Shown here piece after piece: positions 1 through 64,000 of a stretch of 64,000 bases of DNA; within the stretch, counting starts at the first letter, position 1; the number at the start of each line of letters is the position of its first letter. The notes under the pieces were generated by a model that saw nothing but the letters and a program-made list of their open reading frames with translations, ran no database searches and was not told the DNA's origin. This DNA comes from Minisyncoccia bacterium (GTDB taxonomy: Bacteria; Patescibacteriota; Minisyncoccia; Phycocordibacterales; CALRBL01). The DNA is taken from contig JBBRNV010000004.1 in NCBI GenBank assembly GCA_038230075.1, positions 6,047-70,046 of the forward strand. The letters are read 5' to 3'. The position numbers and the translations under genes were made by a program.

Positions 1-2
1 AT

Positions 3-2198
3 CCTCAAGATACTGAAAAATGCATTTACGATATGTGGGAGCAAAGTGGTGTGTTTAACCCTGATGTATGTGAAAAAGAAGGTCTTGTTGATGCAGCAAA
101 AGAACCTTTCTCAATGGTACTTCCCCCTCCAAATGTTACCGGAGTTCTTCATATGGGAAGTTCTCTCATGATTACTATCGAAGATATTATTGCGAGAAAA
201 GCTCGTATGGAAGGAAGAAAAACTCTCTGGATTCCAGGAACTGATCATGCCGCAATTGCCACACAATCTGTTGTTGAAAAGAAATTAGAAAAAGAAGAAG
301 GAAAACGAAAACATGATCTCGGACGAGAAGAATTCTTAAAACGAGTTGAGCAATTCGCTTCAGATAGTCATGACACCATTGTTACTCAAGCGAAAAGCTT
401 AGGTGGGTCTCTTGACTGGAGTCGTGAAGCATTCACGTTAGATGAAAAACGGAATCTCGCAGTTCGAACTGCATTTAAAACAATGCACGACGACGGATTA
501 ATTTATCGAGGATTTCGTGTTGTTAACTGGGATCCAAAAGGACAAACAACTATTTCCGACGATGAAATTGTATATGAAGAACGAGATACCATTCTTTACA
601 CGTTTTATTATGGAAAAGATAAAGATGGAAACAAATTCCCTATTCCAATTTCAACAACACGTCTCGAAACAAAATTTGGAGATCACGCTGTAGCGGTTCA
701 TCCTGATGACGAGCGATATCAAGAATATGTTGGACAAACATTTGATGTTGAATTTTTAGGCGAGCCTATTTCAATTAAAGTTATCGCAGATCATTCTGTT
801 GAAAAAGATTTTGGAACAGGAGCGCTTGGTGTCACACCAGCCCACAGCATGATTGATGCTGAAATTGCACAGCGACACGGTTTGAAAATGACACAGATTA
901 TTGATGAATATGGAAAGTTAATGGTTGGCCCTGAAGGTATCAAAGGAAAGAAAAGTGCTGAAGTACGACCTCTCATTGCAGAAAAATTAAAAGAAGCAGG
1001 CCTTCTGATTTCTGAAGAAAAAACAAAACAAAATATTTCAACAGCTGAACGAACAGGTGGTATCATCGAACCCCTTCCCAAATTGCAATGGTTCATTAAT
1101 GTAAACAAAGAAACAAAACACGGAAAGACATTAAAAGAAATGATGCTTAATGTTATTTCACCCAATGCAGGTGATAAAAAAATAACCTTTGTCCCTGAAC
1201 GATTTGAAAACATCTATTCAAAATGGATCGAAAATCTTAGAGACTGGTGTATCTCACGACAAATCTGGTATGGTCATCAAATTCCTGTATGGTATCGAGG
1301 TAACGAAATTTATTGCAATATTGATGCACCAAAAGATGATGGAAAAGGAGAATGGGTACAAGATTCTGATACCCTCGACACGTGGTTCTCATCTGGCCTT
1401 TGGACTTTCTCAACACTTGGTTGGCCTGATGTGAGTGCACAAGATCTCAAAGAATTTCATCCGACTACCCTTCTTGAAACAGGATCAGACATTATCTTTT
1501 TCTGGGTGGCGCGAATGATTTTAATGACAACGTATCTGCTCGACACCATTCCTTTTAAAACAGTGTACCTACATGGTCTTGTTCGTGACGGACAAGGGAG
1601 AAAAATTAGTAAATCGCTCGGAAACAATATTAATCCAATCGATATGATTACTAAATACGGCACCGACTCAATTCGAATGTCATTTGTTATTGGTACACAG
1701 CCTGGAGCCGACAGTAAGATATCAGAAGAAAAAATTAAGGCATATAAAAACTTTGCCAACAAACTCTGGAACATTACTCGTTTTGTTATAACAAACACCG
1801 AAGATTTCGAAGGAAATGCACACGAACAAACACTTGAAGATGTAGATCAGAGCCTTCTTAAAGAACATCTCGATTTCATTCAAGAAATTGATACTGAAAT
1901 TAATCAATATCATCTTCACTTAGCTGGAGAAAAAGCATATCACTATGTATGGCACACGTTCGCCGATCTTATTCTTGAAGATAGTAAGTTAAAGGTTGCA
2001 GAACCAGGAGCTACTAAAGCTTCTCGACAAGCATTTCTCATTATTGCCCTTTCTAACATTCTAAAGACACTTCATCCTTTTATGCCTTATGTTACCGAAG
2101 AAATTTGGCAATTGCTTCCTCAAAAATTTAAGCAAGAAAAAGGAGATCATCAACTTCTCATGGTTTCAAGATGGCCAGCTATCAACAAGAAAGTCTAA
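3..2198 (+). CDS. valS: valyl-tRNA synthetase, 5' partial (reading frame is already open at window start)
   Basis: Class I aaRS motifs: PPPNVTGVLHMGS (HIGH-type), GTDHAAIATQ, KISKSLGN (KMSKS); frame open from position 3 with PQDTEKCIYDMWEQ typical of ValRS N-terminus. Confidence 0.9.
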   Translation, partial: PQDTEKCIYDMWEQSGVFNPDVCEKEGLVDAAKEPFSMVLPPPNVTGVLHMGSSLMITIEDIIARKARMEGRKTLWIPGTDHAAIATQSVVEKKLEKEEGKRKHDLGREEFLKRVEQFASDSHDTIVTQAKSLGGSLDWSREAFTLDEKRNLAVRTAFKTMHDDGLIYRGFRVVNWDPKGQTTISDDEIVYEERDTILYTFYYGKDKDGNKFPIPISTTRLETKFGDHAVAVHPDDERYQEYVGQTFDVEFLGEPISIKVIADHSVEKDFGTGALGVTPAHSMIDAEIAQRHGLKMTQIIDEYGKLMVGPEGIKGKKSAEVRPLIAEKLKEAGLLISEEKTKQNISTAERTGGIIEPLPKLQWFINVNKETKHGKTLKEMMLNVISPNAGDKKITFVPERFENIYSKWIENLRDWCISRQIWYGHQIPVWYRGNEIYCNIDAPKDDGKGEWVQDSDTLDTWFSSGLWTFSTLGWPDVSAQDLKEFHPTTLLETGSDIIFFWVARMILMTTYLLDTIPFKTVYLHGLVRDGQGRKISKSLGNNINPIDMITKYGTDSIRMSFVIGTQPGADSKISEEKIKAYKNFANKLWNITRFVITNTEDFEGNAHEQTLEDVDQSLLKEHLDFIQEIDTEINQYHLHLAGEKAYHYVWHTFADLILEDSKLKVAEPGATKASRQAFLIIALSNILKTLHPFMPYVTEEIWQLLPQKFKQEKGDHQLLMVSRWPAINKKV

Positions 2199-2244
2199 AA
2201 GTACGAGAATAAAATAGAAAAATACAGTAAAATAGATTCACAGA

Positions 2245-3006
2245 TTGATTCTGTCATACATGTTGTTGTTTAAAGATAATCTCATCTTAAGTCTGGCACT
2301 CGCCTTTGTCTCAGGTTTTATTCCTGCACTTTTTTGGCTTCATTTTTGGTTGAAAGAAGACGATATTCATCCTGAACCTAAAAAATTAATCTTTAGAGCT
2401 TTCATTGCTGGAATTCTTGCAACTATTATTTCTGCACCGCTTGAATTATGGGCACGTCACGCACTAACTCCTGTTCTTTCTGAGTGTGGATACTATTTAA
2501 TTTTTGTATGGGCATTTATTGAAGAAGCCGCAAAACTTATTTGTTGTTTTTGGCTTGTATCACCAAAAAAATATGACGTGATGCCGATTGATCCAGTTAT
2601 TTTCTTAATCACAACCGCCCTTGGTTTTGCTGCGCTTGAAAACACTCTCTACGTTTTTCCTTTCATTTATAGCAACGGGCTCTCAATGGCTTTTGCTACA
2701 GCCAATATTCGATTCATTGGAGCAAGTCTTCTACACGTGCTCGCCTCTTCAACCATTGGTATGGCAATGTCATTTTCATTCTTCAAACGAACCCTTACTC
2801 GTCGAGAAGCATTACTTGGAGGAATCTTTCTTGCCTCACTTTTACACGCATCGTTTAACTTCTTTATTCTTTCAGGAGACACAGATAGTGCGGGATGCTC
2901 AAATGGAGGTGGAGGTGGATCATTCTTCTCAGTCCTTGCTTGTGTGTGGATTGCTATTATTATTCTCATCCTTATTCTCGAACGTATTAAATTGATTAAA
3001 CGATAA
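2245..3006 (+). CDS. PrsW-family polytopic membrane protease (putative)
   Basis: Multiple TM helices; conserved FIEEAAKL (EExxK), RFIGASLLHVL and LLHASFNFF (FxxxH/HxxxN-like) motifs; Gly-rich C-terminal tail. Confidence 0.6.
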   Translation: MILSYMLLFKDNLILSLALAFVSGFIPALFWLHFWLKEDDIHPEPKKLIFRAFIAGILATIISAPLELWARHALTPVLSECGYYLIFVWAFIEEAAKLICCFWLVSPKKYDVMPIDPVIFLITTALGFAALENTLYVFPFIYSNGLSMAFATANIRFIGASLLHVLASSTIGMAMSFSFFKRTLTRREALLGGIFLASLLHASFNFFILSGDTDSAGCSNGGGGGSFFSVLACVWIAIIILILILERIKLIKR

Positions 3007-3040
3007 TAGTGGATTACTGTGTGTTCTAATAAAAAGAATT

Positions 3041-3049
3041 TGATATACT
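3041..3049 (+). promoter_or_regulatory. extended -10 element TGATATACT, 6 nt upstream of Hsp20 ATG (leaderless or near-leaderless transcript)
   Basis: TGnTATACT match; no SD between it and ATG at 3056. Confidence 0.4.
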
Positions 3050-3055
3050 ACAAGC

Positions 3056-3559
3056 ATGAAAGAAAAAAGATCATTTTTTGAAAGACTAACCGGATCAATC
3101 AGTGTCGACGACTTTGATGCTGAAGAACAAGACATTGAAACGGCTCATATTAAACCAACTGGTGCACAACATGAAAAGTTAGCATCATGGATGAGTGAAG
3201 ATCCTGCTGAAGGACAACTCTCTGTTGATGTATTTCAAACTCCTACCCATATTATTATCAAATCAATGATTGCAGGTGTTCGCCGCGAAGACGTTGATAT
3301 CGCAATTTCTCGAGACATGCTGACAATTAAAGGAAAACGAGAAGAAGAACGTGGTATTCAAGATGGTGACTATTTTCATAAAGAACTCTATTGGGGAACA
3401 TTTTCTCGAACCATTCTTCTTCCTCATGAAATTGAAATTGAAGGGGCTGAAGCTATTGAAAATATGGGAATGCTTACTATTCGACTTCCTAAAGTTGATA
3501 AAGAGAAAAAGGCTAAACTTAAAGTAATGAAGTCTCAAGGTGGTTTTGTTGCAAACTAG
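3056..3559 (+). CDS. Hsp20/alpha-crystallin family small heat-shock protein
   Basis: alpha-crystallin domain pattern (LSVDVFQT..., GVRREDVDIAISRDMLTIKGKREEE, ...GTFSRTILLP...). Confidence 0.85.
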   Translation: MKEKRSFFERLTGSISVDDFDAEEQDIETAHIKPTGAQHEKLASWMSEDPAEGQLSVDVFQTPTHIIIKSMIAGVRREDVDIAISRDMLTIKGKREEERGIQDGDYFHKELYWGTFSRTILLPHEIEIEGAEAIENMGMLTIRLPKVDKEKKAKLKVMKSQGGFVAN

Positions 3560-3591
3560 ACAAAGGTTAGAGAATCCAACACCCACAAACA

Positions 3592-3623
3592 CCGAACCCG
3601 CAAGGTTCGGTCGTTTTGTTTTT
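3592..3623 (+). terminator. rho-independent terminator after Hsp20 gene
   Basis: CCGAACC-cgcaa-GGTTCGG hairpin followed by TCGTTTTGTTTTT. Confidence 0.7.
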
Positions 3624-3639
3624 ATATTGAGAACCAACT

Positions 3640-3715
3640 TGGTGCCGAGAGGCAGATTTGAACTGCCGACCCCACGCTCTTCAGGCGTATGCTCTACCAA
3701 CTGAGCTATCTCGGC
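3640..3715 (-). tRNA. tRNA-Phe (anticodon GAA), CCA encoded
   Basis: Reverse complement reads GCCGAGATAGCTCAGTTGGTAGAGCATACGCCTGAAGAGCGTGGGGTCGGCAGTTCAAATCTGCCTCTCGGCACCA; cloverleaf with anticodon loop CTGAAGA. Confidence 0.9.
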
Positions 3716-3732
3716 AAATGAAGAATCAACTA

Positions 3733-4047
3733 TTACTTAAGTGAACTACTTGCCGTGCTGCTTCCAAAATCAGGCAGTAGTTTTTTGAAGAAGTCTGGAA
3801 TACTTTGGACCTTCAGTTCAACGTTATGTTGTGTAGTCTGAAGTGACTGATATGTTTTGAGTGCTTGCTCCAAATATGGCTGAATTGTCTGGTATGACCA
3901 CAAAGCGAGGCCTAGGATCACAATCCAATAGAGAACGTGAATAATGCTCATTATACGCCCATTTCGGCGCATACTTCGAAGCATTCGATTGTTCTCTTCA
4001 GCCAACTCAAGATTCTTTTTTAAAAGCACTCGCACATCAGGGTCCAT
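3733..4047 (-). CDS. hypothetical small membrane protein
   Basis: 104-aa ORF with one strongly hydrophobic helix (IIHVLYWIVILGLALW); no recognisable domain. Confidence 0.45.
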   Translation of the reverse strand: MDPDVRVLLKKNLELAEENNRMLRSMRRNGRIMSIIHVLYWIVILGLALWSYQTIQPYLEQALKTYQSLQTTQHNVELKVQSIPDFFKKLLPDFGSSTASSSLK

Positions 4048-4079
4048 ATAGGCAATATAACAGAAAATTACTTATAATT

Positions 4080-4994
4080 CTAGGCCTTCCATCGGGCAAA
4101 GATACCTGAGGGCAAAAGACGCTTTTTTGGTCCAGATTCTCTAATGGTCAGTTCTCCCGCTTCAATACTTCCCCTGTGGTTTTTCTCTAACACCTTCAAG
4201 TTTTCAGCATATGAAAGCGACGAGTATCCAGCTGAGTATCCGTTTAGAATAAAGAAGAGTGGTTGCTGAGGATGCAAAATATCGAAGCAAGAATCGAGAA
4301 GTGAGAGTAGGTCTTTTTCTATCATCCATGTTTCTTTCTTTGCACCATGTCCAAATGAAGGTGGATCCATAATAATACCGTGATACAGTGCTCCTCTTCG
4401 TTTTTCCCGTTCAACAAACTTTCGCGCATCGTCGAGCATCCATCGAATATCTTTGTCGGAAACATTTGAAGCTTTGGTATTTTCTTTTGCCCATTCAATT
4501 GTTCCTTTTGATGCATCAACATGGGTAACATGTGCGCCGGCTTGAAGTGCAGCAACACTCGCAGCTCCTGTATAGCCAAATAAATTGAGCACCATTACTT
4601 CTTTTCTATTTCCCCCATTCTCACCTGTGGCTAATGCTTTTGAAATAATATCTTTTGTCCACTGCCAATTAGAAAATTGTTCAGGAAAAATACCTGTGTG
4701 TTTAAATGAACTTAATTTAACCACCAAATTCATATCGTTTAAAGAAATAATCCACTCAGGTGGAACTTCTTCTTTCTCTTTATTAAAAAACCATCGTCCC
4801 TTTCCTCCCTCTGGCGACTCAAAAGAAGCGTGTGCATTTTTCCACACCGACTCTGGTTGACTCTTTTTCCACAACGCTTGCGGATCGGGTCGTGCAATAA
4901 CAAAAGACCCATATCGCTCGAGCTTCATTTCATCTCCACTGTCGATAAGTTCATAGTCCTTTTGAGGTGCTGTTTCGAGAATTGATAGATTCAT
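4080..4994 (-). CDS. class I SAM-dependent RNA methyltransferase (RlmI/YwbD-like)
   Basis: SAM-binding VLNLFGYTGAASVAA and catalytic DPPSFG motif. Confidence 0.7.
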   Translation of the reverse strand: MNLSILETAPQKDYELIDSGDEMKLERYGSFVIARPDPQALWKKSQPESVWKNAHASFESPEGGKGRWFFNKEKEEVPPEWIISLNDMNLVVKLSSFKHTGIFPEQFSNWQWTKDIISKALATGENGGNRKEVMVLNLFGYTGAASVAALQAGAHVTHVDASKGTIEWAKENTKASNVSDKDIRWMLDDARKFVEREKRRGALYHGIIMDPPSFGHGAKKETWMIEKDLLSLLDSCFDILHPQQPLFFILNGYSAGYSSLSYAENLKVLEKNHRGSIEAGELTIRESGPKKRLLPSGIFARWKA

Positions 4995-5024
4995 AGATAT
5001 TTGGGCTCTATAGAGGTATCATAA

Positions 5025-6188
5025 GTGATAATTGATTATATGCAAAAGGAATACCGTATCGTGACAAAAATAAGACGATCGTGGAGATCGTTGCTCGACT
5101 ATCTTGAGGAACATGAAAAAGTCGTTTCTTTTCTGATTTTCGTCTTAGGATTCATCTATGATCTTGTTACCCTTCGACGAATCGACCAGACATACGACAT
5201 TGCAGTCTTGGCATTTCACTTAACAGTGGTTAGTGTCAGTATTTTGATTATTCACCTTCAAGAACGAAATCGATACAACACAATTCGAGACACTGACGAA
5301 ATGGTTGAGAAAAGAACTGAACAGCAAACTTGGTTCCACTTCTTCATGCAATTTTCTTTCGGAGGATTATTCAGTAGTTATATGATTTTCTATTCTCAAA
5401 GCGCTACTTTTATTGGTAGCTGGCCATTTCTTATTTTCCTTGTCATTTTATTTATTGGAAATGAGTTTCTTCGAAAACATTATGTAGAACTTACCTTTCA
5501 ATTATCGATTCTTTATTTCTGTCTCTTTTCTTACAGTATTTTTACTATTCCTATTATGTTAGGAAAAATTGGAAAAGGAATATTTATCTTAAGTGGAGTT
5601 ATCAGCCTCGCAGTATTTATTTGTTTCTGTCTTATTTTGACACTCACCTCACCAAGAAGAATTCGACGAGCTGCACTTCCGCTAACTTTAAGTGTATTCG
5701 GAATCTACATTTTCTTTAACTCAGCTTATTTTTTAAACATTATTCCACCTGTTCCGCTTTCACTTAAAGAAATCGGTATATATCATACCGTCATGAAAGA
5801 TGGTGATGGAAACTACAATGTTCAAGGTGAAGACAAAACATTTGTTCAAAATTACTTAGGAGGAAAGCAGACTGTTCATGAAGTTGCCGGAGAGCCTATC
5901 TATGTATTTGCGGCAGTATTTGCTCCAACAAACCTAACAACTCACGTCTCGCACCAATGGTCTAAATATGATGAAAAAACAAAAGAATGGGTGAGGGTTT
6001 CGTCTGTGCGATTTGCCATTCTTGGTGGAAGAGATAACGGATACCGAGGATATTCGTTGATACGAAACGCAACTGACGGAGAGTGGCGAGTTGATGTACT
6101 TACTGATGATGGACTATTAATTGGAAGAAAGAGCTTCACCGTTCAATCGGTTGATGCAGAACCGATTTTAATTAGTGAAGTGAAGTAG
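5025..6188 (+). CDS. polytopic membrane protein with C-terminal soluble domain, unknown function
   Basis: ~7 predicted TM helices in first 240 aa followed by hydrophilic C-terminal domain. Confidence 0.55.
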   Translation: MIIDYMQKEYRIVTKIRRSWRSLLDYLEEHEKVVSFLIFVLGFIYDLVTLRRIDQTYDIAVLAFHLTVVSVSILIIHLQERNRYNTIRDTDEMVEKRTEQQTWFHFFMQFSFGGLFSSYMIFYSQSATFIGSWPFLIFLVILFIGNEFLRKHYVELTFQLSILYFCLFSYSIFTIPIMLGKIGKGIFILSGVISLAVFICFCLILTLTSPRRIRRAALPLTLSVFGIYIFFNSAYFLNIIPPVPLSLKEIGIYHTVMKDGDGNYNVQGEDKTFVQNYLGGKQTVHEVAGEPIYVFAAVFAPTNLTTHVSHQWSKYDEKTKEWVRVSSVRFAILGGRDNGYRGYSLIRNATDGEWRVDVLTDDGLLIGRKSFTVQSVDAEPILISEVK

Positions 6189-6713
6189 TTATCGTATCGA
6201 ATAGAAACCCTTATTTTGCCCTCTAAAATTTAACTCAAATCGTTTTGTTTTGACACCTAGTTTATTGGCATATTCTTCCAAAGAATCGAACCAATTTATA
6301 TTAGCTTGTGGAATGACTGGTTCGTCAATAACACAACAAGGTAAAAGCACGAAATCTTTATTCATCTCTGCAGCAACTTCTATAATTTTCATATTTGATC
6401 CATGTGCATGTAAACCTAGAAGCAGATCGAAGTCTTTTGCCATCTCTTTTTCAAATGCTCCATTTATTCTTGGTACAGTAATAGCGTCTGAAATTTTGTT
6501 TCTTTCACCGTTTAAATCTTTATATTTCGTTGGAAGTGTTTGATGGTAAGGATCAATGACCACACTTTTAAAACCATCGTTGTTTAACAAAAGACTAACG
6601 AGGCCTTTTCCTCCGCCAACATCAGCAATTCGACAAGGTTTAAAATGCCCAACAATAAATTCATGGAGTAGTTGAAAACGAAACTTTTTCATTTTTCTTA
6701 GTTCTTTTTTCAT
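6189..6713 (-). CDS. hypothetical protein with Gly-rich nucleotide-binding-like motif (IADVGGGKG)
   Basis: 174-aa ORF, possible small methyltransferase-like fold; weak. Confidence 0.4.
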   Translation of the reverse strand: MKKELRKMKKFRFQLLHEFIVGHFKPCRIADVGGGKGLVSLLLNNDGFKSVVIDPYHQTLPTKYKDLNGERNKISDAITVPRINGAFEKEMAKDFDLLLGLHAHGSNMKIIEVAAEMNKDFVLLPCCVIDEPVIPQANINWFDSLEEYANKLGVKTKRFELNFRGQNKGFYSIR

Positions 6714-6806
6714 AGATTAATTAGAGAATCGGTCCTTACAAGACCAGTACACCTTTTGGATTCCAGCACAAAGGCGCTTTCTCTTAAGCCATTCGCTGCG
6801 CTCGTG

Positions 6807-6878
6807 TGCTCTCGGCAGGAATCGAACCTACAATTACCCCTTAGGACGGGGCAGTTATATCCATTTAACTACGAGAGC
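6807..6878 (-). tRNA. tRNA-Arg (anticodon CCU), no encoded CCA
   Basis: Reverse complement GCTCTCGTAGTTAAATGGATATAACTGCCCCGTCCTAAGGGGTAATTGTAGGTTCGATTCCTGCCGAGAGCA folds as cloverleaf; anticodon loop GTCCTAA. Confidence 0.8.
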
Positions 6879-6903
6879 AAAAAAGTCTTGATACTCAAGA
6901 CTT
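6879..6903 (-). terminator. rho-independent terminator downstream of glutaredoxin-like gene (minus strand)
   Basis: AAGTCTTG-agtat-CAAGACTT hairpin followed by TTTTTT on minus strand. Confidence 0.55.
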
Positions 6904-6954
6904 CTTTACAGTACTAAACTATGAAAATGTAGCAACTTTTTAGTCAGTAAGTGA

Positions 6955-7212
6955 CTAAGCAGCAACTCCCAAAAGATGTGCCACCTGAGCTTTATCGAAT
7001 CCAACTAATATGTCGTTTTCAATTCGAATCACTGGCACTCCGAGCTGTCCTGAGATATCAATCATTTCTGCTCGCTTGTCGGCGTCGGCAGCCACATCGA
7101 ATTCTTTATAAGTTATTCCTTTTTCATCAAAGAATGCTTTTGCAAGCTTGCAGTATGTGCAAGTTGGTGTGCTATAAATTGAAACTTCTTTCTGTGTTGT
7201 TGGTTGATCCAT
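6955..7212 (-). CDS. glutaredoxin/NrdH-like redoxin
   Basis: 85 aa, CTYC active site in thioredoxin-fold context, GVPVI motif. Confidence 0.8.
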   Translation of the reverse strand: MDQPTTQKEVSIYSTPTCTYCKLAKAFFDEKGITYKEFDVAADADKRAEMIDISGQLGVPVIRIENDILVGFDKAQVAHLLGVAA

Positions 7213-7255
7213 GTGTGTAGATTATGTAAATAATGGAGAGAGTATATCATCACTT

Positions 7256-7645
7256 CTAATTACCGCCAAAAACTGACCTAATTTTGTCATATGCATTTTC
7301 AAAAAATCCTTTTGATGAGGTGCTAGTTTGATCAGAATCATTCACGTCGGTGATAATAAGCACCTTTTCCCCTTCTTTTGAGACCTGAAAACGACTTCTA
7401 ATCTCTTCTTCAACTCCTTCAGGACTTTTTATTCGCTCAAGTTGAGCAGATAAGACAGTTTTTCGATTCTGCATATCATCAATTTCGTGTTGCACACGAG
7501 CAAGTGTATTTGCGCTCTCAATTTTCTTTTGATAAACATTCCAAGCACCTTGCGCCACCAAAATAACGAGACCCAGAATACCCAACCACACAAAAGGAGA
7601 GACACTTTTCCTGAGAGGTTTTTTAGAAGGAAGTGGTTGCTGCAT
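7256..7645 (-). CDS. FtsB/DivIC-like septum formation initiator (putative)
   Basis: N-terminal TM helix then coiled coil (VQHEIDDMQNRKTVLSAQLERI) and C-terminal KVLIITD-type segment. Confidence 0.55.
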   Translation of the reverse strand: MQQPLPSKKPLRKSVSPFVWLGILGLVILVAQGAWNVYQKKIESANTLARVQHEIDDMQNRKTVLSAQLERIKSPEGVEEEIRSRFQVSKEGEKVLIITDVNDSDQTSTSSKGFFENAYDKIRSVFGGN

Positions 7646-7682
7646 ATAAGCAGTATACTACAGCCCTTTTGGAGCGGAAATG

Positions 7683-9950
7683 TTATTTAGCAGCAGCCAA
7701 AGCGTCTTCAAATGCAATTGAGAGAAGTTGTGATGATCCTTCTGCACTCATGGTAATACCATAAATAACACCGGCCCGAGACATTGTTTCTCGATTGTGG
7801 GTAATTAAAATAAGTTGCGAGTATTCAGACAGTGTTTCAATCATATCTCCATATTTTCGAGAGTTTGCTTCATCGAGCGCTGCGTCAGTTTCATCGAGAA
7901 TAATAAATGGAGGTGGATTTACCTGAGAAATAGCAAACAAGAGTGCTATTGAAGTAAGGGCTCGCTCACCACCTGAAAGCATTACGAGACCTTTTGTTTT
8001 TTTATGAGGAAGTTCAACATGAATGTCGATTCCCTCTTTCAATTGTTCTTCTTTTTCTTCATTGGTTAGCTCAACCTCACCCAATTCTTCTTCATCTGAC
8101 TTCTTTCGACGAACGGCTTCTTTAACAAGAACAAGTGATGCTTTTCCTCCCCCAAACATTAATGCAAAAAAATCACTAAATTTGTGATTAATTTTATCAA
8201 TTCCAAGTTTAAATTCACGATTCAATGTGTCATCGAGTTCTTTAATAAGACCAGCAAGTGATACAGAAGATGCCTGAAGATCGATAAGTTCTCGACGAAG
8301 AAAAGCATCGCGTTCTTCAGTGTCTTTGTACTCTTTCATCACCTCAGACATATTTCCAACACCAATTTCTTCTAATTTAATCTTCATCTTTTCAAGCTCG
8401 CGACGTTTTTCTTGTTGAGAATGTCGAGTTGGTAATTCTTTTTCGAGAGAATCTTGCGCTTGATGTCGAAATTGAAGAATTTCGTGACCAATAAGTTCTG
8501 CCACTTCACCAAGCTCTCGTTCAAATTCTGTTTGGTCATTCTGAACTGCACCTCCAGCCATTCGAATTTCGGTTAGTGTTAAATGAAGATCATTCTTAGC
8601 AGACATCAGTCGAAGCATATCTCGTTCAGCTTGAATCTTTTCATCTTTATTTGTTTCTGCAGCTTTCTGCATATCATCAGATTTCTGTCGAAGACTTTTT
8701 TCATCGTGTTGTGCCTTTTCAATCATTCCATCAATATGATGTTTTGCTTCCTTAAGCTTGGCTCGTTCAAAATCTAGCGCTTGAATAACTGCTTCATGAG
8801 CATGTTCTGCAGTTTGATGTCCTTCAATAAAGCTTTTAACAGATTTTTTAATATCTACGAGTGCGGCTTTTAATTCTTCGATGTTGTTAGAATTGAGTGC
8901 ATACTCTGCCTTGGCATTAATTTCATGAGACAAACCATCAACCAAAGAGAGTTTAACTGAAACATCAGTAGTCTGAGTTGTAAGTCGTTTTTGTTTATCA
9001 ATTTCTCGCTCAATATAGGTAAGTTCACCATCTATCTTTCCCGATTCTCGAGATAGTCGATCTTTCTCTTTTCTAACATTATCGAGTTCTTGATTTAGTT
9101 TTTGAATCTCGTGATTGTGCTCACCTTTCTGTTCTTCTTTATTAATTTTTTCCTGTAGAACTTTCATATCACTTTCAATTTTATGAAGTTCTTTCTGAGG
9201 ACCCGCTTCATCGTGCTCAATCTTTTGTTTCTCAGCCTTAATCCGAAGCTCTTCAACTTTAAAATATGCCAAATACTGAATCGTCAGATCTCGTTTTAAT
9301 TCTGTCGCTTTTTCAATTTTTTCTGCTTGTTTTTTGAGGAAACGTAAATGTGGTGCTAACTCGCGAAGCAAACTTTCAACTTGTGCCCCATTCTCTTTTG
9401 TCTTTTCAAGCTTTCGAAGACTCTCTTCTTTTTTATATTGATATATTTTAAGACCTAGCGCTTCTTCAATCATTGTTCGCCGCTCTTTACTGCTCGCTGA
9501 AAGAATTCTATCGGCTTCTCCTTGAGAAATAATATGATGTCCTGACGATCCAATTGAGGCTCCCGCCAAAAGTTCAATAATATCTTTCAATCGAACTTGT
9601 GAACCATTGAGAAAATATTCATTACTTGAATCTCTATGTACAACTCGTTCAATAGCAACTTCATCAAAATCAATGTTTAGTTGTCGTTTTGTATTATCAA
9701 ACAACACTTTCACTGAAGCACGATTTGATCGAGGAAGCATTTTTCCTCCGTTAAAGATTAAATCTTCTCCTCGTTTTCCTCGAAGTGATTTAATTGATTG
9801 TTCACCAAGCACAAAACGAAATGCTTCTGCAACATTTGATTTTCCAGAACCATTAGGACCAACAATAGATGAAATAGGTGTAGTGAATTGAAGTAGGCTC
9901 TTTTTAGTAAAAGATTTGAACCCAGAAATTTCGAGACTTTTTAACGTCAT
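7683..9950 (-). CDS. smc: SMC-family chromosome-segregation ATPase, unusually short (755 aa), no recognisable hinge
   Basis: N-terminal Walker A (VGPNGSGKSNVAEAFRFVLGEQSIKSLRG), C-terminal signature LSGGERALTSIAL and Walker B IILDETDAALD; continuous coiled coil between. Confidence 0.75.
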   Translation of the reverse strand: MTLKSLEISGFKSFTKKSLLQFTTPISSIVGPNGSGKSNVAEAFRFVLGEQSIKSLRGKRGEDLIFNGGKMLPRSNRASVKVLFDNTKRQLNIDFDEVAIERVVHRDSSNEYFLNGSQVRLKDIIELLAGASIGSSGHHIISQGEADRILSASSKERRTMIEEALGLKIYQYKKEESLRKLEKTKENGAQVESLLRELAPHLRFLKKQAEKIEKATELKRDLTIQYLAYFKVEELRIKAEKQKIEHDEAGPQKELHKIESDMKVLQEKINKEEQKGEHNHEIQKLNQELDNVRKEKDRLSRESGKIDGELTYIEREIDKQKRLTTQTTDVSVKLSLVDGLSHEINAKAEYALNSNNIEELKAALVDIKKSVKSFIEGHQTAEHAHEAVIQALDFERAKLKEAKHHIDGMIEKAQHDEKSLRQKSDDMQKAAETNKDEKIQAERDMLRLMSAKNDLHLTLTEIRMAGGAVQNDQTEFERELGEVAELIGHEILQFRHQAQDSLEKELPTRHSQQEKRRELEKMKIKLEEIGVGNMSEVMKEYKDTEERDAFLRRELIDLQASSVSLAGLIKELDDTLNREFKLGIDKINHKFSDFFALMFGGGKASLVLVKEAVRRKKSDEEELGEVELTNEEKEEQLKEGIDIHVELPHKKTKGLVMLSGGERALTSIALLFAISQVNPPPFIILDETDAALDEANSRKYGDMIETLSEYSQLILITHNRETMSRAGVIYGITMSAEGSSQLLSIAFEDALAAAK

Positions 9951-10012
9951 AGGTCTATTGTACCGAGCTTTTTATTAAACTGAAAGCCTTATTATTCAAA
10001 CTAGTGGCTAAT

Positions 10013-10702
10013 TTATGCCCAACCTTTTTCTTTGATAGCTTTTGTCGCAGCTTGTTGTTCTGCTTCCTGCTTAGATTTTCCTTCACCTTCTGCAATCATT
10101 ATTTCATCGAGAAAAACGCCGACAACAAACTTTTTATCGTGATCAGGACCAGTTTCTTTCATTGTTTTATAGAGTGGAGTAAATCCTGTCTTTTCCTGAG
10201 ATTTTTCTTGAAAGTTACTCTTTGCATCAATGTGCGATCCAGTTCGAAGAATGTCGTCAAAGGTTGAAAGAATGAATGAGTCTACGAATGTTTTTGCAAC
10301 ATTGTATCCTTGGTCGAGATATATTGCTCCAAGAAGAGCTTCGATGGTATTAGCTAAAATAAATTGTCGAGCACGGCCCATGTCTTTCGATTCTCCTCTT
10401 GAAAGAAGCAAGTAGTCGCTAAAATGTAAATTTGCAGCGATAGCAGCCAATGTATTTGCATTAACTAATGCTGAACGATATGTTGTTAAATCTCCTTCTG
10501 GTTTTGTTGGAAATTTTTTAAACAAGAATTCGGTTACTACCAATTCAAGTACGGCATCACCTAAGAACTCAAGTCGCTCGTTGTGTTCGAGTTTTAAATT
10601 TCGATTTTCATTTAAATACGAGCGATGTGTAAAAGCCTGTTTTAAAAGCTCTTTATTATTAAATATAGTCTGTATTGATTGTTCAAATTTACTAAAGTCC
10701 AT
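10013..10702 (-). CDS. rnc: ribonuclease III
   Basis: RNase III signature ERLEFLGDAVLELVV; C-terminal dsRBD. Confidence 0.9.
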   Translation of the reverse strand: MDFSKFEQSIQTIFNNKELLKQAFTHRSYLNENRNLKLEHNERLEFLGDAVLELVVTEFLFKKFPTKPEGDLTTYRSALVNANTLAAIAANLHFSDYLLLSRGESKDMGRARQFILANTIEALLGAIYLDQGYNVAKTFVDSFILSTFDDILRTGSHIDAKSNFQEKSQEKTGFTPLYKTMKETGPDHDKKFVVGVFLDEIMIAEGEGKSKQEAEQQAATKAIKEKGWA

Positions 10703-10721
10703 AGGTGAGAATTATCTACTG

Positions 10722-11633
10722 TTAAACTTGTGCTTTATTTTTTATTAAGATATTGATTGCTTTTGTCACAATTGGAAGAATGTCGTTATAGAAATTGAGT
10801 TCAACAATTTCTTCAACTTTAAACCACCGAGCGTCATCGAGTCCTCCACTTTTTTCAAGTGTCACAGGGATGAACTTTGATTTTCCTAAAAAGTACGTTA
10901 CCTGCTTTCGAATTTTTCCATCTTCTGGGTGTGTCGCAATGTATTCATTTCGAGCAAGTTCATCTTCGATCACAATATCAAGATTAATTTCTTCTTTAAT
11001 TTCTCGTTTTGTTCCCTCTTTAATGTCTTCATCTTTTTCAAGTTTTCCTTTTGAAAGAGTCCAGTGACCGAACACATCGTGAACGAAGGCAAGCATGAGT
11101 TGATCTTTGTCCCACGCGTACACAACTGATCCTCCAAGATTTTGAATGGGCATTTGTTCATATGGAACATTTGCGAATTTCTTTTTCTTTGCAGATGTTT
11201 CTTCTTTTCCTGGTTCCCCAAGTTCTTTGTACACCGCACCAAGTACTCCGTTCACGAATTTTCCAGAAGTTTCTCCACCGAATGTTTTTGCAAGTTCAAT
11301 TGCTTCATTAATCGCCACTTTTGCAGGAACTTCTTTTCGATCAGAAAAGAGAAGCTCATAAAGCCCTATTCGAAGAATGTTTCTATCGGTTGTTGAGATT
11401 TTATCAATTGGCCATTCAGGGGCTGCCTTTTCGATGATTTGATCAAGCTCACTTCGTTTTGCCAAAATGTTCTTCGTCAAATCCCGAATAAATGTTACAT
11501 CCCCTACTCCTGGAGCAAATTCTTCAGCGTCACGAGTAATGATCTCATCAATGGTATCGTCGTGTTGACCACGAAAATCCCACTCAAAGAGTGTTTGCAT
11601 GACGATTGACCGAGAGAGATGTCTGTTTGCCAT
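10722..11633 (-). CDS. nusB: NusB antitermination-like domain fused to a C-terminal NUDIX hydrolase domain
   Basis: N-terminal NusB fold (VMQTLFEWDF..., ARxxALQxLy-type helices), C-terminal Nudix box GKLEKDEDIKEGTKREIKEEINL. Confidence 0.75.
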   Translation of the reverse strand: MANRHLSRSIVMQTLFEWDFRGQHDDTIDEIITRDAEEFAPGVGDVTFIRDLTKNILAKRSELDQIIEKAAPEWPIDKISTTDRNILRIGLYELLFSDRKEVPAKVAINEAIELAKTFGGETSGKFVNGVLGAVYKELGEPGKEETSAKKKKFANVPYEQMPIQNLGGSVVYAWDKDQLMLAFVHDVFGHWTLSKGKLEKDEDIKEGTKREIKEEINLDIVIEDELARNEYIATHPEDGKIRKQVTYFLGKSKFIPVTLEKSGGLDDARWFKVEEIVELNFYNDILPIVTKAINILIKNKAQV

Positions 11634-11690
11634 ATCGGTTTAGTTGTAATGGTACATAAAGTCGTTTATTTCCCTGACAAAGGGAGGTGC

Positions 11691-11924
11691 TTACCGTGCA
11701 CCAGCGTCTTTCATGCGTGATTCACGCTTCTTAATTTTCTTGTCTAACTTCTTGTTAACGTCGATAACCTGTCGCCCGGCATACATACCGGTTGTAAGAG
11801 AAACACGGTGCTTCATGTAAAGATCACCTGTTTTCTTGTCTTTAGCTACAGCAGGAGTACCAAGAGCGTGGTGAGCGCGTCTCTGGGCTGTATGAGAACG
11901 TGTGTGTCGCATTCGTACTGTCAT
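11691..11924 (-). CDS. rpmF: 50S ribosomal protein L32 (non-zinc form, C-terminally extended)
   Basis: MRHTRSHTAQRRAHHAL...KHRVSLTTGMYAGRQV matches L32 pattern. Confidence 0.7.
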   Translation of the reverse strand: MTVRMRHTRSHTAQRRAHHALGTPAVAKDKKTGDLYMKHRVSLTTGMYAGRQVIDVNKKLDKKIKKRESRMKDAGAR

Positions 11925-11933
11925 AATGGAGAA

Positions 11934-11962
11934 ACTATAGCCTATAGCGTTTAAAAAGGCAA
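11934..11962 (-). promoter_or_regulatory. candidate sigma70 promoter for rpmF (TTGCCT-N17-TATAGT), -10 ends ~10 nt before ATG (leaderless)
   Basis: hexamers on minus strand read from sequence. Confidence 0.35.
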
Positions 11963-12009
11963 ATCCTTGGGGCTGAACTAAGGTTTAGGGGTTTTAAGCC
12001 ACACAACGG

Positions 12010-12037
12010 TTGACACCGTAAATTCATATGATATGGT
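12010..12037 (+). promoter_or_regulatory. strong candidate promoter TTGACA-N16-TGaTATGGT (extended -10)
   Basis: Perfect -35 plus TGn-extended -10; identical 10-mer ATGATATGGT recurs at 25222-25231. Confidence 0.5.
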
Positions 12038-12043
12038 ATCGAA

Positions 12044-12182
12044 AGCTTTTGGTATTGCTATTGCAAGTGCGACATATGATGACGAGCTTCGGGGCGGATA
12101 CTCCCTCGGATAGTCATTATTGCCACGTGTCAGCATGTCGGTTGAAGGGGCCCGGGATCGCGAGATTCTGGGCCCTTTTCTT
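12044..12182 (+). ncRNA. candidate small RNA (~140 nt) of unknown class between two minus-strand genes
   Basis: Promoter at 12010-12037; GC-richer structured segment; intrinsic terminator 12147-12182 with T-tract on plus strand only; no credible ORF. Confidence 0.3.
12147..12182 (+). terminator. rho-independent terminator (GGGGCCC ... GGGCCC + TTTTCTT)
   Basis: Self-complementary GGGCCC arms with 16-nt loop followed by T-run on plus strand. Confidence 0.6.
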
Positions 12183-12189
12183 ATATGTT

Positions 12190-12909
12190 CTACTTAATAA
12201 AACTCTTTCTGTGCTCAGAGGTGATTCCGTACTTCTTTATAGCTTTAACGTGAAATAATGTTCCATACCCAACATGTGTATCAAAACCATACTTAGGATA
12301 TTTTTTTGCCAATGTATACATTAATGTATCTCGAGTAACTTTCGCTGCAATTGATGCGAGTGCAATCGCAGGCTCTTGTTCGTCCCCTTTTATAATTGAA
12401 ACTTGATTACTAAATTCAGATGGTGCTTTCAGTCTTCCGTCGAGTAACACCGTTGTTGTGTTTATATTCGCCTTAAGTTTTCTTAAGCATTTCTTCATCG
12501 CCTCTTGTATAGAATGAGTTAAGCCACGCGAATCAACTATCGCTGGTTTTGTATGACCAATAGCAAACTTTAAAATTCCTTCTTTCTGCCATCGCTTAAT
12601 TCGGGAAAACCAAATTTCTCGATCTTCGCGTCGTAGCTGTTTCGAGTCTTTTAATCCGACTAATAGTCGACATGTTGCGAGGTCAAACAATTGTGTAGTT
12701 GAAATAAGCACAGCACCAACTGAAACTGGCCCAGCAAATGATCCCCTTCCCACCTCATCAATTCCAATAATAAATTCAGAATCATAATGTGAATCAAAAT
12801 TCATTTCATGTTTTGACTGCTTTTTTCGAGTAGTTTGTAGCTTTCGTGTTGCCGCATATTTTCGAAGGGGCCGCAACTTCTTTTTTCTTTCCATGCGCAT
12901 ATAATACAC
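12190..12909 (-). CDS. rnhB: ribonuclease HII (true start probably the internal Met at 12804)
   Basis: FIIGIDEVGRGSFAGPVSVGAVLI matches RNase HII active-site region; basic N-terminal 35-aa extension overlaps dnaE -10 box and is probably not translated. Confidence 0.85.
   Translation of the reverse strand: MYYMRMERKKKLRPLRKYAATRKLQTTRKKQSKHEMNFDSHYDSEFIIGIDEVGRGSFAGPVSVGAVLISTTQLFDLATCRLLVGLKDSKQLRREDREIWFSRIKRWQKEGILKFAIGHTKPAIVDSRGLTHSIQEAMKKCLRKLKANINTTTVLLDGRLKAPSEFSNQVSIIKGDEQEPAIALASIAAKVTRDTLMYTLAKKYPKYGFDTHVGYGTLFHVKAIKKYGITSEHRKSFIK
12900..12905 (+). promoter_or_regulatory. TATAAT -10 box 7 nt upstream of dnaE ATG (leaderless)
   Basis: consensus hexamer read directly. Confidence 0.35.
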
Positions 12910-12912
12910 GCA

Positions 12913-15900
12913 ATGGCTGAGACTACTCTAAACCCTGCACCCGTCGTTACTTCAGAGTCAATTTCTGAGGCTGTTTCAGTTGCCCAAACTCCAACACCCG
13001 CTTCATTATTTACCCACCTTCATTGTCACAGTCACTACAGCCTCCTTCAAGCACTTCCTCAGATTCCTGATCTTGTTGGATACGCTAAAAAATGTGGCAT
13101 GACCTCTCTCGCACTTACCGACGCTGGAAACATGTATGGAGTAATTGAGTTCTATAAAGAATGTAGGAAAAAGGAAATTAAACCAATTGTTGGTGTCGAC
13201 TTCTATGTCGCTCTTCGCACACGACATGATAGAGAATCTCGAATCGACAACAAACGAACTCGACTCGTACTTCTTGCAAAAAGTCTTGATGGATACAAAA
13301 GCTTAATTAAACTTGTTACTGGTTCAAACCTAGAAGGTTTTTACTATAAAGCTCGAATCGATCAAGAACTTCTCGAACAACATAAAAAAGAGTTGATTTG
13401 CATTGTTCCCTCAATAAGCGGAGATCTTTCACTTGCCATTAAAGGAAAAGATTTTGAAAAAGCAAAACATTTAGCAGATTGGTATAAAGAACAATTTGGC
13501 GATGACTTTTATTTAGAAATTACACACCATCCTGAAATTGAAGGCCACGAAGAACACATGAAGCGATCAATTGCATTTGCTCGAGAAAATAATGTGCAAC
13601 TAGTTGCTGCGCACGACACATACTATCTTGACCCAGAAGATAAACGAGCTCGAGATACACTTGTATCAATTCAAAATGAATACACCGAAAGATCACATGG
13701 AGGAGATCCAAGTGATTGGTCATTTATTTCAAAGGAAAAAGCTGGAGAACTATTTATAAACGAACAAGATGCGTTGCTAAATGTTGGAAAGATTGTTGAG
13801 AAATGTAATCTCGATCTTCCACTTGGTGTATGGCTCTTCCCTGAATTTACTATTGCAAGTGGAAAACATGCAGATGACGAACTTCGAGATATTGTGTTTG
13901 ATGGAATGAAACGAAGAAAAATCGAACCGACACCAGAGGTACTTGAACGTGTTGAGTATGAACTTCGTGTCATTAAAGACAAAGGCTATGCTCCTTACTT
14001 TCTTGTGGTAGGAGACCTTCTCCGAGAAGCTCATGAAAAAAATATTCTTACCACCATTCGAGGTTCGGTTGCTGGTTCAATGGTGACCTTCTTAGCCCAC
14101 ATTACAAACGTTAATCCAATGGAATACATGCTTCCTTTTGAACGATTTCTGAATCCTGACCGACCATCAGCACCTGACATCGACATGGACTATGCCGATA
14201 ATCGTCGAGACGAAATTATTCAATACGCGAGACAAAAATACGGAACCGATAAGGTGGCACAAATTGGAACATTCGGAACAATGATGGCACGAGGAGCTGT
14301 TCGAGATACTGCTCGGGCATTAGGATATCCATACACCGTTGGAGATCGCATTGCAAAAATGATTCCCATGGGTTCACAAGGTTTTCCTATGACCTTAAAA
14401 AAGGCAATGGAAATTACTCCAGAACTTCAAGAAGCATATGAATCTGACGAAGAGGTAAAAGAAGTTATCGATATGGCTAAAAAAATCGAAGGATGTGCTC
14501 GACACATTTCGGTTCACGCAGCTGGTGTGGTTATTTCACCGATCCCCTTAAGTGATATCGTTCCAACACAATTTGACCCAAAAGGCGAAGGAAAAATTAT
14601 CACACAATATGACATGCACTCCGTTGATGAAAACAGTGCAGGTCTTTTAAAGTTCGACTTTCTTGGAATTCGAAACCTATCAATTCTTGCTGATGCAGTG
14701 CGACTCGTAAAAGAACAACTCGATATTGTCGTTGATATTGAAAATGTAAAAATTGATGACAAAAAAACATTTGAAATGCTTGCGCGTGGTGAAACAACAG
14801 GCCTCTTTCAACTAAACGGAGATGGAATGACGAGAGCGTTGATGGAACTAAAGCCAACAAGTATTCACGATATTAATGTGATGGTAGCTTTGTATCGACC
14901 GGGTCCTATGGCAACGATTGAAGAATATATCGCTCGAAAAAATGGAAAGCATAAAACAACGTTTTATCATCCAAAAATGAAAAAATTCTTGGAACGAACC
15001 TTTGGACTTCTTGTGTATCAAGACGACCTTCTTTATACCGCCATTGAACTTGCTGGATATGACTGGGGGTCAGTAGATAAATTCCGAAAAGCTGTGGGAA
15101 AAAAGATTCCTGAAGAAATGGCAAAGCAGCACAAAATTTTCGTTGATGGTTGTCAGAAGTTTAGTGGAATGTCTGAAAAAGATGCCGAAAAAATTTGGAC
15201 GCTATTTGAACCATTCCAAGGATACGGATTCAACAAAGCACATGCGGCAAGTTATGGAAAAGTGGCGTATCAAACTGCCTTCATGAAAGCCAACTTCCCC
15301 GCTCTCTATATGTCAGCAGTGCTCACCGCTGAATCAGGAAACATCGAAGAAATTGGAACCAACATTACCGAATGTAAGCGAATGGGAATTCCTGTACTTC
15401 CTCCATCAATTAATGAAAGTTTCAAAGGTTTTACCGTGGTTAAAGTGGTAAATCCTGATCTTGAAGCAAACCCAGATGCGTCAAAAGAAGTTGACGCTAT
15501 TCGATTCGGACTCGTTACCATTAAAAACTTCGGTGAAGGAATTGCGGAAGTTGTTATCAAAGAACGAGAAGAACACGGAAAGTTTGTGTCGCTTGAGAGT
15601 TTTTTGAAACGAGTTAGAGATCGAAGTTTAAATAAAAAATCTGTTGAATCACTTATTAAAGCAGGAGCTCTTGATGAATTCGGAGAGCGAGGAGTATTGC
15701 TTCACAATCTTGAGCTCATTCTTCATTTTAATAAAGAAGCAGCTCACATGCCTGAACACTCAGAGACACTATTCGGAGGAATTGCTGAGGCTGAAGTTTC
15801 TGCCAAGCTTGTATTAGAAGATGCACCGAAGGCATCGAGTGAAGATGTTTTGTTGTGGGAAAAAGAATTACTCGGTTTGTACATTTCAGGTCATCCTCTC

Positions 15901-16365
15901 GATAAGCATGCTGATAAATTTGCTAATCATGAAATGACTATTCAAAAGTTACTTGAAATAGCAAAACCCATCTTCCTTCAACCCGAAGAAACTCCTGATG
16001 AAAACGGAGTTGTGTTAACAGCAACCGATCTTGAACTCGCTGCAGGACTACCAAAAATAGAGAGGAAATTAACCAAAGATCAACAACGAGACTTTAAGAA
16101 GAAAATTAAAACTGCTAAAGAAAAACAATACGTTGTTGGAGGAATGATTACCGAAGCAAAAGAAATCATGACAAAAACAAACAACAGAATGATGTTTATG
16201 ACCTTATCAGATCGAACATCAAATGTTGAATGTATTGTATTTAGTAAGACCTACGAGGTGTACAAAGATATTTTGAAGCCAGACACATGTATCGCGGTAA
16301 AAGGAAGAATGAATGAACGAAACGGAGAACTCAGTTTAATTGTTGAGAAAGTGAAAGTGCTTTAG
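12913..16365 (+). CDS. dnaE: DNA polymerase III alpha subunit
   Basis: N-terminal PHP domain (HLHCHSHYSLLQA), polymerase core, 1150 aa. Confidence 0.95.
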   Translation: MAETTLNPAPVVTSESISEAVSVAQTPTPASLFTHLHCHSHYSLLQALPQIPDLVGYAKKCGMTSLALTDAGNMYGVIEFYKECRKKEIKPIVGVDFYVALRTRHDRESRIDNKRTRLVLLAKSLDGYKSLIKLVTGSNLEGFYYKARIDQELLEQHKKELICIVPSISGDLSLAIKGKDFEKAKHLADWYKEQFGDDFYLEITHHPEIEGHEEHMKRSIAFARENNVQLVAAHDTYYLDPEDKRARDTLVSIQNEYTERSHGGDPSDWSFISKEKAGELFINEQDALLNVGKIVEKCNLDLPLGVWLFPEFTIASGKHADDELRDIVFDGMKRRKIEPTPEVLERVEYELRVIKDKGYAPYFLVVGDLLREAHEKNILTTIRGSVAGSMVTFLAHITNVNPMEYMLPFERFLNPDRPSAPDIDMDYADNRRDEIIQYARQKYGTDKVAQIGTFGTMMARGAVRDTARALGYPYTVGDRIAKMIPMGSQGFPMTLKKAMEITPELQEAYESDEEVKEVIDMAKKIEGCARHISVHAAGVVISPIPLSDIVPTQFDPKGEGKIITQYDMHSVDENSAGLLKFDFLGIRNLSILADAVRLVKEQLDIVVDIENVKIDDKKTFEMLARGETTGLFQLNGDGMTRALMELKPTSIHDINVMVALYRPGPMATIEEYIARKNGKHKTTFYHPKMKKFLERTFGLLVYQDDLLYTAIELAGYDWGSVDKFRKAVGKKIPEEMAKQHKIFVDGCQKFSGMSEKDAEKIWTLFEPFQGYGFNKAHAASYGKVAYQTAFMKANFPALYMSAVLTAESGNIEEIGTNITECKRMGIPVLPPSINESFKGFTVVKVVNPDLEANPDASKEVDAIRFGLVTIKNFGEGIAEVVIKEREEHGKFVSLESFLKRVRDRSLNKKSVESLIKAGALDEFGERGVLLHNLELILHFNKEAAHMPEHSETLFGGIAEAEVSAKLVLEDAPKASSEDVLLWEKELLGLYISGHPLDKHADKFANHEMTIQKLLEIAKPIFLQPEETPDENGVVLTATDLELAAGLPKIERKLTKDQQRDFKKKIKTAKEKQYVVGGMITEAKEIMTKTNNRMMFMTLSDRTSNVECIVFSKTYEVYKDILKPDTCIAVKGRMNERNGELSLIVEKVKVL

Positions 16366-16378
16366 CACCAAGTCATCA

Positions 16379-18238
16379 CTACCCAAAAGTAAAGGTGAAT
16401 GCATCAAGTCCTCCTCCTTCAATATCTAATTCGAGTGTGTGTTCTCCGTAGTCACTTCCTTCAATCAAAGTATATAACTTGTTTTCACTGATTGAGACAG
16501 TGTTAACTTTTACTCCATCTTTCAAAACAGTAACAGTGACCACTTTGTTTGAATCTTGAGATTTATCAGAACTTGCGACAAAGTACACATTCTTGGTGTT
16601 GTATTTAAACATCACTTTAGCTGAGCCTGTGTTTTGTGCATACTCCTGAGTAAAATTCCATGTTCCTTCAAGATATAATTTATTTGATACCATCGATGAC
16701 TTATCAGGAAATGTTAATGTTTGAGTTCCTGCCTGCTGAGGAGTTCCGTTTGCGAGAAAAACATTTCGTCCTGAGCCAAAGTATGTTTCTGGACTTCCTA
16801 CCTTGTCAGAGGTGTAACTGATAGCATTTGTTGGAACTGTTGTTCCAGTAGGAACATTTCCTCCACCATTTAATTCTGCGAGAGCTTTCTGAATTTCTTT
16901 CTCAGTTATATCGTATTCTCCTTCTCCGATGTGGTTATAAATAATTTCACCATTTTCATTGATTAAATATTTTCGAGGCCAGTATTGATTTCCGTATGCA
17001 TTCCATGTTTGGTATTCATTATCAAGAACAACTGGATAAGTTATTCCTAATCGTTTTACAGCATCTTCAACATTTTTCTGAACTTTTTCGAAAGCGAATT
17101 CTGGAGTATGGAGTCCAATCACTTCAAGACCCATATCTTTGTATTTTTCATACCATGCTTCTACATAAGGAAGCGTTCGCTGACAATTAATACAACTATA
17201 TGTCCAAATATCGAGAAGAATAACTTTCTTTCCTTTAAATTGAGAAATAGTAATTGGTTGACCACCAGTATTAATGTACCCATTAGGACTAACGAGTTCT
17301 GGTGCCTTTGGCCCATGTGATTGAGTTTTAATAACAGATGTTGCTGGTTTTGTTGGAACGACAGTCGATTGATCATTTGTACTTGAAGCAGTTGTAGATG
17401 ACATTGATTGGTCATTAATCAAAGGATCAGACGTAGTAGCGTCTTGATTAAAAGTAATATCATTTGACGGACCTCCACCCGAATTACTCTTGTCGTTAAA
17501 TGAAAGAAGTGACTGCTCAACTCTTGTAATATCAAAAAGACCAGAACTAAGAAGCTTTGCTTCAATAATTTTATCTACACCAAACATGACAAGGAGTCCG
17601 ATAATAATGAAGAGTGCTCCGAGACCTCGTTTAAACAAACCATTACTATCAGACAATGTTCCAATTCTGTTTACTAACTTTTGTCCAAGAAAGGCAACAA
17701 GAAGAAGCATTCCTGAAAGTCCAACCGCATATGCAATAAGATCAACAAGACCAAGGAGAAATGACTGTGGAAGAACTGTGGCTAAAATAACGAAATAGGT
17801 TGGACTACATGTTGAGAAAACAGGACCAAGTGATGCACCTATAATGACATCTCCCCAAAAACTTTTCTTTTTATATCCTTCTGCCAACATTTTGTTTGAA
17901 CTTCGATTCATCGCAGAGATAAATGGAACCTTTTCCCAAATTGTAGGAAATAATCCAACGAGACCAAAGATAACGATGATTACTCCAGAGACAACTTCCC
18001 ATACAGTCTGAGGAATATTAATAAAGAGAGTACTCACTTTAAGTACAAAGGTGAATAAAATAATTGAGATTCCAAGTGAGGCTGCAATAGTAAATGCCTT
18101 CGAATAATTTCCCTTCTTATCATTAGGATCCGATGAACCTGAAACAGAACTTCCAACGATGACAGGAAGAAGTGGAAGTGTGCACGGCGCAAGTATTGTA
18201 AGGACTCCAGCAACAAACGAAAGAATGAAAAGAATCAT
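16379..18238 (-). CDS. CcdA/DsbD-type membrane electron-transfer domain fused to thioredoxin-like (TlpA/ResA-type, WTYSCINCQ) domain and a C-terminal beta-rich domain
   Basis: N-terminal APCTLPLLP CcdA motif and 6 TM helices; Ser/Thr-rich linker; CxxC redoxin; ~170-aa C-terminal domain of unknown function. Confidence 0.75.
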   Translation of the reverse strand: MILFILSFVAGVLTILAPCTLPLLPVIVGSSVSGSSDPNDKKGNYSKAFTIAASLGISIILFTFVLKVSTLFINIPQTVWEVVSGVIIVIFGLVGLFPTIWEKVPFISAMNRSSNKMLAEGYKKKSFWGDVIIGASLGPVFSTCSPTYFVILATVLPQSFLLGLVDLIAYAVGLSGMLLLVAFLGQKLVNRIGTLSDSNGLFKRGLGALFIIIGLLVMFGVDKIIEAKLLSSGLFDITRVEQSLLSFNDKSNSGGGPSNDITFNQDATTSDPLINDQSMSSTTASSTNDQSTVVPTKPATSVIKTQSHGPKAPELVSPNGYINTGGQPITISQFKGKKVILLDIWTYSCINCQRTLPYVEAWYEKYKDMGLEVIGLHTPEFAFEKVQKNVEDAVKRLGITYPVVLDNEYQTWNAYGNQYWPRKYLINENGEIIYNHIGEGEYDITEKEIQKALAELNGGGNVPTGTTVPTNAISYTSDKVGSPETYFGSGRNVFLANGTPQQAGTQTLTFPDKSSMVSNKLYLEGTWNFTQEYAQNTGSAKVMFKYNTKNVYFVASSDKSQDSNKVVTVTVLKDGVKVNTVSISENKLYTLIEGSDYGEHTLELDIEGGGLDAFTFTFG

Positions 18239-18293
18239 AAATTATTATTACCTGTTATTAGTATGTAAAGATTGTATCAAGATGTGTACACAA

Positions 18294-18311
18294 TGTAAAG
18301 AATACTTTACA
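18294..18311. promoter_or_regulatory. palindrome TGTAAAG-aata-CTTTACA, candidate operator upstream of CcdA-Trx fusion gene (a third TGTAAAG copy at 18264-18270)
   Basis: perfect 7-4-7 inverted repeat; related motif in XRE regulator promoter region. Confidence 0.4.
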
Positions 18312-18329
18312 TGTCTAATATATGGCCTG

Positions 18330-18695
18330 TTATAAGCGTATTTCTGTATATATTCGAATTGAAAGTTTGGTGATAATCATAACGATCAAAGAAACAACCA
18401 ACCAGTTATCTACATTGTGCTCAAACAGTTGAACAATAATTCCAATGATTAATGTTGTAGCTCCGACAATAAAACTATACCTTCCTGCCAAGCTTCGATG
18501 AGCTTCTTCTCGTTCGTCAACAACTTTTTCACGAACAACAAATGCTGCAAAAAAAGCGAAAACAATAAGTGCCACTATTCCAATCATCATTTCAAACATA
18601 TCTGGCATGAAAATATTAAAAGGATTTACCGTCAACACCAAAAGGCAAACCAAAACAGTACTAACGATTATTTCTAATGTAAATTTATTTTTCAT
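18330..18695 (-). CDS. small 3-TM membrane protein, co-operonic partner of XRE regulator
   Basis: 121 aa, overlaps regulator gene by 11 nt; hydrophobic helices. Confidence 0.5.
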   Translation of the reverse strand: MKNKFTLEIIVSTVLVCLLVLTVNPFNIFMPDMFEMMIGIVALIVFAFFAAFVVREKVVDEREEAHRSLAGRYSFIVGATTLIIGIIVQLFEHNVDNWLVVSLIVMIITKLSIRIYTEIRL

Positions 18696-18915
18696 ATGAG
18701 ATGCTAAATATTGTTTCGACTGGTTGTTTAAAAAATTGAGCGATTTTTAATGCTAAATGAATTGAGGGGGTGTAATTCCCTTTTTCAATAGCAATAATTG
18801 TTTGACGACTTACCCCAAGTGATGCCGCAAAACTTTCTTGCGTAATACCTAATGCACTTCTTAGAGTATATACCTCATTCTTAATGATTTCTTTTCTTTC
18901 TTTCATAGAATACAT
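18685..18915 (-). CDS. XRE-family (Cro/C1-type) helix-turn-helix transcriptional regulator
   Basis: LRSALGITQESFAASLGVSRQTIIAIEKGNYTPSIHLALKIAQFF is a canonical HTH_3. Confidence 0.8.
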   Translation of the reverse strand: MYSMKERKEIIKNEVYTLRSALGITQESFAASLGVSRQTIIAIEKGNYTPSIHLALKIAQFFKQPVETIFSISYEK

Positions 18916-18939
18916 CTATTATGTTCATTCTAGAGTGAA

Positions 18940-18965
18940 AGTCAAATAGACTTTACATTTGACTC
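18940..18965. promoter_or_regulatory. palindrome AGTCAAAT-N10-ATTTGACT containing CTTTACAT core, in XRE regulator / thrS divergent promoter region
   Basis: 8-bp perfect arms; core shared with 18294-18311 palindrome. Confidence 0.4.
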
Positions 18966-19066
18966 ATTAACAATATCGGGATCATTGATTAGATCAAAAA
19001 TGCCTAAAAATATAACCCTCCACATGTATATAAATACGTGTTATCCTCATATATACATTTATATTT

Positions 19067-20860
19067 ATGCAAACAAAAGACAACCACAACGACGCAGATC
19101 ATTTGTTCAAAAAACGCCATTCATTGGCACACCTTTTGGCAATTGCAGTCCAAGAATTTGATTCAAGTGCCAAATTAGCAATCGGTCCTGTTATCGATAA
19201 TGGTTTCTACTATGATTTTGAATTTAGTGAAGGGAAAAGCCCTTCATCAGATGATTTAAAAACACTTGAGAAGCGAGTGCGACACTTAATTAAACAAAGT
19301 CTTCCTTTTACCTGTGTTGAAATTTCTAACACTGAAGCACTTTCAATGTTTAAAGACCAACCATACAAAGTTGAGTTAATTAACGATCTTGCAAAAGAAG
19401 ATAAAAAACTGACAACTTATAAAACGACCTACGAAGGAAAAGAATTTATCGATTTATGTGCTGGTCCTCACGTAGAAAATACCAAAGAGATTGATCCTGA
19501 TTCTTTTACCATTTCGCACCTTGCTGGTGCGTATTGGAAAGGAGATGAAAAAAATAAAATGCTTACTCGAATTTATGGCTTAGCATTTAATTCAAAAGCA
19601 GATTTAGATGAATATATAGCAAAACAAGAAGAAGCTAAAAAAAGAGATCACCGAAAGCTTGGAAAAGAGCTCGATCTTTTTGTTTTCTCTGATGTAGTTG
19701 GAAAAGGTCTTCCCTTATGGACTGAAAAGGGTGCAACAATTCGAAGAGAACTAGAGCGATTTATAACTGATGAAGAAATTAAGCGAGATTATAAACACGT
19801 ATATACTCCAGACATTGCCAAAATTGATCTTTATAAAAAGTCTGGTCATTATCCGTACTATAAGGAATCAATGTACTCACCTATTGTTATTGATGAAGAA
19901 GAATTTATGCTTCGACCAATGACATGCCCGCACCATTTTGAACTTTATCTTTCAAAACCTCGAAGTTACAAAGAGCTTCCTATGCGAATTGCTGAGATGG
20001 CAAAGTTGTATCGATATGAACAATCAGGAGAACTTTCAGGTCTTGTGCGTGTGCGAAGTTTCTGTTTAGCAGACGCACATATTATCTGTAAAGATTCTGA
20101 ACAAGCTGGTCAGGAAATTGAAAAAGCGCTCGATCTTATTGAATATGTGACAAAAGTGTTCGGTATTCATGTTGGAGTTGATTACAGTTATCGACTTTCT
20201 CTTGGAGATCGAAGTGATGAAAGTAAATATTTCAAAGACGATGCATCGTGGGATACTGCCGAAGAAGAACTTCGAAGTGTCCTCAAAAAACGAAAGGCTC
20301 CATTTACCGAAGCAGCTGGTGAAGCAGCGTTTTATGGTCCAAAAATTGATATTCAAATGAAAGATGTTAATGGAAAAGAAAACACTGCCTTTACTGTTCA
20401 GTATGACTTTGTAATGCCCGGACGATTCGACCTTGTCTACAAAGATTCAGATGGAAAAGACAAACAAGCACTTGTGGTTCATCGATCATCAATTGGAGCT
20501 ATTGAACGAATTATCGCATTCCTTATCGAAAAATATGCAGGTGCCTTTCCTACATGGCTTTCACCGAAACAAGTTGCAGTTCTTCCCATTAATGATGTTC
20601 ATTTTGAATATGCTGCAGAAATTTCAAAGGCTCTCAAAGATGCCGGAATTCGAGTACATCTTGATGAATCAAAAGAAAGTCTTGGTAAAAAAATTCGTGC
20701 TGCAAAATTAGAAAAGATTCCTTACATTCTCGTTATTGGAGATAAAGAAGTTGAAGCAAAAACTGTCACCGTCGAAGGAAGATCTGGAAATCTTGGAGCA
20801 ATGTCAGCAAGTGATTTCACCTCACACATTAAAAAAGAAATAGAAACAAAATCTATATAA
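19067..20860 (+). CDS. thrS: threonyl-tRNA synthetase (no N-terminal TGS domain)
   Basis: Editing-domain RHSLAHLL, class II motifs, C-terminal anticodon-binding domain; starts directly in N2 domain. Confidence 0.9.
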   Translation: MQTKDNHNDADHLFKKRHSLAHLLAIAVQEFDSSAKLAIGPVIDNGFYYDFEFSEGKSPSSDDLKTLEKRVRHLIKQSLPFTCVEISNTEALSMFKDQPYKVELINDLAKEDKKLTTYKTTYEGKEFIDLCAGPHVENTKEIDPDSFTISHLAGAYWKGDEKNKMLTRIYGLAFNSKADLDEYIAKQEEAKKRDHRKLGKELDLFVFSDVVGKGLPLWTEKGATIRRELERFITDEEIKRDYKHVYTPDIAKIDLYKKSGHYPYYKESMYSPIVIDEEEFMLRPMTCPHHFELYLSKPRSYKELPMRIAEMAKLYRYEQSGELSGLVRVRSFCLADAHIICKDSEQAGQEIEKALDLIEYVTKVFGIHVGVDYSYRLSLGDRSDESKYFKDDASWDTAEEELRSVLKKRKAPFTEAAGEAAFYGPKIDIQMKDVNGKENTAFTVQYDFVMPGRFDLVYKDSDGKDKQALVVHRSSIGAIERIIAFLIEKYAGAFPTWLSPKQVAVLPINDVHFEYAAEISKALKDAGIRVHLDESKESLGKKIRAAKLEKIPYILVIGDKEVEAKTVTVEGRSGNLGAMSASDFTSHIKKEIETKSI

Positions 20861-20871
20861 TTATCTGAATC

Positions 20872-21447
20872 ATGAATAAAGTTGTCTTTGATATCGAAAC
20901 ACGAAATCTGTTTCAAGACGTGGGAAGAAATGACCCAACACTTCTCGACATCTCAGTAGTTGGTGTATATGAATCGAATACAGATACTTACACCGCTTAT
21001 CTTCAAGAAGAATTCACAGAACTATGGAAAGTAATCGAGCGTGCTGACATGCTCATTGGATTTAACTCGAATCACTTCGACTTACCTCTTCTTAACAAAT
21101 ATTACGCCGGGGACTTGGCAAAAATCAAACACGTTGATCTTCTTGAAAAAATTCGAGAGTCACTCGGAAGAAGAATTGGTCTTGCAAATGTTGCAGAAGC
21201 TACCTTAAATGAAGGAAAGAGTGCAAACGGTCTCGAAGCGGTTGAATGGTGGAAAAAAGGAGAAATTGAAAAAATTAAAAAGTATTGTCTTCAAGATGTG
21301 AAGGTCACAAAGGATGTGTACGACTTTGCCTTAAAAAACGGAGGGTTGAAATATAAAGACGGCCAAGAGGTAAAAATTATCAAACTCAATACATCAGATT
21401 GGGAAGCTCCTGTCGATAGTGGAATGACCTACACACTTCCCTTTTAA
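20872..21447 (+). CDS. DEDD-family 3'-5' exonuclease (DnaQ-like fold)
   Basis: Exo I FDIET, Exo II GFNSNHFDLPLL, Exo III YCLQD motifs. Confidence 0.65.
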   Translation: MNKVVFDIETRNLFQDVGRNDPTLLDISVVGVYESNTDTYTAYLQEEFTELWKVIERADMLIGFNSNHFDLPLLNKYYAGDLAKIKHVDLLEKIRESLGRRIGLANVAEATLNEGKSANGLEAVEWWKKGEIEKIKKYCLQDVKVTKDVYDFALKNGGLKYKDGQEVKIIKLNTSDWEAPVDSGMTYTLPF

Positions 21448-21462
21448 TGCTATACTTTTTAC

Positions 21463-22161
21463 ATGAAAAGTAACACACCATTTCTTACCATTATCGCAAT
21501 TTTAGGAATCGCACTCATTGGTAGTGCGTGGTATATCAGTCGAACACACACCCCAGCCCCAGATACCACATTAGCTGACCAAAATAATTCAGGAATACAA
21601 TTTCGACCAATCACAGCTGATGATCACATTTTAGGAGACCCTAAATCAAAAGTAACACTTCTTGAATATTCTGATACAGAATGTCCTTATTGTATTCAAT
21701 TCCACAAAGTGATTGTTCAACTGATGGCTGAGTATGGAAACAACGGTAATCTTGCATGGGTCTATCGACACTCACCTATTCTTCAACGACATCCAAAAGC
21801 ACAAAGAGAAGCAGAGGCCACCGAATGTGCCACAGAACTTGGAGGAAAAGAAATGTTCTGGAAATACTTAAATACAATCATGACAAATACACCAGGAAAT
21901 AATGAATTAGATCCTGCAGTACTGCCACAATATGCTTCACAACTCGGACTCGATGTTACCGCCTTCAATACATGTCTCGACAGTCGAAAATATAAAACAA
22001 AAGTAGAAACAGATTCGCAAGATGCCGTGCGTGCTGGTTTACAAGGAACACCATACAGCTTACTGATTAGTAACAATGGAAAAGATATTGTTCCTCTTAA
22101 TGGTTCAGTTCCCTACGAACAATTGAAGCAATATCTAGATGGTGTCCTTAAGGCTAAGTAG
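21463..22161 (+). CDS. DsbA-like thiol:disulfide oxidoreductase with N-terminal membrane anchor
   Basis: N-terminal TM helix, CPYC active site, thioredoxin fold length. Confidence 0.75.
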   Translation: MKSNTPFLTIIAILGIALIGSAWYISRTHTPAPDTTLADQNNSGIQFRPITADDHILGDPKSKVTLLEYSDTECPYCIQFHKVIVQLMAEYGNNGNLAWVYRHSPILQRHPKAQREAEATECATELGGKEMFWKYLNTIMTNTPGNNELDPAVLPQYASQLGLDVTAFNTCLDSRKYKTKVETDSQDAVRAGLQGTPYSLLISNNGKDIVPLNGSVPYEQLKQYLDGVLKAK

Positions 22162-25100
22162 CCACTTGCACGAATTACAGTCTTTTTTCTGACACATCTT
22201 TGTTAAAAACTCTCCTGAGATAATTTCTTCAGAAACTCGTATAATGTCTTGCTCAAGAAGATCTCTTTCATTGTCGGTTATTTCAAACCGTTCAGTCTTA
22301 TATCTTTTCTGATCATCTGGTTCAATAAATGAGAGCTCACCGAACTTCATTTTAAATTCTTGTTGTTTATCAAGTAGTAGATCATAGAAAACAAGCTGCC
22401 GTTTGTATGCACCGTCGCTATTTTTTGTATTTCCTTCAATTTCGTTTCGAGTCATTGGCTGTTTTGTTTTGTAATCTACCACCACAACATTCTTACTTCC
22501 CACTTCGAGTGGCATTACCAAATCGAGCTTTCCTTTAAGTGGAATATTCAAATTTTGTTTAGGTAGATGAACTGAAACTCCTGATACATTCATTTCAGAA
22601 ATATAGAGTTGCAAAAGTCCATTCTTTTTTGCTTCTTTCCATGCTGATTCATTCGTTTTGAAGAAACCACTGAGTGATTGTTCTCCTCTTACTCGAAGTT
22701 CAGCAATGTCATGTTGAGTCAGGGGTAATTTTTCGAGAGCATCGTAATACATTCGAATCAAGACATCTTCATGTATTTCTTCGTTTTGCTTAATCGAGCG
22801 AAAGAAAAGATCGAGAGTGTTGTGAACTGCTGTTCCGTACATCTGATTTCTATTTTGAAGTGATGGAATTCGGATAAGGTTTTGCCAAAAATAATCAGAG
22901 GGGCATCGTAAGTAATTATTTAATGCAGTAACTGAGAGTCCTTGTTTAATAAACAACTCTCGAATATAGTCGAGATCGAGAATTTTCTTATTTGAAGCTT
23001 TTGGAAGCTTGTTTTCAGGATATTCCACAAGACTGGTTTCAAATGCTTCTGTATTAATTTGACTAAGATGATCTGATGATATTTCATGCAAAAACTGGGA
23101 TGGAAGTAGTAGTCGTCCTTCATTGTTACTTCCTCCATACAAAATCCACACTTCTTTTCGTGCACGAGTAAGTGCAACATAAAGTAGTCGTCTCTCATCA
23201 TCAATCTTTTCGAATTCTGTTTCAATATCTTCAAACAGTGGAATATGAAAAAATGAACGACTCGCTTTATTACTCCATCGTCCTTCAATAACACCTGAAA
23301 TAAAAACATATTCAAATTCCATTCCTTTTGATCTATGTGCAGTTAACAAAGATACTTTTCCTTCTGTCATAGTTCCATTCTTTTTTATCCGAATATTGTG
23401 CCGCTGCATAAAATCAAGATGTGTTACGAAGTCAGAAAGTCGCGCTTCATGATTTCTTGATTGAAACTTTTTTATTTGATCAAAAAATAATGAAATCAAT
23501 TCAATGTCTTCGAGGCCTGATTTTGATTGTGTAATTCTTTTTGGAAGATCGGTTACACTAAGAAATTCTCCAAACCACTCAGTAACATTCATTTCTCGAG
23601 AAAGCGAAGTTAATTTTTCAATCTGTTTATATACATCTGGTAATGTACTTTGTATATGCTCTATAAGTGGGGCTCGTCTTGTTTCAAGTTGAGTGAGCAT
23701 TTTTAAAATATCCATTGTAGGCATGTCGTTTACGCGAGACAAAAGTGCTTTTGAAAGGATTGTATTATCGTACGGATTCACGAGCGCCCTTAGGTACGAA
23801 ATAATATCTTGAATTAAAATGTTCTTAAGAACGTTATCTTCTGATTGAATGGCGTATGGAATATCGAGAGATTCCAAAGCTGCAGCTATATATAATGCTT
23901 CATTGTTTTCTCTGTAAATAACAGCAATCTCTTCAGGCTTTGTTCCACCGTCGAGCTTTTCTCTAATAGTTTTTGCAAGAAAAAATCTTTCGTGTGACTC
24001 ACTAGAAAAACCTGCAACTTTTACTTGCACATCATTACTAGCATGAACAGACTCGGCTTGTAGCTTCGCCCGCAAATGAGCATGAATTGCATCACTCTTT
24101 TCTGGTAGAATATTTCTGTCAATTAAAGATGTTGCAGCGTCTAAAATAGTTTGGGTTGAACGATAGTTATCAGTAAGTGCAATAATTTTTGCATTCGGAT
24201 AAAGTCTCGTAAAATATAAAAAGTTTTCAAGCGACGCGCCTTGAAATCTATAAATTGCCTGTTTTTCATCACCCACAATAAAAAGATTCGGTTCATCATG
24301 AAAGTTGGCCAGAAGTTCTAAGATAGTATTTTGCGCTTTGTTAGCATCTTGGTGCTCATCTGCAAGAATATATTGATATGTCTCTTGAAGGTCAAGAAGT
24401 AGATTGTCATGTTCTTGAAGTGCTTTAATGAAATCAAGAAGCATATCGTCGAAGTCATATAACTTTCGAAAAGACAATCCTTCTTCATAGGCTTTATATG
24501 CAGTGAGCAACTCGCGTTGTTTTTGTATTTCTTTTTCTAGATCCCTATATTCTTTTTTTACTTTTCCTTTATATGCTCCTTTTTCATGAATTAAGTCGGG
24601 TGCAGTGCGAAGCCTCTCTTCTTGTTTTTGAATAATTTTTTCAAGTTCAACTGGAATGACTTTTTCTCTTTTCATTTCAGAAATAGAACTAAGCACCGTT
24701 CGAACATGTTTTAACTGATCTCCAAAAGGACGAAGAAGTGTGTACTGACCATGAACAATCACTTCTTCCATTATCGAAATTTGATCTTCTTCAGTCGCAG
24801 GTTCTGAACTAACAATACGAGGAAAGTATTCTCCATGTCTTTTAATGTTGTCAGTAGCGAAGCTGTGGAAAGTATAGACATTTACCTTATAGGCAGTAGG
24901 GCCGATAATATCGGTTAACTTTTTTCTCATTGAAATTACCCCCGATTCAGTGAATGTAAGAGCCAAGATGTTCTCAGGGGCTGTATCAGTCTTTTTTAAG
25001 ATATTTGCAATACGAAGAGCAAGAATGGTGGTTTTGCCAGTTCCAGGCCCCGCAATGACCATTACAGGCCCTTCAACAGTATCTACTGCCGCTTTCTGCA

Positions 25101-25173
25101 TAGTGTTGAGTTTGTTATAAAGGGTGAGAAAAGTTGATTCTTCTACTGCTCCATTGAGAGGCTTTTGAGACAT
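22135..25173 (-). CDS. UvrD/PcrA-family SF1 helicase with C-terminal RecB/Cas4-like Fe-S nuclease domain (AddA-like single-chain helicase-nuclease)
   Basis: Walker A AGPGTGKTT, UvrD motifs; C-terminal GKLDLVMPL...VVVVDYKTK nuclease motifs plus Cys cluster (C...CxxxxCxxC). Confidence 0.8.
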   Translation of the reverse strand: MSQKPLNGAVEESTFLTLYNKLNTMQKAAVDTVEGPVMVIAGPGTGKTTILALRIANILKKTDTAPENILALTFTESGVISMRKKLTDIIGPTAYKVNVYTFHSFATDNIKRHGEYFPRIVSSEPATEEDQISIMEEVIVHGQYTLLRPFGDQLKHVRTVLSSISEMKREKVIPVELEKIIQKQEERLRTAPDLIHEKGAYKGKVKKEYRDLEKEIQKQRELLTAYKAYEEGLSFRKLYDFDDMLLDFIKALQEHDNLLLDLQETYQYILADEHQDANKAQNTILELLANFHDEPNLFIVGDEKQAIYRFQGASLENFLYFTRLYPNAKIIALTDNYRSTQTILDAATSLIDRNILPEKSDAIHAHLRAKLQAESVHASNDVQVKVAGFSSESHERFFLAKTIREKLDGGTKPEEIAVIYRENNEALYIAAALESLDIPYAIQSEDNVLKNILIQDIISYLRALVNPYDNTILSKALLSRVNDMPTMDILKMLTQLETRRAPLIEHIQSTLPDVYKQIEKLTSLSREMNVTEWFGEFLSVTDLPKRITQSKSGLEDIELISLFFDQIKKFQSRNHEARLSDFVTHLDFMQRHNIRIKKNGTMTEGKVSLLTAHRSKGMEFEYVFISGVIEGRWSNKASRSFFHIPLFEDIETEFEKIDDERRLLYVALTRARKEVWILYGGSNNEGRLLLPSQFLHEISSDHLSQINTEAFETSLVEYPENKLPKASNKKILDLDYIRELFIKQGLSVTALNNYLRCPSDYFWQNLIRIPSLQNRNQMYGTAVHNTLDLFFRSIKQNEEIHEDVLIRMYYDALEKLPLTQHDIAELRVRGEQSLSGFFKTNESAWKEAKKNGLLQLYISEMNVSGVSVHLPKQNLNIPLKGKLDLVMPLEVGSKNVVVVDYKTKQPMTRNEIEGNTKNSDGAYKRQLVFYDLLLDKQQEFKMKFGELSFIEPDDQKRYKTERFEITDNERDLLEQDIIRVSEEIISGEFLTKMCQKKDCNSCKWLLSLKDTI

Positions 25174-25202
25174 GTATCAAGTATACATGGGGGTTCTATT
25201 TG

Positions 25203-25231
25203 TCGACAAACCTAATACTACATGATATGGT
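25203..25231 (+). promoter_or_regulatory. candidate promoter TCGACA-N17-TGaTATGGT, same architecture and 10-mer as 12010-12037
   Basis: read directly; shared ATGATATGGT. Confidence 0.5.
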
Positions 25232-25267
25232 TTTTGAAACTCCAACCCCCTCACCCAGCAATCCCTT

Positions 25268-25900
25268 ATGTTCATTGCAACACTGAGTACAGCTCAAACA
25301 GTTGTGTTACTCGTTCTTACTGCCGCACCAACTTGTGTGATCTGCACTTGCCTCAAATCGTGGCTAGAGATACGAAAAACAACACCTCGATATCGCTTGA
25401 ACGTGTTTTGGAAAAACGATATAAACTTTCAACAAGGAAAATCGCCCTTTGATTCACTTCTTCACATTGCTGGACGTGTGATCAACAAAGTCAGCGATAA
25501 CTCAACTCGAGACCTTGAATTTATTCTCGCAAAGACTTCTCGACTAGAGCTCTCTGTCGAGGAATGTTTTGGACAAGCGATGTCCTCACTACTTCTCGTG
25601 CGAGTGGCTGAATTCCAAATCAAGGCAGAAGCACATGTTCGAAGTACTGCCGAAAAAAGATTTGACTTTCACGATCTGGCAGTTTCATCTGGAAGAATCG
25701 TACTACTTCTTGAACACTACATTCCACTGTGTCCAGAGTATGTTACATATCTACTATCTCTTGCGCCCGAAGGTGTGAGCGATGCAGACAAGTCGTTTGC
25801 TTCAACAATGGAGCTTTCACTTTTCAGAATCTGCGGCGGTAAACTAATACGTCCAGGTACTAGAAGTGAAGTCTTCCAACACGAATGCAGGAATCGTTAA
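25268..25900 (+). CDS. hypothetical protein (210 aa) with N-terminal hydrophobic/Cys-containing segment; no recognisable domain; could alternatively be non-coding
   Basis: 633-nt open frame with host-like codon usage (cga, gaa, aaa) in slightly GC-elevated region; no SD. Confidence 0.4.
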   Translation: MFIATLSTAQTVVLLVLTAAPTCVICTCLKSWLEIRKTTPRYRLNVFWKNDINFQQGKSPFDSLLHIAGRVINKVSDNSTRDLEFILAKTSRLELSVEECFGQAMSSLLLVRVAEFQIKAEAHVRSTAEKRFDFHDLAVSSGRIVLLLEHYIPLCPEYVTYLLSLAPEGVSDADKSFASTMELSLFRICGGKLIRPGTRSEVFQHECRNR

Positions 25901-25914
25901 TCAACCAAAAGAAA

Positions 25915-25953
25915 GCGCGCCCGGCAGAATCTGCCCTGGCGCGCGTCCTTTTT
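25915..25953. terminator. strong bidirectional rho-independent terminator (serves rpoD on minus and the 25268-25900 unit on plus)
   Basis: GCGCGCC-CGGCAGAATCTGCC-CTGGCGCGC long GC stem flanked by A/T runs on both sides. Confidence 0.75.
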
Positions 25954-25970
25954 ATATAACAAAGATTCGA

Positions 25971-27266
25971 TTAATAGTTTCTTAGTCGATTGATTTTATC
26001 GTGCTGTCGAATCTTTTCATGAGCCTTTGCTTCAATTTGTCGAATTCGTTCTCGGGTTACATTAAACTGTTTTCCCACTTCTTCAAGTGTGTGCTGAATA
26101 CCGTCGAGAAGCCCATGTCGAAGTTCGAGAATTCGTCTTTCTTTTTCAGACAGATCTCCAAGAATTTCTTTCACTTGATCTGACAAAATTCGTCGAGATG
26201 ATTCTTGGTCGGGTGATAGAATCTTTTCATCAGAAATAAAATCTCCGTATGTCGAGTTTTTATCATCTCCGTCGTCTCCAACTGGTGTGTCGAGTGAAAG
26301 TGTACTCTGATCAATTTTTTCAATGTGATACACCTTATCAACATCGATTCCCATTTCAACAGCAATTTCATCAGGAAGTGGATCTCGTCCTAAGTCTTGT
26401 GACAGTCGTCGAACAACTTGTTTATATTTAGCAATTGTTTCTACCATGTGCACAGGCACTCGAATGGTTCGTGATTGATCAGCAAGCGCTCGAGTGATTG
26501 ATTGTCGAATCCACCATGTGGCGTATGTTGAAAACTTATATCCTTTAGTCCAATCAAACTTATCAACAGCTTTGAAGAGTCCAAGATTTCCTTCTTGAAT
26601 CAAATCGAGAAGGGTAAGGTCGGGGCTTCGTCCTACATACTTTTTTGCAATGGATACCACCAATCGAAGGTTAGCACGAGCCAAAAGGTTTTTAGCCTCG
26701 TTGTCACCTGCTTCAATTCGCTTAGCTAAATCTTTTTCTTCTTGAGCATGAATCAATGGATACTGTCCGATTTCTTTCAAATACATTTGAATAGAGTCGT
26801 AGCTTGAATCATGACGATTGTAGACATACTTTTTCAAAATTTCGTCGTCTGACTCTTTCATTTCAAGTAAACCTCCTCCTTCAAGTACATCAATACCAGC
26901 CGATGTAAACTTTTCGTAAAGGTGATCGAGAAACATCACATCTTCTTCAATAGTTGGAAACTCTTTCAAGATATCATCGTAGGTAACAAATCCTCTTTCT
27001 TTTCCCCGAGCTAAAAGTTTAGCCGCTCGAACCTCTGCATCTTTTTGTTTTTTTGATAGGACAACAATAACGTCCTTTTTATTTTTTGAAGCTGGTACTG
27101 ATTTTGTCTTTTTTTCTTTATGTAAAGTTTTTTTAGACGCTTTGACCGTAGTCTTAGCTGCGTTTTTAGCAGGAGTTTTTGCCGCTTTGTGGGCGGGTTT
27201 TGTTACACCTTTCGATGTTTTACTATTATTTTTTACTGGCTTAGATTTTTTTGGTGTTTTTTTCAT
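25971..27266 (-). CDS. rpoD: RNA polymerase sigma factor RpoD (sigma-70) with Lys-rich N-terminal region
   Basis: regions 2-4 ([31 protein letters not shown], helix-turn-helix region 4). Confidence 0.95.
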
Positions 27267-27294
27267 ATGCGTTGATTTAATAATGCTCGATTAT

Positions 27295-29112
27295 TTACTC
27301 TCCATTCGACTTTGGTAGAGGAGGCTTATCGACGTATCCCTTCATTTCTTTATGATACATCGAGCGAAGCTCTGCTAACTGACTCGTAATGTGACTGCAG
27401 AGCTTTAACTTAATTTCGACAGTTTCTAAATCACCTTGCCGTTCTGCTTTTTGGAGTTCCGCCATCACTATTTCGAATTGCTCCTCAAGATCACCTTCGG
27501 CAACTGCGAACAAAAGTTCCTTAATATCGATATCTTCGATAATGCCAGTAGTGTAATACTGGTCGATTTCAAAGAGAATGATATCACGTTCTTCACTATG
27601 TTTCTCTTCGAAACTCTCGAATCGACTCTGAAACAATGTCTTTAATCTATCTTTTATCTTAGCTGCCTTTTCTTTAAATAATTCTTCAACTTTCGCTTCA
27701 AGGTTGTAAATGATGCCGAACAGTCGTCGAAGTGCTTGTTCTGACTTCACTTTCATAGATGCAACTGATGTTCTGACGGGCGATGTTGATGAATGTGACA
27801 TGTTGCCAGTTTGCATTTGTTCAATCTCAATTGCTTTAACCTGCTTCAACTCTTCCCACAACGCATCTTCTCTCACTCCAGTTTTAAGAGCGATCTCTCC
27901 TATAAAACGTGATTGATCTAAACTACTTGGAATTATTTTTACATAAGGAAGAATCTTTTCACGAAGAGCTCGAGTTACTTCCCGAGGATTATCTCGAATC
28001 TTTTCATCTTGAAGAAGTACATCAAGAACAAAAGTAATAACATGTTTTGAATTTCGAAGAGCGTTTTTGAAAAGTTCAACATCTTCTAAAATAAGATCTG
28101 CTGGATCTTTTCCTTGAGGAAGAAGTGTGATTTTAACTTCCATGCCAGCACCGAGTGCGAGTGTCCATGCGCGAATTGAAGCATTTACCCCAGCCTTATC
28201 TCCATCGTATACAAGAAGTAAGTTTGGCGACAAACGTTTTAATGTAGACAGTTGGAATGGAGTAAGTGCGGTTCCTGATGTTGCAATGGCATGATTAAAC
28301 CCTGCCTGATGACACATAATGAGATCCATTTGTCCTTCAACTAATATTGCATATCCTTTTTCTCGAATTGCTTGTTTTGCAATATGAAATCCATAAAGAA
28401 CTTCAGACTTATTAAACAATTCGGTATCAGGACTATTCAAATATTTTGCATCTGAAGTGTTTGAGTTGGTAACTCGACCTGTGAAAGCAATGACTCGTTC
28501 TGAAGGATCAAGTATGGGAAACATAATTCGATCTCGAAAGCGATCATACATTCCCTTATCCCCTTGTTTAATAAGACCTGCTTTTTCTAACTCTTCTTGT
28601 CTCCATCCTTTTTTAATCAACTCATCACGAAGTGAGTTCCACGCATCGAGTGCTAATCCCAATTTCCACGAAGCAACTGTTTCTTTGGTAAGACCACGAT
28701 CTTCTAAATAGGCACGAGCTTTTTCTGCATTAACCGAATCAGACTGCAAATTCTTTTGATAGAACTGTGTTGCTTCCTGTATTGCATCAAATAATCGCAC
28801 TCGAGCATCTCTCTCGCCTCGTGGTTCTTGTGTTAACGAAACACCTGCACGGTCTGCCAACATTTTAAGCGCACCTTGAAAATCAACTTTGTCGAATTCT
28901 TGTACAAAGGTAAAGATGTCTCCTTTAGCGCCACAACCAAAACAGTAGTAGCTTCCTCGTTGTGGAGAGACAAAGAATGAAGGAGATTTTTCTCGATGAA
29001 AGGGGCATTTTCCTTTCATACTTTGGCCAGCCGGAACAAGCGTGATGTAGCTTGAGACTACTTCCACAATTCCCAATCTATCTTTAATTTTTTCGACATT
29101 TGATGATGACAC
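27295..29112 (-). CDS. dnaG: DNA primase
   Basis: CHC2 zinc finger (CPFHREKSPSF...CFGCG), TOPRIM domain. Confidence 0.9.
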   Translation of the reverse strand: MSSSNVEKIKDRLGIVEVVSSYITLVPAGQSMKGKCPFHREKSPSFFVSPQRGSYYCFGCGAKGDIFTFVQEFDKVDFQGALKMLADRAGVSLTQEPRGERDARVRLFDAIQEATQFYQKNLQSDSVNAEKARAYLEDRGLTKETVASWKLGLALDAWNSLRDELIKKGWRQEELEKAGLIKQGDKGMYDRFRDRIMFPILDPSERVIAFTGRVTNSNTSDAKYLNSPDTELFNKSEVLYGFHIAKQAIREKGYAILVEGQMDLIMCHQAGFNHAIATSGTALTPFQLSTLKRLSPNLLLVYDGDKAGVNASIRAWTLALGAGMEVKITLLPQGKDPADLILEDVELFKNALRNSKHVITFVLDVLLQDEKIRDNPREVTRALREKILPYVKIIPSSLDQSRFIGEIALKTGVREDALWEELKQVKAIEIEQMQTGNMSHSSTSPVRTSVASMKVKSEQALRRLFGIIYNLEAKVEELFKEKAAKIKDRLKTLFQSRFESFEEKHSEERDIILFEIDQYYTTGIIEDIDIKELLFAVAEGDLEEQFEIVMAELQKAERQGDLETVEIKLKLCSHITSQLAELRSMYHKEMKGYVDKPPLPKSNGE

Positions 29113-29146
29113 GCCGAAATGTTAGTAGATAATAATCAATCGCTTA

Positions 29147-32100
29147 CTATTCTGTAGTACTCTGATCGACTGTATCTTGAATCATTTGCGACTTTCGACT
29201 TCCTGCGAATCCTGTTCCTGCAGGAATGAGTCGTCCGATGATAACGTTTTCCATAAGACCTCGTAGTTCATCCTGACTTCCTCGAATTGCAGAGCTGATA
29301 AGAATCTTTGTTGTGTTCTGGAATGATGCAGCTGAAAGGAAACTCTTTCGTGAAAGAGATACTTCAGTGATACCCATAGGTACTTGTTCTGCTTTTGATT
29401 CAAGCTTTCCTTCTGTTCTGATTCGCTTGTTTTCAAGATTATATTCTGAGATTTCAACAATGTCTCCAACTGAGAAGACTGAGTCTCCTGCTTCTTTAAT
29501 TCGTACTCGAGTAAACATCTGTCGAACAATAACTTCGATGTGCTTCTGAGAAACAGCTTCTCCTTGAAGTTCGTAGAGTTTCTTAATTTCGGCAATGATG
29601 TACTGCTCTGCTCGTTCTTTTCCACAGTAATGGAATACGTCATCGATGTCAGCAGATCCGTCGGTAAGGAAATCTCCTTTCTTTACATGATCTCCTACTT
29701 TTACCATCGATACTCGAAGAATACTTACTGAGTGTTCTGTCTCAGATTTTGTACTCTTTGCTGTCTTCTTTGTTGATGCAACTTTTTCTCCGAGATCAGG
29801 AAGAATAACAATTACTCGCTCCTTTCCTGTATTTCGAATTTCTGAAATAACTCCATCTGTTTTTGCAATCGCTGCTGGGTTTTTTGGTTTTCGCTTTTCA
29901 AATACTTCAACCACTCGAGGAAGTCCGGCAGTAATATCTCCACCAACAGTAGCAGCACCTCCAGAGTGGAAGGTTCGCATAGTAAGCTGTGTTCCAGGTT
30001 CTCCAATAGCTTGAGCAGCAACTGTTCCCACAGCTTCTCCAAGATCAACAAGATCAAGTCGTCCTAGGTCTAATCCGTAACACATTGAGCAGATTCCGTT
30101 ATGTGTTTTACATGTAAGTGGTGATCGAACAACTACTCGTTCAATTCCTGCGAGTTCAACTTGCTTAGCTTCAGGTCGAGTCAACATATGATTTCGCTTG
30201 AAGATAACTGTTCCATCTTTTGAAACAATGTCTTCTGAAGGAACTCGTCCGAAGATTGATTTTGAGATAGGTGTATCGATTCCAGATGCCGTCTTTCGTG
30301 TAATAGGCATTCCTTCTTTTGTTCCACAATCATGTTCTGAGATAACCACATCTTGCGCCACAACGAAAAGCTTTCGAGTAAGGTATCCAGCGTTCGCAGT
30401 GTTCAAGGCTGTGTCGGTCATTCCTTTTCGAGCACCGTGAGTTGAAATAAAGTATTCAATAGGTGTAAATCCTTCAAGACCTGATGAGATAATTGGAATT
30501 TCAATTGTTTCTCCTCGTGAGTTCTGAATCAATCCTTTCATTCCGGCCATCTGAGTAAGCTGACCAATTGTTCCTCGAGCAGCTGATGTAATAAGGTCGT
30601 ATGCTGATCCGTTCTTATCGAGTGAATCAGGAATCAACTTTTCAAGAGAACTTTTCGCTTCGTGCCAAATTTCAATATTCTTTCGAAGTTTCTCTTCTTC
30701 TGTAATGAGACCTTCGTTAAATTGATGTGCGACAACCGCAGCTTCTCCTCGAGACTTTTCGATGATCGCTCCTTTTTGTGGAGGCACTCGTACTTCATCA
30801 AGACCGAATGTTGTTCCAGAATATGTTGCAAACTTAAATCCGAATGATTTTATAGAGTCGAGAATCACCGCCATAGCGTCTGTTCCATTCTTTGCGATAA
30901 GCTCGTCGAGAATGACTGACATCATAGACTTTCCAACAGTTTTATTTACATAGTGATAATCGGCAGGAAGAAGTTCGTTAAACATCAACTTTCCAGCTGT
31001 TGTTTCAAGAAGTTGTCCTTCAAATTCTTTAAACTTTGCAGTTAATGGAGGAAGAACTTTAATTTTTGCCCGATATGATAATTCACCAAATTCAATTGCT
31101 TTATATGCAGCTTCAGGACTTTCAAAGATATTTCCTTCTCCCTTTTCTCCTGCCACATCTTTTGTTACCCAGAAAACTCCAAGTGTAATATCGTGTCCAG
31201 GGGCTGAAATTAAATCTCCTGATCCAGGCTTTAGAATATTTTTGTCTGAGGCCATGATTTCTCGTGCTTCTGCCTGTGCTTCAAGTGAGAGTGGAAGGTG
31301 AACAGCCATAGTATCTCCATCGAAGTCAGCGTTGTATGCTTTACATACCATTGGGTGAAGCTGAATAGCGTTTCCTTCAATAAGAATAGGTTGGAAAGCC
31401 TGAATACCAAGTCGGTGAAGTGTAGGTGCTCGGTTTAGAAGTACGTACTTGTTTCGAATAACATCTTCAAGAATAGCCCACACTTCTGGAATTCCTTCAT
31501 CGATTAATCGTGAAGCTCCTCGAATGTTGTATGCCTGTTCTCGTTTCAAAAGTTCAGCAATAACGAATGGTCGGAAAAGTTCAAGAGCCATGTGCTTTGG
31601 AAGTCCACACTGGTTCAATTTCATATTTGGACCAACCACAATAACTGATCGTCCTGAGTAGTCTACTCGTTTTCCAAGAAGGTTTCCTCGGAGCAATCCT
31701 CGCTTTCCTTTTAGATTATCTGCAAGAGATTTAAGAGGTCGTCGTTGAGCTTGGTTAACTCCAGCAAAGAGTGCGTTTCCGTGTCGGATTGAGTTGTCGA
31801 TAAGTGCATCAACAGCTTCTTGAAGAATTCGTTTTTCGTTTCGAAGAATAACATCTGGTGCGTGAATTTCTTTCAACTTTCGAAGTCGGTTGTTTCGGTT
31901 GATTACTCGTCGATACAAGTCGTTAATATCTGATGTTGCTGTTCGTCCACCATCAAGAGCAACCATAGGTCGAAGTGCTGGAGGAATAACAGGAATTCGA
32001 GTGAGAAACATCCATTCTGGTCGGATACCTGAAGAAATAAGACCTCGAATAACTGACAATCGCTTCAAAAGTTTTTCTCGTTCTGTTGAACCAGCTTTTT

Positions 32101-32839
32101 CAAGTTCTACTTCAAGTGCTGCATACAATTTGTTCAGATCTAATTTTTTGAAAAGATTAAATACTGCTTCTGCTCCAATTTCAGCTTCGAAAATAGTTCC
32201 AAATTTTAGTGAGAATTTGTGATACTCAATTTCATCGAGCACTCGTCCGATGATAAGACTTTCAATATCTCGTTTAGCATTTAACATCATTTCTGACATT
32301 GCCAGCTTCGTCTTTTCATCGTTAAGAGTTCTGAGTTTATTTTTGTATTCCCCATCGAGTTCTTTCAAGATTTTTGTTCGTTCATCTTCATTTACTTTTG
32401 TCACAAGGTAACCAGCAAAGTACACAACTTTTTCAAGATCTGAACTGCTCATTCCTAGAATTGTTCCGATTCGTGATGGAAGAGATCGAAGAAACCAAAT
32501 ATGTGACACGGGAGTAGAAAGTTCAATGTGTCCCATTCGTTCTCGTCGAACAATAGATCGTGTAATTTCAACACCACATTTTTCACAAATGATTCCCTTG
32601 TATCGAATACCTCGATATTTTCCACAATAACATTCGTAATCTTTTTCAGGACCGAAGATTTTTTCATCGAAAAGACCATTCTTTTCACTTCGCTGAGTTC
32701 GGTAGTTCATCGTTTCAGGTTTTGTAACCTCTCCGTGTGACCATTCCAAAATTCGCTCAGGTGAAGCGATCTTCAATTCGATTGATTCGAATCCTTGATG
32801 ATCTCCAAACTTATCTTTATTTACAATTGAGTTTTTCAT
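29147..32839 (-). CDS. rpoC: DNA-directed RNA polymerase subunit beta'
   Basis: NADFDGDTMAVH catalytic motif, zinc-binding Cys, 1230 aa. Confidence 0.97.
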   Translation of the reverse strand: MKNSIVNKDKFGDHQGFESIELKIASPERILEWSHGEVTKPETMNYRTQRSEKNGLFDEKIFGPEKDYECYCGKYRGIRYKGIICEKCGVEITRSIVRRERMGHIELSTPVSHIWFLRSLPSRIGTILGMSSSDLEKVVYFAGYLVTKVNEDERTKILKELDGEYKNKLRTLNDEKTKLAMSEMMLNAKRDIESLIIGRVLDEIEYHKFSLKFGTIFEAEIGAEAVFNLFKKLDLNKLYAALEVELEKAGSTEREKLLKRLSVIRGLISSGIRPEWMFLTRIPVIPPALRPMVALDGGRTATSDINDLYRRVINRNNRLRKLKEIHAPDVILRNEKRILQEAVDALIDNSIRHGNALFAGVNQAQRRPLKSLADNLKGKRGLLRGNLLGKRVDYSGRSVIVVGPNMKLNQCGLPKHMALELFRPFVIAELLKREQAYNIRGASRLIDEGIPEVWAILEDVIRNKYVLLNRAPTLHRLGIQAFQPILIEGNAIQLHPMVCKAYNADFDGDTMAVHLPLSLEAQAEAREIMASDKNILKPGSGDLISAPGHDITLGVFWVTKDVAGEKGEGNIFESPEAAYKAIEFGELSYRAKIKVLPPLTAKFKEFEGQLLETTAGKLMFNELLPADYHYVNKTVGKSMMSVILDELIAKNGTDAMAVILDSIKSFGFKFATYSGTTFGLDEVRVPPQKGAIIEKSRGEAAVVAHQFNEGLITEEEKLRKNIEIWHEAKSSLEKLIPDSLDKNGSAYDLITSAARGTIGQLTQMAGMKGLIQNSRGETIEIPIISSGLEGFTPIEYFISTHGARKGMTDTALNTANAGYLTRKLFVVAQDVVISEHDCGTKEGMPITRKTASGIDTPISKSIFGRVPSEDIVSKDGTVIFKRNHMLTRPEAKQVELAGIERVVVRSPLTCKTHNGICSMCYGLDLGRLDLVDLGEAVGTVAAQAIGEPGTQLTMRTFHSGGAATVGGDITAGLPRVVEVFEKRKPKNPAAIAKTDGVISEIRNTGKERVIVILPDLGEKVASTKKTAKSTKSETEHSVSILRVSMVKVGDHVKKGDFLTDGSADIDDVFHYCGKERAEQYIIAEIKKLYELQGEAVSQKHIEVIVRQMFTRVRIKEAGDSVFSVGDIVEISEYNLENKRIRTEGKLESKAEQVPMGITEVSLSRKSFLSAASFQNTTKILISSAIRGSQDELRGLMENVIIGRLIPAGTGFAGSRKSQMIQDTVDQSTTE

Positions 32840-32857
32840 AATAGTTGGTGGTGTTGC

Positions 32858-35800
32858 TTATTTGTTGTTACCTTCCTCTTGTTCTTGCGACCTTTCGTCA
32901 TCTACTGAATTATTTATAAGCTTTACATCAAGTGCCAATCCTCGAAGGTTATTCAAGAGCACATTAAATGACGCAGGGCTGTTTGTTTGTGTAATTCGAT
33001 TTCCCTTCACAATTGAATCGAAGGCTGCTGAACGTCCGAGAATATCGTCTGATTTGATAGTAAGAACTTCTCGAAGGATGTGGGCTGCACCGTGACCTGA
33101 AAGGGCCCACACTTCCATTTCTCCAAATCGTTGTCCTCCACCCTGAGCCTTTCCTCCAAGAGGTTGCTGAGTAATGAGAGAGTACGGACCAATTGATCGC
33201 ATGTGAATCTTATCTTCAACCATGTGGTGAAGTTTAAGAAGATACATGTATCCAACAGCAATATCTTTATCGAAGGCGTCTCCTGTTTGTCCATCGAAGA
33301 GTTTCATCTTTCCACCTTCTTGATATCCTGCAGTTACTAACTCTTCTTTGATTTCAGCAATTGTTGCTCCTGCGAATGCGGGAACCACAGCCTGATATCC
33401 GAGTGCATTTGCAGCAAGACCAAGATGAAGTTCAAGAATCTGTCCAAGGTTCATACGTGATGGCACTCCAAGTGGTGTCAAAATAACGTCGATAGGAGTT
33501 CCGTCTGCCATGTATGGCATTTCTTCTTCAGGAAGAATTCGTGAGATAACACCTTTATTTCCGTGTCGTCCAGCAAGTTTGTCTCCGACGGTAACGTTTC
33601 GAACTTGTGCAACTTCAATGTGAATTCGTTTGATGATTCCAGATTCAAGTTTGTCTCCTTTTTCTCGTGAGAATACTTTTACAGAAACAATTCTTCCTTT
33701 CTTTCCATTTTCCATTCGTTTTGATGTATCTTTCACATCTCGAGATTTCTCTCCGAAGATAGATCGAAGAAGTCGTTCTTCAGGAGTAAGTTGTGTTTCT
33801 CCCTTTGGAGTAATTTTTCCAACTAAGATATCTCCCGGATGTACTTCTGCTCCAATTCGTACGATTCCTTCATGGTCAAGATTCTTTAGTTTTGCTTCTC
33901 CAACATTTGGAATATCAGGAGTTGTAACTTCGGGTCCTAGTTTTGTGTCTCGCACATTCACCACAAATTCTTCAACGTGAATACTAGTGAACTTACTATT
34001 CTTAACTAATCGTTCTGAAAGAATGATGGCATCTTCATAGTTTGCGCCGTTCCATGACATGAAGGCGATGAGTGCATTGTGACCTAGAGCAATTTGTCCG
34101 TGATCAGAAGTTGATGCGTCAGCCAAAATATCTCCTTTCTTTACTTCCTGATTAAGATTTACCTGTGGTCGCTGGTGATAGTCGGTAAACTGGTTTGTTC
34201 GTGAAAATTCTACAAGCTTGTATTCAACTTCTTTTCCTTTTGTAGGCTTAAATGTAATGTGTCGGGCATCTACCGCAACAACTGTTCCGTCTTCTGGAGC
34301 AACAATCAATCTTCCTGTGTCGTACGCAGCCTGCTTTTCGATTCCAGTTGCAACAATAGGTGCTTCTGGTTCTAGTGGAGGAACTGCCTGCTTCTGCATG
34401 TTTGAACCCATCAGCGCTCGGTTAGCATCATCATGGTTCACGAAAGGAATCATGGCTGTTGCAATTGAGAATGCCTGGTTTGTTGCAACGTCGATATATT
34501 GAACTTCAGAAGGCGCCAAAATGGCTGGTTTTCCTTTAATTCGAACTTCAACAAATTCACTCACGAATGCTCCGTTTTTATCGTAATTATTTCCTGCGTG
34601 AGCAATGGCAAAACCTTCTTCTTCAAGCGCATTAACGTAGACAACTTCTCCAGTGATTTTTCCATTCTTAACTTTAACAAGAGGAGTTTCAATCATTCCG
34701 AAATTGTTTACTCGTGCATATGCTGACAAGTGAAGTACAAGACCAATGTTTGGACCTTCAGGTGTGTGAATTGGGCAGAGTCGTCCGTAGTGAGAAGGAT
34801 GCACGTCTCGAACTTCGTAACCTGCTCGTTCTCGTGTAAGTCCTCCAGGACCAAGTGCAGACACAATTCTTAAGTGCTCAAGTTCGTTCAACAAGTTATC
34901 TTGCTGCATGAATTGTGAGAGCTGGTTTGTAGTAAAAAATTCTTTGATTCGAGCTTGAAGTGGTCGAGGAACAATGAATTGCACAGGAAGTGTTGCATCA
35001 GTATCAATAGTAGACATTCGGTTTTGAATGTTTCGCTTGATCTGAGTCATACCCAATCGAATCTTTTGTGCAAGAAGTTCTCCAACATATCGAACTCGTC
35101 GTGATCCTAGGTGGTCAATATCATCAGGTGCTCCTTCTCGATTGTGATTTAAATCAACAATGTTTTTGATGATAGTAATAACGTCATCAAGAGAAAGTGT
35201 CTTTCGTTTTAGTTCAGCTTCAGTTTTTGGTTTGTTGAATCGATTATTGAATCGGTGTCGTCCTACAGGAGAAAGATCGTATCGGTCTTCTCCGAAAATT
35301 GACCCTACGAATTCTCGTGCATTTTCTACTGTTGCAAGATCACCATCTCGAAGTCGTCGATAGATTTCAACAAATGATTCATCTGATGTCTTTGCGTGAT
35401 CTTTCGCGATACTTGCTTCAATATGTTTGAGGGCAAGTTCATTATCTTTGAAGTGTGCGAGAAGATCTTTTGCTTCTTCTCCAGCACCGAATACTCGTAG
35501 AAGTGATGAAATTGGGAACTTTCGTTTCTTGTCGATTCGAACGTAAATAGCATTGTCAGGATCTGATTCAATTTCCATCCATGCTCCTCGAGCTGGAATT
35601 ACTTTGGCACCAAAGTAATTTCGTCCTTTCAATTCTTCAGAGGTGAAGAATACTCCGTATGATCGAGCAAGTTGTGGCACAATAACTCGTTCGATTCCGT
35701 TAATAACAAAAGTACCGTGATTTGTCATCAAAGGTAGATCTGCCATGAAAATCTCTTGTTCTTTTACTGAACCAAGGATTTTATTTTTAACGCGAACCAT

Positions 35801-36106
35801 CACCTTTAGAGGTGCTTCGTATGTTAACTTATTGTGCTTTGCATAAAATTCGTCGAACTTAGGATGAGTGATTTCGAAACCAGTGAAATCGAGTTCAAAC
35901 TTTTTCTCAGAGTAGTCTTTGATTGAAGAGAATTCTCCAAATACTTCTTTGAGTCCTTTTTCAAGCAGTTGCTTGAAAGATTCGATCTGACCTTCTACCA
36001 GGTTTGGAAGAGGTGCGAGTGCTTCTTTAAATTTACTAAAAACTTTAACAGGTCGCGCTCCTGGACTCAGTGTTGAGCCAGTCTTGTGTTCATGTTTGTG
36101 TGCCAT
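32858..36106 (-). CDS. rpoB: DNA-directed RNA polymerase subunit beta
   Basis: conserved beta-subunit blocks throughout, 1082 aa. Confidence 0.97.
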   Translation of the reverse strand: MAHKHEHKTGSTLSPGARPVKVFSKFKEALAPLPNLVEGQIESFKQLLEKGLKEVFGEFSSIKDYSEKKFELDFTGFEITHPKFDEFYAKHNKLTYEAPLKVMVRVKNKILGSVKEQEIFMADLPLMTNHGTFVINGIERVIVPQLARSYGVFFTSEELKGRNYFGAKVIPARGAWMEIESDPDNAIYVRIDKKRKFPISSLLRVFGAGEEAKDLLAHFKDNELALKHIEASIAKDHAKTSDESFVEIYRRLRDGDLATVENAREFVGSIFGEDRYDLSPVGRHRFNNRFNKPKTEAELKRKTLSLDDVITIIKNIVDLNHNREGAPDDIDHLGSRRVRYVGELLAQKIRLGMTQIKRNIQNRMSTIDTDATLPVQFIVPRPLQARIKEFFTTNQLSQFMQQDNLLNELEHLRIVSALGPGGLTRERAGYEVRDVHPSHYGRLCPIHTPEGPNIGLVLHLSAYARVNNFGMIETPLVKVKNGKITGEVVYVNALEEEGFAIAHAGNNYDKNGAFVSEFVEVRIKGKPAILAPSEVQYIDVATNQAFSIATAMIPFVNHDDANRALMGSNMQKQAVPPLEPEAPIVATGIEKQAAYDTGRLIVAPEDGTVVAVDARHITFKPTKGKEVEYKLVEFSRTNQFTDYHQRPQVNLNQEVKKGDILADASTSDHGQIALGHNALIAFMSWNGANYEDAIILSERLVKNSKFTSIHVEEFVVNVRDTKLGPEVTTPDIPNVGEAKLKNLDHEGIVRIGAEVHPGDILVGKITPKGETQLTPEERLLRSIFGEKSRDVKDTSKRMENGKKGRIVSVKVFSREKGDKLESGIIKRIHIEVAQVRNVTVGDKLAGRHGNKGVISRILPEEEMPYMADGTPIDVILTPLGVPSRMNLGQILELHLGLAANALGYQAVVPAFAGATIAEIKEELVTAGYQEGGKMKLFDGQTGDAFDKDIAVGYMYLLKLHHMVEDKIHMRSIGPYSLITQQPLGGKAQGGGQRFGEMEVWALSGHGAAHILREVLTIKSDDILGRSAAFDSIVKGNRITQTNSPASFNVLLNNLRGLALDVKLINNSVDDERSQEQEEGNNK

Positions 36107-36296
36107 AACATGGTGCTCTCATCTCTTTTGCATCCTTTGTGCAAAGTACACAAAAAAGAGTGAGAGTAAATATTAAATTTTGCCTACACATAGTGCTCAC
36201 CTTTAGTTACGATGAGTGTATGAGAGGCCTAATAAGCTTATAAAGGAGTGACAAGCTCATTACATCAAGAATGACGCAATCGGCAATGAGGCAATA

Positions 36297-36324
36297 AATA
36301 TAACAAAGATTTCTATATAGTCAA
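36297..36324 (-). promoter_or_regulatory. candidate rpoBC promoter TTGACT-N16-TATATT, implying ~180-nt 5' leader
   Basis: hexamers read on minus strand; leader contains 12-bp palindrome CTTTGTGCAAAG. Confidence 0.4.
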
Positions 36325-36337
36325 GGGTTTTCAGAGT

Positions 36338-37726
36338 CTATTTTCCGTCGATCACGTCAATATTTCCTTGAATTGAAGACTTTTTAGCCAAAACCTGATT
36401 TCCGTAAAACGTATTGCTACCACTGCATGATTTACCAGAATAATACTTACATGCTGCATTTCTCTCTGCTGTATATGTTTGGGCGTTAGCCCCTAAGTCA
36501 CTTAAGTACATAGCTGAGGCCATAAATGCATCTTCAGGATTCCATGGATCAGAAGCAGCTTTTCCAAGCGCGCTTGTAATTCTGTCTTGAAATAATACCC
36601 ACGTTGAAGGAATAAACTGAGATGGTCCCATAGCTCCTCCGTAACCTACTTGAAACGGACATGACACTCGTGTTTTGAAAGGATCTCTTCCTAAAGCTTT
36701 TGTTATATTTAAAAATGGTTGAACATCACGACTTGGCTTCATAACATTCGCAACAGTTGCCCCAGATGAAATTCGGATTCCAGAACCACTTGTGGTGTCG
36801 GTGAGATAACATGATCCAACATTTTCACCGAGATTGCTTTCTTGTGTGATGATGGCCAATAAGAACGCAGGATCAACACCTGTCTTTCCTCCTGCTTCTC
36901 GTGCAAATGCAACGGCATCACCGAATTTGATTGATGCAGAATCTCGAAGCGCAAACAGCGCGTTTTTGATTTGTGCAGCTTTTGCTTGTTTGTCTGCGAT
37001 GACTGACTGATAGTTCTTTTGCTGCTGTTTATTAAGACCCAACAAATATTTTTTATCTCCTTCGTTTTTTTGAATTTTTGCTTCTTCTTTTTGCACATCA
37101 ACTTTTGTATCAATTTCTTGATTTCGTTTTTGATTCAACTGCTCTTTTTGACTTTCAGTATCGGCTTTTGCTTGTCGTACCTGAGTAAAAAACTGTTTAA
37201 GTGATTCTTGTACTGATCCATATGAATCAACATCAACAAAGAAATCAGAAATATTTCGTTTTGCAAGTAATACTTCAGGAAGTGTGTAGCTATCAAACTG
37301 GTGGGTTTTATCGAGAATTTCAGAAAGTGAGTCTTGTCCGTTTTGTATATGCTCTTCAAGAGTATCAATGGTCTTGGCTTTAACAGTAATATCTTTTCCT
37401 AACTGTTGAATAGCAATGTTGTGCGCTTTTATTTTTAGTTGTGCTTCTTTAATTTTTGCATCAAGAATAGCAATGTCTCTCGTTATAGAAACAGCTTCTC
37501 CTTGTTTTTGACCTAAAATAGCTTGCTGCTCTTGAATCTCCTTCTCAATTTCTGCTAACTGAGTTCGAAGTGCGGCTTCTTGTTCTGGAGTAAGGTTTGG
37601 ATTAGTTGCTGATTGAGCATTTACTACGTTAGTAAAAAGGTAAACCGGTTGACCGGAAATCAGTGAGACAGTGATTATTCCCAACAATAGTGAAAGAAGG
37701 GATTTTCTGAATGATAAAATGCTCAT
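36338..37726 (-). CDS. secreted coiled-coil protein with C-terminal lytic-transglycosylase-like (SLT/lysozyme-like) domain (PcsB-like architecture)
   Basis: N-terminal signal/TM, ~230 aa coiled coil, C-terminal AIITQESN...GAMGPSQF...AMYLSD motifs. Confidence 0.55.
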   Translation of the reverse strand: MSILSFRKSLLSLLLGIITVSLISGQPVYLFTNVVNAQSATNPNLTPEQEAALRTQLAEIEKEIQEQQAILGQKQGEAVSITRDIAILDAKIKEAQLKIKAHNIAIQQLGKDITVKAKTIDTLEEHIQNGQDSLSEILDKTHQFDSYTLPEVLLAKRNISDFFVDVDSYGSVQESLKQFFTQVRQAKADTESQKEQLNQKRNQEIDTKVDVQKEEAKIQKNEGDKKYLLGLNKQQQKNYQSVIADKQAKAAQIKNALFALRDSASIKFGDAVAFAREAGGKTGVDPAFLLAIITQESNLGENVGSCYLTDTTSGSGIRISSGATVANVMKPSRDVQPFLNITKALGRDPFKTRVSCPFQVGYGGAMGPSQFIPSTWVLFQDRITSALGKAASDPWNPEDAFMASAMYLSDLGANAQTYTAERNAACKYYSGKSCSGSNTFYGNQVLAKKSSIQGNIDVIDGK

Positions 37727-37775
37727 AGCCGAAGCCTGAGCATTATATCATACCAATATTGTAGGTTGTCTAGTG

Positions 37776-38420
37776 TTATTCTGCTGCTGGTTCTGCGTCT
37801 TCTTCTTTCTTTCCCTTCTTTTCTGAGAGCTCAATCGCTGAGAAATCGACAGGTACTGAAACTTCTTCAACCTCTTCTTTTGCAGGGTTTGCAAGAACAA
37901 TGACGTCATCTGCTTCAGTGATAAGAGTTACTCCTGCTGGAAGTTTAAGATCTCGTGCATGAATCTGATCTTCAAATGTTGCGAGTGCTGAGATATCAAC
38001 CACAATTTCATGTGGAAGGTTCGCTGCTTCTGCTTCAATTTCAACTTCGTGAACTACCTTAACCAATGTTCCTCCAAGAGTTTTAACCGCTTCAGAAACA
38101 CCAATGAATTCAATTGGAACATGAACTTTAACTTTTTTACCTTTTTCAAGAACGTAAAAGTCGATGTGTCTGATTTTTCCAACAACAGGATCTCGGTCGA
38201 TGTCGTGAACAAGAACATCAAATGTTCCTTCTGTTGTTGTTAATTTGATAACAGTTGATTCACCAGCTTGCTTAAATGCTCGAAGGAAATCAACTTCATT
38301 AATAGTAATTGGAGTAGAAGCCTGAACTCTGCCGTAATATACAGCTGGAATCTGGCCCTCTCGGCGGATTTTACTGAGGTTTCCGCCTACCTGACGCTTT
38401 TCTGCTTGTAATGTAATCAT
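37776..38420 (-). CDS. rplY: 50S ribosomal protein L25 / general stress protein Ctc
   Basis: N-terminus LQAEKRQVGGNLSKIRREGQIPAVYYG; long Ctc form with acidic tail. Confidence 0.85.
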   Translation of the reverse strand: MITLQAEKRQVGGNLSKIRREGQIPAVYYGRVQASTPITINEVDFLRAFKQAGESTVIKLTTTEGTFDVLVHDIDRDPVVGKIRHIDFYVLEKGKKVKVHVPIEFIGVSEAVKTLGGTLVKVVHEVEIEAEAANLPHEIVVDISALATFEDQIHARDLKLPAGVTLITEADDVIVLANPAKEEVEEVSVPVDFSAIELSEKKGKKEEDAEPAAE

Positions 38421-38477
38421 AGGTAACCAGTCTAGCGTAAAACCTTAAAAAATCAACTAACATGAGAGATTTCTGAA

Positions 38478-39026
38478 TTATCGTCCTCCAGCTGGATCAG
38501 ATGTACAGAGAGTATTTCCATTCTGATATCCAACCAATGTACCTGGTCCACAAGAAACTTGTCCTTCGAGAACCCAGTTTAATGATGTCGCGGGATCAAT
38601 AGGACAAGCAGTTGTTACACAAGTATAAATCGCTCCCTCACTTTGACCACCGGCAAGCGTTATAAGGTATGTGTTAACAGGAGGAGTTGAAGGAATATAT
38701 TTAGAAAGTTCGGTCATTGTTGCGGGCACTTCACTATATTGAGTTCCAGAGAAGATACATTTTCCTGCTGCGTAGTTATATCCTGTACCCAAACAAATTG
38801 GAGTAGCAGCTACTGGAACCACTGGATAATATCCATATGTCTGATAATACTGAGCAAACGCCTTTTGATATTCTCGAACTTGAGAAATTGTTTTGGCGTT
38901 TCTTCCTTTGATTCGAGATGCGTTTGCGGCAGTAAAAACAACAGCAGATAGAAAACCAATGATGGCAACAACAACTAAAACTTCTAGTAATGTGAATCCT
39001 TTATTTGTTTTTTTATATAAATTCAT
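38478..39026 (-). CDS. type IV pilin-like protein (prepilin-type N-terminal cleavage/methylation domain)
   Basis: KGFTLLEVLVVVAIIGFLSAVV class III signal motif. Confidence 0.7.
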   Translation of the reverse strand: MNLYKKTNKGFTLLEVLVVVAIIGFLSAVVFTAANASRIKGRNAKTISQVREYQKAFAQYYQTYGYYPVVPVAATPICLGTGYNYAAGKCIFSGTQYSEVPATMTELSKYIPSTPPVNTYLITLAGGQSEGAIYTCVTTACPIDPATSLNWVLEGQVSCGPGTLVGYQNGNTLCTSDPAGGR

Positions 39027-39031
39027 AAATG

Positions 39032-39355
39032 TTATTTTTGATTTTTTGAAGGGAACGTGTCTAAAATTTCTTTGGGCAACCTCTGTACAACATCTCTTGG
39101 TAAATCTTCACGATATGTTACTTGAATTTCTTTCTTATTCCCCATTACGATAAAAAAACTTGCCGCGATAAGAAGAACACCCGCTCCTACAATAAAAATT
39201 TGAGCGGTTGTTTCGCTACTCATCAAACCACTTTTAACAAACCACGTAACTAACGTACTTTTTTGAGAACCTCTTTGATATGTATCACCATACGCTTGCC
39301 TTGTCTCTTCAATAAATTCAATATCGCTCATTGCCATTAAGTATATCATCATTAA
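39032..39355 (-). CDS. hypothetical single-pass membrane protein (ORF track extends to 39463; shorter start chosen to avoid 85-nt overlap with divergent kinase gene)
   Basis: one TM helix (IFIVGAGVLLIAASFFIVMG); internal Met codons at 39355/39337. Confidence 0.35.
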   Translation of the reverse strand, partial: LMMIYLMAMSDIEFIEETRQAYGDTYQRGSQKSTLVTWFVKSGLMSSETTAQIFIVGAGVLLIAASFFIVMGNKKEIQVTYREDLPRDVVQRLPKEILDTFPSKNQK

Positions 39356-39377
39356 AAGTTCATGATAATATGTACGT

Positions 39378-40430
39378 ATGTCTATTTTTAATCGAATGTT
39401 TGGTGGAAACGGAAGCGCTTCTGGCGCTGATTTTAATCTCGATTGTCTTTCTATTGGAGACACAGTCGTTGATGCATTTATTCGTCTTCAAGTTGCTGAA
39501 GAGTTGGTAGACGTTGAACACCACCGCGACATGCTTTGCATGACATTCGCTGACAAAATACCTTATGAATTTGCTGAAGTAATTCCCGGTGTTGGAAATA
39601 GCGCTAATGCCGCAGTTGCTCTTGGAAGACTGGGTCTCTCATCTGGAATCTACACCAATGTTGGAGACGATATGTATGGACAAGATTGTATTAAGAATTT
39701 CAAAGATAATCACGTATCAACAGACTTCGTTGTGGTGAATAAGGGAATGAAGACAAACTACCATTACGTATTGTGGTTCAAAAATGAACGAACAATTTTA
39801 ATTAAACACTTCGAGTATCCGTATGTCTTTCCTAAACAAACTAATCCTCGATACATCTACTTAAGTTCTCTTGGGCCAACATCTCTCGACATGCATCGCC
39901 AAATCGCTGACTTCATGAAGTCACATCCAGAAACAAAACTAGTATTTCAACCTGGAACATTTCAAATTAAATTAGGAAAAGATCAGCTTAAAGATATTTA
40001 TGCATGTACAGAAATCTTTTTCTGTAACAAAGAAGAGGCTGGAAAAATATTAGGAACAGACGCAATTGCTGGAGCTGATAATATAAAAAAATTAATGAGT
40101 GACCTTCGTGGTCTTGGACCAAAAGTCGTTGTTGTAACCGATGGACCAGCTGGTGCATATGCATCTAATGGAACAGAGAATCTTTTTGCACCACCGTATC
40201 CTGATCCAAAAGAGCCTTACGAACGAACTGGTGCAGGAGATGCATTTGCTTCAACATTTACTGGAGCATTAATGAAAGGAAAGACATTGAAGGAAGCTTT
40301 ACAGTGGGGGTCTGTTAACTCTATGTCAGTTGTGCAAGATATTGGTGCACAACGAGGCCTTCTTCCACAAGATAAAATTGAGCAGTTTATTAAAACTGCA
40401 CCTGTAGGTTGGATCGTTACGGAAATTTAA
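39378..40430 (+). CDS. PfkB-family carbohydrate kinase (ribokinase-like)
   Basis: N-terminal GGxxxN(A)AxxxxRLG-type motif and C-terminal DTxGAGD-like ERTGAGDAF. Confidence 0.8.
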   Translation: MSIFNRMFGGNGSASGADFNLDCLSIGDTVVDAFIRLQVAEELVDVEHHRDMLCMTFADKIPYEFAEVIPGVGNSANAAVALGRLGLSSGIYTNVGDDMYGQDCIKNFKDNHVSTDFVVVNKGMKTNYHYVLWFKNERTILIKHFEYPYVFPKQTNPRYIYLSSLGPTSLDMHRQIADFMKSHPETKLVFQPGTFQIKLGKDQLKDIYACTEIFFCNKEEAGKILGTDAIAGADNIKKLMSDLRGLGPKVVVVTDGPAGAYASNGTENLFAPPYPDPKEPYERTGAGDAFASTFTGALMKGKTLKEALQWGSVNSMSVVQDIGAQRGLLPQDKIEQFIKTAPVGWIVTEI

Positions 40431-40449
40431 AAATTAGAAGTATTCGGAA

Positions 40450-41454
40450 CTATCTACTAATTACTTTCTTCGCAGCTTCTACAATGTGGGAAACTCCCAT
40501 GCCAAAGTGTTCGATCAATTCATCTGGAGTTCCTGATTGTCCGAAGACATCTTTCACCCCAATAAATTCTATAGGCACTGGCATAGTTTGTGACAAACAT
40601 TCAGCAACGGCTGATCCCATTCCCCCTGCAATCTGATGTTCCTCTACCGTGACTACTTTTGGTGCTTTTTGAACACATGTCAAAATTGTTTTTGCATCAA
40701 GTGGTTTAATCGTTGAAAGATTCAGAATGATTGAACCGATGTTTTCTTGTTCCAGCATATTTGCAGCTTGAAGTGCTTTGTGAACTAATGCCCCCGTTGC
40801 AATAATAGTAACCTGTGGTTTTTCTGATTCGAAAAAGACCTCAGCCTTCCCTATTTCAAAAGGAGTTTCTTCAGTAGTGATGATGGGTGTTTTTTCTCGA
40901 GCTAGTCGAATATAGGTTGGTGCATCAGTTTTAGAAAGTGCCATCGTTGCTTTTCGTGCTTCAATGGCATCACAAGGAGAGATAACTACCATTCGAGGAA
41001 TGACTCGTGTGATTGCAATGTCTTCAATTGCTTGATGTGTTCCTCCATCTGGGCCAACTGAGACTCCAGCATGTGATCCTGCAATTTTTACTGGCACATT
41101 ATTGTATGCGATGGTTGTTCGAATTTGTTCCCAGTTTCTTCCCGGAGAAAACATTGCATACGATGCGATAAAAGGAACTTTTCCCATTGCTGCCATTCCA
41201 GATGCAACAGATGCCATATTTTGTTCACCAATTCCTATTTCAATAAATCGATCCGGAAACATTTCTTTAAACAAAGAAATCTTCGAAGAATCGGTAAGAT
41301 CTGCACACAGCGCAACGATATTGTTATTATCTTTTGCAGCATCACGAAGACCTTCTCCGAATCCTTGTCTGATTGGAACTTGTTCAACATCTTTGTCGAA
41401 TATTTTTTTATTTAAAGAATGATGAAGTGACATATTATTTATCTTTGTTTTCAT
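40450..41454 (-). CDS. transketolase, C-terminal section (pyrimidine-binding and C-terminal domains)
   Basis: FIEIGIGEQNMASVASGMA motif, 334 aa. Confidence 0.85.
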   Translation of the reverse strand: MKTKINNMSLHHSLNKKIFDKDVEQVPIRQGFGEGLRDAAKDNNNIVALCADLTDSSKISLFKEMFPDRFIEIGIGEQNMASVASGMAAMGKVPFIASYAMFSPGRNWEQIRTTIAYNNVPVKIAGSHAGVSVGPDGGTHQAIEDIAITRVIPRMVVISPCDAIEARKATMALSKTDAPTYIRLAREKTPIITTEETPFEIGKAEVFFESEKPQVTIIATGALVHKALQAANMLEQENIGSIILNLSTIKPLDAKTILTCVQKAPKVVTVEEHQIAGGMGSAVAECLSQTMPVPIEFIGVKDVFGQSGTPDELIEHFGMGVSHIVEAAKKVISR

Positions 41455-41716
41455 AAACTGGCTTATGACTATACTTTACGCCTGCTTTTACGACTTCTGA
41501 GAATCCTTCTTCGAGAATCTTTACCATCTCTGTTAAATCATAAGCGTCGCTTGTTGTTTTAAATGCTTCAACTTTTTTCGCAGCATCTTCAGTATCTTTT
41601 AGAAAAGCATCGCTTTCAATTTTTATTTGTTCTGAAACACGTTTTAGATCAGCAATTGCTTGAGTGATTTCTTTATCTTCACGTTCGTCAGAAGTGTGAG
41701 TTTTAATAGTTGTCAT
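41435..41716 (-). CDS. hypothetical acidic 93-aa protein, translationally coupled to transketolase C-terminal gene (20-nt overlap)
   Basis: ORF only; helical, no domain. Confidence 0.45.
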   Translation of the reverse strand: MTTIKTHTSDEREDKEITQAIADLKRVSEQIKIESDAFLKDTEDAAKKVEAFKTTSDAYDLTEMVKILEEGFSEVVKAGVKYSHKPVYENKDK

Positions 41717-41730
41717 GTTTTTATTATATA

Positions 41731-43977
41731 TTATGCGGCTTTTGCGAGTTCTGCATTCCTTGCAGCTCTTTCTTTAACGGCTTTTTCTTCTTGTGCAACG
41801 ACAAAATCTTTTTGTGGTCTAAATACTTCTTGAATAGTAGTTATTCTATCTGACACAATTCGTTTGTAGTCTTGATCTGATATTGGTTTACCACCAACAA
41901 CCATCATTTCATTCATTTCTTCAGGAAGTCTTCTGATTACATTGTTTGCTGTTCTCATATCTACACCCGTCACAAGCTTCTTTTTTTCTATAGACCAAAG
42001 AATCTTATTAACTACTCGTAGTTGTATTCGTAGTTGACCATTCAAAAACTGTGTCATTACTCTTTGAGCTCGCGGCGATTCAATTTCTTTTAATCTACTA
42101 ATTCGTAACCGAAGTGAATCTATCTCACTCCGTTCTGCTTGTAACAAATCATATGCAGCAGCTGCCATTTTAGGACCATCACCCCCAAGTCTTTCTTCGA
42201 TTAACTTAAAGCGACGGTCTCCCTCTGTTGTAATCTTTTTCCAAACTTCTACTTCAACATTAACAGGGAGTGTCTCAACAAAAGATTCTGTTCCTAATTC
42301 ACGCAACAATTCTGTTGGCATTGGAATAATTTTTCGCTCACCAGGAACAGAAGGACCCGCCGTTGATGGTCCTGAACCTGGGAATGGAATAATGACTGAA
42401 TGCAGAGTTTCAGGAACCACTTCTGTTTCTATTTCTGTAGGAATTTCTTCTGCAAGAATCGGTACAATTTCTTCAGTAGTTAGAGGATCACTCTCAGTTG
42501 TAGTTGACGTAGTTGATATTTCTTCGTTCACAACAACAGGAGCTTCAGGAGCTGAAGTTATAACTGGTCGCTCATTTGTATACTGGGCTTTTAATTCTTG
42601 CCACTTTCGAGTTTTTCCATCAACCTTTCGAATTTTTGTATTTGCCTTATCGAGAACTTTTTGCTGTGTAGCTAAATTCTTTTGTGCATCTTTAAGCGCA
42701 GCTTTTGCTTCTTTGAGTGCAGCTTTCATTTGAACTTTTTGATCTTTCGAAATCAAATTTTTAAGAGCAAGCATTTTCTCTAGTCCATCAATAGTTTCTG
42801 AATGTTCAGCAACCGTTTTTGCATGAGTATCTACCGCTTGTGTAAGATGTTCTTTACTTTCAACCAATTCTGCGTATCCCTTCCCCGCTCTCATGTGTTC
42901 AATCTTTCCGTTGAAACGAGCTGCCATTTTTTGATCAATCGCATCAACAACCGCTTCGAATTTGGCGGCTTGTTGTTCTGTAAGTGCAAGCGCTGCAACA
43001 TGTGTATCTTTTACTGCTTCAATTTTTCGTATTCTACTTTCAAGTTTCATTTCTCTAATTTCATACTGACTAACCAACTGATCTCTCAACTTTCTAAGTG
43101 CAGGAGATGTTGGATTTTCTCCAAGTGTTCCAATGACTCTCTGCTTCTCAGCTTCAAATTTAGCTTTCTCTTGATTTTGTTGATGAGTTAATACTTCAAT
43201 ATCTGCCTTGTGTTGTGTGATCGCTTGTTTTTGACCAAGCAAATCTTTAACAGCAGAACGTCGCTCACCTCCAAACATTTTAGTTCTAAAATTATCCCAT
43301 TTTAATCTTATTGCGCTTTCTGCCTTCCTACTTTCTGCTGGAATTATGTCGGGCACTTCAATATCTGTAGCAATTACTGCGTCTGGTGTTGTTGTTGGAG
43401 TTTCTACCGCAACAAGAGGAATAGGAATAGCGGCTTCATGTATTACTGGAATGGGAACTTCAGCATCAGGGGTTGGTATCTCTGCTTCAGGAATTTCTGC
43501 AGCAGGAGGAGGAGTTTCGAGGATATCAGAAACTGGAGCAACCTCAACGATGGGAGTTTCGGGCGGCAATTCAGAGATAGCAGGAGGAACTTCAGCAACT
43601 GGGGTGTTGGGTACTTCAACAAGAGGAATTTCCGAAACAGCCTCAGATGCTGCCACATCTGGAGTTGGTGGAAATGCAGCATATAGAGTATCCGCAAAAG
43701 TGTCTTCTGATTTCAAATCTTCATTTGGAACCTCTGCGGCAACTTCTGATGGGATTTCCACAGAAACAGGATTTAGAACAATTTTTGCTTCAAATGCAGC
43801 TTTCTCAGCAGTCTCAGCAGTCTCAGCAGCCACTGCATCTGCAGCTCTCTGTTGTTCATTAACTAATTCATTCATAGCAATAACTTGAGGATGTTCTATA
43901 GGCTCAGGAACTACCACCTCTCCCGTTGAATCTGGAGGCAATACTGTGTCATTTAAATTTTTTGGAATATTACTCAT
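41731..43977 (-). CDS. large (748 aa) Pro/Glu/Val-rich repetitive, coiled-coil protein of unknown function
   Basis: N-terminal ~200 aa of (E/A)(V/I)P repeats, central coiled coil, C-terminal globular region; overlaps tkt N gene by 8 nt. Confidence 0.6.
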   Translation of the reverse strand: MSNIPKNLNDTVLPPDSTGEVVVPEPIEHPQVIAMNELVNEQQRAADAVAAETAETAEKAAFEAKIVLNPVSVEIPSEVAAEVPNEDLKSEDTFADTLYAAFPPTPDVAASEAVSEIPLVEVPNTPVAEVPPAISELPPETPIVEVAPVSDILETPPPAAEIPEAEIPTPDAEVPIPVIHEAAIPIPLVAVETPTTTPDAVIATDIEVPDIIPAESRKAESAIRLKWDNFRTKMFGGERRSAVKDLLGQKQAITQHKADIEVLTHQQNQEKAKFEAEKQRVIGTLGENPTSPALRKLRDQLVSQYEIREMKLESRIRKIEAVKDTHVAALALTEQQAAKFEAVVDAIDQKMAARFNGKIEHMRAGKGYAELVESKEHLTQAVDTHAKTVAEHSETIDGLEKMLALKNLISKDQKVQMKAALKEAKAALKDAQKNLATQQKVLDKANTKIRKVDGKTRKWQELKAQYTNERPVITSAPEAPVVVNEEISTTSTTTESDPLTTEEIVPILAEEIPTEIETEVVPETLHSVIIPFPGSGPSTAGPSVPGERKIIPMPTELLRELGTESFVETLPVNVEVEVWKKITTEGDRRFKLIEERLGGDGPKMAAAAYDLLQAERSEIDSLRLRISRLKEIESPRAQRVMTQFLNGQLRIQLRVVNKILWSIEKKKLVTGVDMRTANNVIRRLPEEMNEMMVVGGKPISDQDYKRIVSDRITTIQEVFRPQKDFVVAQEEKAVKERAARNAELAKAA

Positions 43978-44863
43978 GTTCGCTAGTTATTTTACCTTGT
44001 AATGTTCGAAGTTCATTTAATGCCATTATCGCCTGATCTTTACTCGGCGGATTTCCATGCCAATATGGTTTTCGTTCAAATTCATGTACCCCTTTTCCAG
44101 GAATGGTGTGAGCCAAGATAACAACCGGACGATTAAATATTTCTTTGGCCTCTTCAACTGCATTAATAATATCAGTAAAATTGTGTCCATTCACTTCAAT
44201 GACATACCAATTAAATGCGTGCCATTTTTCGTATAATGATTCAAGTGGCATTACATCTTCAGTGAATCCATCAATTTGAATATTGTTTCGATCAACAATT
44301 GCAATTAAATTTCCAAGTTTTTCTTTTCCTGCGAGCATAATGGCTTCCCAATTTTGTCCTTCATTTAATTCTCCATCTCCAAGGAAACAATAGATAAATT
44401 TTCCTGACATTTCTTCAGGATCTTTTTGCGCTTTAGTTTTTTCTCTAATGTCGATTCTATCAGCGAGCGCCATGCCAACTGCTTGTGAGAGCCCTGACCC
44501 AAGCGGACCTGAACTTGTTTCTAAAAATGGAAGCCATTCTCGATGAGGATGCCCTTGAAGACGTGATCCGAACTTTCGAAGTGTCTTTAATTCCTCAACT
44601 GGAAAATATCCAGCATGCGCAAGTGTTGCGTATAAAACAGGGCAGATGTGTCCATTTGAAAGAACGAGTCGATCGCGCTCATCCCACATTGGATTCTTTG
44701 GATCATGTTTTAAAATATGAAAATAGAATGCCGTGAAAATATCTGCCATGCCGAGAGGTCCTGCAGTATGACCTGATCCTGCAGTAACAAGCATTTCAAT
44801 TATTGATTCACGAATATCATTCGCTTTTTGTTCAAGAAACTTTGTATCAGCCTGGGCTATCAT
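43970..44863 (-). CDS. transketolase, N-terminal section (thiamine-diphosphate-binding)
   Basis: GSGHTAGPLGMADI, GDGELNEGQ motifs. Confidence 0.85.
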   Translation of the reverse strand: MIAQADTKFLEQKANDIRESIIEMLVTAGSGHTAGPLGMADIFTAFYFHILKHDPKNPMWDERDRLVLSNGHICPVLYATLAHAGYFPVEELKTLRKFGSRLQGHPHREWLPFLETSSGPLGSGLSQAVGMALADRIDIREKTKAQKDPEEMSGKFIYCFLGDGELNEGQNWEAIMLAGKEKLGNLIAIVDRNNIQIDGFTEDVMPLESLYEKWHAFNWYVIEVNGHNFTDIINAVEEAKEIFNRPVVILAHTIPGKGVHEFERKPYWHGNPPSKDQAIMALNELRTLQGKITSEHE

Positions 44864-44902
44864 TCATCTATTCTACCTTACTTTGTTTTGTGTTAGAAGC
44901 TG

Positions 44903-45664
44903 TTATTTCTCTTTTTTGATCGTTGCTCGTTCAGCTCTCCACGCTTCAATGTCTTTATGATTCCCCGACAATAAAACCGGAGGAACTTTATAGTTCTTTC
45001 CTTTAAATTTCAAAATTTCAGGACGAGTATACACTTCCTTACTTGCCGATCTGTCTTCTTCAAGTGATTCAATGTTTCCAAGCACACCTTCACACTTTCT
45101 TGCCATCGTATCGATAATGATAAGTGCAGGAAGTTCTCCACCTGTTAATACGAAAGGTCCAATTGAAACTTCGACTGCTTTCAAAATAGAAACTACTCGC
45201 GCATCTACTCCTTCGTATCGTCCACAGATAATAACAATGTCGGTATATGTTGAGACAAATGTTTTCGCGACACTTGTTGTAAATTGTTCACCACCAGGAG
45301 AAAGAAAAATGGTTAGTGCTTTTCTTTTTGTTTTCCCTTTTCCAATCTTTGAAAGAATTTTGTCATGTGCTTTTAAGATTGGTTCTGCTTGCATAACCAT
45401 TCCAGGACCTCCTCCATATGGTTTATCGTCAATTCGTAAATAAGGCTTTTCTCTTCCTTTCTGATTTTTTGTTGGCTTTACAAAACTTCGAGGATTATAA
45501 AATGAAACATCGATAATCTTTTGATCGATAGCTCGTTTTATAATTGATTCCTCTAAATAGGAATCAAAGACATTGGGAAAAAGCGTAATCACATGAAAGT
45601 GAAGTTGGGTTTTTGTGGTAAGCACTTTTTTCTTTAGAGAATTTTTTATTGAAACTTTTTTCAT
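44903..45664 (-). CDS. trmD: tRNA (guanine37-N1)-methyltransferase
   Basis: KPYGGGPGMVM SPOUT knot motif; N-terminal ~20-aa extension. Confidence 0.85.
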   Translation of the reverse strand: MKKVSIKNSLKKKVLTTKTQLHFHVITLFPNVFDSYLEESIIKRAIDQKIIDVSFYNPRSFVKPTKNQKGREKPYLRIDDKPYGGGPGMVMQAEPILKAHDKILSKIGKGKTKRKALTIFLSPGGEQFTTSVAKTFVSTYTDIVIICGRYEGVDARVVSILKAVEVSIGPFVLTGGELPALIIIDTMARKCEGVLGNIESLEEDRSASKEVYTRPEILKFKGKNYKVPPVLLSGNHKDIEAWRAERATIKKEK

Positions 45665-45687
45665 TTCTATATATGTATGCTGATACT

Positions 45688-45730
45688 ACACAAAGCAAAG
45701 GGGCGCCGCAACGAATAGTCGGGCGCCCCT
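45688..45730 (-). terminator. rho-independent terminator on minus strand immediately upstream of trmD (ends the GC-rich island transcript)
   Basis: GGGGCGCC(G)-N11-(C)GGCGCCCC hairpin followed by TTTGCTTTGT on minus strand. Confidence 0.6.
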
Positions 45731-45753
45731 CAGGATTCGAAGTGGTATTTGAG

Positions 45754-46143
45754 TCAGGCATGAAAAGCCATATCGAAACTCAAACTCTTCGGTCGTATGA
45801 CCGGAATGCGACAGTCCTCCGGTGGTGGGTCAACCAGAAAAATCTCTCGGGCTGAATACAACAATGCCTCAGACAGAGCAATGCCAACCTCGTTGAGGAT
45901 GACATCGCTTGGAACTTCACGCCGCCGATCACGAGTAAACTCACAAGCGGTGGTAAAGGCCCGATTCGGCGAGAGTAATCCACTTGACTCCACCTCTTGG
46001 AAAAGGAGTAAGCGTACTTTGAGTACGCAATCAGCGCAACTCTCGACGTCGCGCCAACTGACCTCAATGACGTTCACCACACCGAGACAGAGGTTCTCAA
46101 TACCCACAAAGGTGAAACCACGATATTTAACATTTCGATTCAT
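45754..46143 (-). CDS. dubious ORF (129 aa) in 50% GC island; faint RimM C-terminal (PRC-barrel)-like pattern; possibly non-coding
   Basis: G/C-ending codon usage unlike host genes; stop codon 2 codons upstream of ATG; overlapping plus-strand ORF. Confidence 0.2.
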   Translation of the reverse strand: MNRNVKYRGFTFVGIENLCLGVVNVIEVSWRDVESCADCVLKVRLLLFQEVESSGLLSPNRAFTTACEFTRDRRREVPSDVILNEVGIALSEALLYSAREIFLVDPPPEDCRIPVIRPKSLSFDMAFHA

Positions 46144-46238
46144 TTTTTAGGAGCTGGGTTGATGATTGGCTACGAACTGAAGTTCTGGAGACCATTTGGT
46201 TCCAATCGAACTATGCCACAGTTATAGTTTAAAGTAAA

Positions 46239-46278
46239 TATAAAAACGAAAGGGTCCGACATTCACATGTCGGACTCC
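46239..46278 (-). terminator. rho-independent terminator on minus strand after ORF 46300-46650
   Basis: GTCCGACA-tgtgaa-TGTCGGAC hairpin followed by CCTTTCGTTTTTAT. Confidence 0.65.
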
Positions 46279-46299
46279 CTTGTCGATACAGATAGCAAC

Positions 46300-46650
46300 T
46301 CAGAACAATCCAAGTCGAGCAGGTGCTTGCACCTCTTGAATGTTGCGCACGAAAACCAAGCTCGCAGTTTCCATCGTATCCCGCAAGATCTCGATCAAAA
46401 CCTTTGTGATGACATCCGTTGCGGCGCGATCTAAAAAAGCATGTGCTTCATCGTCAATCCCAGCAGTTGCGCTCGTGAAGAGATCAGCGACGTGTCGAAC
46501 TTTTTTTAGTCCCTCAAAAAACAAAAGCCGAGAGCAGAAACGCACAAGTTGTTTGTTGAGACGACAACTTGCATGAACCATGCTCACTTTTCCAAGCTGT
46601 AACGCTCGAATTTCTTCGATATTGAATATGATGTTTGTGCAATGTTTCAT
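46300..46650 (-). CDS. hypothetical 116-aa protein in GC-elevated island (uncertain)
   Basis: ORF with mixed codon usage, bracketed by terminators at 46731-46775 and 46239-46278. Confidence 0.3.
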   Translation of the reverse strand: MKHCTNIIFNIEEIRALQLGKVSMVHASCRLNKQLVRFCSRLLFFEGLKKVRHVADLFTSATAGIDDEAHAFLDRAATDVITKVLIEILRDTMETASLVFVRNIQEVQAPARLGLF

Positions 46651-46730
46651 TGATAAAAATCTAAGATTTGGCTGTAATCACCAGAATGGTAATTTAAGCT
46701 CTGCCAAGAACATAGCATATTAGTAGATAA

Positions 46731-46775
46731 AAATAAAAAGCAGAGTCTACCTAACAGACTCTGCTTTTTATTTTT
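46731..46775. terminator. bidirectional terminator ending the rpsP-KH operon
   Basis: AAAAAGCAGAGTCT-acctaac-AGACTCTGCTTTTT. Confidence 0.7.
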
Positions 46776-46777
46776 AT

Positions 46778-47092
46778 CTAGATCTTCAAATCATCTAATG
46801 CTTCATCAACACTTTTTGTTGTTGATGACGGAGCTGCTCCTCCTTCAGGTTCATTAATCTTCAAATTGATTCGAGCGTTGTTTTTCATTCCAACAACTCG
46901 CAGAAGTGTTCTTATAGCTTTTGCGGTATTTCCCTCTCGTCCGATTATTTTACCCATATCCGCCTGGTCTACCACAAGAGTCATCAGAACTCCCATTTCA
47001 TCAACAGATCGAGTGATTTTCACTTTTTCTGGCTGATCAACCAATGCTTTAACGATGTAATCTAAAAACTGTGTGTCTTGATCTTGCTGCAT
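46778..47092 (-). CDS. KH-domain RNA-binding protein (YlqC/UPF0109-like)
   Basis: KIIGREGNTAKAIRTLL KH motif; canonical position after rpsP. Confidence 0.8.
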   Translation of the reverse strand: MQQDQDTQFLDYIVKALVDQPEKVKITRSVDEMGVLMTLVVDQADMGKIIGREGNTAKAIRTLLRVVGMKNNARINLKINEPEGGAAPSSTTKSVDEALDDLKI

Positions 47093-47154
47093 ATATATGA
47101 ACTATGAATAATGCATAAAGTATACAATTAATACTTTGTTTTGTCATTTACACA

Positions 47155-47191
47155 CCCAAAGAAAAAACTCTTTATTTCTAAAGAGTTTTTT
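47155..47191 (-). terminator. A/T-rich hairpin between rpsP and KH gene (attenuator or weak terminator)
   Basis: AAAAAACTCTTTA-gaaa-TAAAGAGTTTTTT. Confidence 0.35.
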
Positions 47192-47206
47192 CTTTTATTT
47201 GATAGA

Positions 47207-47647
47207 TTATACTGTTGGAGTTTCTTCTGCAGGAGCGGCTTGGGCTGCTGGAGCTTCAACAACTTCAGGAGTAGGTACTGCAACGGGTGTAACAACCTCA
47301 ACTGGTGCGACAACTTCAGGTGCTGCTGCAGGTGCAGCTACTACTTCTACCGGAGCTACTTCTTCTTTCTTTGGAACTGTTTTCTTTGGAAGAACATTTA
47401 CTTTCTTTCCTGTAATAATTTTTTGTGACAATAGTAAGTTGTGAAGAGTTCCTGATGCCTTTGCTCCAACTGAAAGCCAGTGCTTAACTCGGTCAGCTTT
47501 GATCTGAGTTGTTTCCTTTCGTGGATCATATGAGCCAAGAACTTCTAAAAACTTTCCACTTTTTGAGCTGTTTTTTGAATCAGTCAAAACAACACGAAAT
47601 GTAGTTTCGTGCTTTCGTCCTGTTCGTTGTAGTCGAATTGATAACAT
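47207..47647 (-). CDS. rpsP: 30S ribosomal protein S16 with Ala/Pro/Glu/Val-rich C-terminal extension
   Basis: MLSIRLQRTGRKHETTFRVV... canonical S16 N-terminus. Confidence 0.85.
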   Translation of the reverse strand: MLSIRLQRTGRKHETTFRVVLTDSKNSSKSGKFLEVLGSYDPRKETTQIKADRVKHWLSVGAKASGTLHNLLLSQKIITGKKVNVLPKKTVPKKEEVAPVEVVAAPAAAPEVVAPVEVVTPVAVPTPEVVEAPAAQAAPAEETPTV

Positions 47648-47741
47648 GGTTAGACGATAATAGCAGACGTTTGGTGATAGGTCAATTGGGCTCCAATCAA
47701 AGGAACAGGGCTAAGAAAATCGAGTTTTTTCGTTTTTCTGC

Positions 47742-47747
47742 TATGAT
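47742..47747 (+). promoter_or_regulatory. TATGAT -10 box 8 nt upstream of rnr ATG (leaderless)
   Basis: read directly. Confidence 0.3.
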
Positions 47748-47755
47748 GACCAGAT

Positions 47756-49711
47756 ATGCGAACAGGAATAATGACAATCACCGCCAAAGGTGTCGGTTAT
47801 CTAAAGAATCCACTATTTGAAGAAGACTGGGAAATTGCTCCTGAGCTTTTAAATTGTGCCCTTCATGGAGACGAAGTTGAAGCTGATGAATATCCCCGAT
47901 CAGCTGGAAATACTTTTGCAAATAGTATGTCTTCAAAAACTCAAGCCAAAGTATTAGGAGTAACGAAACGAGCAAAAACTCATTTTGTAGGAACAATCGA
48001 AGAAGACAACGGAAAAGCATTTCTCGTTCCTGACGATAAACGAATGTATGTTGATTTGTTAATTCAAAAAGAAGAAACCATGGGAGCAACTCACGGCACT
48101 AAAGTGTTTGTTGAAATGAAACCATGGACAGATTCTAAACAGAATCCTCAAGGAGTCGTAAAGAAAATTATTGGAGAAAAAGGAAACAATGATGCCGAAA
48201 TGGAATCAATCGTACTTGAACGAGGATTCGATACCGACTTCCCTCCCGAAGTTCTTCACGAAGCACATCTCACAGAACTAAACGAACGAGCTATTCTTCC
48301 TCATGAAGTAGCAAAGCGTCGAGATATGCGTGGAACATTTACTGCAACAATTGACCCATTTGACGCAAAAGACTTTGATGATGCACTTTCAATCAAAAAA
48401 ATTAACGATGACTTGTATGAAATCGGTATTCACATTGCCGACGTATCTCACTATGTTCGTGAAGGAACATCACTCGACAAAGAAGCTCGTAAGCGTGCTT
48501 TTTCTGTATATCTTGTTGATCGAACAATTCCCATGCTTCCACATGTTCTTTCGAACGATGTTTGTAGTTTGAATCCACACGAAGACAAGTTAACTTTTTC
48601 TGCGGTGTTTGAGATGACAGTCAAAGGAGAAATTAAAAATAAGTGGTTTGGAAGAACAGTCATTCATTCTGATAAACGATTTAGTTATGAAGAGGCTCAA
48701 GATGTTCTTAACAATAAAGGAAATGGAGAAGGTGCCGAATTTTTTGAAAAAATGAACTGGTTTAACACCATCGCTTATGCTCTTCGAGACGAAAAAACAA
48801 AAAATGGAGCAATTGATTTTGAAACAACTGAAATTAAATTTAAACTCGATGAAACCGGAAAGCCTATCGAAGTTATAAAGAAAGAAAGATTAGACACTCA
48901 CCGATTAGTTGAAGAATTTATGCTTCTTGCAAACCGAGAGGTTGCTGAGTTTATTTTCAGAGGAGTAGAAAACAATAATAAAGGAAAAGGTTCACATCTC
49001 GGCGTATATCGAATTCACGATGTGCCTGATCATGAAAAACTGGCAGAACTTTCACTCTTTTTGAAAGCACTCGGATATGATCTTGATACTAAAAAAGACA
49101 TCACTCCTAAAGATATTCAAAAGCTATTAAAGCAAGTTGAAGGAGATCCAAACGAAGCACTTATCAAAACAGCAACAATTCGATCAATGGCAAAAGCGGT
49201 CTACTCAACACGAAACATTGGTCACTTTGGTTTAGCCTTCACATATTACACTCACTTCACTTCCCCTATTCGACGATATCCCGATCTTGCAGTTCACCGA
49301 ATTCTTCAAGAGGTGCTTCATGGAAAAATAATGACCGATCGAGAAGCGGCCCTTTACACTCGAATTTGTTTAGAATCATCTGAACAAGAAGTGAAAGCAG
49401 CAGAAGCAGAACGAGCATCAATTAAATACAAACAAGTAGAATACATGATTCCACGACTTGGACAGGTATTTTCTGGAAAGATTTCTGGGGTAACTGAGTG
49501 GGGTCTCTATGTTCAAGAAGAAACAACAATGGCAGACGGCATGATTAAACTTCGAGATCTGAAAGATGACTTCTATTCATTTGATCAAAAGTCATACTCA
49601 ATCATTGGTCAACAGAAAAAGAAAAAATATACACTCGGTGATCCAATCAAATTTAAAATTATGGCGGCAGACCTCGAACGAAAAACTCTTGATTGTGTCT
49701 TGGCTGAATAA
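47756..49711 (+). CDS. rnr: ribonuclease R / RNase II-family 3'-5' exoribonuclease
   Basis: RNB domain (ATIDPFDAKDFDDALS, YSVYLVDRTIPMLP), C-terminal S1 domain. Confidence 0.9.
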   Translation: MRTGIMTITAKGVGYLKNPLFEEDWEIAPELLNCALHGDEVEADEYPRSAGNTFANSMSSKTQAKVLGVTKRAKTHFVGTIEEDNGKAFLVPDDKRMYVDLLIQKEETMGATHGTKVFVEMKPWTDSKQNPQGVVKKIIGEKGNNDAEMESIVLERGFDTDFPPEVLHEAHLTELNERAILPHEVAKRRDMRGTFTATIDPFDAKDFDDALSIKKINDDLYEIGIHIADVSHYVREGTSLDKEARKRAFSVYLVDRTIPMLPHVLSNDVCSLNPHEDKLTFSAVFEMTVKGEIKNKWFGRTVIHSDKRFSYEEAQDVLNNKGNGEGAEFFEKMNWFNTIAYALRDEKTKNGAIDFETTEIKFKLDETGKPIEVIKKERLDTHRLVEEFMLLANREVAEFIFRGVENNNKGKGSHLGVYRIHDVPDHEKLAELSLFLKALGYDLDTKKDITPKDIQKLLKQVEGDPNEALIKTATIRSMAKAVYSTRNIGHFGLAFTYYTHFTSPIRRYPDLAVHRILQEVLHGKIMTDREAALYTRICLESSEQEVKAAEAERASIKYKQVEYMIPRLGQVFSGKISGVTEWGLYVQEETTMADGMIKLRDLKDDFYSFDQKSYSIIGQQKKKKYTLGDPIKFKIMAADLERKTLDCVLAE

Positions 49712-49724
49712 ATCTCAGTAGTAT

Positions 49725-49760
49725 TAAATAAAATGAAACGCCCCGATTTTATTCGGGGCG
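49725..49760 (-). terminator. rho-independent terminator after GC-rich ORF 49780-50304 (minus strand)
   Basis: CGCCCCG-aataaaa-CGGGGCG followed by TTTCATTTTATTT on minus strand. Confidence 0.6.
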
Positions 49761-49779
49761 CTGGTGGAGAATACCACCA

Positions 49780-50304
49780 TCATTCTGCGACTGGGTCGCC
49801 ATCGAGATCGATCACTTGCTTACTATACTTTTCAGCAAGTGTGATGACCTGAAGAACCAGTTCTGAGTTCCTCGCGTCAGGCATGATCAGCACACCTGAA
49901 GTTTTTCTAATGATCACGTCGTGAACCTTTTCACGAGCTCCCGTGAGCCATGTCGGCAAACGTGAATGACCACGACGCGTCTGATTGTTTGCGAACTCCA
50001 TCGAACCTAGCGCGTTGAAGAATGGTCGCATGTCGAGCACGTACATGGTTTGGCGAAGATGTTCCAATACATTTGCGTACATAACCTCATCTGCCAAAGG
50101 AAGGATGCAATCTTGGTGACACATTTGAACCTCACCGTAGAGGGCAAAGAGTCGTTTTTCGGGAGCCGCGCGCAGCATTGCGCTTACCAGACTCGTCGCG
50201 ACCGGCATAAGATGCTGAGGTTCGCGGGCGGCAGCCAACAGTGTTTGAAATTGATCCGACCAAAACTGATTGATGTGTGTGGTAAGAACTGGAACTAAAC
50301 TCAT
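49780..50304 (-). CDS. hypothetical 174-aa protein encoded in a ~50% GC island (candidate horizontally acquired ORFan)
   Basis: ORF with G/C-rich codon usage, own promoter-like TTGACT-N16-TAGACT upstream and own terminator. Confidence 0.5.
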   Translation of the reverse strand: MSLVPVLTTHINQFWSDQFQTLLAAAREPQHLMPVATSLVSAMLRAAPEKRLFALYGEVQMCHQDCILPLADEVMYANVLEHLRQTMYVLDMRPFFNALGSMEFANNQTRRGHSRLPTWLTGAREKVHDVIIRKTSGVLIMPDARNSELVLQVITLAEKYSKQVIDLDGDPVAE

Positions 50305-50413
50305 TTGAGGTGGTGATATCTCCGGTGTGGGGTTAACTGAACGTAGAGCTATGGAACTTCTAACAACTAGTCTATCTATATTTACATCTTAGTCAAAAAA
50401 GAAATAACTGATG

Positions 50414-52219
50414 TTAATTCCCATCTCCGCTTTTCATCATCTTTAAAAATGTCTCATGAGGAATGTTAACTTTTCCTCTTCCTCGTTCTGCCATTTTTTT
50501 CTTTCCTTTCTTTTGTTTTTCTCTAAGTTTCATTTTTCGTGTAATGTCTCCTCCGTACATGTGTTGCGTCACATCTTTTTTCATCGCAGACAATGTTTCA
50601 GATGCAATAATTCGACCAAGTCCTTTTCCTTGAATTTTTGTTGTAAACATTTGTCGAGGAAGAATTCCATATAACTTTTGAACAGCTTTCTGAGCCTCTT
50701 CTTCAATTCGCCTTCGTGATACCACTCGGCAAAAAGCTTCAACAGACTCATCAGCAACCAAAATGTCGAGTCGTGCAACATCAGCAACACGCATTGCATC
50801 AAATTCGTATGAAAGAGAACCGTATCCAGAAGACACACTCTTTAGCTCATCAAAAAAGTTTCGCATCAATTCTCGAAGTGGCATTTTTAAACTGAGCGCA
50901 GTTCTTCCATCGCTAAAAGTCTCTGAGTCTCCCACTTCTGCTTCATGCTCATATAGTAGTTGAAGAATGGGGCCAACATAGTCTGATGGACTAATTATTT
51001 TTATCTTTTCCCACGGCTCTTCAACAGACGCAATTAAGTGTTCATCAGGAAAAAGTGCAGGAGTATAGATTGTTTTTTTAGTTCCATCTTTAAATGTCAC
51101 GATGTATGTAATTGAAGGAGTCGCAATCACCAAATCTAAATGAAATTCTCGTTTCAATCGTTCAGTGATAATTTCAAGGTGTAAAAGACCAAGAAATCCA
51201 CATCGAAATCCTCGTCCAAGTGATGTTGAAGATTCCTCTTCGTATGTAAACGACGAATCAGACAGTCGTAGGCGACCAAGCGCTTGTTTAAAATCATCAA
51301 AGTTATCGGCGTCTTCTGGATAAATAGAAGCCCATACCACGGGAGATGGATTCATATAACCAGGAAGCACAGGAAGTGGATTCTTAAACGATGTTACCGT
51401 GTCTCCAACTGATGCAATACCAGGCTTTTTAATTCCTGTCACAATGTATCCAATATTTCCTGCGGTTATTGAGTCTGCTGATACTTCATCTGGTGTAAAG
51501 ATTCCAACTTCAAGTGCTGTGAACTTTTCGTTTGCTACAGAAAATTGCAGCACGTCATTTTTCTTCACTGATCCGTCAAGAACTCGAACATACACAATTA
51601 CCCCTTTATGACTTGAATATTGAAAATCGAAAATAAGTGAACGAGAGCTCGGTGTTGTAACAAATTCAGAAACTGGCGCTGGAATCTTTTTAATAATTTC
51701 TTCAAGGAGTTCAGCCACACCTTCACCTGTTTTTCCTGATGTTAAAAGTACATCTTCTGGAGAACAATCGATTAACTTACACACCTCTTCTTTTATATCA
51801 GCAATTCGTGCGAGAGGTGAATCAACCTTACTAAGCACAGGAATGATGGTAAGCCCCGCATCGCGTGCCATTTGAAGCGTAGTGAGTGTTTGTGCTTGAA
51901 CTCCCTGTGTTGCATCAACAAGTAAAATACATCCCTCTACTGCCTTTAGGGCTCGAGACACTTCGTAGTAAAAGTCGATGTGACCTGGAGTATCAATTAG
52001 GTTTAAAACATATTCTTTTCCTTCACTGGCATGATTCATGCGCACAGGTCGCATTTTGATAGTAATTCCCTTTTCTCTTTCAAGTTCCATACTATCGAGT
52101 ACCTGAGCCTGCATCTTTCGTTTCTCAATCGTGTGGGTAATTTCAAGCATCCGATCGGCCAAAGTCGATTTTCCATGATCAATATGCGCAATGATGCTGA
52201 AGTTTCTAATAGTATCCAT
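50414..52219 (-). CDS. lepA: elongation factor 4
   Basis: GTPase G1 AHIDHGKST, LepA-specific C-terminal domain, basic C-terminal tail. Confidence 0.95.
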   Translation of the reverse strand: MDTIRNFSIIAHIDHGKSTLADRMLEITHTIEKRKMQAQVLDSMELEREKGITIKMRPVRMNHASEGKEYVLNLIDTPGHIDFYYEVSRALKAVEGCILLVDATQGVQAQTLTTLQMARDAGLTIIPVLSKVDSPLARIADIKEEVCKLIDCSPEDVLLTSGKTGEGVAELLEEIIKKIPAPVSEFVTTPSSRSLIFDFQYSSHKGVIVYVRVLDGSVKKNDVLQFSVANEKFTALEVGIFTPDEVSADSITAGNIGYIVTGIKKPGIASVGDTVTSFKNPLPVLPGYMNPSPVVWASIYPEDADNFDDFKQALGRLRLSDSSFTYEEESSTSLGRGFRCGFLGLLHLEIITERLKREFHLDLVIATPSITYIVTFKDGTKKTIYTPALFPDEHLIASVEEPWEKIKIISPSDYVGPILQLLYEHEAEVGDSETFSDGRTALSLKMPLRELMRNFFDELKSVSSGYGSLSYEFDAMRVADVARLDILVADESVEAFCRVVSRRRIEEEAQKAVQKLYGILPRQMFTTKIQGKGLGRIIASETLSAMKKDVTQHMYGGDITRKMKLREKQKKGKKKMAERGRGKVNIPHETFLKMMKSGDGN

Positions 52220-52233
52220 ATAAAGTTTTGAGT

Positions 52234-53910
52234 TTAATCTACACGTTCTTGGTCGAGAATAACAGTTTTCTGTCTAAATATTTTTGAAGTCAGAACGTGA
52301 GAAACATCTTCAAGCTCTTTTGATTTGAGCAATTTGAGGATTCCGATTCCTGCAACAATACCGAGCATACCAGAAACGAAGCCTTGTGCAAAAACTCCAA
52401 AAACACCGGTGTGTCCAAATACGGGATCAAAGTAACCCAAACCAAGCTTCGCAATAAAGCCTGTAATGATTGCAGCAGCGAAGCCATTAAACATAGTTCT
52501 CCACAAAGCTTTGGTTGAATTGGGAAAATCAGTTTCAAACATGAACCAAAAAATCGCCGTGTTAACAATTGTTCCAATACTAAATCCAAGAGGAAGCATG
52601 AGAACAACAGTTCCTGAAATTCCTTCTACTTTTAATAAATGTTCTATGAATGAAGAGAATACGGGATACCAATAAAAGCATTTAATGAGAATAAATGGTG
52701 CTCCAATAGTTACAATTGATGAGAAAAGGTTAATGACAACAGGTTTCCTGGTGTTTCCTGTGGCGTAATATCCCCGAATAAATAGTTGCTCTAAACTTTG
52801 TGCCACCAGTGAAAAAACAAAAAGTGCTAACGCTGCAGCAGTTAATCGAGTATCTTCCCAATTAAAGTTTCCCGATCCAAGTATTGTTCGAACAATTTGT
52901 GCGCGGAGTGTAATAAATAATACAGAAATTGGAAGTGACCAAAATATAATATGACGAGCAGGCACAACCATGTGTTCAATAAATTTCTCTCGTTCCCCCT
53001 GGCTGAATAGTCGACTAAGTGTTGGAAATGCTGCCAACGAATAACTGACCCCAATAATTGCTAGAGGTACCGACTGAAGATTAAGTGATAAATTAAAAAT
53101 TGAAATAGAACCATTAACCATTGAAGATGCGTAGAATGTGATAAAAATTAATTCAACAGTGGTTGCTGCAAGTGCCAAAGTTCGTGGAAGTGACACTCGA
53201 ATAACGGTTCTAAACAATTTCCAATCTGGCTTAAAAATAAATCGAGGAAGCATTCCTTCGCTAGATACAAATGGAAGTTGAATCAAAAAGTGTAAGAATG
53301 CCCCAATCACTACCCCAACAACGACTCCTGCAATTCCCATATACGGAACGAGGAAAACGATTCCAAAGATAATGGCAGCGTTATACAACAAGGGTGAAAC
53401 AGCATAGAGGAAGAAGCGGTTACGCGATTGAGTAATTGAACCGAACAAGTTTGATATTCCAAGAAATATTGGTTGAAGAAGAAGAATGCGAGCAAGCATA
53501 ACAATGCTTGCGGTAACTTCGACAGAGGTGTTCTGAAGAAAAAACTTTGCCAAATATGGCATTAAGAAAAATGTAATAGCTGAAACAATAATCATCACAA
53601 GAAAAAAACAAGTGAAGATTGAATCCATGAATGATTTTTCTTCTTCAGGTTTTCCTTCTCTTTCTGATAAGAATGGAATTAGAACAGATACTGAAACAAG
53701 AGATGCCACTGATGCATAGATGAAATCAGGAACACGAAATGCTGCATAATAAATATCGAGATATACACCAGGACCAATATGTGCAGCGAGAAGTCGATCT
53801 CGAAAGAGAGCAAGAATTTGTGAGAGGAGGGCAAATCCCCCAAGAAGATAAGCGGCGTGGTGAACACCGCTTATTTCTCTGTTAAGAATTGTCAGCCATC
53901 TCCTTACCAT
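52234..53910 (-). CDS. murJ: lipid II flippase MurJ/MviN family
   Basis: 14-TM MOP-superfamily topology, N-terminal conserved R/D residues pattern. Confidence 0.75.
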   Translation of the reverse strand: MVRRWLTILNREISGVHHAAYLLGGFALLSQILALFRDRLLAAHIGPGVYLDIYYAAFRVPDFIYASVASLVSVSVLIPFLSEREGKPEEEKSFMDSIFTCFFLVMIIVSAITFFLMPYLAKFFLQNTSVEVTASIVMLARILLLQPIFLGISNLFGSITQSRNRFFLYAVSPLLYNAAIIFGIVFLVPYMGIAGVVVGVVIGAFLHFLIQLPFVSSEGMLPRFIFKPDWKLFRTVIRVSLPRTLALAATTVELIFITFYASSMVNGSISIFNLSLNLQSVPLAIIGVSYSLAAFPTLSRLFSQGEREKFIEHMVVPARHIIFWSLPISVLFITLRAQIVRTILGSGNFNWEDTRLTAAALALFVFSLVAQSLEQLFIRGYYATGNTRKPVVINLFSSIVTIGAPFILIKCFYWYPVFSSFIEHLLKVEGISGTVVLMLPLGFSIGTIVNTAIFWFMFETDFPNSTKALWRTMFNGFAAAIITGFIAKLGLGYFDPVFGHTGVFGVFAQGFVSGMLGIVAGIGILKLLKSKELEDVSHVLTSKIFRQKTVILDQERVD

Positions 53911-53913
53911 ATA

Positions 53914-56433
53914 TTAATTCTTTTTGGTCGTCTTCGCAGTTGTGGTAGCTTTTGTTGTTGTCGCTTTAACTGTCTTAGTTCCTTCATTGGTTATTCCAGC
54001 CCCTGTTACCGTAGCATTTGTTCCTTGATCAGTATTTACCGGCAATGATGAGTTTTGATTTGGTAAACCCACTGTTGGTGAAAGTCCAGCATTTAAGTTA
54101 TCGAGTCCTTTTCTAATCGACTCATTATCTGGTAACTGTTTCTGTAACTCTTGAAAGAGTACGAGTGCTCCTGCCTTGTCTCCGTTGTTGTATTCTGCGA
54201 GTGCGAGGAAGTACTTAACATTTGCAACATCAGCCTGACCTCCAACAAGTGAGATTGTTCGCTCAAAGCTTTGAATTGCATCTCCATATGCCTTGTTACT
54301 GTATTGAAGTAATCCGAGTTGGAAATACACGTAAGGATTTGTTGGTGTAAGTGATGCACCTGCCTGCGCTGATTGAATGGCTGTTGCAGCATCCCCTTCT
54401 TGAATCAATGTTTGAGCGAGTAGGAAATATGCGTCTTGATAATTAGGTTTTAGTTGAATCGCTTTTACCAACGAATCTTTTGCCTTGGTTGTATCTTTAT
54501 TTGCGAGTTCAAGTTCTGCAATTTGATATGCAATCAATGGATTATAAGGATTCAATTCTTGAGCTTTCTGATATGAAGCCAGAGATGCATCGTATGCTCC
54601 TTGAATATTAAGTGATACAAAGTTTTGTGCTCCTTGAGCAAGTGCAACATAGTTCAGATAATTTTTTGGATCGTATCCTGTGTTTGGGTCAGTTAACAAT
54701 GTTCGAGCCTGACTTAAGTCATTTGAAGCTTGCTGAATAATGTTTACTGCCTTATCTTTTGTAAGATTTTTATCAGCGAGGGCAGTAAATGCTTCACCTA
54801 ATCGAATCTGAAGTGCCCCTCGAATATATGCATCTGTTGGATCAGACTGAAGTGCTTTGTTGATATAATTTTCTGCAATTCCTAAGTCTTCAATCTTCTG
54901 TGCACCTGAATATGCGATAGCTGCCTTATTTGAATACACTGAAGCAGATACTTTTGAATAAAATGAGAAAGCCCATGAGACAACAAAGATAATAACAAAG
55001 GTCAGTGCAAGAATAGAAAGGAAACTTTTTCGCTTACTTTCTTCAAATGAAATATATTTTTCTTTGAGGAACCCATCTCGAAAGAGCATTCCCATAAATG
55101 CACCTGTGAAAATAAATGCTAATGCTATAACTACCTGTCCCGGTGCGTAAGTCAGAAGCACAATCCAAAATACGAAAGCAACTAAGAATGATGAGATGAC
55201 AATGTAGTTTGAGAAAACATCTCTGTCTTTATTGAATAATGATTTGCAACCCAAAATGAACAGACTTATAAGAAAGATCATCATTGCAAGAAATGCTGGA
55301 ATTCCGGCGGTAATTAAAATAGTTGGAATGTATCCGACAGCATTTGAGAAGTCATAATTCCATGAAGAGGTCACGTTAACTTCTTGTGGCTTGTGGAGTA
55401 ACCAGTAATACGTAAAGTTGTTTGGACCAACTCCTAAGAAATGCTTTTCTTTAAAGAGTGTTCCTGTAAGACTTACTGTTTCTTGCCAGTTTGGAATTGA
55501 GAGGTTAACTGGTGCTCGTGGAACAACATGTGTTGGATCATATAAATGTGTATTGATTTGGTTGTATGCAAGAGTGACACAAATTCCAACAATAAATACA
55601 ACGAGTGATGCAATTGGAACAGTTCGTTTGTGATTTGCTTCTGTCTTTCCTGCATACAGAGATGAAAGAAGATACACGAAAAATACAAGAGCAAACAAAC
55701 CAATTAACGTTGCAAAACTGAAGACGAAGTTTCCCCAAATAAATACAGGGAAGTTAACAAGTGAAAGAATGAGTAAACTTGCACCAAGCATTACGTAGAA
55801 GATGGTTTTCCAAATTCGATTTACTTTTACAAATTCAATACTGATACAAGTAAGAAGTGTTGCAATTCCAGCTAACACTCCAAGTTCTGTCCACTTTCCT
55901 ACCGTGTTGTCAATGATTTGATTACCAGCACTCAACTTTAAGAAGTTGAACATTGCATTACTTCCAAACATTCGAAGAATATGAAAGATAGCTAACAAGC
56001 CAAATGAAGCTCCAAAAGAAGCGAAAAGATAGAAAACTCGTTCTCGAGTTCGAACGATTGAGGCAACAATGAGAGTTAGAAGAACAAGAACCAAACTGAA
56101 ACTCACGGTATCAATATCAAAACCACTCCCCATAATGCCTGTTCCTAGTCTTTTTGTGACAAATGCAGACAATAAATACAAAACAGGTATTGAAATGAGT
56201 GCAATAACAGGAAGACTTGTTGAATAGGTAAATCTTCCCTCTTTAAATGAGTTGATCACTAAGTATATAACGCCAAGAATGACGAAAATAAAGAGTGGAA
56301 TAACCTTAAAGAAAACAAAGCTAATCGGAAGAGTGTTGGTAAAAAGCAATGGAAGCAAGAAGACTAATGCAACAAGATAGCCGTAAATAAACTTTTGAAA
56401 AGAAATTGTTTTAATTCGCTCTAATAAAGACAT
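53914..56433 (-). CDS. O-antigen-ligase-like (Wzy_C) polytopic membrane domain fused to C-terminal TPR repeats
   Basis: ~12 TM helices then repeated TPR-like AxxxY/LG motifs and Thr-rich tail. Confidence 0.7.
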   Translation of the reverse strand: MSLLERIKTISFQKFIYGYLVALVFLLPLLFTNTLPISFVFFKVIPLFIFVILGVIYLVINSFKEGRFTYSTSLPVIALISIPVLYLLSAFVTKRLGTGIMGSGFDIDTVSFSLVLVLLTLIVASIVRTRERVFYLFASFGASFGLLAIFHILRMFGSNAMFNFLKLSAGNQIIDNTVGKWTELGVLAGIATLLTCISIEFVKVNRIWKTIFYVMLGASLLILSLVNFPVFIWGNFVFSFATLIGLFALVFFVYLLSSLYAGKTEANHKRTVPIASLVVFIVGICVTLAYNQINTHLYDPTHVVPRAPVNLSIPNWQETVSLTGTLFKEKHFLGVGPNNFTYYWLLHKPQEVNVTSSWNYDFSNAVGYIPTILITAGIPAFLAMMIFLISLFILGCKSLFNKDRDVFSNYIVISSFLVAFVFWIVLLTYAPGQVVIALAFIFTGAFMGMLFRDGFLKEKYISFEESKRKSFLSILALTFVIIFVVSWAFSFYSKVSASVYSNKAAIAYSGAQKIEDLGIAENYINKALQSDPTDAYIRGALQIRLGEAFTALADKNLTKDKAVNIIQQASNDLSQARTLLTDPNTGYDPKNYLNYVALAQGAQNFVSLNIQGAYDASLASYQKAQELNPYNPLIAYQIAELELANKDTTKAKDSLVKAIQLKPNYQDAYFLLAQTLIQEGDAATAIQSAQAGASLTPTNPYVYFQLGLLQYSNKAYGDAIQSFERTISLVGGQADVANVKYFLALAEYNNGDKAGALVLFQELQKQLPDNESIRKGLDNLNAGLSPTVGLPNQNSSLPVNTDQGTNATVTGAGITNEGTKTVKATTTKATTTAKTTKKN

Positions 56434-56485
56434 GGATTTTGATTAATAATAATATGTCTCATTATTATAACGGATATTAACCCCT

Positions 56486-56516
56486 AATAAAAGCAAATCC
56501 ACAGGTTACCCTGTGG
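56486..56516 (-). terminator. terminator after rnpB
   Basis: CCACAGG-gtaa-CCTGTGG followed by ATTTGCTTTTATT on minus strand. Confidence 0.6.
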
Positions 56517-56517
56517 A

Positions 56518-56900
56518 AAGCTTCTGAGTCTATAAGCCGAATTCTGTAATCATATTCGTTTCCAAATATGATCGGAACGTATTTATCTGTGTTGTGTATT
56601 ACTACACACATCAAGCGGCACTCTCTCTTTTTTACTTTCGCAAAAAAGAGAGTACGGCCTTGCACAGAAGTAAGGATTTTGCCGTTTCACTTTCACCTTT
56701 CGATGAAATTCATCATATCTTACGATACGATGCAGTTGGCTTTCGCCTTCTGCGTCACTGCTCGCACCTCTTGGATTACCCAGACGGGCGTTACCCGCTA
56801 CTTGTGTCTCTCACATTTCTGTAAAAGACTCTGTGTTCGGACTTTCCTCCCCTTCACATTACACGTGGTTATGTGAAAGAGCACGTACCCAACTCAGGTC
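56518..56900 (-). ncRNA. rnpB: RNase P RNA, bacterial type A
   Basis: On minus strand: GGGGAGGAAAGTCCGAACACAGAG (P4 5' strand), GGGTAACGCCCG, AGAAGGCGAAAGCC, and ACAGAATTCGGCTTATAG (P4 3' strand ACAGAAnnCGGCUUA); P1 pairing CCTGAGT/ACTCAG. Confidence 0.85.
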
Positions 56901-56918
56901 TTTAGACTAGCAAAAAAA

Positions 56919-57434
56919 CTAGATAAAGTCGACTGAATCTCCAACTTTTATACCAGAACCACTTAGCTCATCTTTTGAAAGTTCAATAACATACGAAGCG
57001 TCTTTTGTCGGATAAAATACTTGAGGATACGTACCAGGTTCCATATCTTTAACGATAGTAATAACTGTTCTATTTTTATCGAGCCATAAGACATCAAGAG
57101 GAAAACTCATGTCTTTCATCCAGATACCTGAATCATTAATGCTTGCTCGAGGAAATATAAAAAGCATTCCTGTTTCATTTTCTAAGTACGGTCTTCCACT
57201 TAATCCTTTTTGAAGATCTTTTTCATCTGTAACAATTTCCGCATGTATTCTTTTATTTCCAATTTGAATGTCGATTCGCTTTTTTTCGTATAACACTTTG
57301 TCGTCTATAAAATTTTGATTTGCAAATAACTTTTGTGGAAGGTTTCTGATAAAAGGCCGCGAAATAATGAGACCTGCAAAAATAATAATAACAATGATGA
57401 ATGCTGCCATAAGAGTTCGAGAACTGTGACGCAT
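56919..57434 (-). CDS. DUF192 (COG1430) family protein with N-terminal membrane anchor
   Basis: MLFIFPRASINDSGIWMKDMSFPLDVLWLD motif region. Confidence 0.6.
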   Translation of the reverse strand: MRHSSRTLMAAFIIVIIIFAGLIISRPFIRNLPQKLFANQNFIDDKVLYEKKRIDIQIGNKRIHAEIVTDEKDLQKGLSGRPYLENETGMLFIFPRASINDSGIWMKDMSFPLDVLWLDKNRTVITIVKDMEPGTYPQVFYPTKDASYVIELSKDELSGSGIKVGDSVDFI

Positions 57435-57437
57435 GAG

Positions 57438-57845
57438 CTATTCTTTAGATTCAAACAAAAGAGAAAGAGAATTCATACAAAAACGTTTTCCAGTTGGCGC
57501 TGGTCCGTCATCAAACATGTGTCCAAGGTGTGCCCCACATCGAGCGCACAATACTTCAGTTCGAAGCATTCCATAACTTCGATCATCTTTTGCTTCGATT
57601 ACTTCAGGAGAAATAGTGTCGAAAAAACTTGGCCACCCTGTTCCTGAATCATATTTAGCTTCTCCACTAAATAATTCGAGATGACAATTTGAACAGAAAT
57701 ATGTTCCATCTCTTTTTTCTTTATAGTATGAACCTGCGAAAGCAGCTTCTGTTCCGTGTTTTCGAGTAACATGATAGACCTCAGGAGAGAGAATTTCTTT
57801 CCACTCTTCATCTGACTTAACAATCTTTTCTATGTTCTTTAACAT
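57438..57845 (-). CDS. msrB: peptide methionine-R-sulfoxide reductase
   Basis: two CxxC pairs, GWPSF and RCGAHLGHMFDDGP signature. Confidence 0.85.
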   Translation of the reverse strand: MLKNIEKIVKSDEEWKEILSPEVYHVTRKHGTEAAFAGSYYKEKRDGTYFCSNCHLELFSGEAKYDSGTGWPSFFDTISPEVIEAKDDRSYGMLRTEVLCARCGAHLGHMFDDGPAPTGKRFCMNSLSLLFESKE

Positions 57846-57883
57846 TGTATATATAGTATATCAATATACGTATCAAAATTACA

Positions 57884-58423
57884 CTAGTTGGAATACATTC
57901 CCAAAAGCTTAAGTACAGCCGTAACTGCAGGATCAGCATCAGGCCCATATACAATTGCTCCACCTAACGCCCCAGTAATTGTTACTGAAATTAATCCAGC
58001 CAAAGAAAGAATGACGAGATATGCTCGATGTGCGTAAAAGTGATACAGAAATATTTGGATCTTTTTTGCGATAGAAGTAAATGTTGTCCAATTTGGTTTT
58101 AATAATTGCAGCTGTTCGATCCAATTTTGCACAAGAGAAAGCTTTGTAACATAGATAAGAAGAATAAAAACAAAAATATATGCAGTAACCACTGCCCAGG
58201 TATTATGATTTTCAATCAAGTCACTTCTTCCCATGATTCCTTCTGCAATATCTCCTGTGTAAAGCGCTACAAAAATTCCCAAGGTTCCAATAACAAGAAA
58301 AGTAAACTTAATATAAAACCATGAAACGATATGCTGTAATTTTTTAATACTGATAATTTCAAACAATGCATAGACAGTAAGTAACGCTATGGGAAAGTGA
58401 ACGATGATGGGATGTATATTCAT
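57884..58423 (-). CDS. 4-5 TM membrane protein (DUF2231-like, HPIIVHFPIAL motif)
   Basis: hydrophobicity pattern and N-terminal His motif. Confidence 0.45.
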   Translation of the reverse strand: MNIHPIIVHFPIALLTVYALFEIISIKKLQHIVSWFYIKFTFLVIGTLGIFVALYTGDIAEGIMGRSDLIENHNTWAVVTAYIFVFILLIYVTKLSLVQNWIEQLQLLKPNWTTFTSIAKKIQIFLYHFYAHRAYLVILSLAGLISVTITGALGGAIVYGPDADPAVTAVLKLLGMYSN

Positions 58424-58493
58424 ATAGTGATATTAACAATAAAAATAGAGATATTCTGGTATAATAGAACACACTTAGTATATAATTTTACAC

Positions 58494-58811
58494 ATGCAGG
58501 AACAAACACCGAATCCACCTATCGATCACGCTCAACAAACTGTCGTTGAAGTAGACATCAACAGAGAAACAAGCGAAGAGTTTTTGGATGAACTTCAAGC
58601 AATTAAAAAAGAGTTGAAAATTTCAAATTCATTCTCTCGAAAATTTTCACTAGCTCTTATCTATGGTCTTGGAACCGTTATTGGTGCTACGGTAGTTGTT
58701 GCACTTCTCGTATATATTCTTTCTCTGTTCACCAACATTGTTTTCATTGGAAAAATAAATAATTGGATTATTCACAGACTTGAACACTCAACGAGCTCTG
58801 AGTCATTCTAA
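58494..58811 (+). CDS. hypothetical small membrane protein (1-2 TM)
   Basis: 105-aa ORF, hydrophobic stretch LIYGLGTVIGATVVVALLVYILSLF. Confidence 0.45.
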   Translation: MQEQTPNPPIDHAQQTVVEVDINRETSEEFLDELQAIKKELKISNSFSRKFSLALIYGLGTVIGATVVVALLVYILSLFTNIVFIGKINNWIIHRLEHSTSSESF

Positions 58812-58820
58812 ATGTTAGCT

Positions 58821-59261
58821 CTATTCAAGATACACTCTTTTTCTCAACAACTGCAATTCAATGTAGTCGGTATCACCCATCATTCCATCATTTTGTAGTT
58901 GTTGACTTGCATCAAAAAGATAATTTATATCTGTAGGAACCTCACTTACAGAATGTAGAGTTGTATCTTGAAGATTTTCAACGTAACTTTCTATTTTTTG
59001 AAGAGCATATCGAATACCTGCTTGAACAAATGTTTCGATCTTTTTCATATCTTCAAAAGACAAACTTTCACTTTGTTTCTGATAAACACCCTCAAGCATC
59101 ATAATATCTATGAATGCTGGATAAAGAGAAACTTCTTCATTTGAAAGCACGGCGCGTTCAATTCTTTTAAATAATTTAGAAGTAACGACTGGCACATCAG
59201 GAGTTAATTCTAATGCTCCGTGCTTGAGATGTACTAGTTCTATTTTTTCACCTTCGTTCAT
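58821..59261 (-). CDS. hypothetical cytoplasmic protein (146 aa)
   Basis: ORF only. Confidence 0.45.
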   Translation of the reverse strand: MNEGEKIELVHLKHGALELTPDVPVVTSKLFKRIERAVLSNEEVSLYPAFIDIMMLEGVYQKQSESLSFEDMKKIETFVQAGIRYALQKIESYVENLQDTTLHSVSEVPTDINYLFDASQQLQNDGMMGDTDYIELQLLRKRVYLE

Positions 59262-59263
59262 AA

Positions 59264-59725
59264 TTAAACTTGTTGTATGCTGATTATTTTTAGATCAACC
59301 AATGCAAAGAAAGCCTTTCGATATAACTCACCACGTGCGACAGCGTCGTGAAAATGCATTCTATCTGCAATTGATTCAAAATTTACAGGTTTATCTGCGT
59401 GTTGATCATCTGCGGTTATTAAATAATATTCATTCTGAATGTATTCAATTAATGCTAATTGAATATCGCTATACTCCGAAACATCTTTACGAGTATCTTG
59501 ATCATGATCATGATTTTCGGGTAATGAATAAAATTCTTTAAGGAAATCTTGACCATCCATCGAATCAAAAAATCCAACAAATAATCTTACCGCCTCATCT
59601 TTTGCAAAAGGATCTCCTTCAGCTAAAAAAAGAACCTTCATCTTTTCAAGAAGATCGTATCTCTCACCATTTTCACCTTCATGTTTGCCACCTATTTTTA
59701 GTACCATATTTTCATTTCTAGACAT
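59264..59725 (-). CDS. hypothetical acidic, His/Asp-rich protein (153 aa)
   Basis: ORF only; 3-nt gap to downstream ORF suggests co-transcription. Confidence 0.45.
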   Translation of the reverse strand: MSRNENMVLKIGGKHEGENGERYDLLEKMKVLFLAEGDPFAKDEAVRLFVGFFDSMDGQDFLKEFYSLPENHDHDQDTRKDVSEYSDIQLALIEYIQNEYYLITADDQHADKPVNFESIADRMHFHDAVARGELYRKAFFALVDLKIISIQQV

Positions 59726-59736
59726 GTAAAACTATT

Positions 59737-60660
59737 TTACCACGAACCACTGGCTCCGCCACCACCCGATGAGCCCCCACTAAAGCCCCCAAATCCGCCA
59801 CCGCCAGAACTGCCACCACCTCCACCAATAAACCATGGAATACTCTTTCCTCCTTTCGATGCTTTGTATCCCTTCGAAACAATATAGTCGAAGATCAATC
59901 CAAAAATACTCAAAATAACGATTGAAATTGTTCCAACAAAAAAGAATCCAAAAAAGAATCCAATAATAACTCCAATTGCTCCACCAAACACTCCTCCAAG
60001 CCACCACGACTTTGATTTAGCCAAAATTGAAGTGAGCCACTGAAGTGCGATGATACCGGCAAAAAACAAAAAACCTGCGTGGTTGTATAACCATCCATAA
60101 TTTTCAGACTGAGACGATGTGGCTGACGCAGTAAATTCTTCTCCTTGCACCGCAGCTTCAATTGCATAAACACCCTGCGTCACTCCCTCATCATAATTTC
60201 CATTTTTAAATTCTGGAGTAATGATCTCATCAATAATTCTTCCTGATTGAATGTCGGTAAGAGCACCTTCTAAACCATATCCCACTTCGATACGAAGCTT
60301 TCTTTCGTTAGGAGCAATTAAAAGAAGTACTCCGTTGTTAGAAGCTTTAGTTCCAACTCCCCACTCTCGAAATAATGCATTTCCATATGAAGCAACATCA
60401 TCACCATCAAGACTATTAACTGTTGCGATAACAATTTCAGTACTTGAACTTTCTTTGAAGTTAGTAAGTTCTTCTTCAAGAGAGTTTTTGACATCCTGTG
60501 AAAGAATGCCAGCAAAGTCGTTTACATATCCAGTTGGTGATCCTGGAGATGTGTATGCATATACAAGTTGAACATTTTTATGTACCAAACTTACAAGTGC
60601 TGCCAAGATAAATAGAAAAAGCAGTGTCCAAGATGTGAACCGTATAAGGGTTCTCTTCAT
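59737..60660 (-). CDS. TPM-domain protein (YgcG-like) with C-terminal TM helices and Gly-rich tail
   Basis: YVNDFAGILS...TEIVIATVNSLDG...NGVLLLIAPNERKLRIEVGYGLEG. Confidence 0.75.
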   Translation of the reverse strand: MKRTLIRFTSWTLLFLFILAALVSLVHKNVQLVYAYTSPGSPTGYVNDFAGILSQDVKNSLEEELTNFKESSSTEIVIATVNSLDGDDVASYGNALFREWGVGTKASNNGVLLLIAPNERKLRIEVGYGLEGALTDIQSGRIIDEIITPEFKNGNYDEGVTQGVYAIEAAVQGEEFTASATSSQSENYGWLYNHAGFLFFAGIIALQWLTSILAKSKSWWLGGVFGGAIGVIIGFFFGFFFVGTISIVILSIFGLIFDYIVSKGYKASKGGKSIPWFIGGGGGSSGGGGFGGFSGGSSGGGGASGSW

Positions 60661-60668
60661 ACAGAGAG

Positions 60669-61286
60669 TTAGTTAGTAGCAGCTCCTTCAGGCGCTGGTG
60701 AAGTATTGAAGTCAACTTTTGGTGCAACTTGAGCAGCGGCATCTGCCTCAAAGTATGCCTTCGGTGCGAATCCAAAAAGTTTTGCAAACAATACACCTGG
60801 AAATCGCTGTGCAGCAGTATTGTATGAAACTACGGTGTCGTTAAAGTTTTTTCGTTCAACTGAAATTCGATTTTCTGTTCCTTCAAGTGATACTTGAAGA
60901 TCTCGAAAGTTTTGAGTTGCTGTTAGTTGAGGATAGTTTTCTGCAACAGCAATCAATCGTCCAAGAGAACTTGAAAGGTTTGATTGTGCGGCCTGAAATT
61001 GTGACAATTTTTCTGGAGTTAAATCTTTTGCATCAATATTAATACTTGTCGCTTGTGCTCGAGCGTTAACTACATCTGTTAATGTCTTTTGTTCGAAATT
61101 TGCTGCACCCTTCACAGTGTTCACAAGATTAGGCACGAGATCTGCTCGTCGTTGATAGACAGTTTGAACATTTCCCCACGCATTATCAACAGCTTGGCTT
61201 TTTCCAACCAAACCGTTATATGAACCAACTGCGAATAAACCGATAATAACGATAACACCGATAACTATCCATAATGTTTTGCTCAT
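60669..61286 (-). CDS. lemA: LemA-family protein
   Basis: N-terminal TM, NAWGNVQTVYQRRADLVPNLV LemA core. Confidence 0.85.
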   Translation of the reverse strand: MSKTLWIVIGVIVIIGLFAVGSYNGLVGKSQAVDNAWGNVQTVYQRRADLVPNLVNTVKGAANFEQKTLTDVVNARAQATSINIDAKDLTPEKLSQFQAAQSNLSSSLGRLIAVAENYPQLTATQNFRDLQVSLEGTENRISVERKNFNDTVVSYNTAAQRFPGVLFAKLFGFAPKAYFEADAAAQVAPKVDFNTSPAPEGAATN

Positions 61287-61352
61287 AAGGAGGATTATAC
61301 AACAAACAAGAAATTCATACAGTCTTTATGTATTCCTTGTTTAGAGTGTAAA

Positions 61353-63026
<1,674 letters not shown>

Positions 63027-63040
63027 TTACTGCTAAATAA

Positions 63041-63400
63041 TTACCGAAGAATTCCTAAAATCTGTGACTCAGAAATAACGACATACTTCTTATGATTCAT
63101 TTCGATTTCATCATATCCATATTTTGAAAACAGAACTCGATCTCCAACTTCTACATTCATAGAAAGAATACTTCCATTCTCTAATACTTTTCCAGCACCA
63201 ACCGCAATCACATTTCCTTGGGCAGATTTTTCTTTAGATACTGACTCGGGAAGAATCATGCCGAATGATGTTTGTTGTTCTGCTTTCTGTTCAGTGATTT
63301 CAATTAAAACTTTGTCTCCAAGTGGAGTCAGAAAATGACCTTTGTTTTGTGAAGATGTAGTGCCTGTAATATTGTTTTTTGGAGCTTTTTTCTTATTCAT
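63041..63400 (-). CDS. groES: co-chaperonin GroES with ~23-aa N-terminal extension
   Basis: LTPLGDKVLIE...GDRVLFSKYGYDEIE Cpn10 pattern. Confidence 0.9.
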   Translation of the reverse strand: MNKKKAPKNNITGTTSSQNKGHFLTPLGDKVLIEITEQKAEQQTSFGMILPESVSKEKSAQGNVIAVGAGKVLENGSILSMNVEVGDRVLFSKYGYDEIEMNHKKYVVISESQILGILR

Positions 63401-63429
63401 AATAGTAAAAGTTATTAATAGGTGTTGGT

Positions 63430-63457
63430 ATTATACTCATCAAACCAGCCGATTCAA
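63430..63457 (-). promoter_or_regulatory. groES-groEL promoter TTGAAT-N16-TATAAT; -35 embedded in palindrome AGCCGA-gttgaa-TCGGCT
   Basis: read on minus strand; no CIRCE element present. Confidence 0.5.
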
Positions 63458-63583
63458 CTCGGCTTCGAAACATTCTTTAGTCTTTATTTATATAATCTAG
63501 AGCTTTTCTTTATCTTTTCTTTATACAACGGATAGGGCTTCTGTGGATTGACTTTTAGATGAAATACGATAATATGTTCTTCG

Positions 63584-63811
63584 ATGAAACTTTCTGGCCT
63601 ATTGCCATATATAGAAATTGCTTTCGCAATACTTGCCATTGTTGGCATTCTCCTTCAACGAAATGAAGCTAACTTAGGAGCTGCTTTTGGCGGTGGTGAT
63701 ATGGGTGGAACATACAATACAAGACGAGGTTTTGACAAAGGTGTCTTTATTTTCACTACAATTGTCTCTATCTTGTTTGTGGCAACAACTATTGCTACTC
63801 TCATCTATTAA
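63584..63811 (+). CDS. secG: preprotein translocase subunit SecG
   Basis: two TM helices flanking LGAAFGGGDMGGTYNTRRG Gly-rich loop. Confidence 0.7.
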   Translation: MKLSGLLPYIEIAFAILAIVGILLQRNEANLGAAFGGGDMGGTYNTRRGFDKGVFIFTTIVSILFVATTIATLIY

Positions 63812-64000
63812 TCTAACGATTATCTAGTCTCACGCTCTCTATATAGTGTAGAAAGCACAGACTCACATTAACGTGGCTGAACGTATCTTTCAAAAACGAC
63901 ATCACCTTCCTTTTATCAATAAGATTGAAAAGGATTTTGAAGCGCTTAATCTGACAGAGCGAGTCATTTTCATTGTGGCAGGAATAGTTTTATGTTTTTC

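Follow-up and report, generated by a model that had tools for sequence, protein, structure and literature searches.

A predicted non-coding transcription unit between rpmF and rnhB of an uncultured Patescibacteria genome, possibly the remnant of an orphan small-protein cassette

The short gap between rpmF and rnhB raises the question of what kind of RNA, if any, is made where two minus-strand genes are separated by what looks like a complete promoter and terminator on the plus strand. The whole stretch of DNA analysed in our study (the window, 64 kb) comes from an uncultured member of the Patescibacteria, of the Paceibacteria/Parcubacteria type. In the protein collection searched, its RnhB was found to have best non-self matches of 52-55% identity, the named ones being labelled Parcubacteria, Nomurabacteria or Paceibacterota, and its NusB-NUDIX fusion protein reached a top identity of 79%; no relative of the host genome closer than these RnhB and NusB matches was present in that collection. 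The gene order is smc (-), rnc (-), nusB-nudix (-, 10722-11633), rpmF (-), a gap of 265 nt, rnhB (-) and dnaE (+, from 12913), in which the names smc and rnc (10013-10702) are carried over from Pfam matches on the syntenic genes of two related loci, L001 and L003. Pfam confirmed that both flanking genes lie on the minus strand, as the preliminary description of this DNA had it. On the left is rpmF, for ribosomal protein L32 (11691-11924; PF01783, E 9.2e-12), and on the right is rnhB, for RNase HII (12190-12909; PF01351, E 2.3e-32), which is convergent with the unit considered here and whose true start is probably the ATG at 12894. The rpmF gene has a promoter of its own (11934-11962, minus strand; -35 TTGCCT, 17-nt spacer, -10 TATAGT), which ends 9 nt before its ATG, is of the leaderless type and stands back-to-back with the promoter of the unit. 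The CAT-N9-ACTATA arrangement upstream of rpmF recurs across the relatives, and with such a conserved leaderless-type promoter the rnhB-rpmF gap becomes a boundary between transcription units.

The near-consensus promoter reported earlier on the plus strand was found where it had been placed, and such sites are in excess over shuffled sequence. The sequence scan gave a -35 box TTGACA (12010-12015), a 16-nt spacer and an extended -10 element TGaTATGGT (12029-12037, with the TG at 12029-12030 and TATGGT at 12032-12037), with a score of 10/12. Promoter-like sites of at least 10/12 that also have the TG number four in the 64-kb window, against 1.58 +/- 1.3 in 100 dinucleotide shuffles; the expectation of 1.58 per 128 kb of strand comes to about 0.003 for one strand of the gap. 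All four of these top sites are intergenic and each faces a downstream unit, and the site at 12010 is the only one among the promoter-like sites of the 64-kb window with a perfect TTGACA -35 box. A second TG-TATGGT site (25203-25231) lies in the gap just upstream of a plus-strand ORF (25268-25900). The sigma-70-type promoter at 12010-12037 would start plus-strand transcription near 12044.

On the rnhB side of the gap, a predicted intrinsic terminator hairpin (12144-12179, plus strand) has 16 pairs, 8 of them G-C, with a GCGA loop and an energy of -28 kcal/mol (z -4.97), and no other terminator-like site in the 64-kb window is as strong. On the plus strand it is followed by TTTTCTT, within a U-rich tail TTTTCTTATAT (12176-12186) whose first four T are also paired in the stem. 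In the minus-strand reading the stem is followed by CUUCAACCGAC, which has no U-tract, and the terminator is therefore taken to be unidirectional, serving the plus strand. The earlier remark that a U-tract is present in the plus orientation only thus holds, and for the same reason the hairpin is unlikely to be simply the 3' UTR of rnhB with a terminator acting for the minus strand, an alternative raised at that time which fits poorly. Other strong terminators of the window (3591+, 46275- and 49762-) are located at the 3' ends of genes in an orientation matching the gene, which makes terminator orientation meaningful in this genome. The 3' end is predicted at 12183-12186, which leaves 4-7 nt to the rnhB stop codon. 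The terminator (12144-12186) would release an untranslated RNA of about 140 nt, and it would halt the transcription of the unit before an antisense run into rnhB. By arithmetic from the scan counts, a promoter with a terminator 100-140 nt downstream is expected on one strand of the gap with a chance of about 1e-4, so the pairing of the two signals is not accidental.

The transcript predicted from promoter to terminator runs from about 12044 to about 12183-12186, in agreement with the size of about 140 nt proposed before. Its predicted body (12044-12143, plus strand, 100 nt), counted from a putative start site at 12044 +/- 2, has a GC content of 0.49 against 0.384 for the window, and the GC-elevated segment noticed after the promoter is therefore present. 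Its coding potential has to be seen against the habits of this genome. A TAnnnT box resembling a -10 element stands 5-9 nt before the start codon in 31 of the 54 ORFs of the window, and no SD-like motif was seen by eye in the printed sequences upstream of the window ORFs; this pattern suggests that gene expression here may be largely leaderless. No start codon lies at a leaderless distance from the -10 of the unit, and every plus-strand ORF of at least 8 codons inside the unit crosses the terminator: ORFs of 20 and 25 codons stop at 12197, past the U-tract, and a longer frame runs into antisense rnhB. A plus-strand ORF of 76 aa has no Pfam match. When it was searched with HMMER against 1.84e9 representatives, two tandem-repeat proteins only were returned, via a hydrophobic stretch, and homology to these was judged spurious. 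Taken together, the missing leaderless-distance start, the crossing of the terminator by all the ORFs and the lack of a credible homologue indicate that the unit is non-coding, and the earlier statement that it contains no credible ORF is borne out. On the other strand of the gap, a 52-codon ORF has no Pfam match, and reading of the sequence gave no promoter or SD for it.

The folding of the unit has to be divided between its two parts. The whole unit reaches -56.5 kcal/mol (z -3.48), whereas the 100-nt body without the terminator reaches -28.5 kcal/mol (z -0.58), 51 of 200 shuffles being at least as stable; hence the structure signal of the unit is that of the terminator alone. The implication of the preliminary description, that a structured RNA of some kind lies in this GC-rich segment, is not supported, the body being folded no better than its shuffles. 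Both the minimum free energy and the centroid folds of the unit consist of four independent hairpins, three of them within the body, and no helix closing the 5' and 3' ends appears in the predicted fold. The Rfam scan that had been proposed as a check returned at the gathering score, over the whole window, two tRNAs elsewhere and nothing in the unit; at E<=10 it gave a look-alike of the terminator and chance matches. The unit does have the features of a generic stand-alone sRNA, since a predicted promoter of its own and a predicted intrinsic terminator lie on the same strand and the RNA between them would be untranslated. A strong promoter, a strong terminator and high GC in an AT-rich genome should be read with caution, for they do not by themselves point to a structured RNA family.

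Homologues of the unit were looked for in 169 loci, of which 80 were collected with an RnhB profile from GTDB species genomes, 80 with NusB-NUDIX from metagenomes and 9 by exact-protein look-ups. Searches with the unit RNA by blastn and nhmmer, against 83 and then about 167-169 related loci, gave no homologue. A single-sequence covariance model (R1), made from the sequence and its predicted fold, found only the unit itself in 100 sources (509 kb), and a structure-tolerant pattern, GATGACGAGC-N6-10-GGATAC-N6-10-ATAGTCAT, which is loop-anchored and stem-free, had 0 matches in metagenome contigs. Moreover, distant blastn against the phage collection showed no match to the unit, and no paralogue of it is present within the 64-kb window. 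The comparative folding with homologous loci (alifold) suggested in the preliminary description thus had no homologue to draw on, whether by sequence or by covariance model, among the 169 loci. Conservation of sequence or structure was not found in the relatives, of which the nearest genomes are distant (NusB 75-79%, RnhB 52% identity), and at such a distance non-coding homology would have been erased whether or not it was ever present.

The same slot in the relatives was more informative. The synteny rnhB-rpmF-nusB is widely kept, and the rnhB-rpmF gap measures from 28 to about 1500 nt across the Paceibacteria relatives. Its contents are unrelated between lineages and may be nothing, bare hairpins, opposite-strand protein genes or smpB; in loci where rnhB is not adjacent, the gap holds tRNA genes or a tRNA-synthetase-like ORF. 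Rfam gave no match on 20 syntenic loci and the gap of L168. In L001 (NusB 76%), the strand opposite rpmF carries a promoter, TTGACA-17-TATAAA, at 77 nt from the rpmF ATG. Behind it come a leader of about 70 nt, an ORF of 132 codons whose N-terminus is hydrophobic, and a terminator, GGCGCCC-GAAA-GGGCGCC-TTTACTTTTT, about 12 nt from the rnhB stop. L168, from the lineage with NusB at 79%, carries two such cassettes in tandem. The first has TTGACT at 87 nt from the rpmF ATG, a leader of about 65 nt, a terminator and an ORF that is broken into 44 codons (with a signal peptide and an LGGC lipobox) and 85 codons, and the second consists of TTGACA, an ORF of 119 codons whose N-terminus is signal-like, and a terminator that adjoins the rnhB stop. 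Weak paralogy links the products of 85 and 119 residues (35% over 31 aa, E 1e-4). For orf119 just one relative (87%) was found among 5.8e9 proteins, and no Pfam family was found for the cassette proteins. In both loci the terminators by the rnhB stop are oriented for the cassette on the opposite strand. The GC content of the cassette ORFs is 0.50-0.54, that of the leaders 0.33-0.375 and that of the genomes 0.38-0.41; as the cassette ORFs of this slot share such a composition, it provides a simpler explanation of the elevated GC in the body of the unit. For the cassette transcript of L168 the fold gives z -1.5.

A sister strain of L168 (L085) shows what such a cassette may leave behind. In the alignment its promoter, leader and terminator are the same as in L168 nearly base for base, while the ORF segment of about 430 nt is missing, and a promoter-terminator shell of about 90 nt remains, with a fold that is nothing special (z -0.02). 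The contig of L085 is short (1377 nt, Logan assembly), and the deletion at its junction is not a clean one.

The window unit resembles the L001 and L168 cassettes in slot, strand, elevated GC, distance of the -35 box and a terminator placed against rnhB. In GC its body (0.49) goes with the cassette ORFs and not with intergenic DNA. A TTGAC(A/T) box is found 77-87 nt from the rpmF ATG in L001 and L168/L085, the distance from the start of the -35 box being 86 nt in the window, 87 nt in L168 and 77 nt in L001. On the other hand, the cassettes contain ORFs of 119-132 codons with hydrophobic N-termini, whereas the body of the window unit is 100 nt long and ORF-less. DNA local alignments between the unit and the L001 and L168 cassettes were at shuffle level and tblastn gave E values of at least 0.2; as no residual similarity to the cassettes is left, the case for descent is made from position, orientation, architecture and composition.

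The slot is hypervariable across the Paceibacteria, and in the nearest relatives it holds orphan cassettes for small proteins that are GC-rich and specific to their lineage. Each of them has an outward TTGAC(A/T) promoter beside the rpmF promoter and a terminator abutting the rnhB stop. The window unit is the positional counterpart of these cassettes, and most likely the shell that remained when the coding part was lost, as in L085. If the unit is such a shell, the RNA made from it would be a by-product and an orphan, or a very young sRNA at best, and would not belong to a structured family. We give roughly even chances to the reading as a whole, namely that the transcription unit is real and probably a cassette remnant, and that it produces an orphan non-coding RNA without a family or an evident selected fold; plus-strand transcription, the start site and descent from a cassette are what we infer from the sequence. 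Of the candidate sRNA put forward earlier, the bounded, plus-strand, non-coding unit of about 140 nt is retained, and the structured class and the homologues are not. If transcribed, the unit would join a very small number of concrete sRNA candidates from the Patescibacteria, a group in which, to our knowledge, almost nothing is known about RNA-based regulation; our literature search for Patescibacteria sRNAs returned nothing relevant. Further, the turnover of this slot and the collapse of cassettes to shells illustrate how short non-coding transcripts may arise by gene decay.

Such a mode of origin has precedents. The sRNA OxyS took the place of a peroxidase gene beside oxyR, with the promoter kept, and evolved from a fragment of the mRNA of that gene (Krieger et al. 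2022, PMC8825220). The window unit is like OxyS in being a predicted short, terminator-ended non-coding transcript, divergent from a neighbouring gene, and in having relatives (here L001 and L168) that carry a protein gene of the same orientation in the slot, with the promoter at the same position. Species-specific orphan sRNAs are also found to arise in rearranged intergenic regions, where they were detected by RNA-seq and some were associated with phenotypes (Raghavan et al. 2015, PMC4350180). With these the unit shares a sigma-70-type promoter and an intrinsic terminator, a variable, non-syntenic gap and the lack of homologues outside the lineage. Both precedents differ from the window unit, which is known as a prediction from sequence, in that the similarity of OxyS to the peroxidase mRNA, its regulator OxyR, its expression and its targets are known and the orphan sRNAs were detected by RNA-seq. 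For the window unit, neither alignments nor tblastn gave any such trace of an ancestral gene as OxyS has kept. The parallel with OxyS is one of mode of origin and not of family, and no sequence relation is claimed. The host differs as well from those of the orphan sRNAs, being an uncultured member of the Patescibacteria with ORFs that are mostly leaderless-looking, and we know of no Hfq-type chaperone in such a host.

A bolder form of the cassette reading can be given as a tentative and rather doubtful proposal. The slot may be a fixed 'expression socket' of this Paceibacteria clade, made of a conserved outward promoter beside rpmF and a terminator facing rnhB, in which GC-rich orphans are gained, duplicated and lost, and the unit may be a newborn regulatory sRNA derived from a decayed orphan gene. 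If true, this would be a first concrete example of how an sRNA is born in the Candidate Phyla Radiation, whose streamlined genomes appear here to be largely leaderless and SD-less.

The unit may instead be a functional, lineage-specific regulatory sRNA under selection, which acts by pairing with mRNAs in trans or in cis on rnhB; this we consider possible, though not probable. Its promoter and terminator are both intact, each being the best of its type in the 64 kb, no ORF is present, and young sRNAs that replaced a protein gene of the same slot while keeping the promoter are documented, as with OxyS (PMC8825220). In the cis variant, the read-through RNA of rnhB and the sRNA would pair perfectly over up to 140 bp, and the resulting duplex would be a substrate for RNase III. 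The gene for this enzyme, rnc (10013-10702), is located three genes away, and the hairpin lacking a U-tract on the minus strand makes read-through from rnhB into the unit plausible. On the other side, the body is no more structured than shuffles and conservation was not found in the searched loci. Moreover, the RNAduplex scan against the 55 translation-start regions of the window gave a best energy only about 2 sd from that of shuffled sRNAs, with huge loops allowed in the pairing, and the longest antisense matches in the 64-kb window are 12-mers, which is the chance level. Since both of the signals are intact, a quarter of the probability is kept for a selected lineage-specific sRNA.

It is improbable, in our judgement, that no plus-strand RNA is made at all, the promoter being a chance or decayed match and the hairpin being a U-tract-independent terminator of rnhB or a stem-loop stabilising its 3' end. 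The hairpin does start 10 nt after the rnhB stop, and rnhB transcription is expected to end somewhere in the gap, given that rpmF has its own leaderless-type promoter. The -10 box TATGGT also matches at only 4/6 positions, and most promoters here have a TATAMT-like -10 and a weak -35. However, about 0.003 promoter sites of this quality are expected on one strand of the gap, and the same TG-TATGGT is found again just upstream of the plus-strand ORF at 25268. The T-tract is on the plus side only, and the U-tracts of the other strong terminators of the window match the strand of the gene; the terminators by the rnhB stop in L001 and L168 likewise serve a cassette on the opposite strand.

Very little weight is left for a leadered mRNA of a very small protein, or for an attenuator with read-through antisense across rnhB into dnaE, in the manner of an excludon. 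The cassettes of the relatives do have 5' UTRs of about 65-70 nt, but the candidate ORFs of the unit (20-50 aa) cross the terminator and either stop after the U-tract or enter antisense rnhB, and the long ORF is without a Pfam match or a credible homologue. As for an attenuator, dnaE lies on the plus strand 727 nt past the terminator of the unit, but it has a -10 element of its own, TATAAT, at 7 nt from its ATG. For the first 720 nt downstream of the unit, the sequence is antisense to rnhB. Furthermore, reading of the sequence gave no antiterminator or other competitor for the stem of -28 kcal/mol, and no known aptamer family was matched.

It is scarcely credible that the unit is a housekeeping RNA (4.5S/SRP, 6S or similar) so divergent that the Rfam models miss it in the Patescibacteria: a short RNA with a strong promoter and terminator is the usual look of abundant housekeeping RNAs, and the Rfam negatives are not fully trustworthy here, but no SRP, 6S, RNase P or tmRNA model was matched at E<=10 in the 451 nt searched, the fold consists of four separate hairpins with no closing helix, the GNRA-capped stem is without the loops of SRP domain IV, and nothing similar occurs in the 169 related loci, where a housekeeping RNA would be conserved and where the slot of the closest relatives is occupied by protein ORFs. 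The reservation about Rfam comes from locus L020, in which smpB is followed by a sequence with tmRNA-like ends that was called neither by Rfam at the gathering score nor by ARAGORN, so that negatives of these programs are not absolute in this group.

The individual families can be compared in the same way. At E<=10 the 451 nt from 11850 to 12300 contained no SRP, 6S, RNase P, tmRNA or riboswitch model. For the 4.5S SRP RNA (RF00169), a match to the covariance model, a closed long hairpin and the conserved symmetric and asymmetric internal loops of helix 8 were all missing. The 6S RNA is an extended helix of about 180 nt, whose central bubble imitates an open promoter. The unit matches no 6S model, is about 140 nt long including its terminator and has neither a closing stem nor a central bubble; 6S RNA, which had been left as an open possibility, is now unlikely, with no 6S family at E<=10 and four separate hairpins in the fold. 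ARAGORN reported 0 genes in 11500-12700, and with no match in ARAGORN or Rfam and a length below about 350 nt the unit does not resemble tmRNA or RNase P RNA. The unit is thus none of SRP RNA, tmRNA and RNase P RNA, the motifs of which could not be matched by eye in the preliminary description either.

The top Rfam score was that of ctRNA_p42d (RF00489), with 21.1 bits over 12146-12184, which is the terminator hairpin. The likeness consists of a G+C-rich hairpin followed by UUUUCUU; the difference is that 21.1 bits stand against a gathering score of 50, that the terminator only is covered and that the plasmid repC context is missing. Membership of the unit in this family was ruled out by the sub-gathering score and the terminator-only match. 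The other Rfam matches at E<=10 were chance C/D-box matches to an AUGAUGA stretch. A K-turn or C/D-box reading of AUGAUGA was rejected, as there is no D box and the strand is part of a regular helix, and the GCGA-capped stem was rejected as SRP helix 8, being an uninterrupted stem of 16 bp without internal loops.

As a last observation on the two ends of the unit, a near-consensus promoter and a flawless terminator that are both intact are unlike the outcome of long neutral decay, and they would be more in keeping with recent loss or with maintenance.

The intergenic slot between rnhB and rpmF is occupied by GC-rich orphan small-protein cassettes in some of the relatives collected for comparison, and these were located at 2125-3160 in locus L168, at 1-140 in L085 and at 3764-4260 in L001. 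Each slot cassette has a promoter of its own, followed by a leader of 65-70 nt, and is closed by a terminator; the cassettes have a GC content of 0.50-0.54 whereas that of the genomes is 0.38-0.41. In L168 the cassettes are duplicated in tandem with one copy frame-broken, and in its sister strain L085 the cassette ORF is deleted.

In another relative (L020), smpB followed by a tmRNA-like sequence was found in the rnhB-rpmF gap, at ~3120-4110 on the minus strand of that locus. The sequence after smpB has a tmRNA-like 5' end (beginning GGGAGTGAATTGATTCGACAG), a possible tag frame ending in LAYA and a stop codon, and a tRNA-like 3' end in which the T-loop is odd. It was called neither by Rfam at gathering score nor by ARAGORN; it may be a divergent tmRNA.

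A long-range inverted repeat of ~25 bp (CTTAGAGCCTATCCACTAACCCCA ... GGGTGGAGTTAGTGGGTGGGCTCTAAG) was also observed on the minus strand of the gap in L013 (~3200-3400), where it flanks ~90 nt of the slot; its sequence is unrelated to that of the predicted promoter-to-terminator unit of the window. In L093, L098 and L128, tRNA genes with the same divergent orientation were read from the printed sequences in the region upstream of rpmF. Many relatives (L084, L087, L097, L099, L143 and others) have contig ends inside or directly adjoining the gap, which fits strain-level heterogeneity at this place breaking the assemblies.

The genome of the window looks largely leaderless. A TAnnnT -10-like box ends 5-9 nt before the start codon in 31 of the 54 ORFs window-wide (starts of this type lie, for example, at 3056, 7645, 9950, 12913, 21463, 25173 and 58494), no Shine-Dalgarno motif was seen by eye in the printed upstream sequences, and the -35 boxes are mostly weak. 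The divergent leaderless-type genes dnaE (plus strand, ATG at 12913, -10 TATAAT at 12900-12905) and rnhB (minus strand, TATTAT at 12906-12901, 6 nt before an ATG at 12894) have hexamers that overlap on opposite strands, so that a single palindromic -10 box appears to serve both genes. The long rnhB ORF opens with 'MYYM', as in L168, but these residues are simply encoded by the reverse complement of this box, and rnhB translation therefore probably begins at 12894.

On the minus strand, the segment 36107-36337 contains a strong promoter-like site (TTGACT-16-TGnTATATT, 36324-36297), and a 1082-codon ORF (32858-36106) sits ~190 nt downstream of it. This putative ~190-nt leader would be a rare long one in an otherwise leaderless-looking genome. 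The window also encodes, at 10722-11633 on the minus strand, a protein that joins NusB to a NUDIX hydrolase domain (PF01029 + PF00293), and this fusion is kept across thousands of Paceibacteria proteins at 55-79% identity.

Follow-up and report, generated by a model that had tools for sequence, protein, structure and literature searches.

A probable orphan-gene cassette with its own predicted promoter and terminator in the variable rpoD-helicase gap of a Paceibacteria genome

The window analysed here, a 64,000-nt stretch of contig JBBRNV010000004.1, comes from a Paceibacteria (Patescibacteria/CPR) genome whose RpoD is at best 85% identical to proteins of MAGs labelled Nomurabacteria, Taylorbacteria or Paceibacterota. 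On its minus strand dnaG, rpoD and a helicase-nuclease gene follow one another, and the last two are separated by a gap of 797 bp. A unit spanning 25203-25953 sits in this gap on the plus strand, opposite to the dnaG-rpoD-helicase string. Its GC content is 43%, compared with 35-40% in the flanks and 38.4% window-wide. An earlier note, made from the sequence alone, had placed this locus between the helicase-nuclease gene and dnaG-rpoD, in agreement with the gene positions. The locus raises the question of what the unit encodes and whether the promoter word that it shares with a second locus points to common regulation. We consider it to be, with a probability of roughly 0.6, a self-contained accessory cassette that consists of a housekeeping extended -10 promoter, a species-specific ORF (ORF210) and an intrinsic terminator and that lies in a variable slot (Table 1). 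This would be an ordinary result, since CPR genomes are rich in orphan genes and both the promoter and the terminator are of textbook types. The useful outcomes are mostly negative, and the genomic context, an apparently SD-less genome and a slot that recurs across the order, is mildly useful.

Table 1. Features of the rpoD-helicase gap and of the other loci discussed, in window positions
Feature	Positions	Strand	Remarks
dnaG	27295-29112	-	
rpoD	25971-27266	-	
Helicase-nuclease gene	22135-25173	-	UvrD + PD-(D/E)XK
Predicted helicase promoter, leaderless type	25171-25185	-	-10 TATACT (25185-25180), 6 nt, ATG (25173-25171)
Palindrome TTGTCGACAA	25200-25209	.	overlapping -35 hexamers of two predicted divergent promoters
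10-mer ATGATATGGT, predicted extended -10	25222-25231	+	TG 25223-25224; TATGGT 25226-25231
Predicted 5' leader, ~30 nt	25238-25267	+	C/A-rich, almost no G, no SD
ORF210, 210-aa orphan	25268-25900	+	ATG start, GC 43.3%
Predicted bidirectional intrinsic terminator	25906-25953	.	hairpin 25915-25944, T-runs on both strands
13-nt direct repeat	25194-25206 and 26031-26043		12/13 match
Locus 1	12010-12182	+	promoter-like site, then RNA candidate
Locus 1 promoter-like site	12010-12037	+	TTGACA (12010-12015), 16 nt, ATGATATGGT (12028-12037)
Locus 1 RNA candidate	12044-12182	+	~140 nt, hairpin-rich
MIW-starting ORFs	12028-12258 and 25222-25452	+	76 codons (231 nt) each
Further leaderless-type examples	3041-3058, 21448-21465, 39363-39380, 47739-47758		
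ORF174	49780-50304	-	unit 49745-50390
GC-elevated region	45690-46720	-	~1 kb, 44-53% GC
ORF116	46300-46650		
ORF129	45754-46143		

The order of rpoD and the helicase gene is kept in 63 relatives, and the gap between them, measured from the rpoD stop to the helicase start (loci L002-L081), ranges from -35 to 4,349 bp. The ORFs found in these gaps are mostly unrelated to one another, forming only six two-member clusters, none of which contains ORF210. Pfam searches over 66 gap ORFs identified PemK/MazF toxins, Mrr, RhuM, an IS200 transposase, glyoxalases, MsrA, MFS, amidase and other families. In Paceibacteria the junction between rpoD and the helicase gene recurs as a hypervariable cargo slot, and because gap size varies and the cargo is unrelated in the 63 relatives, ORF210 is best read as an orphan accessory cassette within this slot. 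The arrangement resembles that of ORFan genes in variable slots or integration hotspots, in that the core flanks are syntenic whereas the slot content is unrelated, toxin, restriction and transposase genes are among the cargo, and ORF210 is atypical in GC content and codon usage. It differs from them in that the cargo is a single gene without any homolog and in that a tRNA and clear flanking repeats are absent here. No integrase, transposase or mobility gene was found at the cassette, and no convincing terminal repeats or target-site duplication around it. The sole flanking repeat is the direct repeat TTC(T/A)ATTTGTCGA, which brackets the cassette together with the final 60 nt of rpoD. By our estimate, chance alone would give about 0.6 pairs of this kind in the stretch concerned, therefore this repeat is probably not a target-site duplication.

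The earlier note had described a 633-nt open frame behind the promoter, and this frame is present as ORF210. Its length is not readily explained by chance, as 210 codons were not attained in any of 20,000 runs of a first-order Markov model of the 797-bp gap, the longest ORF in six frames having a median of 73 and a maximum of 209 codons. When codon usage was scored as log-odds trained on the genes of the window, ORF210 reached 0.07 in frame and the other five frames -0.30 or lower, which makes the ORF210 frame the best by 0.38. Stop-free random sequences of the same composition scored -0.34 +/- 0.08 and none of 2000 attained the ORF210 value, which lies 4.9 SD above them; among the shadow frames of real genes, only 0.6% score above 0.07. 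The test of 3-nt periodicity proposed in the earlier note gave 4.17 for ORF210 compared to 1.49 for stop-free random sequence (p = 0.0035), the 5th percentile of real genes being 5.5. GC content declines over the three codon positions (GC1>GC2>GC3) from 0.54 to 0.41 and 0.35, as in the genome (0.53/0.36/0.26). In view of its 3-nt periodicity, a codon bias specific to its frame and a length beyond chance, ORF210 most likely encodes a protein.

These signals are nevertheless low for a gene. The codon score of ORF210 falls below all 63 same-length chunks of real genes (minimum 0.144), and its amino acid composition, with 3.3% Cys vs 0.6%, high Leu/Ser/Arg and low Gly/Lys/Asp, is shifted in the direction of random ORFs; neither codon usage nor composition is typical, with a GC content of 43% vs 38%. 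Such values would suit an ORF that is not, or no longer, functional, either a decaying horizontally acquired remnant or a young proto-gene whose product is unselected, in which case the promoter and terminator would mainly insulate rpoD and give the helicase gene a promoter of its own. The total orphan status of ORF210 and the very low confidence of its structure prediction (both described below) point in the same direction, as does the presence in the window of at least three further GC-elevated stand-alone orphan units, ORF174, ORF116 and ORF129. However, an intact 210-codon frame that was unreached in the simulations, a frame-specific codon signal well above stop-free random sequence and the retention of a complete promoter and terminator argue against it, and we regard a non-functional ORF as a doubtful explanation that still deserves some weight beside the preferred one of a coding accessory cassette. 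A bolder extension of the cassette reading would group ORF210, ORF174, ORF116 and ORF129 as orphan cassettes of one kind, raised in GC content, of very recent or foreign origin and equipped with individual promoters and terminators, which colonise core-gene gaps and rewire the transcription of their neighbours. We think it improbable that this holds. If it did, the ORF210 unit would cut the helicase gene from the rpoD operon and add a competing, palindrome-sharing leaderless promoter; a still weaker variant would let the ~715-nt transcript act as an RNA.

The other three units were inspected in their own right. ORF174 is a stand-alone orphan between lepA and an RNase R-like gene, with a GC content of 50% and a codon score of 0.03. 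TTGACT-16-TAGACT forms a promoter-like site ahead of it, the leader is C/A-rich as in ORF210, and a terminator follows. No ORF174 homolog was found in 5.8 billion protein clusters. With such a GC content and length, ORF174 could more readily than ORF210 have arisen by chance. ORF116 and ORF129 lie in a GC-elevated region between a KH-domain gene and a trmD-like gene, both identified by eye; in many bacteria rimM sits at the position between the KH-domain gene and trmD. Each of the two ORFs has a terminator-like hairpin downstream, and ORF116 also has a TGCTATGTT promoter-like site upstream. This region yielded no Pfam or Rfam matches, and in some of its 150-nt windows the fold z is as low as -3.8. 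Kinship between ORF210 and the other units was considered and rejected, since ORF210 and ORF174 matched with E = 0.16 and all four, when compared, were unrelated.

We then turned to the identity of the ORF210 product. Searches of Pfam, NCBIfam, PHROG and PADLOC gave no recognisable domain, consistent with what had been noted from the translation. A word-indexed search of 5.8 billion clusters and a full HMMER search over 1.84 billion representatives each retrieved only ORF210 itself, no significant homolog was obtained from PDB sequences, metagenome/viral contigs or phage genomes, and tblastn of 134 related loci gave none. The sole other copy is a Logan contig, in which both the protein and the 797-bp gap are identical with zero variants. 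The relatives share no similarity to the gap in DNA or protein, the closest helicase relatives being at most 66% identical. AlphaFold2 without an alignment predicted ORF210 with a pLDDT of 35. A frameshifted known gene was considered unlikely, the other frames of the gap (ORFs of 76, 69 and 53 aa) giving no Pfam match. As judged by these searches, ORF210 is a species-specific orphan gene. The hydrophobic, Cys-containing N-terminus that the earlier note had pointed out is evident in residues 1-30, with Cys at 23, 26 and 28. It consists of one hydrophobic helix with no basic n-region, followed by K30, R36, K37, R41 and R43. Such a charge distribution, read with the positive-inside rule, points to a membrane anchor of N-out, C-in topology, and the product would be a 23.7-kDa protein held by this single N-terminal helix with its C-terminal part in the cytoplasm.

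The same locus had also been thought to specify a large RNA, and a long non-coding or structured RNA of ~700 nt in which the ORF is incidental could draw on the raised GC content within an AT-rich genome, on the apparent small RNA behind the same promoter word at locus 1 and on the fold of the whole transcript (z -1.7, 0/20 shuffles as stable), which is largely owing to the terminator. However, Rfam searches over the unit gave 0 matches at E<=10, and the mean local z without the terminator is -0.38, within the range of three ordinary coding genes (-0.81 to +0.20). The ORF length, codon bias and periodicity would be unexpected for an RNA gene, and covariation cannot be shown for a sequence without homologs. 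We consider an RNA gene very unlikely and retain the protein-coding reading of the unit. Locus 1 itself lies between the L32 gene and rnhB and consists of a promoter-like site followed by an RNA candidate. The candidate folds into three hairpins and a strong terminator (fold z -3.3), and comparison with Rfam gave no family, the best match being the terminator hairpin alone with E = 0.03. Locus 1 is possibly an unannotated small RNA, as far as its predicted fold suggests.

The lack of an SD sequence before ORF210 had been listed among the peculiarities of the locus. None is indeed present upstream of ORF210, but this is not special, as not one of the 42 genes of the window is preceded by a convincing SD and only three show so much as a loose match of four bases to it. 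The lack of an SD is therefore uninformative on coding versus RNA, and in this lineage it is unusable as an argument against coding. In 17 of the 42 genes the start codon is preceded by a TANNNT -10 hexamer at a distance of 5-9 nt, whereas random positions, or all ATGs taken together, show this arrangement in only 8-9% of cases. From these upstream sequences the genome appears to use leaderless and SD-independent initiation and to depend for the most part on extended -10 promoters and SD-less, often leaderless, mRNAs. A literature search retrieved no paper documenting leaderless or SD-less organisation in CPR. Leaderless mRNAs have been described in Mycobacterium and Deinococcus (PMC3898074, PMC3160421). 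The helicase gene and the 17 genes of the window resemble these in that the -10 lies 5-9 nt before the start without an SD, whereas the -10 of ORF210 ends 36 nt before its AUG.

The predicted promoter of ORF210 was first recognized through a 10-mer, ATGATATGGT, reported to recur at two loci. The window contains exactly two copies, both on the plus strand, and each is preceded by a -35 hexamer at proper spacing as had been stated, TTGACA with a 16-nt spacer at locus 1 and TCGACA (5/6 matches; 25203-25208) with a 17-nt spacer at ORF210. The TATGGT hexamer of the latter keeps T1, A2 and T6 of the -10 element and has a TG one base 5', giving TGATATGGT at 25223-25231, so the extended -10 promoter proposed earlier is present as a sigma-70-type promoter-like site. 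Extended -10 (TGn) sigma-70 promoters were described in E. coli and are common in Gram-positive bacteria. The ORF210 site is like them in having a TG one base 5' of TAnnnT and a -35-like hexamer 16-17 nt upstream, and in being intergenic and ahead of a transcription unit; it differs in that TATGGT matches the hexamer at 4/6 positions and in being a promoter predicted from sequence. The extended -10 promoters of this genome usually abut the start codon, as expected for leaderless genes, and ORF210 instead has its short leader.

The recurrence of the 10-mer had been judged unlikely by chance, with about 0.1 expected. This figure is reproduced by shuffling (mean 0.10), but it is valid only for a word chosen in advance, and 7,614 different 10-mers recur in the window. 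Intergenic TGNTANNNT extended -10 sites number 29 in the window, with a density of 1.69/kb/strand vs 0.90 in coding DNA. Eight of the 29 have a TGATAT core (TGATATACT four times, TGATATGGT twice, TGATATAAT and TGATATGTT once each), and no other extended -10 core is as common in the window. Identical 10-mers are also shared by other promoter-like sites, namely ATGATATACT and TTGATATACT with two copies each. Related loci, 133 in number and 1.37 Mb in total, contain TGATATGGT 15 times, which is 2.9% of TGATATNNT vs 4.5% expected and thus no enrichment. Most of these copies appear to be intragenic, for example at recurrent conserved coding positions, so that the motif seems to occur in relatives without promoter context, an outcome which the earlier note had named as refuting its proposal; TATGGT is also the -10-like hexamer ahead of the helicase gene in one relative (L028). 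Because TGATAT is the commonest core, other promoter sites share 10-mers and the relatives show no enrichment, the recurrence is not special, identical promoter words of this length being the rule in the window. The only departures of the two ATGATATGGT sites from the commonest TGATAT variants are at hexamer positions 4-5, where the -10 element of sigma-70 promoters is least constrained. On this comparison of sites, the shared 10-mer is best taken to reflect the preferred -10 wording of the genome (TGATAT..T) and not common regulation.

It is highly improbable that ATGATATGGT marks a small regulon in which one specific sigma factor or regulator governs both the locus-1 RNA and ORF210, as the earlier note had proposed, because, although the exact 10-mer is limited in the window to two promoter-like sites and both units have a long untranslated start unlike the leaderless genes, the motif fits a generic extended -10 that deviates only at positions 4-5, the -35 sequences differ, the spacers differ by 1 nt, identity ends at 10 nt, other promoter pairs have 10-mers in common as well, the relatives show neither enrichment nor promoter context, and the complementarity between the locus-1 RNA and the ORF210 leader is unremarkable. 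Pairing of these two RNAs had been considered separately and was rejected, the duplex of -27 kcal/mol being matched by 35% of shuffles. The shared 10-mer is thus unfit for defining a regulon, and we keep to a housekeeping promoter for ORF210. Each copy of the 10-mer also contains an ATG that opens an ORF starting with MIW, and these two ORFs are equal in length. We take the equal lengths as a coincidence, since the remaining sequence is unrelated and no leaderless promoter is suitably placed. Leaderless translation from this ATG (25222 or 12028) was rejected, the only -10-like hexamers upstream ending 2-3 nt before it.

At the other end of the unit, the strong bidirectional terminator shared with rpoD was borne out. 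The hairpin, GCGCGCC-C-GGCAG-AAT-CTGCC-CT-GGCGCGC, is followed by GTCCTTTTT on the plus strand and TTTCTTTTG on the minus strand (tails UCCUUUUU and UUUCUUUUG), and closes rpoD, whose stop at 25971 is 27 bp away. Its free energy is -25.4 kcal/mol on the plus and -32.9 kcal/mol on the minus strand (z -4.35 and -4.78), and 0/200 shuffles fold as well. Like known bidirectional intrinsic terminators, it is a single GC-rich hairpin with an A-run on one side and a T-run on the other, which gives a hairpin with a U-tract on either strand, and it is located between two convergent stops, 25900 and 25971. It shows no unusual feature compared to these terminators, its function being predicted from sequence only.

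Taken in order, these elements suggest how the cassette might work. RNA polymerase with RpoD would start near 25238, a position predicted from the usual distance between -10 and +1, and would produce a transcript of ~715 nt. The leader, which is G-poor and unpaired in the MFE fold, would permit SD-independent initiation at the AUG at 25268. The hairpin would end the ORF210 transcript and, in the opposite direction, that of rpoD, and since the rpoD transcript would be stopped there, the helicase gene would need its own promoter. A candidate is at hand, as the helicase start reads TATACT-TGATAC-ATG, a leaderless-type arrangement divergent from ORF210, and this putative promoter would stand back-to-back with that of ORF210 on TTGTCGACAA. 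The latter is a perfect 10-bp palindrome holding two overlapping -35 hexamers, TCGACA on the plus strand for ORF210 and TTGTCG on the minus strand (25209-25204) for the helicase gene. The palindrome was also considered as a recurring operator and rejected, being unique in the window with near-matches at chance level. Because the two -35 hexamers overlap on the palindrome and the predicted starts are ~65 bp apart, polymerase probably cannot occupy both promoters simultaneously, and the two would compete. We infer the transcription, translation and membrane topology of ORF210 and this promoter competition from the features described above. Where the gap of a relative measures 7-60 bp, the helicase gene is probably co-transcribed with rpoD, and here the terminator of the cassette would separate them. 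The same leaderless-type arrangement is present ahead of the helicase gene in 30 of 60 relatives, often as TGnTATAAT.

Follow-up and report, generated by a model that had tools for sequence, protein, structure and literature searches.

An orphan gene pair separating the halves of a split transketolase in an ultra-small bacterium

Split transketolase operons occur in the CPR/Patescibacteria, Firmicutes, Bacteroidota and archaea, with an N-terminal half-gene (tktN, PF00456) and a C-terminal half-gene (tktC, PF02779 and PF02780) lying ~1–30 nt apart. Of the ten closest relatives examined, nine have a spacing of 1–28 nt and one carries a DHQ-synthase-family gene between tktN and tktC. The original prediction regarded the halves as normally adjacent, which is true for only ~73–75% of related species, with ~25% carrying other genes in between. 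When genes of at least 250 bp between tktN and tktC are counted, the halves are adjacent in 55 of 75 related loci and separated by unrelated cargo in the other 20 (17 of 68 among CPR loci). The cargo of these 20 loci comprises 33 proteins of 26 unrelated families, including toxin-antitoxin pairs (Gp49/HTH, ParE), a diversity-generating retroelement (DGR), 23S-IVS proteins, small membrane proteins and enzymes. Most of it is small, tightly packed, and lineage-specific or of unknown function. Neighbouring junctions are interrupted too, rpe|tktN in 10/60 loci and rpiB|rpe in 8/58, at rates statistically similar to that of tktN|tktC.

We describe here a split transketolase locus of an ultra-small bacterium of the CPR/Paceibacteria type, found in a stretch of DNA of 64,000 nucleotides (the window). 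The half-genes, their order and their strand are those of other split operons, but the halves are not adjacent: 2,535 bp separate them, and two ORFs of 748 and 93 codons lie in between (Table 1). Since 20 of 75 related loci also carry other genes between the halves, such an insertion is less unusual than had been assumed. All four ORFs run head-to-tail on the minus strand at the positions originally given, and both transketolase halves have Pfam matches. The sugar-phosphate cluster members tktC, pfkB (on the opposite strand), L25 and SLT of relatives are retained, whereas trmD replaces the upstream rpiB and rpe, and fba is missing. The same arrangement is present at 100% identity in the independent Logan assembly of SRR19962015, and it is therefore not peculiar to one assembly.

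Table 1. Positions of the features of the split transketolase locus in the window.
Feature	Position	Strand	Description	Pfam match
GC-rich hairpin (GGGGCGCC...GGCGCCCC) then TTTGCTTTG	45691-45730	-	Read from sequence	
trmD	44903-45664	-	tRNA m1G37 methyltransferase	PF01746, E=3.6e-36
tktN	43970-44863	-	297 aa, intact; N-terminal thiamine-diphosphate-binding half of split transketolase	PF00456, E=2e-66
tktN/748-aa ORF overlap, ATGAGTAA	43970-43977	-	748-aa ATG within last codons and stop of tktN	
748-aa ORF	41731-43977	-		
748-aa ORF, residues 1-215	43333-43977	-	Acidic Pro/Ala/Glu/Val-rich disordered arm with degenerate (A/P)EVP-type repeats	
748-aa ORF, residues 216-470	42568-43332	-	Basic (+15), four long predicted helices	
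748-aa ORF, residues 471-545	42343-42567	-	Another disordered linker, again acidic (net charge -13), rich in Pro, Thr and Glu	
748-aa ORF, residues 546-748 and stop	41731-42342	-	Helical C-terminal region, low-confidence model; codon score 0.235	
93-aa ORF	41435-41716	-	Acidic orphan; long helix 10-58 and short helix 61-78 (AlphaFold2, mean pLDDT 72)	
tktC	40450-41433	-	327 aa from Met8; pyrimidine-binding and C-terminal half of split transketolase	PF02779, E=2e-37; PF02780, E=4e-31
Terminator-like hairpin	40382-40399	-	Consensus scan only; 50 nt downstream of tktC	

Neither transketolase half is truncated, and the motifs of both are intact. Against the NCBIfam transketolase model NF004559, tktN scores 284 bits and tktC 314 bits, and their sum of 598 bits lies above the 488-bit cut-off. 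The GDGELNEG...DRNN cofactor motif is readable in the TktN translation, and the TktN C-terminus (...SEHE*) is conserved in relatives.

The packing of the four genes is tight. The 8-nt overlap of tktN with the 748-aa ORF and the 14-nt gap that follows this ORF were found as originally described, while a 20-nt overlap of the 93-aa ORF with tktC arises only if tktC is given its longest-ORF start at 41454. The start at Met8 (41433) is preferred by an alignment of the N-termini of relatives' TktC and by an independent gene call (L001), and from it the junction reads TAAtATG with a 1-nt gap, so that the spacings along the four genes are -8, 14 and 1 nt. Start codons are uncertain because Shine-Dalgarno sites are very rare in this genome, being used by 3 of 40 genes. 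The ATG of the 748-aa ORF arises from a CAT (His) codon, at which L082 and L083 have CAC. Immediately upstream, trmD ends 39 nt before tktN, an order also found in the relative L089, and trmD would be the first gene of the transcription unit. The GC-rich hairpin beyond trmD, which is the 3'-terminal hairpin in the minimum-free-energy fold, is likely to be the terminator of the GC-rich island upstream and hence the upstream limit of the trmD-tkt unit; the hairpin downstream of tktC, which sits within the 3' end of the convergent pfkB, is a candidate for its end. Between tktN and tktC, a consensus scan of the minus strand revealed no convincing terminator. With the common strand and the close spacing, this makes the originally proposed co-transcription and translational coupling of the four genes plausible. 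A transcript reading through from the trmD-tktN promoter region would most likely span the inserted pair, and stop/start coupling, first at ATGAGTAA, then across the 14-nt spacer and finally at TAAtATG, would still allow both halves to be translated from one mRNA. Selection for co-expression with transketolase could be another reason for such exactly fitted, spacer-free packing.

The 748-aa protein is predicted to be cytoplasmic and very acidic; it has no signal peptide and no transmembrane stretch (maximum 19-residue hydropathy 1.44). Its N-terminal arm (residues 1–215; P16/A15/E14/V13 %, net charge -37) is encoded by DNA with short degenerate repeats and a 9-nt x3 tandem repeat, and is mostly below 50 in AlphaFold2 pLDDT. 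The mean pLDDT of the whole model is 54, but four helices (214–287, 292–364, 367–404 and 411–469) are modelled at pLDDT 70–90, for which a fold search gave generic long-helix matches only. The protein had been called a Pro/Glu/Val-repeat coiled coil. The acidic, Pro/Glu/Val-rich composition is confirmed, but hydrophobic heptad periodicity in the helices does not exceed that of shuffled sequences: only in helices 367–404 and 411–469 does the power at period 3.5 come close to the 95% level of the shuffles, without exceeding it, and in 214–364 it is absent. The C-terminal part, originally taken to be globular, is modelled as helical with low confidence. Long-helix or Pro/Glu-rich linker architectures are known from DivIVA/FilP-type coiled-coil proteins, the Pro-Glu region of TonB and the PEVK region of titin. 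The 748-aa protein resembles these in architecture only, in its long charged helices and Pro/Glu/Val-rich disorder; it has no sequence, profile or fold match to them and no significant heptad, and we do not claim membership. The 93-aa protein is acidic, as originally described (net charge -5), and is modelled as a pair of helices.

Neither inserted protein belongs to a Pfam family. Searches of Pfam, NCBIfam, PHROGs, PADLOC and PDB, of 5.8 billion clusters, of 1.84 billion proteins by exhaustive HMMER, and metagenome and viral scans returned the proteins themselves only; PHROG and PADLOC gave no match below E=0.02, and IMG/VR and BFVD held no relatives of the pair. An exhaustive phmmer search with residues 540–748 of the large protein against 1.84 billion representatives likewise found only itself, and the C-terminal region (546–748) has no Pfam match. 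For the 93-aa protein, sequence, profile and fold searches gave neither a homologue nor a fold match. The intervening genes are not conserved: no relative examined has a homologue of either. The original prediction named two observations that would speak against it; the intervening ORFs are indeed absent in relatives, yet codon periodicity is present. The codon log-likelihood is 0.304 for the 748-aa ORF and 0.318 for the 93-aa ORF, against 0.306 +/- 0.069 in host genes, whereas the neighbouring GC-rich ORFs, which look clearly foreign, have values of -0.15 and -0.02. Coding-type usage is confined to the annotated frame of both ORFs, with every other frame lower, and GC3 is 0.21 and 0.19 compared with 0.26 in host genes. 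With such host-like codon usage, both inserted ORFs are therefore real genes.

We consider it probable that the 748-aa and 93-aa genes are passengers, an orphan pair specific to this lineage, which occupies a permissive slot of the operon and has no link to transketolase catalysis. The spacer between tktN and tktC would be one of several such slots in the conserved gap-rpiB-rpe-tktN-tktC-pfkB-fba cluster, in which different lineages placed different genes. Other Paceibacteria-type cargo occupies the same slot and is oriented like the flanking genes, but none of it is homologous to the pair or encodes a large disordered/helical protein, and most inserts are 0.3–1.2 kb, only the retroelement cassette of L059 (2.7 kb) being of similar size. 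In the large product, a disordered acidic arm would lie on either side of the long basic helices, with a helical C-terminal region in addition, and the small product may be its helical hairpin-like partner; judging from composition and a low-confidence model, the most likely role would be that of a self-associating structural or scaffold protein with no part in transketolase catalysis. If this main reading is right, these are ordinary orphans of one lineage riding in a conserved, constitutively needed operon, and the locus is a caution that tight packing and start/stop overlap with enzyme genes do not by themselves imply shared function. In roughly a quarter of the species with these reduced genomes, the spacer of a split essential enzyme tolerates inserts, which reach ~2.7 kb, a diversity-generating retroelement and toxin-antitoxin pairs among them; co-expression of the halves therefore needs no adjacency.

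It is possible, though rather doubtful, that the pair is instead an older module of the clade, a fast-diverged orthologue of a 651-aa and 111-aa orphan pair upstream of tktN in L089, in which case tktN and the pair would have changed places locally to give the gene order, with no new insertion. L089 and L090 are the two relatives closest by gene order (L089 the closest) and by identity of neighbouring genes; in L090 a 1458-aa and 95-aa orphan pair adjoins the tkt genes. As in the window, a large protein without Pfam match, with long charged helices and Pro-rich disorder, is followed by a ~100-aa helical protein near tkt, whereas these pairs lie upstream of tktN and outside the halves, lack detectable sequence similarity to the window pair and differ in domain order. 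A derived order, RNase R(-), S16, KH, trmD, ..., tktN, tktC, pfkB(-), is common to the window and L089 and occurs in 0 of 80 species-representative loci, and in both strings the ~100-aa helical protein directly follows the large helical/disordered one, although the two orphan pairs lie on opposite sides of tktN within the common trmD-to-tktC string. Since housekeeping identity is only 62–77%, any similarity between disordered or helical proteins could have been lost by drift. The comparisons themselves argue against orthology, which is unproven: BLASTP aligns the large proteins at E>=0.13 and the small ones not at all, Smith-Waterman scores of the small proteins and C-terminal regions fall within the shuffle range, and the helical regions score 78 at best, less than the 84 obtained against an unrelated SMC coiled coil. 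Moreover, the 748-aa protein carries its disordered arm at the N-terminus, while the Pro-rich linker of the 651-aa protein is internal.

A functional tie to transketolase, for instance as a scaffold or assembly factor joining the half-enzymes or tethering pentose-phosphate enzymes, was one of two readings originally offered; it is unsupported, as no relative has either protein, whereas the other, insertion into an operon, is supported. Such a tie would explain the tight embedding between the halves, with start and stop codons that overlap or nearly abut both, and large-plus-small orphan pairs lie by tkt in L089 and L090 as well. However, those pairs are outside tktN-tktC, neither window protein shows conserved co-occurrence with tkt in any relative, ~75% of related species, the closest ones included, have no extra gene between the halves, and the cargo of other genomes is functionally miscellaneous, so that we regard the tie as very unlikely. 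Equally little credence can be given to a broader version, in which the pairs 748+93, 651+111 (L089) and 1458+95 (L090) would form one fast-evolving module linked to split tkt in a Paceibacteria-type sub-clade, scaffolding the two-piece enzyme or the pentose-phosphate cluster, with the window as its most intimate form, wedged between and coupled to both halves. The recurrence of large-plus-small orphan pairs by tkt in L089 and L090 hints at a clade-level association that a model of random passengers does not predict, and it is the only element that could become more interesting.

Recent acquisition of the pair as a mobile or viral cassette is very improbable. Toxin-antitoxin pairs (Gp49/HTH and ParE), a diversity-generating retroelement and 23S-IVS proteins do occupy the same slot elsewhere, and the 2,535-bp insert is bordered on each side by a 6-nt repeat, TAATAT, but this repeat is weak evidence because three of its six bases belong, at either edge, to a TAA stop codon. 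There is neither an integrase nor a transposase, and inverted terminal repeats and long direct repeats are lacking; the PHROG, PADLOC, IMG/VR and BFVD searches gave no relatives, and both codon usage and GC3 match the host in full, in contrast to the GC-rich island 1 kb away.

Emergence in place, with genes arising de novo from the spacer and growing by repeat expansion, is hardly probable either. It would accord with the total orphan status, with the low-complexity disordered sequence that makes up ~40% of the large protein, and with slippage-type repeats (9-nt x3, AETAETAE; 21-nt x2; degenerate (A/P)EVP units), and a Pro/Glu/Val/Ala composition recurs in the C-terminal tail of this genome's S16. 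Yet the ancestral spacer is only 1–28 nt in relatives with adjacent halves, and an ORF of 748 codons with host-level adaptation in every sub-region (0.375 in the arm), ~460 non-repetitive helical residues included, is far larger than typical de novo genes.

That the inserted ORFs are fortuitous reading frames in a long stretch of non-coding spacer or in the decayed remains of a pseudogene is extremely unlikely: they lack homologues and the opposite strand has a 180-aa shadow ORF (43346–43888), but the opposite-strand ORFs are without Pfam match and lie in low-complexity antisense sequence, a 2.2-kb open frame is very unlikely by chance at 38% GC, in-frame scores are host-like in all four sub-regions of the 748-aa ORF and in the 93-aa ORF with the other five frames lower, and both ORFs were called by independent gene callers.

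The 748-aa and 93-aa ORFs lying between the N-terminal (tktN, thiamine-diphosphate-binding) and C-terminal (tktC) halves of the split transketolase are best read as a new, family-less case of an already familiar phenomenon, in which lineage-specific passengers occupy a permissive slot within an operon. The identity of the two halves is clear, with the NCBIfam transketolase model NF004559 spanning both end to end (284 bits in tktN, 314 bits in tktC) and the cofactor motif GDG...DRNN readable in the tktN translation. The original prediction of four head-to-tail ORFs on the minus strand is borne out by the ORF map, and the whole arrangement was recovered at 100% identity in an independent Logan assembly (SRR19962015). 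The predicted spacings hold for the start codon of the 748-aa ORF, contained in the tktN stop region (ATGAGTAA), and for the 14-nt spacer between the inserted ORFs, but the 93-aa ORF overlaps tktC by 20 nt only if the latter begins at its longest-ORF start. Both the N-termini of related TktC proteins and an independent gene call place the tktC start at Met8, giving the junction TAAtATG with a 1-nt gap. The insert spans 2,535 bp and has the 6-mer TAATAT at each edge, with a TAA stop codon inside each copy; this could be microhomology or a target duplication, although the case is statistically weak, and no mobile-element signatures besides this 6-mer were seen at the insert edges.

Coordinates of features in the window and, where a locus is named, in related genomes
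Feature	Position	Strand	Evidence or remark
tktN	43970-44863	-	297 aa; PF00456 (Pfam)
748-aa ORF	41731-43977	-	ORF map; no Pfam family
93-aa ORF	41435-41716	-	ORF map; no Pfam family
tktC	40450-41454	-	Longest ORF, start more likely 41433; PF02779 + PF02780 (Pfam)
TAATAT copies	43967-43972; 41432-41437		
Weak terminator-like matches	44420-44402; 40614-40601	-	
143-aa ORF	39032-39463	-	86-nt overlap with pfkB start
GC-rich island	45665-46777		1.1 kb; GC 0.45-0.50 (genome 0.38)
Strong hairpin + T-run	46254-46275		After one island ORF
Strong GC-rich hairpin + T-run	45691-45730		After the other island ORF
RNA fold signal	45690-46300	-	z-score -3.8
AT-rich palindrome	46725-46779		Perfect, 25 bp
S16 C-terminal tail	47207-47400		About 60 aa
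Second GC-rich island	49701-50380		GC 0.50
174-aa ORF	49780-50304		In second island
RNase P RNA, bacterial class A, divergent	56517-56898	-	87.6 bits, E=3.5e-25, full model 1-367
102-aa ORF	56568-56876	+	Spurious
L059 diversity-generating retroelement	10822-13629		Complete
L059 reverse transcriptase	12652-13650		PF00078
L059 bAvd-like protein	12234-12581	-	
L059 target gene	11044-11730		
L059 template-like repeat	about 12068-12250		
vWA-domain proteins	L073 10791-13840; L075 5692-7044; L079 1994-3379		450-552 aa
L092 3-dehydroquinate-synthase-family gene	4269-5285		PF01761 + PF24621
L089 S16	14-451		Ala/Pro/Glu-rich tail

Both inserted ORFs behave as host coding sequence. Under a codon log-likelihood model trained on 25 long ORFs from the window, the annotated frame scores 0.304 for the 748-aa ORF and 0.318 for the 93-aa ORF (host genes 0.306 +/- 0.069), each of four sub-regions of the larger ORF scores 0.235-0.375, and the remaining five frames score below the annotated one. 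The genome as a whole has a GC3 of 0.26, and the two ORFs have 0.21 and 0.19, respectively. Scores of -0.15 and -0.02 were obtained for two GC-rich ORFs lying 1 kb upstream, and hence foreign-looking DNA is distinguishable here and the inserted pair is not of that kind.

The large protein begins with a predicted disordered arm rich in Pro/Ala/Glu/Val (residues 1-215, net charge -37), followed by a basic region (216-470, +15) with four long helices in the AlphaFold2 model (pLDDT 70-90), a second acidic linker of Pro/Thr/Glu (471-545) and a helical region modelled with low confidence (546-748). The 93-aa protein is modelled as one long and one short helix; mean pLDDT in these single-sequence models is 54 for the large and 72 for the small protein. 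Heptad periodicity in the 748-aa protein was not above that of shuffles, and the earlier 'coiled coil' label is therefore unproven. No signal peptide or membrane-spanning stretch was found. Small slippage-type repeats are present (9-nt x3, 21-nt x2 and degenerate (A/P)EVP units), and the rest of the window, the S16 tail included, yielded neither paralogues nor DNA from which the Pro/Glu/Val/Ala region could derive. The tail of ribosomal protein S16 has the same composition as the disordered arm (its richest 40-residue window is 95% P/E/V/A) but without DNA similarity, and the S16 of L089, a related locus, carries a shorter tail rich in Ala/Pro/Glu.

Neither protein has a detectable relative. 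Scans with Pfam, NCBIfam, PHROGs and PADLOC had no hit under E=0.01 to the two proteins, their sub-regions or the opposite-strand ORFs, and no homologue was found by PDB sequence search or in JGI metagenome and IMG/VR scans. Both are singletons in cluster look-ups, a word-indexed search of 5.8 billion clusters returned only self, and so did an exhaustive phmmer search in which residues 540-748 (the C-terminal 209) were compared with 1.84 billion representatives. Structure comparison by Foldseek with PDB and BFVD gave only generic long-helix matches for the large protein (TM <= 0.17), and no match for the small one. Our literature search found no paper on a split transketolase with genes between its halves.

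The organism is a Paceibacteria/Parcubacteria-type CPR bacterium, and its TktN is matched best by MAGs from that group, with identities of <=80%. In the nearest loci by TktN (L082-L088, L091) the conserved order is gatB-gap-rpiB-rpe-tktN-tktC-DUF1653-pfkB(-)-fba-L25-SLT, with 1-20 nt between the halves. Of the 75 loci in which both halves occur, 55 place the two essentially side by side (median gap 7 nt), and 20 (17 of the 68 CPR loci) are interrupted there by 250 bp or more of other genes; the prediction of an unusual insertion was thus right in kind but overstated its rarity. By BLAST the 33 cargo proteins form 26 families, none of them like the 748-aa or 93-aa protein. They include Gp49 + HTH and ParE toxin-antitoxin pairs, 23S-rRNA-IVS four-helix proteins, a glyoxalase-fold protein, an MFS transporter, a tRNA-binding domain protein, DUF1653 and many small membrane orphans. 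Neighbouring junctions are interrupted too (rpe-tktN in 10/60 loci, rpiB-rpe in 8/58), at rates not significantly different (27% at the tkt spacer, 14-17% at its neighbours; Fisher p=0.06-0.2), so the spacer is not a special insertion hotspot but one of several permissive slots.

Several of these interruptions deserve description in their own right. A Vogelbacteria MAG (L059) holds a complete diversity-generating retroelement, with reverse transcriptase, bAvd-like protein and a target gene whose C-terminus resembles a downstream template-like repeat. Another phylum shows a conserved interruption too: homologous vWA-domain proteins lie between the split transketolase halves in three Chitinophagales (Bacteroidota) genomes. 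In L092, where TktN is 76% identical to that of the window, the cargo is a 3-dehydroquinate-synthase-family gene. Among the substrates that sugar-phosphate cyclases of this family can accept is sedoheptulose 7-phosphate, which transketolase produces, and hence this cargo may be metabolically linked to transketolase. The first ORF after tktN encodes a small (71-188 aa) predicted membrane protein in 9 of the 17 interrupted CPR loci (L009, L010, L016, L018, L026, L029, L033, L047, L051); these could be a fast-evolving family linked to tktN, with homology detectable only between L026 and L033.

A functional tie of the inserted proteins to transketolase, as originally proposed, is unsupported. A residual possibility is that large-plus-small orphan pairs beside tkt in three related genomes constitute one fast-evolving module linked to the enzyme. 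The window has the order RNase R, S16, KH, GC-rich island, trmD, tktN, with no rpiB, rpe, gap or fba near tkt, and this derived order is common to L089 (identities: TktN 77%, TktC 74%, TrmD 62%, S16 75%, KH 70%). There, 16 nt separate the halves, and the trmD-tktN interval holds a 651-aa protein without Pfam match (long helices, Pro-rich linker) and then a 111-aa helical protein. L090, which shares its sample of origin with the Logan contig of the window, has a pfkB 70% identical to the window's, and both have the pilin-like gene and, ahead of L25, a small membrane protein; upstream of its adjacent tktN-tktC lie two secreted-looking proteins and two orphans, one of 1458 aa (disordered/helical) and one of 95 aa (acidic, helical). 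BLASTP among the three pairs either produced no alignment or gave E >= 0.13, the small proteins and the C-terminal regions had Smith-Waterman scores inside the shuffle range, and the top helical-region score (78) was below that against an unrelated SMC coiled coil of the window used as a control (84). Homology of the pairs is thus unsupported and their likeness is architectural only; they may still be a clade-specific, fast-diverging module that sits upstream of tktN in L089 and L090 and between the halves in the window. We regard such a module linked to transketolase as very improbable, and prefer to read the pair as passengers.

As for expression, the GC-rich hairpin and T-run would close the upstream island, after which trmD, tktN, the 748-aa gene, the 93-aa gene and tktC would be read as one series (spacings 39, -8, 14 and 1 nt). 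Internal minus-strand terminator-like matches are only weak, short-stemmed and inside coding sequence, and a terminator-like hairpin lies 50 nt beyond tktC. A Shine-Dalgarno-like 4-mer precedes only 3 of the 40 genes that are 150 aa or longer, and translation initiation appears largely Shine-Dalgarno-independent in this organism. This rarity limits start-codon calls, and makes stop/start proximity the likely coupling mechanism in the series.

The island between the KH-domain gene and trmD is not present in L089, where these genes are 45 nt apart. Its two ORFs (116 aa and 129 aa) are singletons whose codon usage is unlike that of the host (-0.02, -0.15). The island matches no Pfam or Rfam family, and represents either foreign DNA or novel structured RNAs. 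The palindrome that directly follows the stop of the KH-domain gene probably acts as a bidirectional terminator, and yields spurious microRNA-family matches in Rfam. In the second island, between RNase R and lepA, the 174-aa ORF has a non-host codon score (-0.01), GC3 of 0.50 and no Pfam or Rfam match. The alignment of an L090 homologue (108 aa, E=6e-21) to the 143-aa ORF begins at residue 38, which makes an internal Met the probable true start and would remove the pfkB overlap. The 102-aa ORF within the RNase P RNA locus has a codon score of -0.30, and the RNA itself scores below the Rfam gathering score of 100 and is missed at that threshold.

Follow-up and report, generated by a model that had tools for sequence, protein, structure and literature searches.

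RimM is a 16S rRNA processing protein that combines a RimM N-terminal domain (PF01782) with a PRC barrel (PF05239/PF24986). In two Firmicutes loci included in our comparison (L040 and L041), its gene lies between a KH-domain gene and trmD. The initial annotation of the locus studied here took the order rpsP, KH gene, rimM, trmD as conserved, and proposed that a GC-rich island had replaced rimM. Acquired and orphan genes are usually AT-richer than their host. Regulators of the MurR/RpiR type consist of an HTH_6 DNA-binding domain and a SIS sugar-phosphate-binding domain. As for rimM itself, the gene has been reported missing in most CPR genomes (PMC6744442, PMC12641178).

The comparison of 79 related Patescibacteria loci showed that the premise of a conserved synteny is wrong for this phylum: none of them (0/79) carries rimM at the KH-trmD junction, and the slot is usually nearly empty. 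The gap is 150 bp or less in 32 of the 79 loci. Among the closest relatives, 12-120 bp (12 bp in the closest one) separate the KH gene from trmD, and therefore the island does not replace anything. In other genomes, the slot hosts assorted cargo (CYTH, NUDIX, NADAR, MazF-like, Trp-repressor-like and 2OG-oxygenase genes), and the 33 gaps that exceed 300 bp are on average GC-poorer than the locus in which they lie (gap GC minus locus GC: mean -0.046, maximum +0.02). In genomes the best TrmD identity was 67%, and in metagenomes it was 63%; none of these relatives has the island, which is absent from all the related loci considered (160/160).

In the window, i.e. the whole 64-kb stretch of DNA that was analysed, the gene order on the minus strand is rpsP (47647-47207), a khpA-type KH-domain gene (47092-46778; Pfam KH_KhpA-B, E 1.4e-19), the island, and trmD (45664-44903; Pfam tRNA_m1G_MT, E 3.6e-36), in agreement with the initial annotation. 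The first ~20 codons of trmD are not conserved among relatives, and tblastn matches begin at residue ~21. The segment between khpA and trmD is 1.1 kb long and holds two minus-strand ORFs, ORF116 and ORF129. Its GC-rich character was also confirmed: the 400-nt window at 45691 has the highest GC of the 64 kb (0.527, ~4.5 sd above the mean of 0.384, sd 0.032), and 200-nt windows range between 0.50 and 0.535 over 45700-46100 and between 0.44 and 0.50 over 46200-46600. The island is composed of two GC-rich segments (45698-46145, GC 0.507, and 46252-46650, GC 0.459) divided by a spacer (46146-46251, GC 0.368), and stands 12-15 GC points above the host. In its dinucleotide signature the island is ordinary (rank 409-587 of 630 windows), and this was counted against its being a foreign cassette.

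Three hairpins, all with their U-runs on the minus strand, are present where they had been placed at first. An AT-rich hairpin with a perfect 25-bp stem (46724-46780, minus strand; -34.3 kcal/mol, z -9.0) overlaps the khpA stop codon and forms the right-hand boundary of the insertion; because T-runs flank it on both sides, it is terminator-like in either direction. The intrinsic terminator of ORF116 (minus strand, stem 46252-46280, U-run 46240-46251; -24.3 kcal/mol, z -5.6) begins 20 nt past the stop codon and ranks in the top two of the terminator-like sites in 20 kb. The GC-rich intrinsic terminator of ORF129 (45686-45735, minus strand, hairpin ~45698-45731; -27.2 kcal/mol, z -4.3), which reads GGGGCGCC...GGCGCCCC and then UUUGCUUUGUGU, is located ~20 nt past the stop codon and directly upstream of trmD, and its plus-strand fold is weaker. 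The terminators of the two ORFs have GC-rich stems, whereas the stems of host hairpins are AT-rich. As judged by eye, the hairpins are 28-38 nt long, are mutually unrelated, and are followed by U-runs. Integron gene cassettes are recognised by attC sites, imperfect palindromes of at least 55 nt carrying RYYYAAC/GTTRRRY cores, together with an integrase close by. A stretch of 14 nt in the ORF129 terminator that is complementary to ORF116 was set aside, as ~0.2 such matches are expected by chance according to our own estimate.

The promoter proposed in the initial annotation fared less well. The weak sigma-70-like motif TTTACT-N17-TGgCATAGT (46210-46238, minus strand) can indeed be read from the sequence, with TTTACT at 46238-46233 and CATAGT at 46215-46210, ~65 nt upstream of the ATG of ORF129; however, just 8 of its 12 positions agree with the consensus, and the promoter scan scores it below threshold. 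The evidence for a putative promoter in the island is weak, and was counted against the cassette reading.

ORF116 (46300-46650, minus strand, 45% GC) encodes a 116-aa orphan with an ATG start and a TGA stop, and ORF129 (45754-46143, minus strand, 50% GC) a 129-aa orphan, whose ATG is preceded at two codons by a TAA, as had been noted. In the host genes, GC at codon positions 1/2/3 is 0.54/0.36/0.26 (GC3 estimated separately at 0.27 +/- 0.07). The corresponding values are 0.55/0.35/0.45 for ORF116 and 0.59/0.40/0.50 for ORF129, that is, positions 1 and 2 are host-like and GC3 is 0.45-0.50. Base use follows the same pattern, with position 1 G-rich and T-poor and position 2 G-poor as in the host, and position 3 near uniform. 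The open run is longer than in shuffled sequences (P=0.006 for ORF116, P=0.03 for ORF129). A coding test based on positions 1 and 2, and thus independent of GC3, was significant against fully open shuffled frames (P<0.0025 for ORF116, P=0.007 for ORF129) and ranked the ORF frame best of six for both ORFs; in this test the trmD and KH controls came out positive and the RNase P control negative. On these grounds the view that the island contains only dubious ORFs had to be abandoned, and both minus-strand ORFs are most likely protein-coding genes, as predicted from their codon signature.

The arrangement of the two ORFs points in the same direction. Each of them opens at the 5' limit of its own GC-rich segment and stops 19-20 nt before a terminator on the same strand, and for this reason they look like whole transcription units more than like chance fragments. 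Some features were counted on the opposite side. The coding score of ORF129 (-0.005) is nearly equal to that of the in-phase antisense frame (-0.037), which argues against coding, and the content of Cys and Arg is high in both ORFs, which argues against functional genes, a high content of these residues being a tendency of unselected sequence. The Shine-Dalgarno sequence is uninformative on translation, because the host genes do without it (1/32). In addition, ORF116 and ORF129 are in one frame over 299 codons, broken by three stops. UGA recoding across this shared frame was considered and dropped, since TAA accounts for two of these three stops. Likewise, a type II toxin-antitoxin pair was rejected, considering that between the ORFs there are a strong terminator and a spacer of 156 nt, and that no Pfam or PADLOC match was found.

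Searches for homologues of the ORFs returned the ORFs themselves. In a word-indexed search of 5.8 billion protein clusters, ORF116 and ORF129 each gave only a self match, and so did ORF116 in an exhaustive HMMER search of 1.84 billion representatives. No match to ORF129 was found in Pfam, NCBIfam, PHROG, PADLOC or PDB. More generally, all five island ORFs and the stop-joined 298-aa frame gave nothing in Pfam, NCBIfam, PHROGs and PADLOC beyond a faint RpiR signal, and a PDB sequence search with the island ORFs gave no match. Phage and plasmid collections (blastn/tblastn) and IMG/VR scans yielded neither a match nor a donor, and blastn, tblastx and nhmmer searches of the 64-kb window and 160 related loci recovered only the island itself. 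The AF2 single-sequence models (helical, pLDDT 52, for ORF116; pLDDT 40 for ORF129) were too low in confidence for a fold search. The lack of homologues and the low AF2 confidence were counted against the cassette reading.

The faint signal concerns ORF116, which scores 20.1 bits against a MurR/RpiR model of NCBIfam (cutoff 378; model positions 54-133 of 293) and E 0.025 in BLASTP against E. coli AlsR. In hhalign against a four-sequence MurR/RpiR profile the probability is 9%, and 0.2% for ORF129. The possibility that the shared frame of 299 codons is a single pseudogenised rpiR-like gene was dropped, given this profile probability for the first half and the lack of SIS similarity in the second.

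A second GC-rich island of the same kind and the same architecture is located ~3 kb from the first, between rnr and lepA (49737-50396, minus strand). It comprises a promoter-like TTGACT-16-TAGACT (50396-50369, minus strand), ORF174, a 174-aa orphan (49780-50304, minus strand) with GC at positions 1/2/3 of 0.62/0.37/0.51, and a GC-rich terminator (49737-49762, minus strand). ORF174 is significant in the coding test (P<0.006) and, like the other two, had only a self match among the 5.8 billion protein clusters, so that ORF116, ORF129 and ORF174 are all singleton protein clusters. No ends or motifs are shared between the two islands, or between the halves of the main island.

Our preferred reading, held with moderate confidence, is that the island consists of two small predicted protein-coding cassettes of foreign composition, each with its own terminator, which are specific to this lineage. 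The inserted cassette is the only one of the options offered by the initial annotation that survived, and is favoured by the deviation in GC and GC3, the absence from relatives, the GC-rich terminators and the second island. As the composition of synonymous sites is foreign, recent horizontal transfer is most likely, and the island is most likely a set of recently acquired orphan gene cassettes. ORF116 and ORF129 would have come from an unsampled donor of ~50% GC, and the intergenic slot that received them holds almost nothing in close relatives and assorted accessory genes in others. The two genes would presently be expressed, and three terminators would now lie between the rpsP-khpA transcript and trmD, so that transcription of trmD would require either read-through or its own promoter. 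No mobility signature (integrase, transposase, tRNA or flanking repeats) was found, repeats being at chance level only; the neighbouring genes up to 5 kb away on either side have housekeeping roles or are unknown, and there is no integrase among those called.

It appears unlikely, even if the idea deserves serious consideration, that the island is non-functional foreign DNA, made of gene fragments or decaying remains from a GC-richer donor and giving no useful product, in which codon periodicity persists and the frames are still open owing to their recent arrival. The absence of homologues and the low pLDDT values would be easily accommodated, as would the high Cys and Arg content, the frame shared across three stops, and the partial resemblance of ORF116 to the HTH-linker region of MurR/RpiR regulators with the rest of such a protein missing. 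However, decaying DNA would not be expected to show ORFs that each fit the edge of a GC segment and a terminator ~20 nt after the stop, nor open frames exceeding chance length. Moreover, the RpiR match does not reach a SIS domain when ORF116 and ORF129 are joined, and ORF174 is a third, longer intact ORF of the same kind.

It is improbable that one or both segments are a novel structured RNA ending at the hairpins, the ORFs being a by-product of the scarcity of stops in GC-rich DNA. Such an RNA was suggested by the occurrence of GC-rich segments with strong terminators at their ends in an AT-rich genome, and by the long ORFs on both strands of segment 45740-46145. When folded on the minus strand without terminators, this segment has a z of -2.3 (second value -1.7), which is comparable with the coding controls (these run from -2.1, the value of the KH gene, to +1.5), and segment 46285-46655 has +0.66 (second value +1.39); for neither of the GC-rich segments is the fold clearly more stable than in shuffled sequence. 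An Rfam cmscan with permissive filters (E<=10) gave spurious hairpin matches at 46712-46827 and none inside the GC-rich segments. Both segments show significant codon periodicity, which the RNase P control does not, and the RNase P RNA of the genome itself (56517-56898), invoked to show that RNAs are GC-rich here, has only 43.5% GC. A GC-rich, ORF-poor element next to trmD in the relative L013 (z -4.9, no Rfam match) indicates that RNAs of similar look, outside known families, exist in the group, but the island has no sequence similarity to it.

Equally doubtful is the reading that ORF116, ORF129 and ORF174, each with its own GC-rich terminator and dispersed among housekeeping genes, stem from recent gene flow into this small episymbiotic-type genome from a GC-richer partner, such as the host organism or a host-associated virus, and might encode small proteins not seen before that act in this interaction. 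Less likely still would be a second role of segment 45698-46145 as a new structured RNA.

An assembly or binning artefact, in which foreign reads were joined into the contig, is very improbable. The compositional jump is sharp, the genome is metagenome-derived, and independent contigs break within ORF116 (46442-46456). However, two contigs from a separate assembly of SRR19962015 are 100% identical over 50092-46442 and 46456-40010, reproducing the sequence independently and spanning the junctions of khpA, ORF116/ORF129 and trmD as well as part of the second island; furthermore, both flanks are syntenic neighbours in relatives, and a chimeric join would not restore synteny. Finally, the proposal that ORF129 (or ORF116) is a highly divergent RimM in its ancestral slot, for which position alone would speak, as in L040 and L041, is effectively refuted by sequence comparison, because neither ORF matches Pfam RimM, PRC_RimM or PRC at E<=10 (on the RimM/PRC models the genuine L040 RimM scores 6e-22, 2e-15 and 3e-12), the hhalign probability against a RimM profile built from 19 sequences is 0.9% for ORF129, which dispels the faint PRC-barrel pattern once seen in it, and 0.3% for ORF116, the invariant motif HG..GE...P is absent from both, a GC3 of 0.50 would be unexpected in a vertically inherited gene, and rimM is absent from this slot in the Patescibacteria compared, where closest relatives have a nearly closed gap, and reported nearly absent from CPR.

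The gene order rpsP, KH gene, rimM, trmD is thus not to be assumed in Patescibacteria, in which the junction of the KH gene and trmD is a variable slot, and high GC in one block of an AT-rich genome does not, alone, point to a structured RNA. Should the cassettes be functional, they would add three proteins without relatives and uncouple trmD from the rpsP transcript, and they could mark recent horizontal transfer into this lineage. Orphan cassettes are ordinary for such genomes, and current understanding is unchanged.

In relation to known systems, the island resembles a rimM locus in map position only, between a KH-domain gene and trmD as in Firmicutes; the products of ORF116 and ORF129 are unrelated to RimM, the ORFs showing no sequence or profile similarity and a foreign composition, and the slot is devoid of rimM across related Patescibacteria. 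With RNAs of the RNase P, tmRNA, OLE, ROOL or GOLLD type, the island shares the appearance of a GC-rich block bounded by hairpins and set between conserved genes of an AT-rich genome, but it has neither a covariance-model match nor a clear excess of folding energy, and it shows codon periodicity. The likeness to MurR/RpiR regulators, seen with two NCBIfam models, E. coli AlsR and the four-sequence profile, consists in a weak alignment of residues ~34-106 of ORF116 with the end of the HTH domain and the inter-domain linker (VRFC..L.F.G, D..DV..KV); however, ORF116 has no Pfam HTH_6 match and lacks the first ~35 HTH residues, and the SIS domain is absent from ORF116, ORF129 and their concatenation. 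From ORFan islets the island differs in that its genes are 10-15 points GC-richer than the host, whereas typical acquired genes are AT-richer, and in the lack of mobility genes, tRNA, flanking repeats and a deviant dinucleotide signature. Like them, it has no detectable homologues and is absent from relatives, and it shares with them a deviation in both GC and GC3, self-contained transcription signals and a position in a variable slot.

We favour, with modest confidence, the reading that the main island, the GC-rich segment of about 1 kb between the KH-protein gene khpA and trmD, consists of two orphan protein-coding cassettes, each with a terminator of its own and foreign in composition, that sit in a variable intergenic slot. 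All genes of the region lie on the minus strand. rpsP (47647..47207) is followed by an AT-rich 17-bp hairpin with flanking A and T runs (47158-47195), by the KhpA-type KH gene (47092..46778), and by a perfect 25-bp hairpin (46724-46780) that overlaps the KH stop codon. Then comes ORF116 (116 aa; 46650..46300), whose terminator has its stem at 46252-46280, followed by a U-run. An AT-rich spacer of about 100 nt leads to ORF129 (129 aa; 46143..45754), whose GC-rich terminator (stem about 45698-45731, followed by UUUGCUUUGUGU) precedes trmD (45664..44903). The three bracketing hairpins proposed in the initial annotation were all found; they fold strongly (-34.3 kcal/mol, z -9.0 at 46724-46780; -24.3 kcal/mol, z -5.6 at 46252-46280; -27.2 kcal/mol, z -4.3 at 45698-45731), and the orientation of each is that of a minus-strand terminator. 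A plausible consequence of the island would be that three predicted terminators now stand between the rpsP-khpA transcript and trmD. It should be noted that, as the hairpin at 47158-47195 indicates, even the conserved neighbours rpsP and the KH gene are set apart by terminator-like hairpins in this genome.

A TAA does lie two codons ahead of the ORF129 start codon. The promoter-like TTTACT-N17-TGgCATAGT also exists, in the spacer on the minus strand, but it is weak (8 of 12 positions) and went unreported by a promoter scan. ORF116 and ORF129 share a reading frame by chance, with three stops (TGA, TAA, TAA) between them.

The high GC content was borne out as the strongest composition anomaly in the window. 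GC peaks at 0.53 (200-nt windows), and of all 400-nt windows in the 64 kb (mean 0.384, sd 0.032) the one beginning at 45691 is the richest, at 0.527. The two blocks, 45698-46145 and 46252-46650, have a GC of 0.507 and 0.459, and the spacer between them 0.368. GC at codon position 3 (GC3) is 0.27 +/- 0.07 in host genes and 0.45-0.50, about 3 sd higher, in the island ORFs; terminator stems are GC-rich in the cassettes, whereas those of host hairpins are AT-rich.

Where only dubious ORFs had been suspected, both minus-strand frames carry a coding signature. GC at codon positions 1/2/3 is 0.59/0.40/0.50 in ORF129 and 0.55/0.35/0.45 in ORF116, compared with 0.54/0.36/0.26 in host genes; base use in the two ORFs is host-like at positions 1 and 2 and almost uniform at position 3. 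When scored from positions 1 and 2 alone, the ORF frame ranks above the other five in each segment; against a null of fully open shuffled frames, P is 0.007 for ORF129 and <0.0025 for ORF116. Among the controls, trmD and the KH gene behave like the ORFs, and the RNase P RNA does not. The open frames are also longer than those of shuffled sequence (P=0.03 for ORF129, 0.006 for ORF116), and each stop codon lies 19-20 nt ahead of a terminator on its own strand. The in-phase antisense frame of ORF129 scores almost equally. It would encode a Ser/Thr/Arg-rich string of the kind that antisense translation typically yields, and the way the terminators face speaks for the minus strand. The coding evidence for both ORFs agrees across tests. 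The main rival, in which this DNA no longer has any function, we regard as unlikely.

Structure prediction (AF2) without an alignment gave pLDDT 40 for ORF129 and 52 for ORF116, the latter as a helical hairpin. The sole functional lead is that residues ~34-106 of ORF116 faintly resemble, in collinear order, the HTH end and linker of MurR/RpiR regulators (NCBIfam E 2.6e-4, 20 bits, cutoff 378; E. coli AlsR by BLASTP, E 0.025; four E. coli MurR/RpiR paralogs by hhalign, probability 9%). Since the similarity extends into neither ORF129 nor the joined frame, we take it as unconfirmed. A toxin-antitoxin pair is unlikely, considering that ORF116 and ORF129 are set apart by a terminator and a 156-nt spacer and match no defence or toxin-antitoxin model.

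Of the three origins first proposed, an inserted cassette is the best explanation. A novel structured RNA is possible, though improbable: the Rfam comparison suggested for it returned no family within the island even at E<=10. The GC-rich segments, folded on the minus strand without terminators, gave z -2.3 and +0.66 (coding controls -2.1 to +1.5). The genome's RNase P RNA (bacterial class A; 56517-56898, minus strand; E 3.5e-25) has a GC of only 43.5%; its score of 87.6 bits falls short of the Rfam gathering score (100), and it is therefore missed by default Rfam annotation.

A divergent rimM is effectively excluded: the proposed profile comparison, run with hhalign against 19 RimM sequences, gave no match (probability 0.9% for ORF129, 0.3% for ORF116), neither ORF has a RimM or PRC domain in Pfam, and the slot lacks rimM in the Patescibacteria loci compared. 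For this comparison, 160 loci with a gene for a TrmD relative were taken from genomes and metagenomes; the best TrmD identity was only 67%, so that the lineage is thinly sampled. Of the 79 Patescibacteria loci in which the KH gene and trmD both occur, 32 have a gap of <=150 bp (12 bp in the closest relative), 23 one of 150-450 bp, 16 one of 450-800 bp and eight one of >800 bp. Filled slots hold mutually unrelated cargo (CYTH, NUDIX, NADAR, a MazF-like toxin, a Trp-repressor-like protein, a 2OG-Fe(II) oxygenase, orphans), and among the fetched loci rimM occupies the slot only in Firmicutes. Two papers describe rimM as lacking from most Patescibacteria (CPR) genomes or as nearly absent there (PMC6744442, PMC12641178). 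Given a variable slot and a phylum-wide loss, nothing was replaced here, contrary to the initial annotation.

The island DNA was probably acquired recently from a donor of ~50% GC. This fits the high GC3, the GC-rich terminators, the lack of comparably GC-rich gaps in relatives (in 33 Patescibacteria KH-trmD gaps >300 bp, gap GC never exceeds locus GC by >0.02), and a similar second island at 49737-50396, between rnr and lepA (GC up to 0.537, 300-nt windows). The latter has the same build: its 174-aa ORF on the minus strand (GC at positions 1/2/3 0.62/0.37/0.51) is an orphan that matched only itself in 5.8 billion protein clusters, its terminator (49737-49762) is GC-rich, and it has a TTGACT-16-TAGACT that is promoter-like. 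Weighing against a simple acquisition, the dinucleotide signature of the main island is not deviant, neither mobility genes nor a tRNA nor flanking repeats were found around it, and the protein, phage, plasmid and viral collections searched gave no donor or homolog. An assembly artefact is effectively excluded, because run SRR19962015, assembled separately, yielded two contigs that match the window with 100% identity at 50092-46442 and 46456-40010 and cover every main-island junction, the first also part of the second island; their sole break, a 15-nt overlap (46442-46456), is inside ORF116.

Shine-Dalgarno sequences are nearly absent upstream of host genes (1/32), and a TAnnnT motif starts 10-15 nt upstream of the ATG in 13/43 long ORFs (9.4% at random positions), suggesting that leaderless or very short-leader mRNAs may be common in the host. 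Transketolase is split, in the window (41731-44863) as in the related locus L001, between separate genes for its N-terminal part (43970-44863) and its C-terminal part. A 93-aa ORF and a 748-aa protein (41731-43977) with no Pfam match come in between, the latter with an N-terminal half that is GC-rich and Ala/Pro/Glu/Val-rich.

In locus L013 (TrmD 54% identical), a block of ~470 nt (4300-4800, plus strand; identical in L104 at 5030-5530) lies ~350 nt downstream of trmD, with 49% GC in a 35% GC genome. On the trmD strand it folds with z -4.9 and has a clear terminator at its end. It has no coding-like ORF, Rfam match or similarity to the window island, and may be an undescribed structured RNA. 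GC-rich accessory genes also occur in AT-rich genomes at two related Patescibacteria loci (L023 7039-7569 and L002 2503-3567): one ORF (176 aa, GC3 0.59 in a 36% GC locus) is NUDIX-hydrolase-like by eye, and the other (354 aa) has an apparent signal peptide. Insertions of GC-rich DNA may recur across the group. For genomes of this kind, the island is nothing out of the ordinary.
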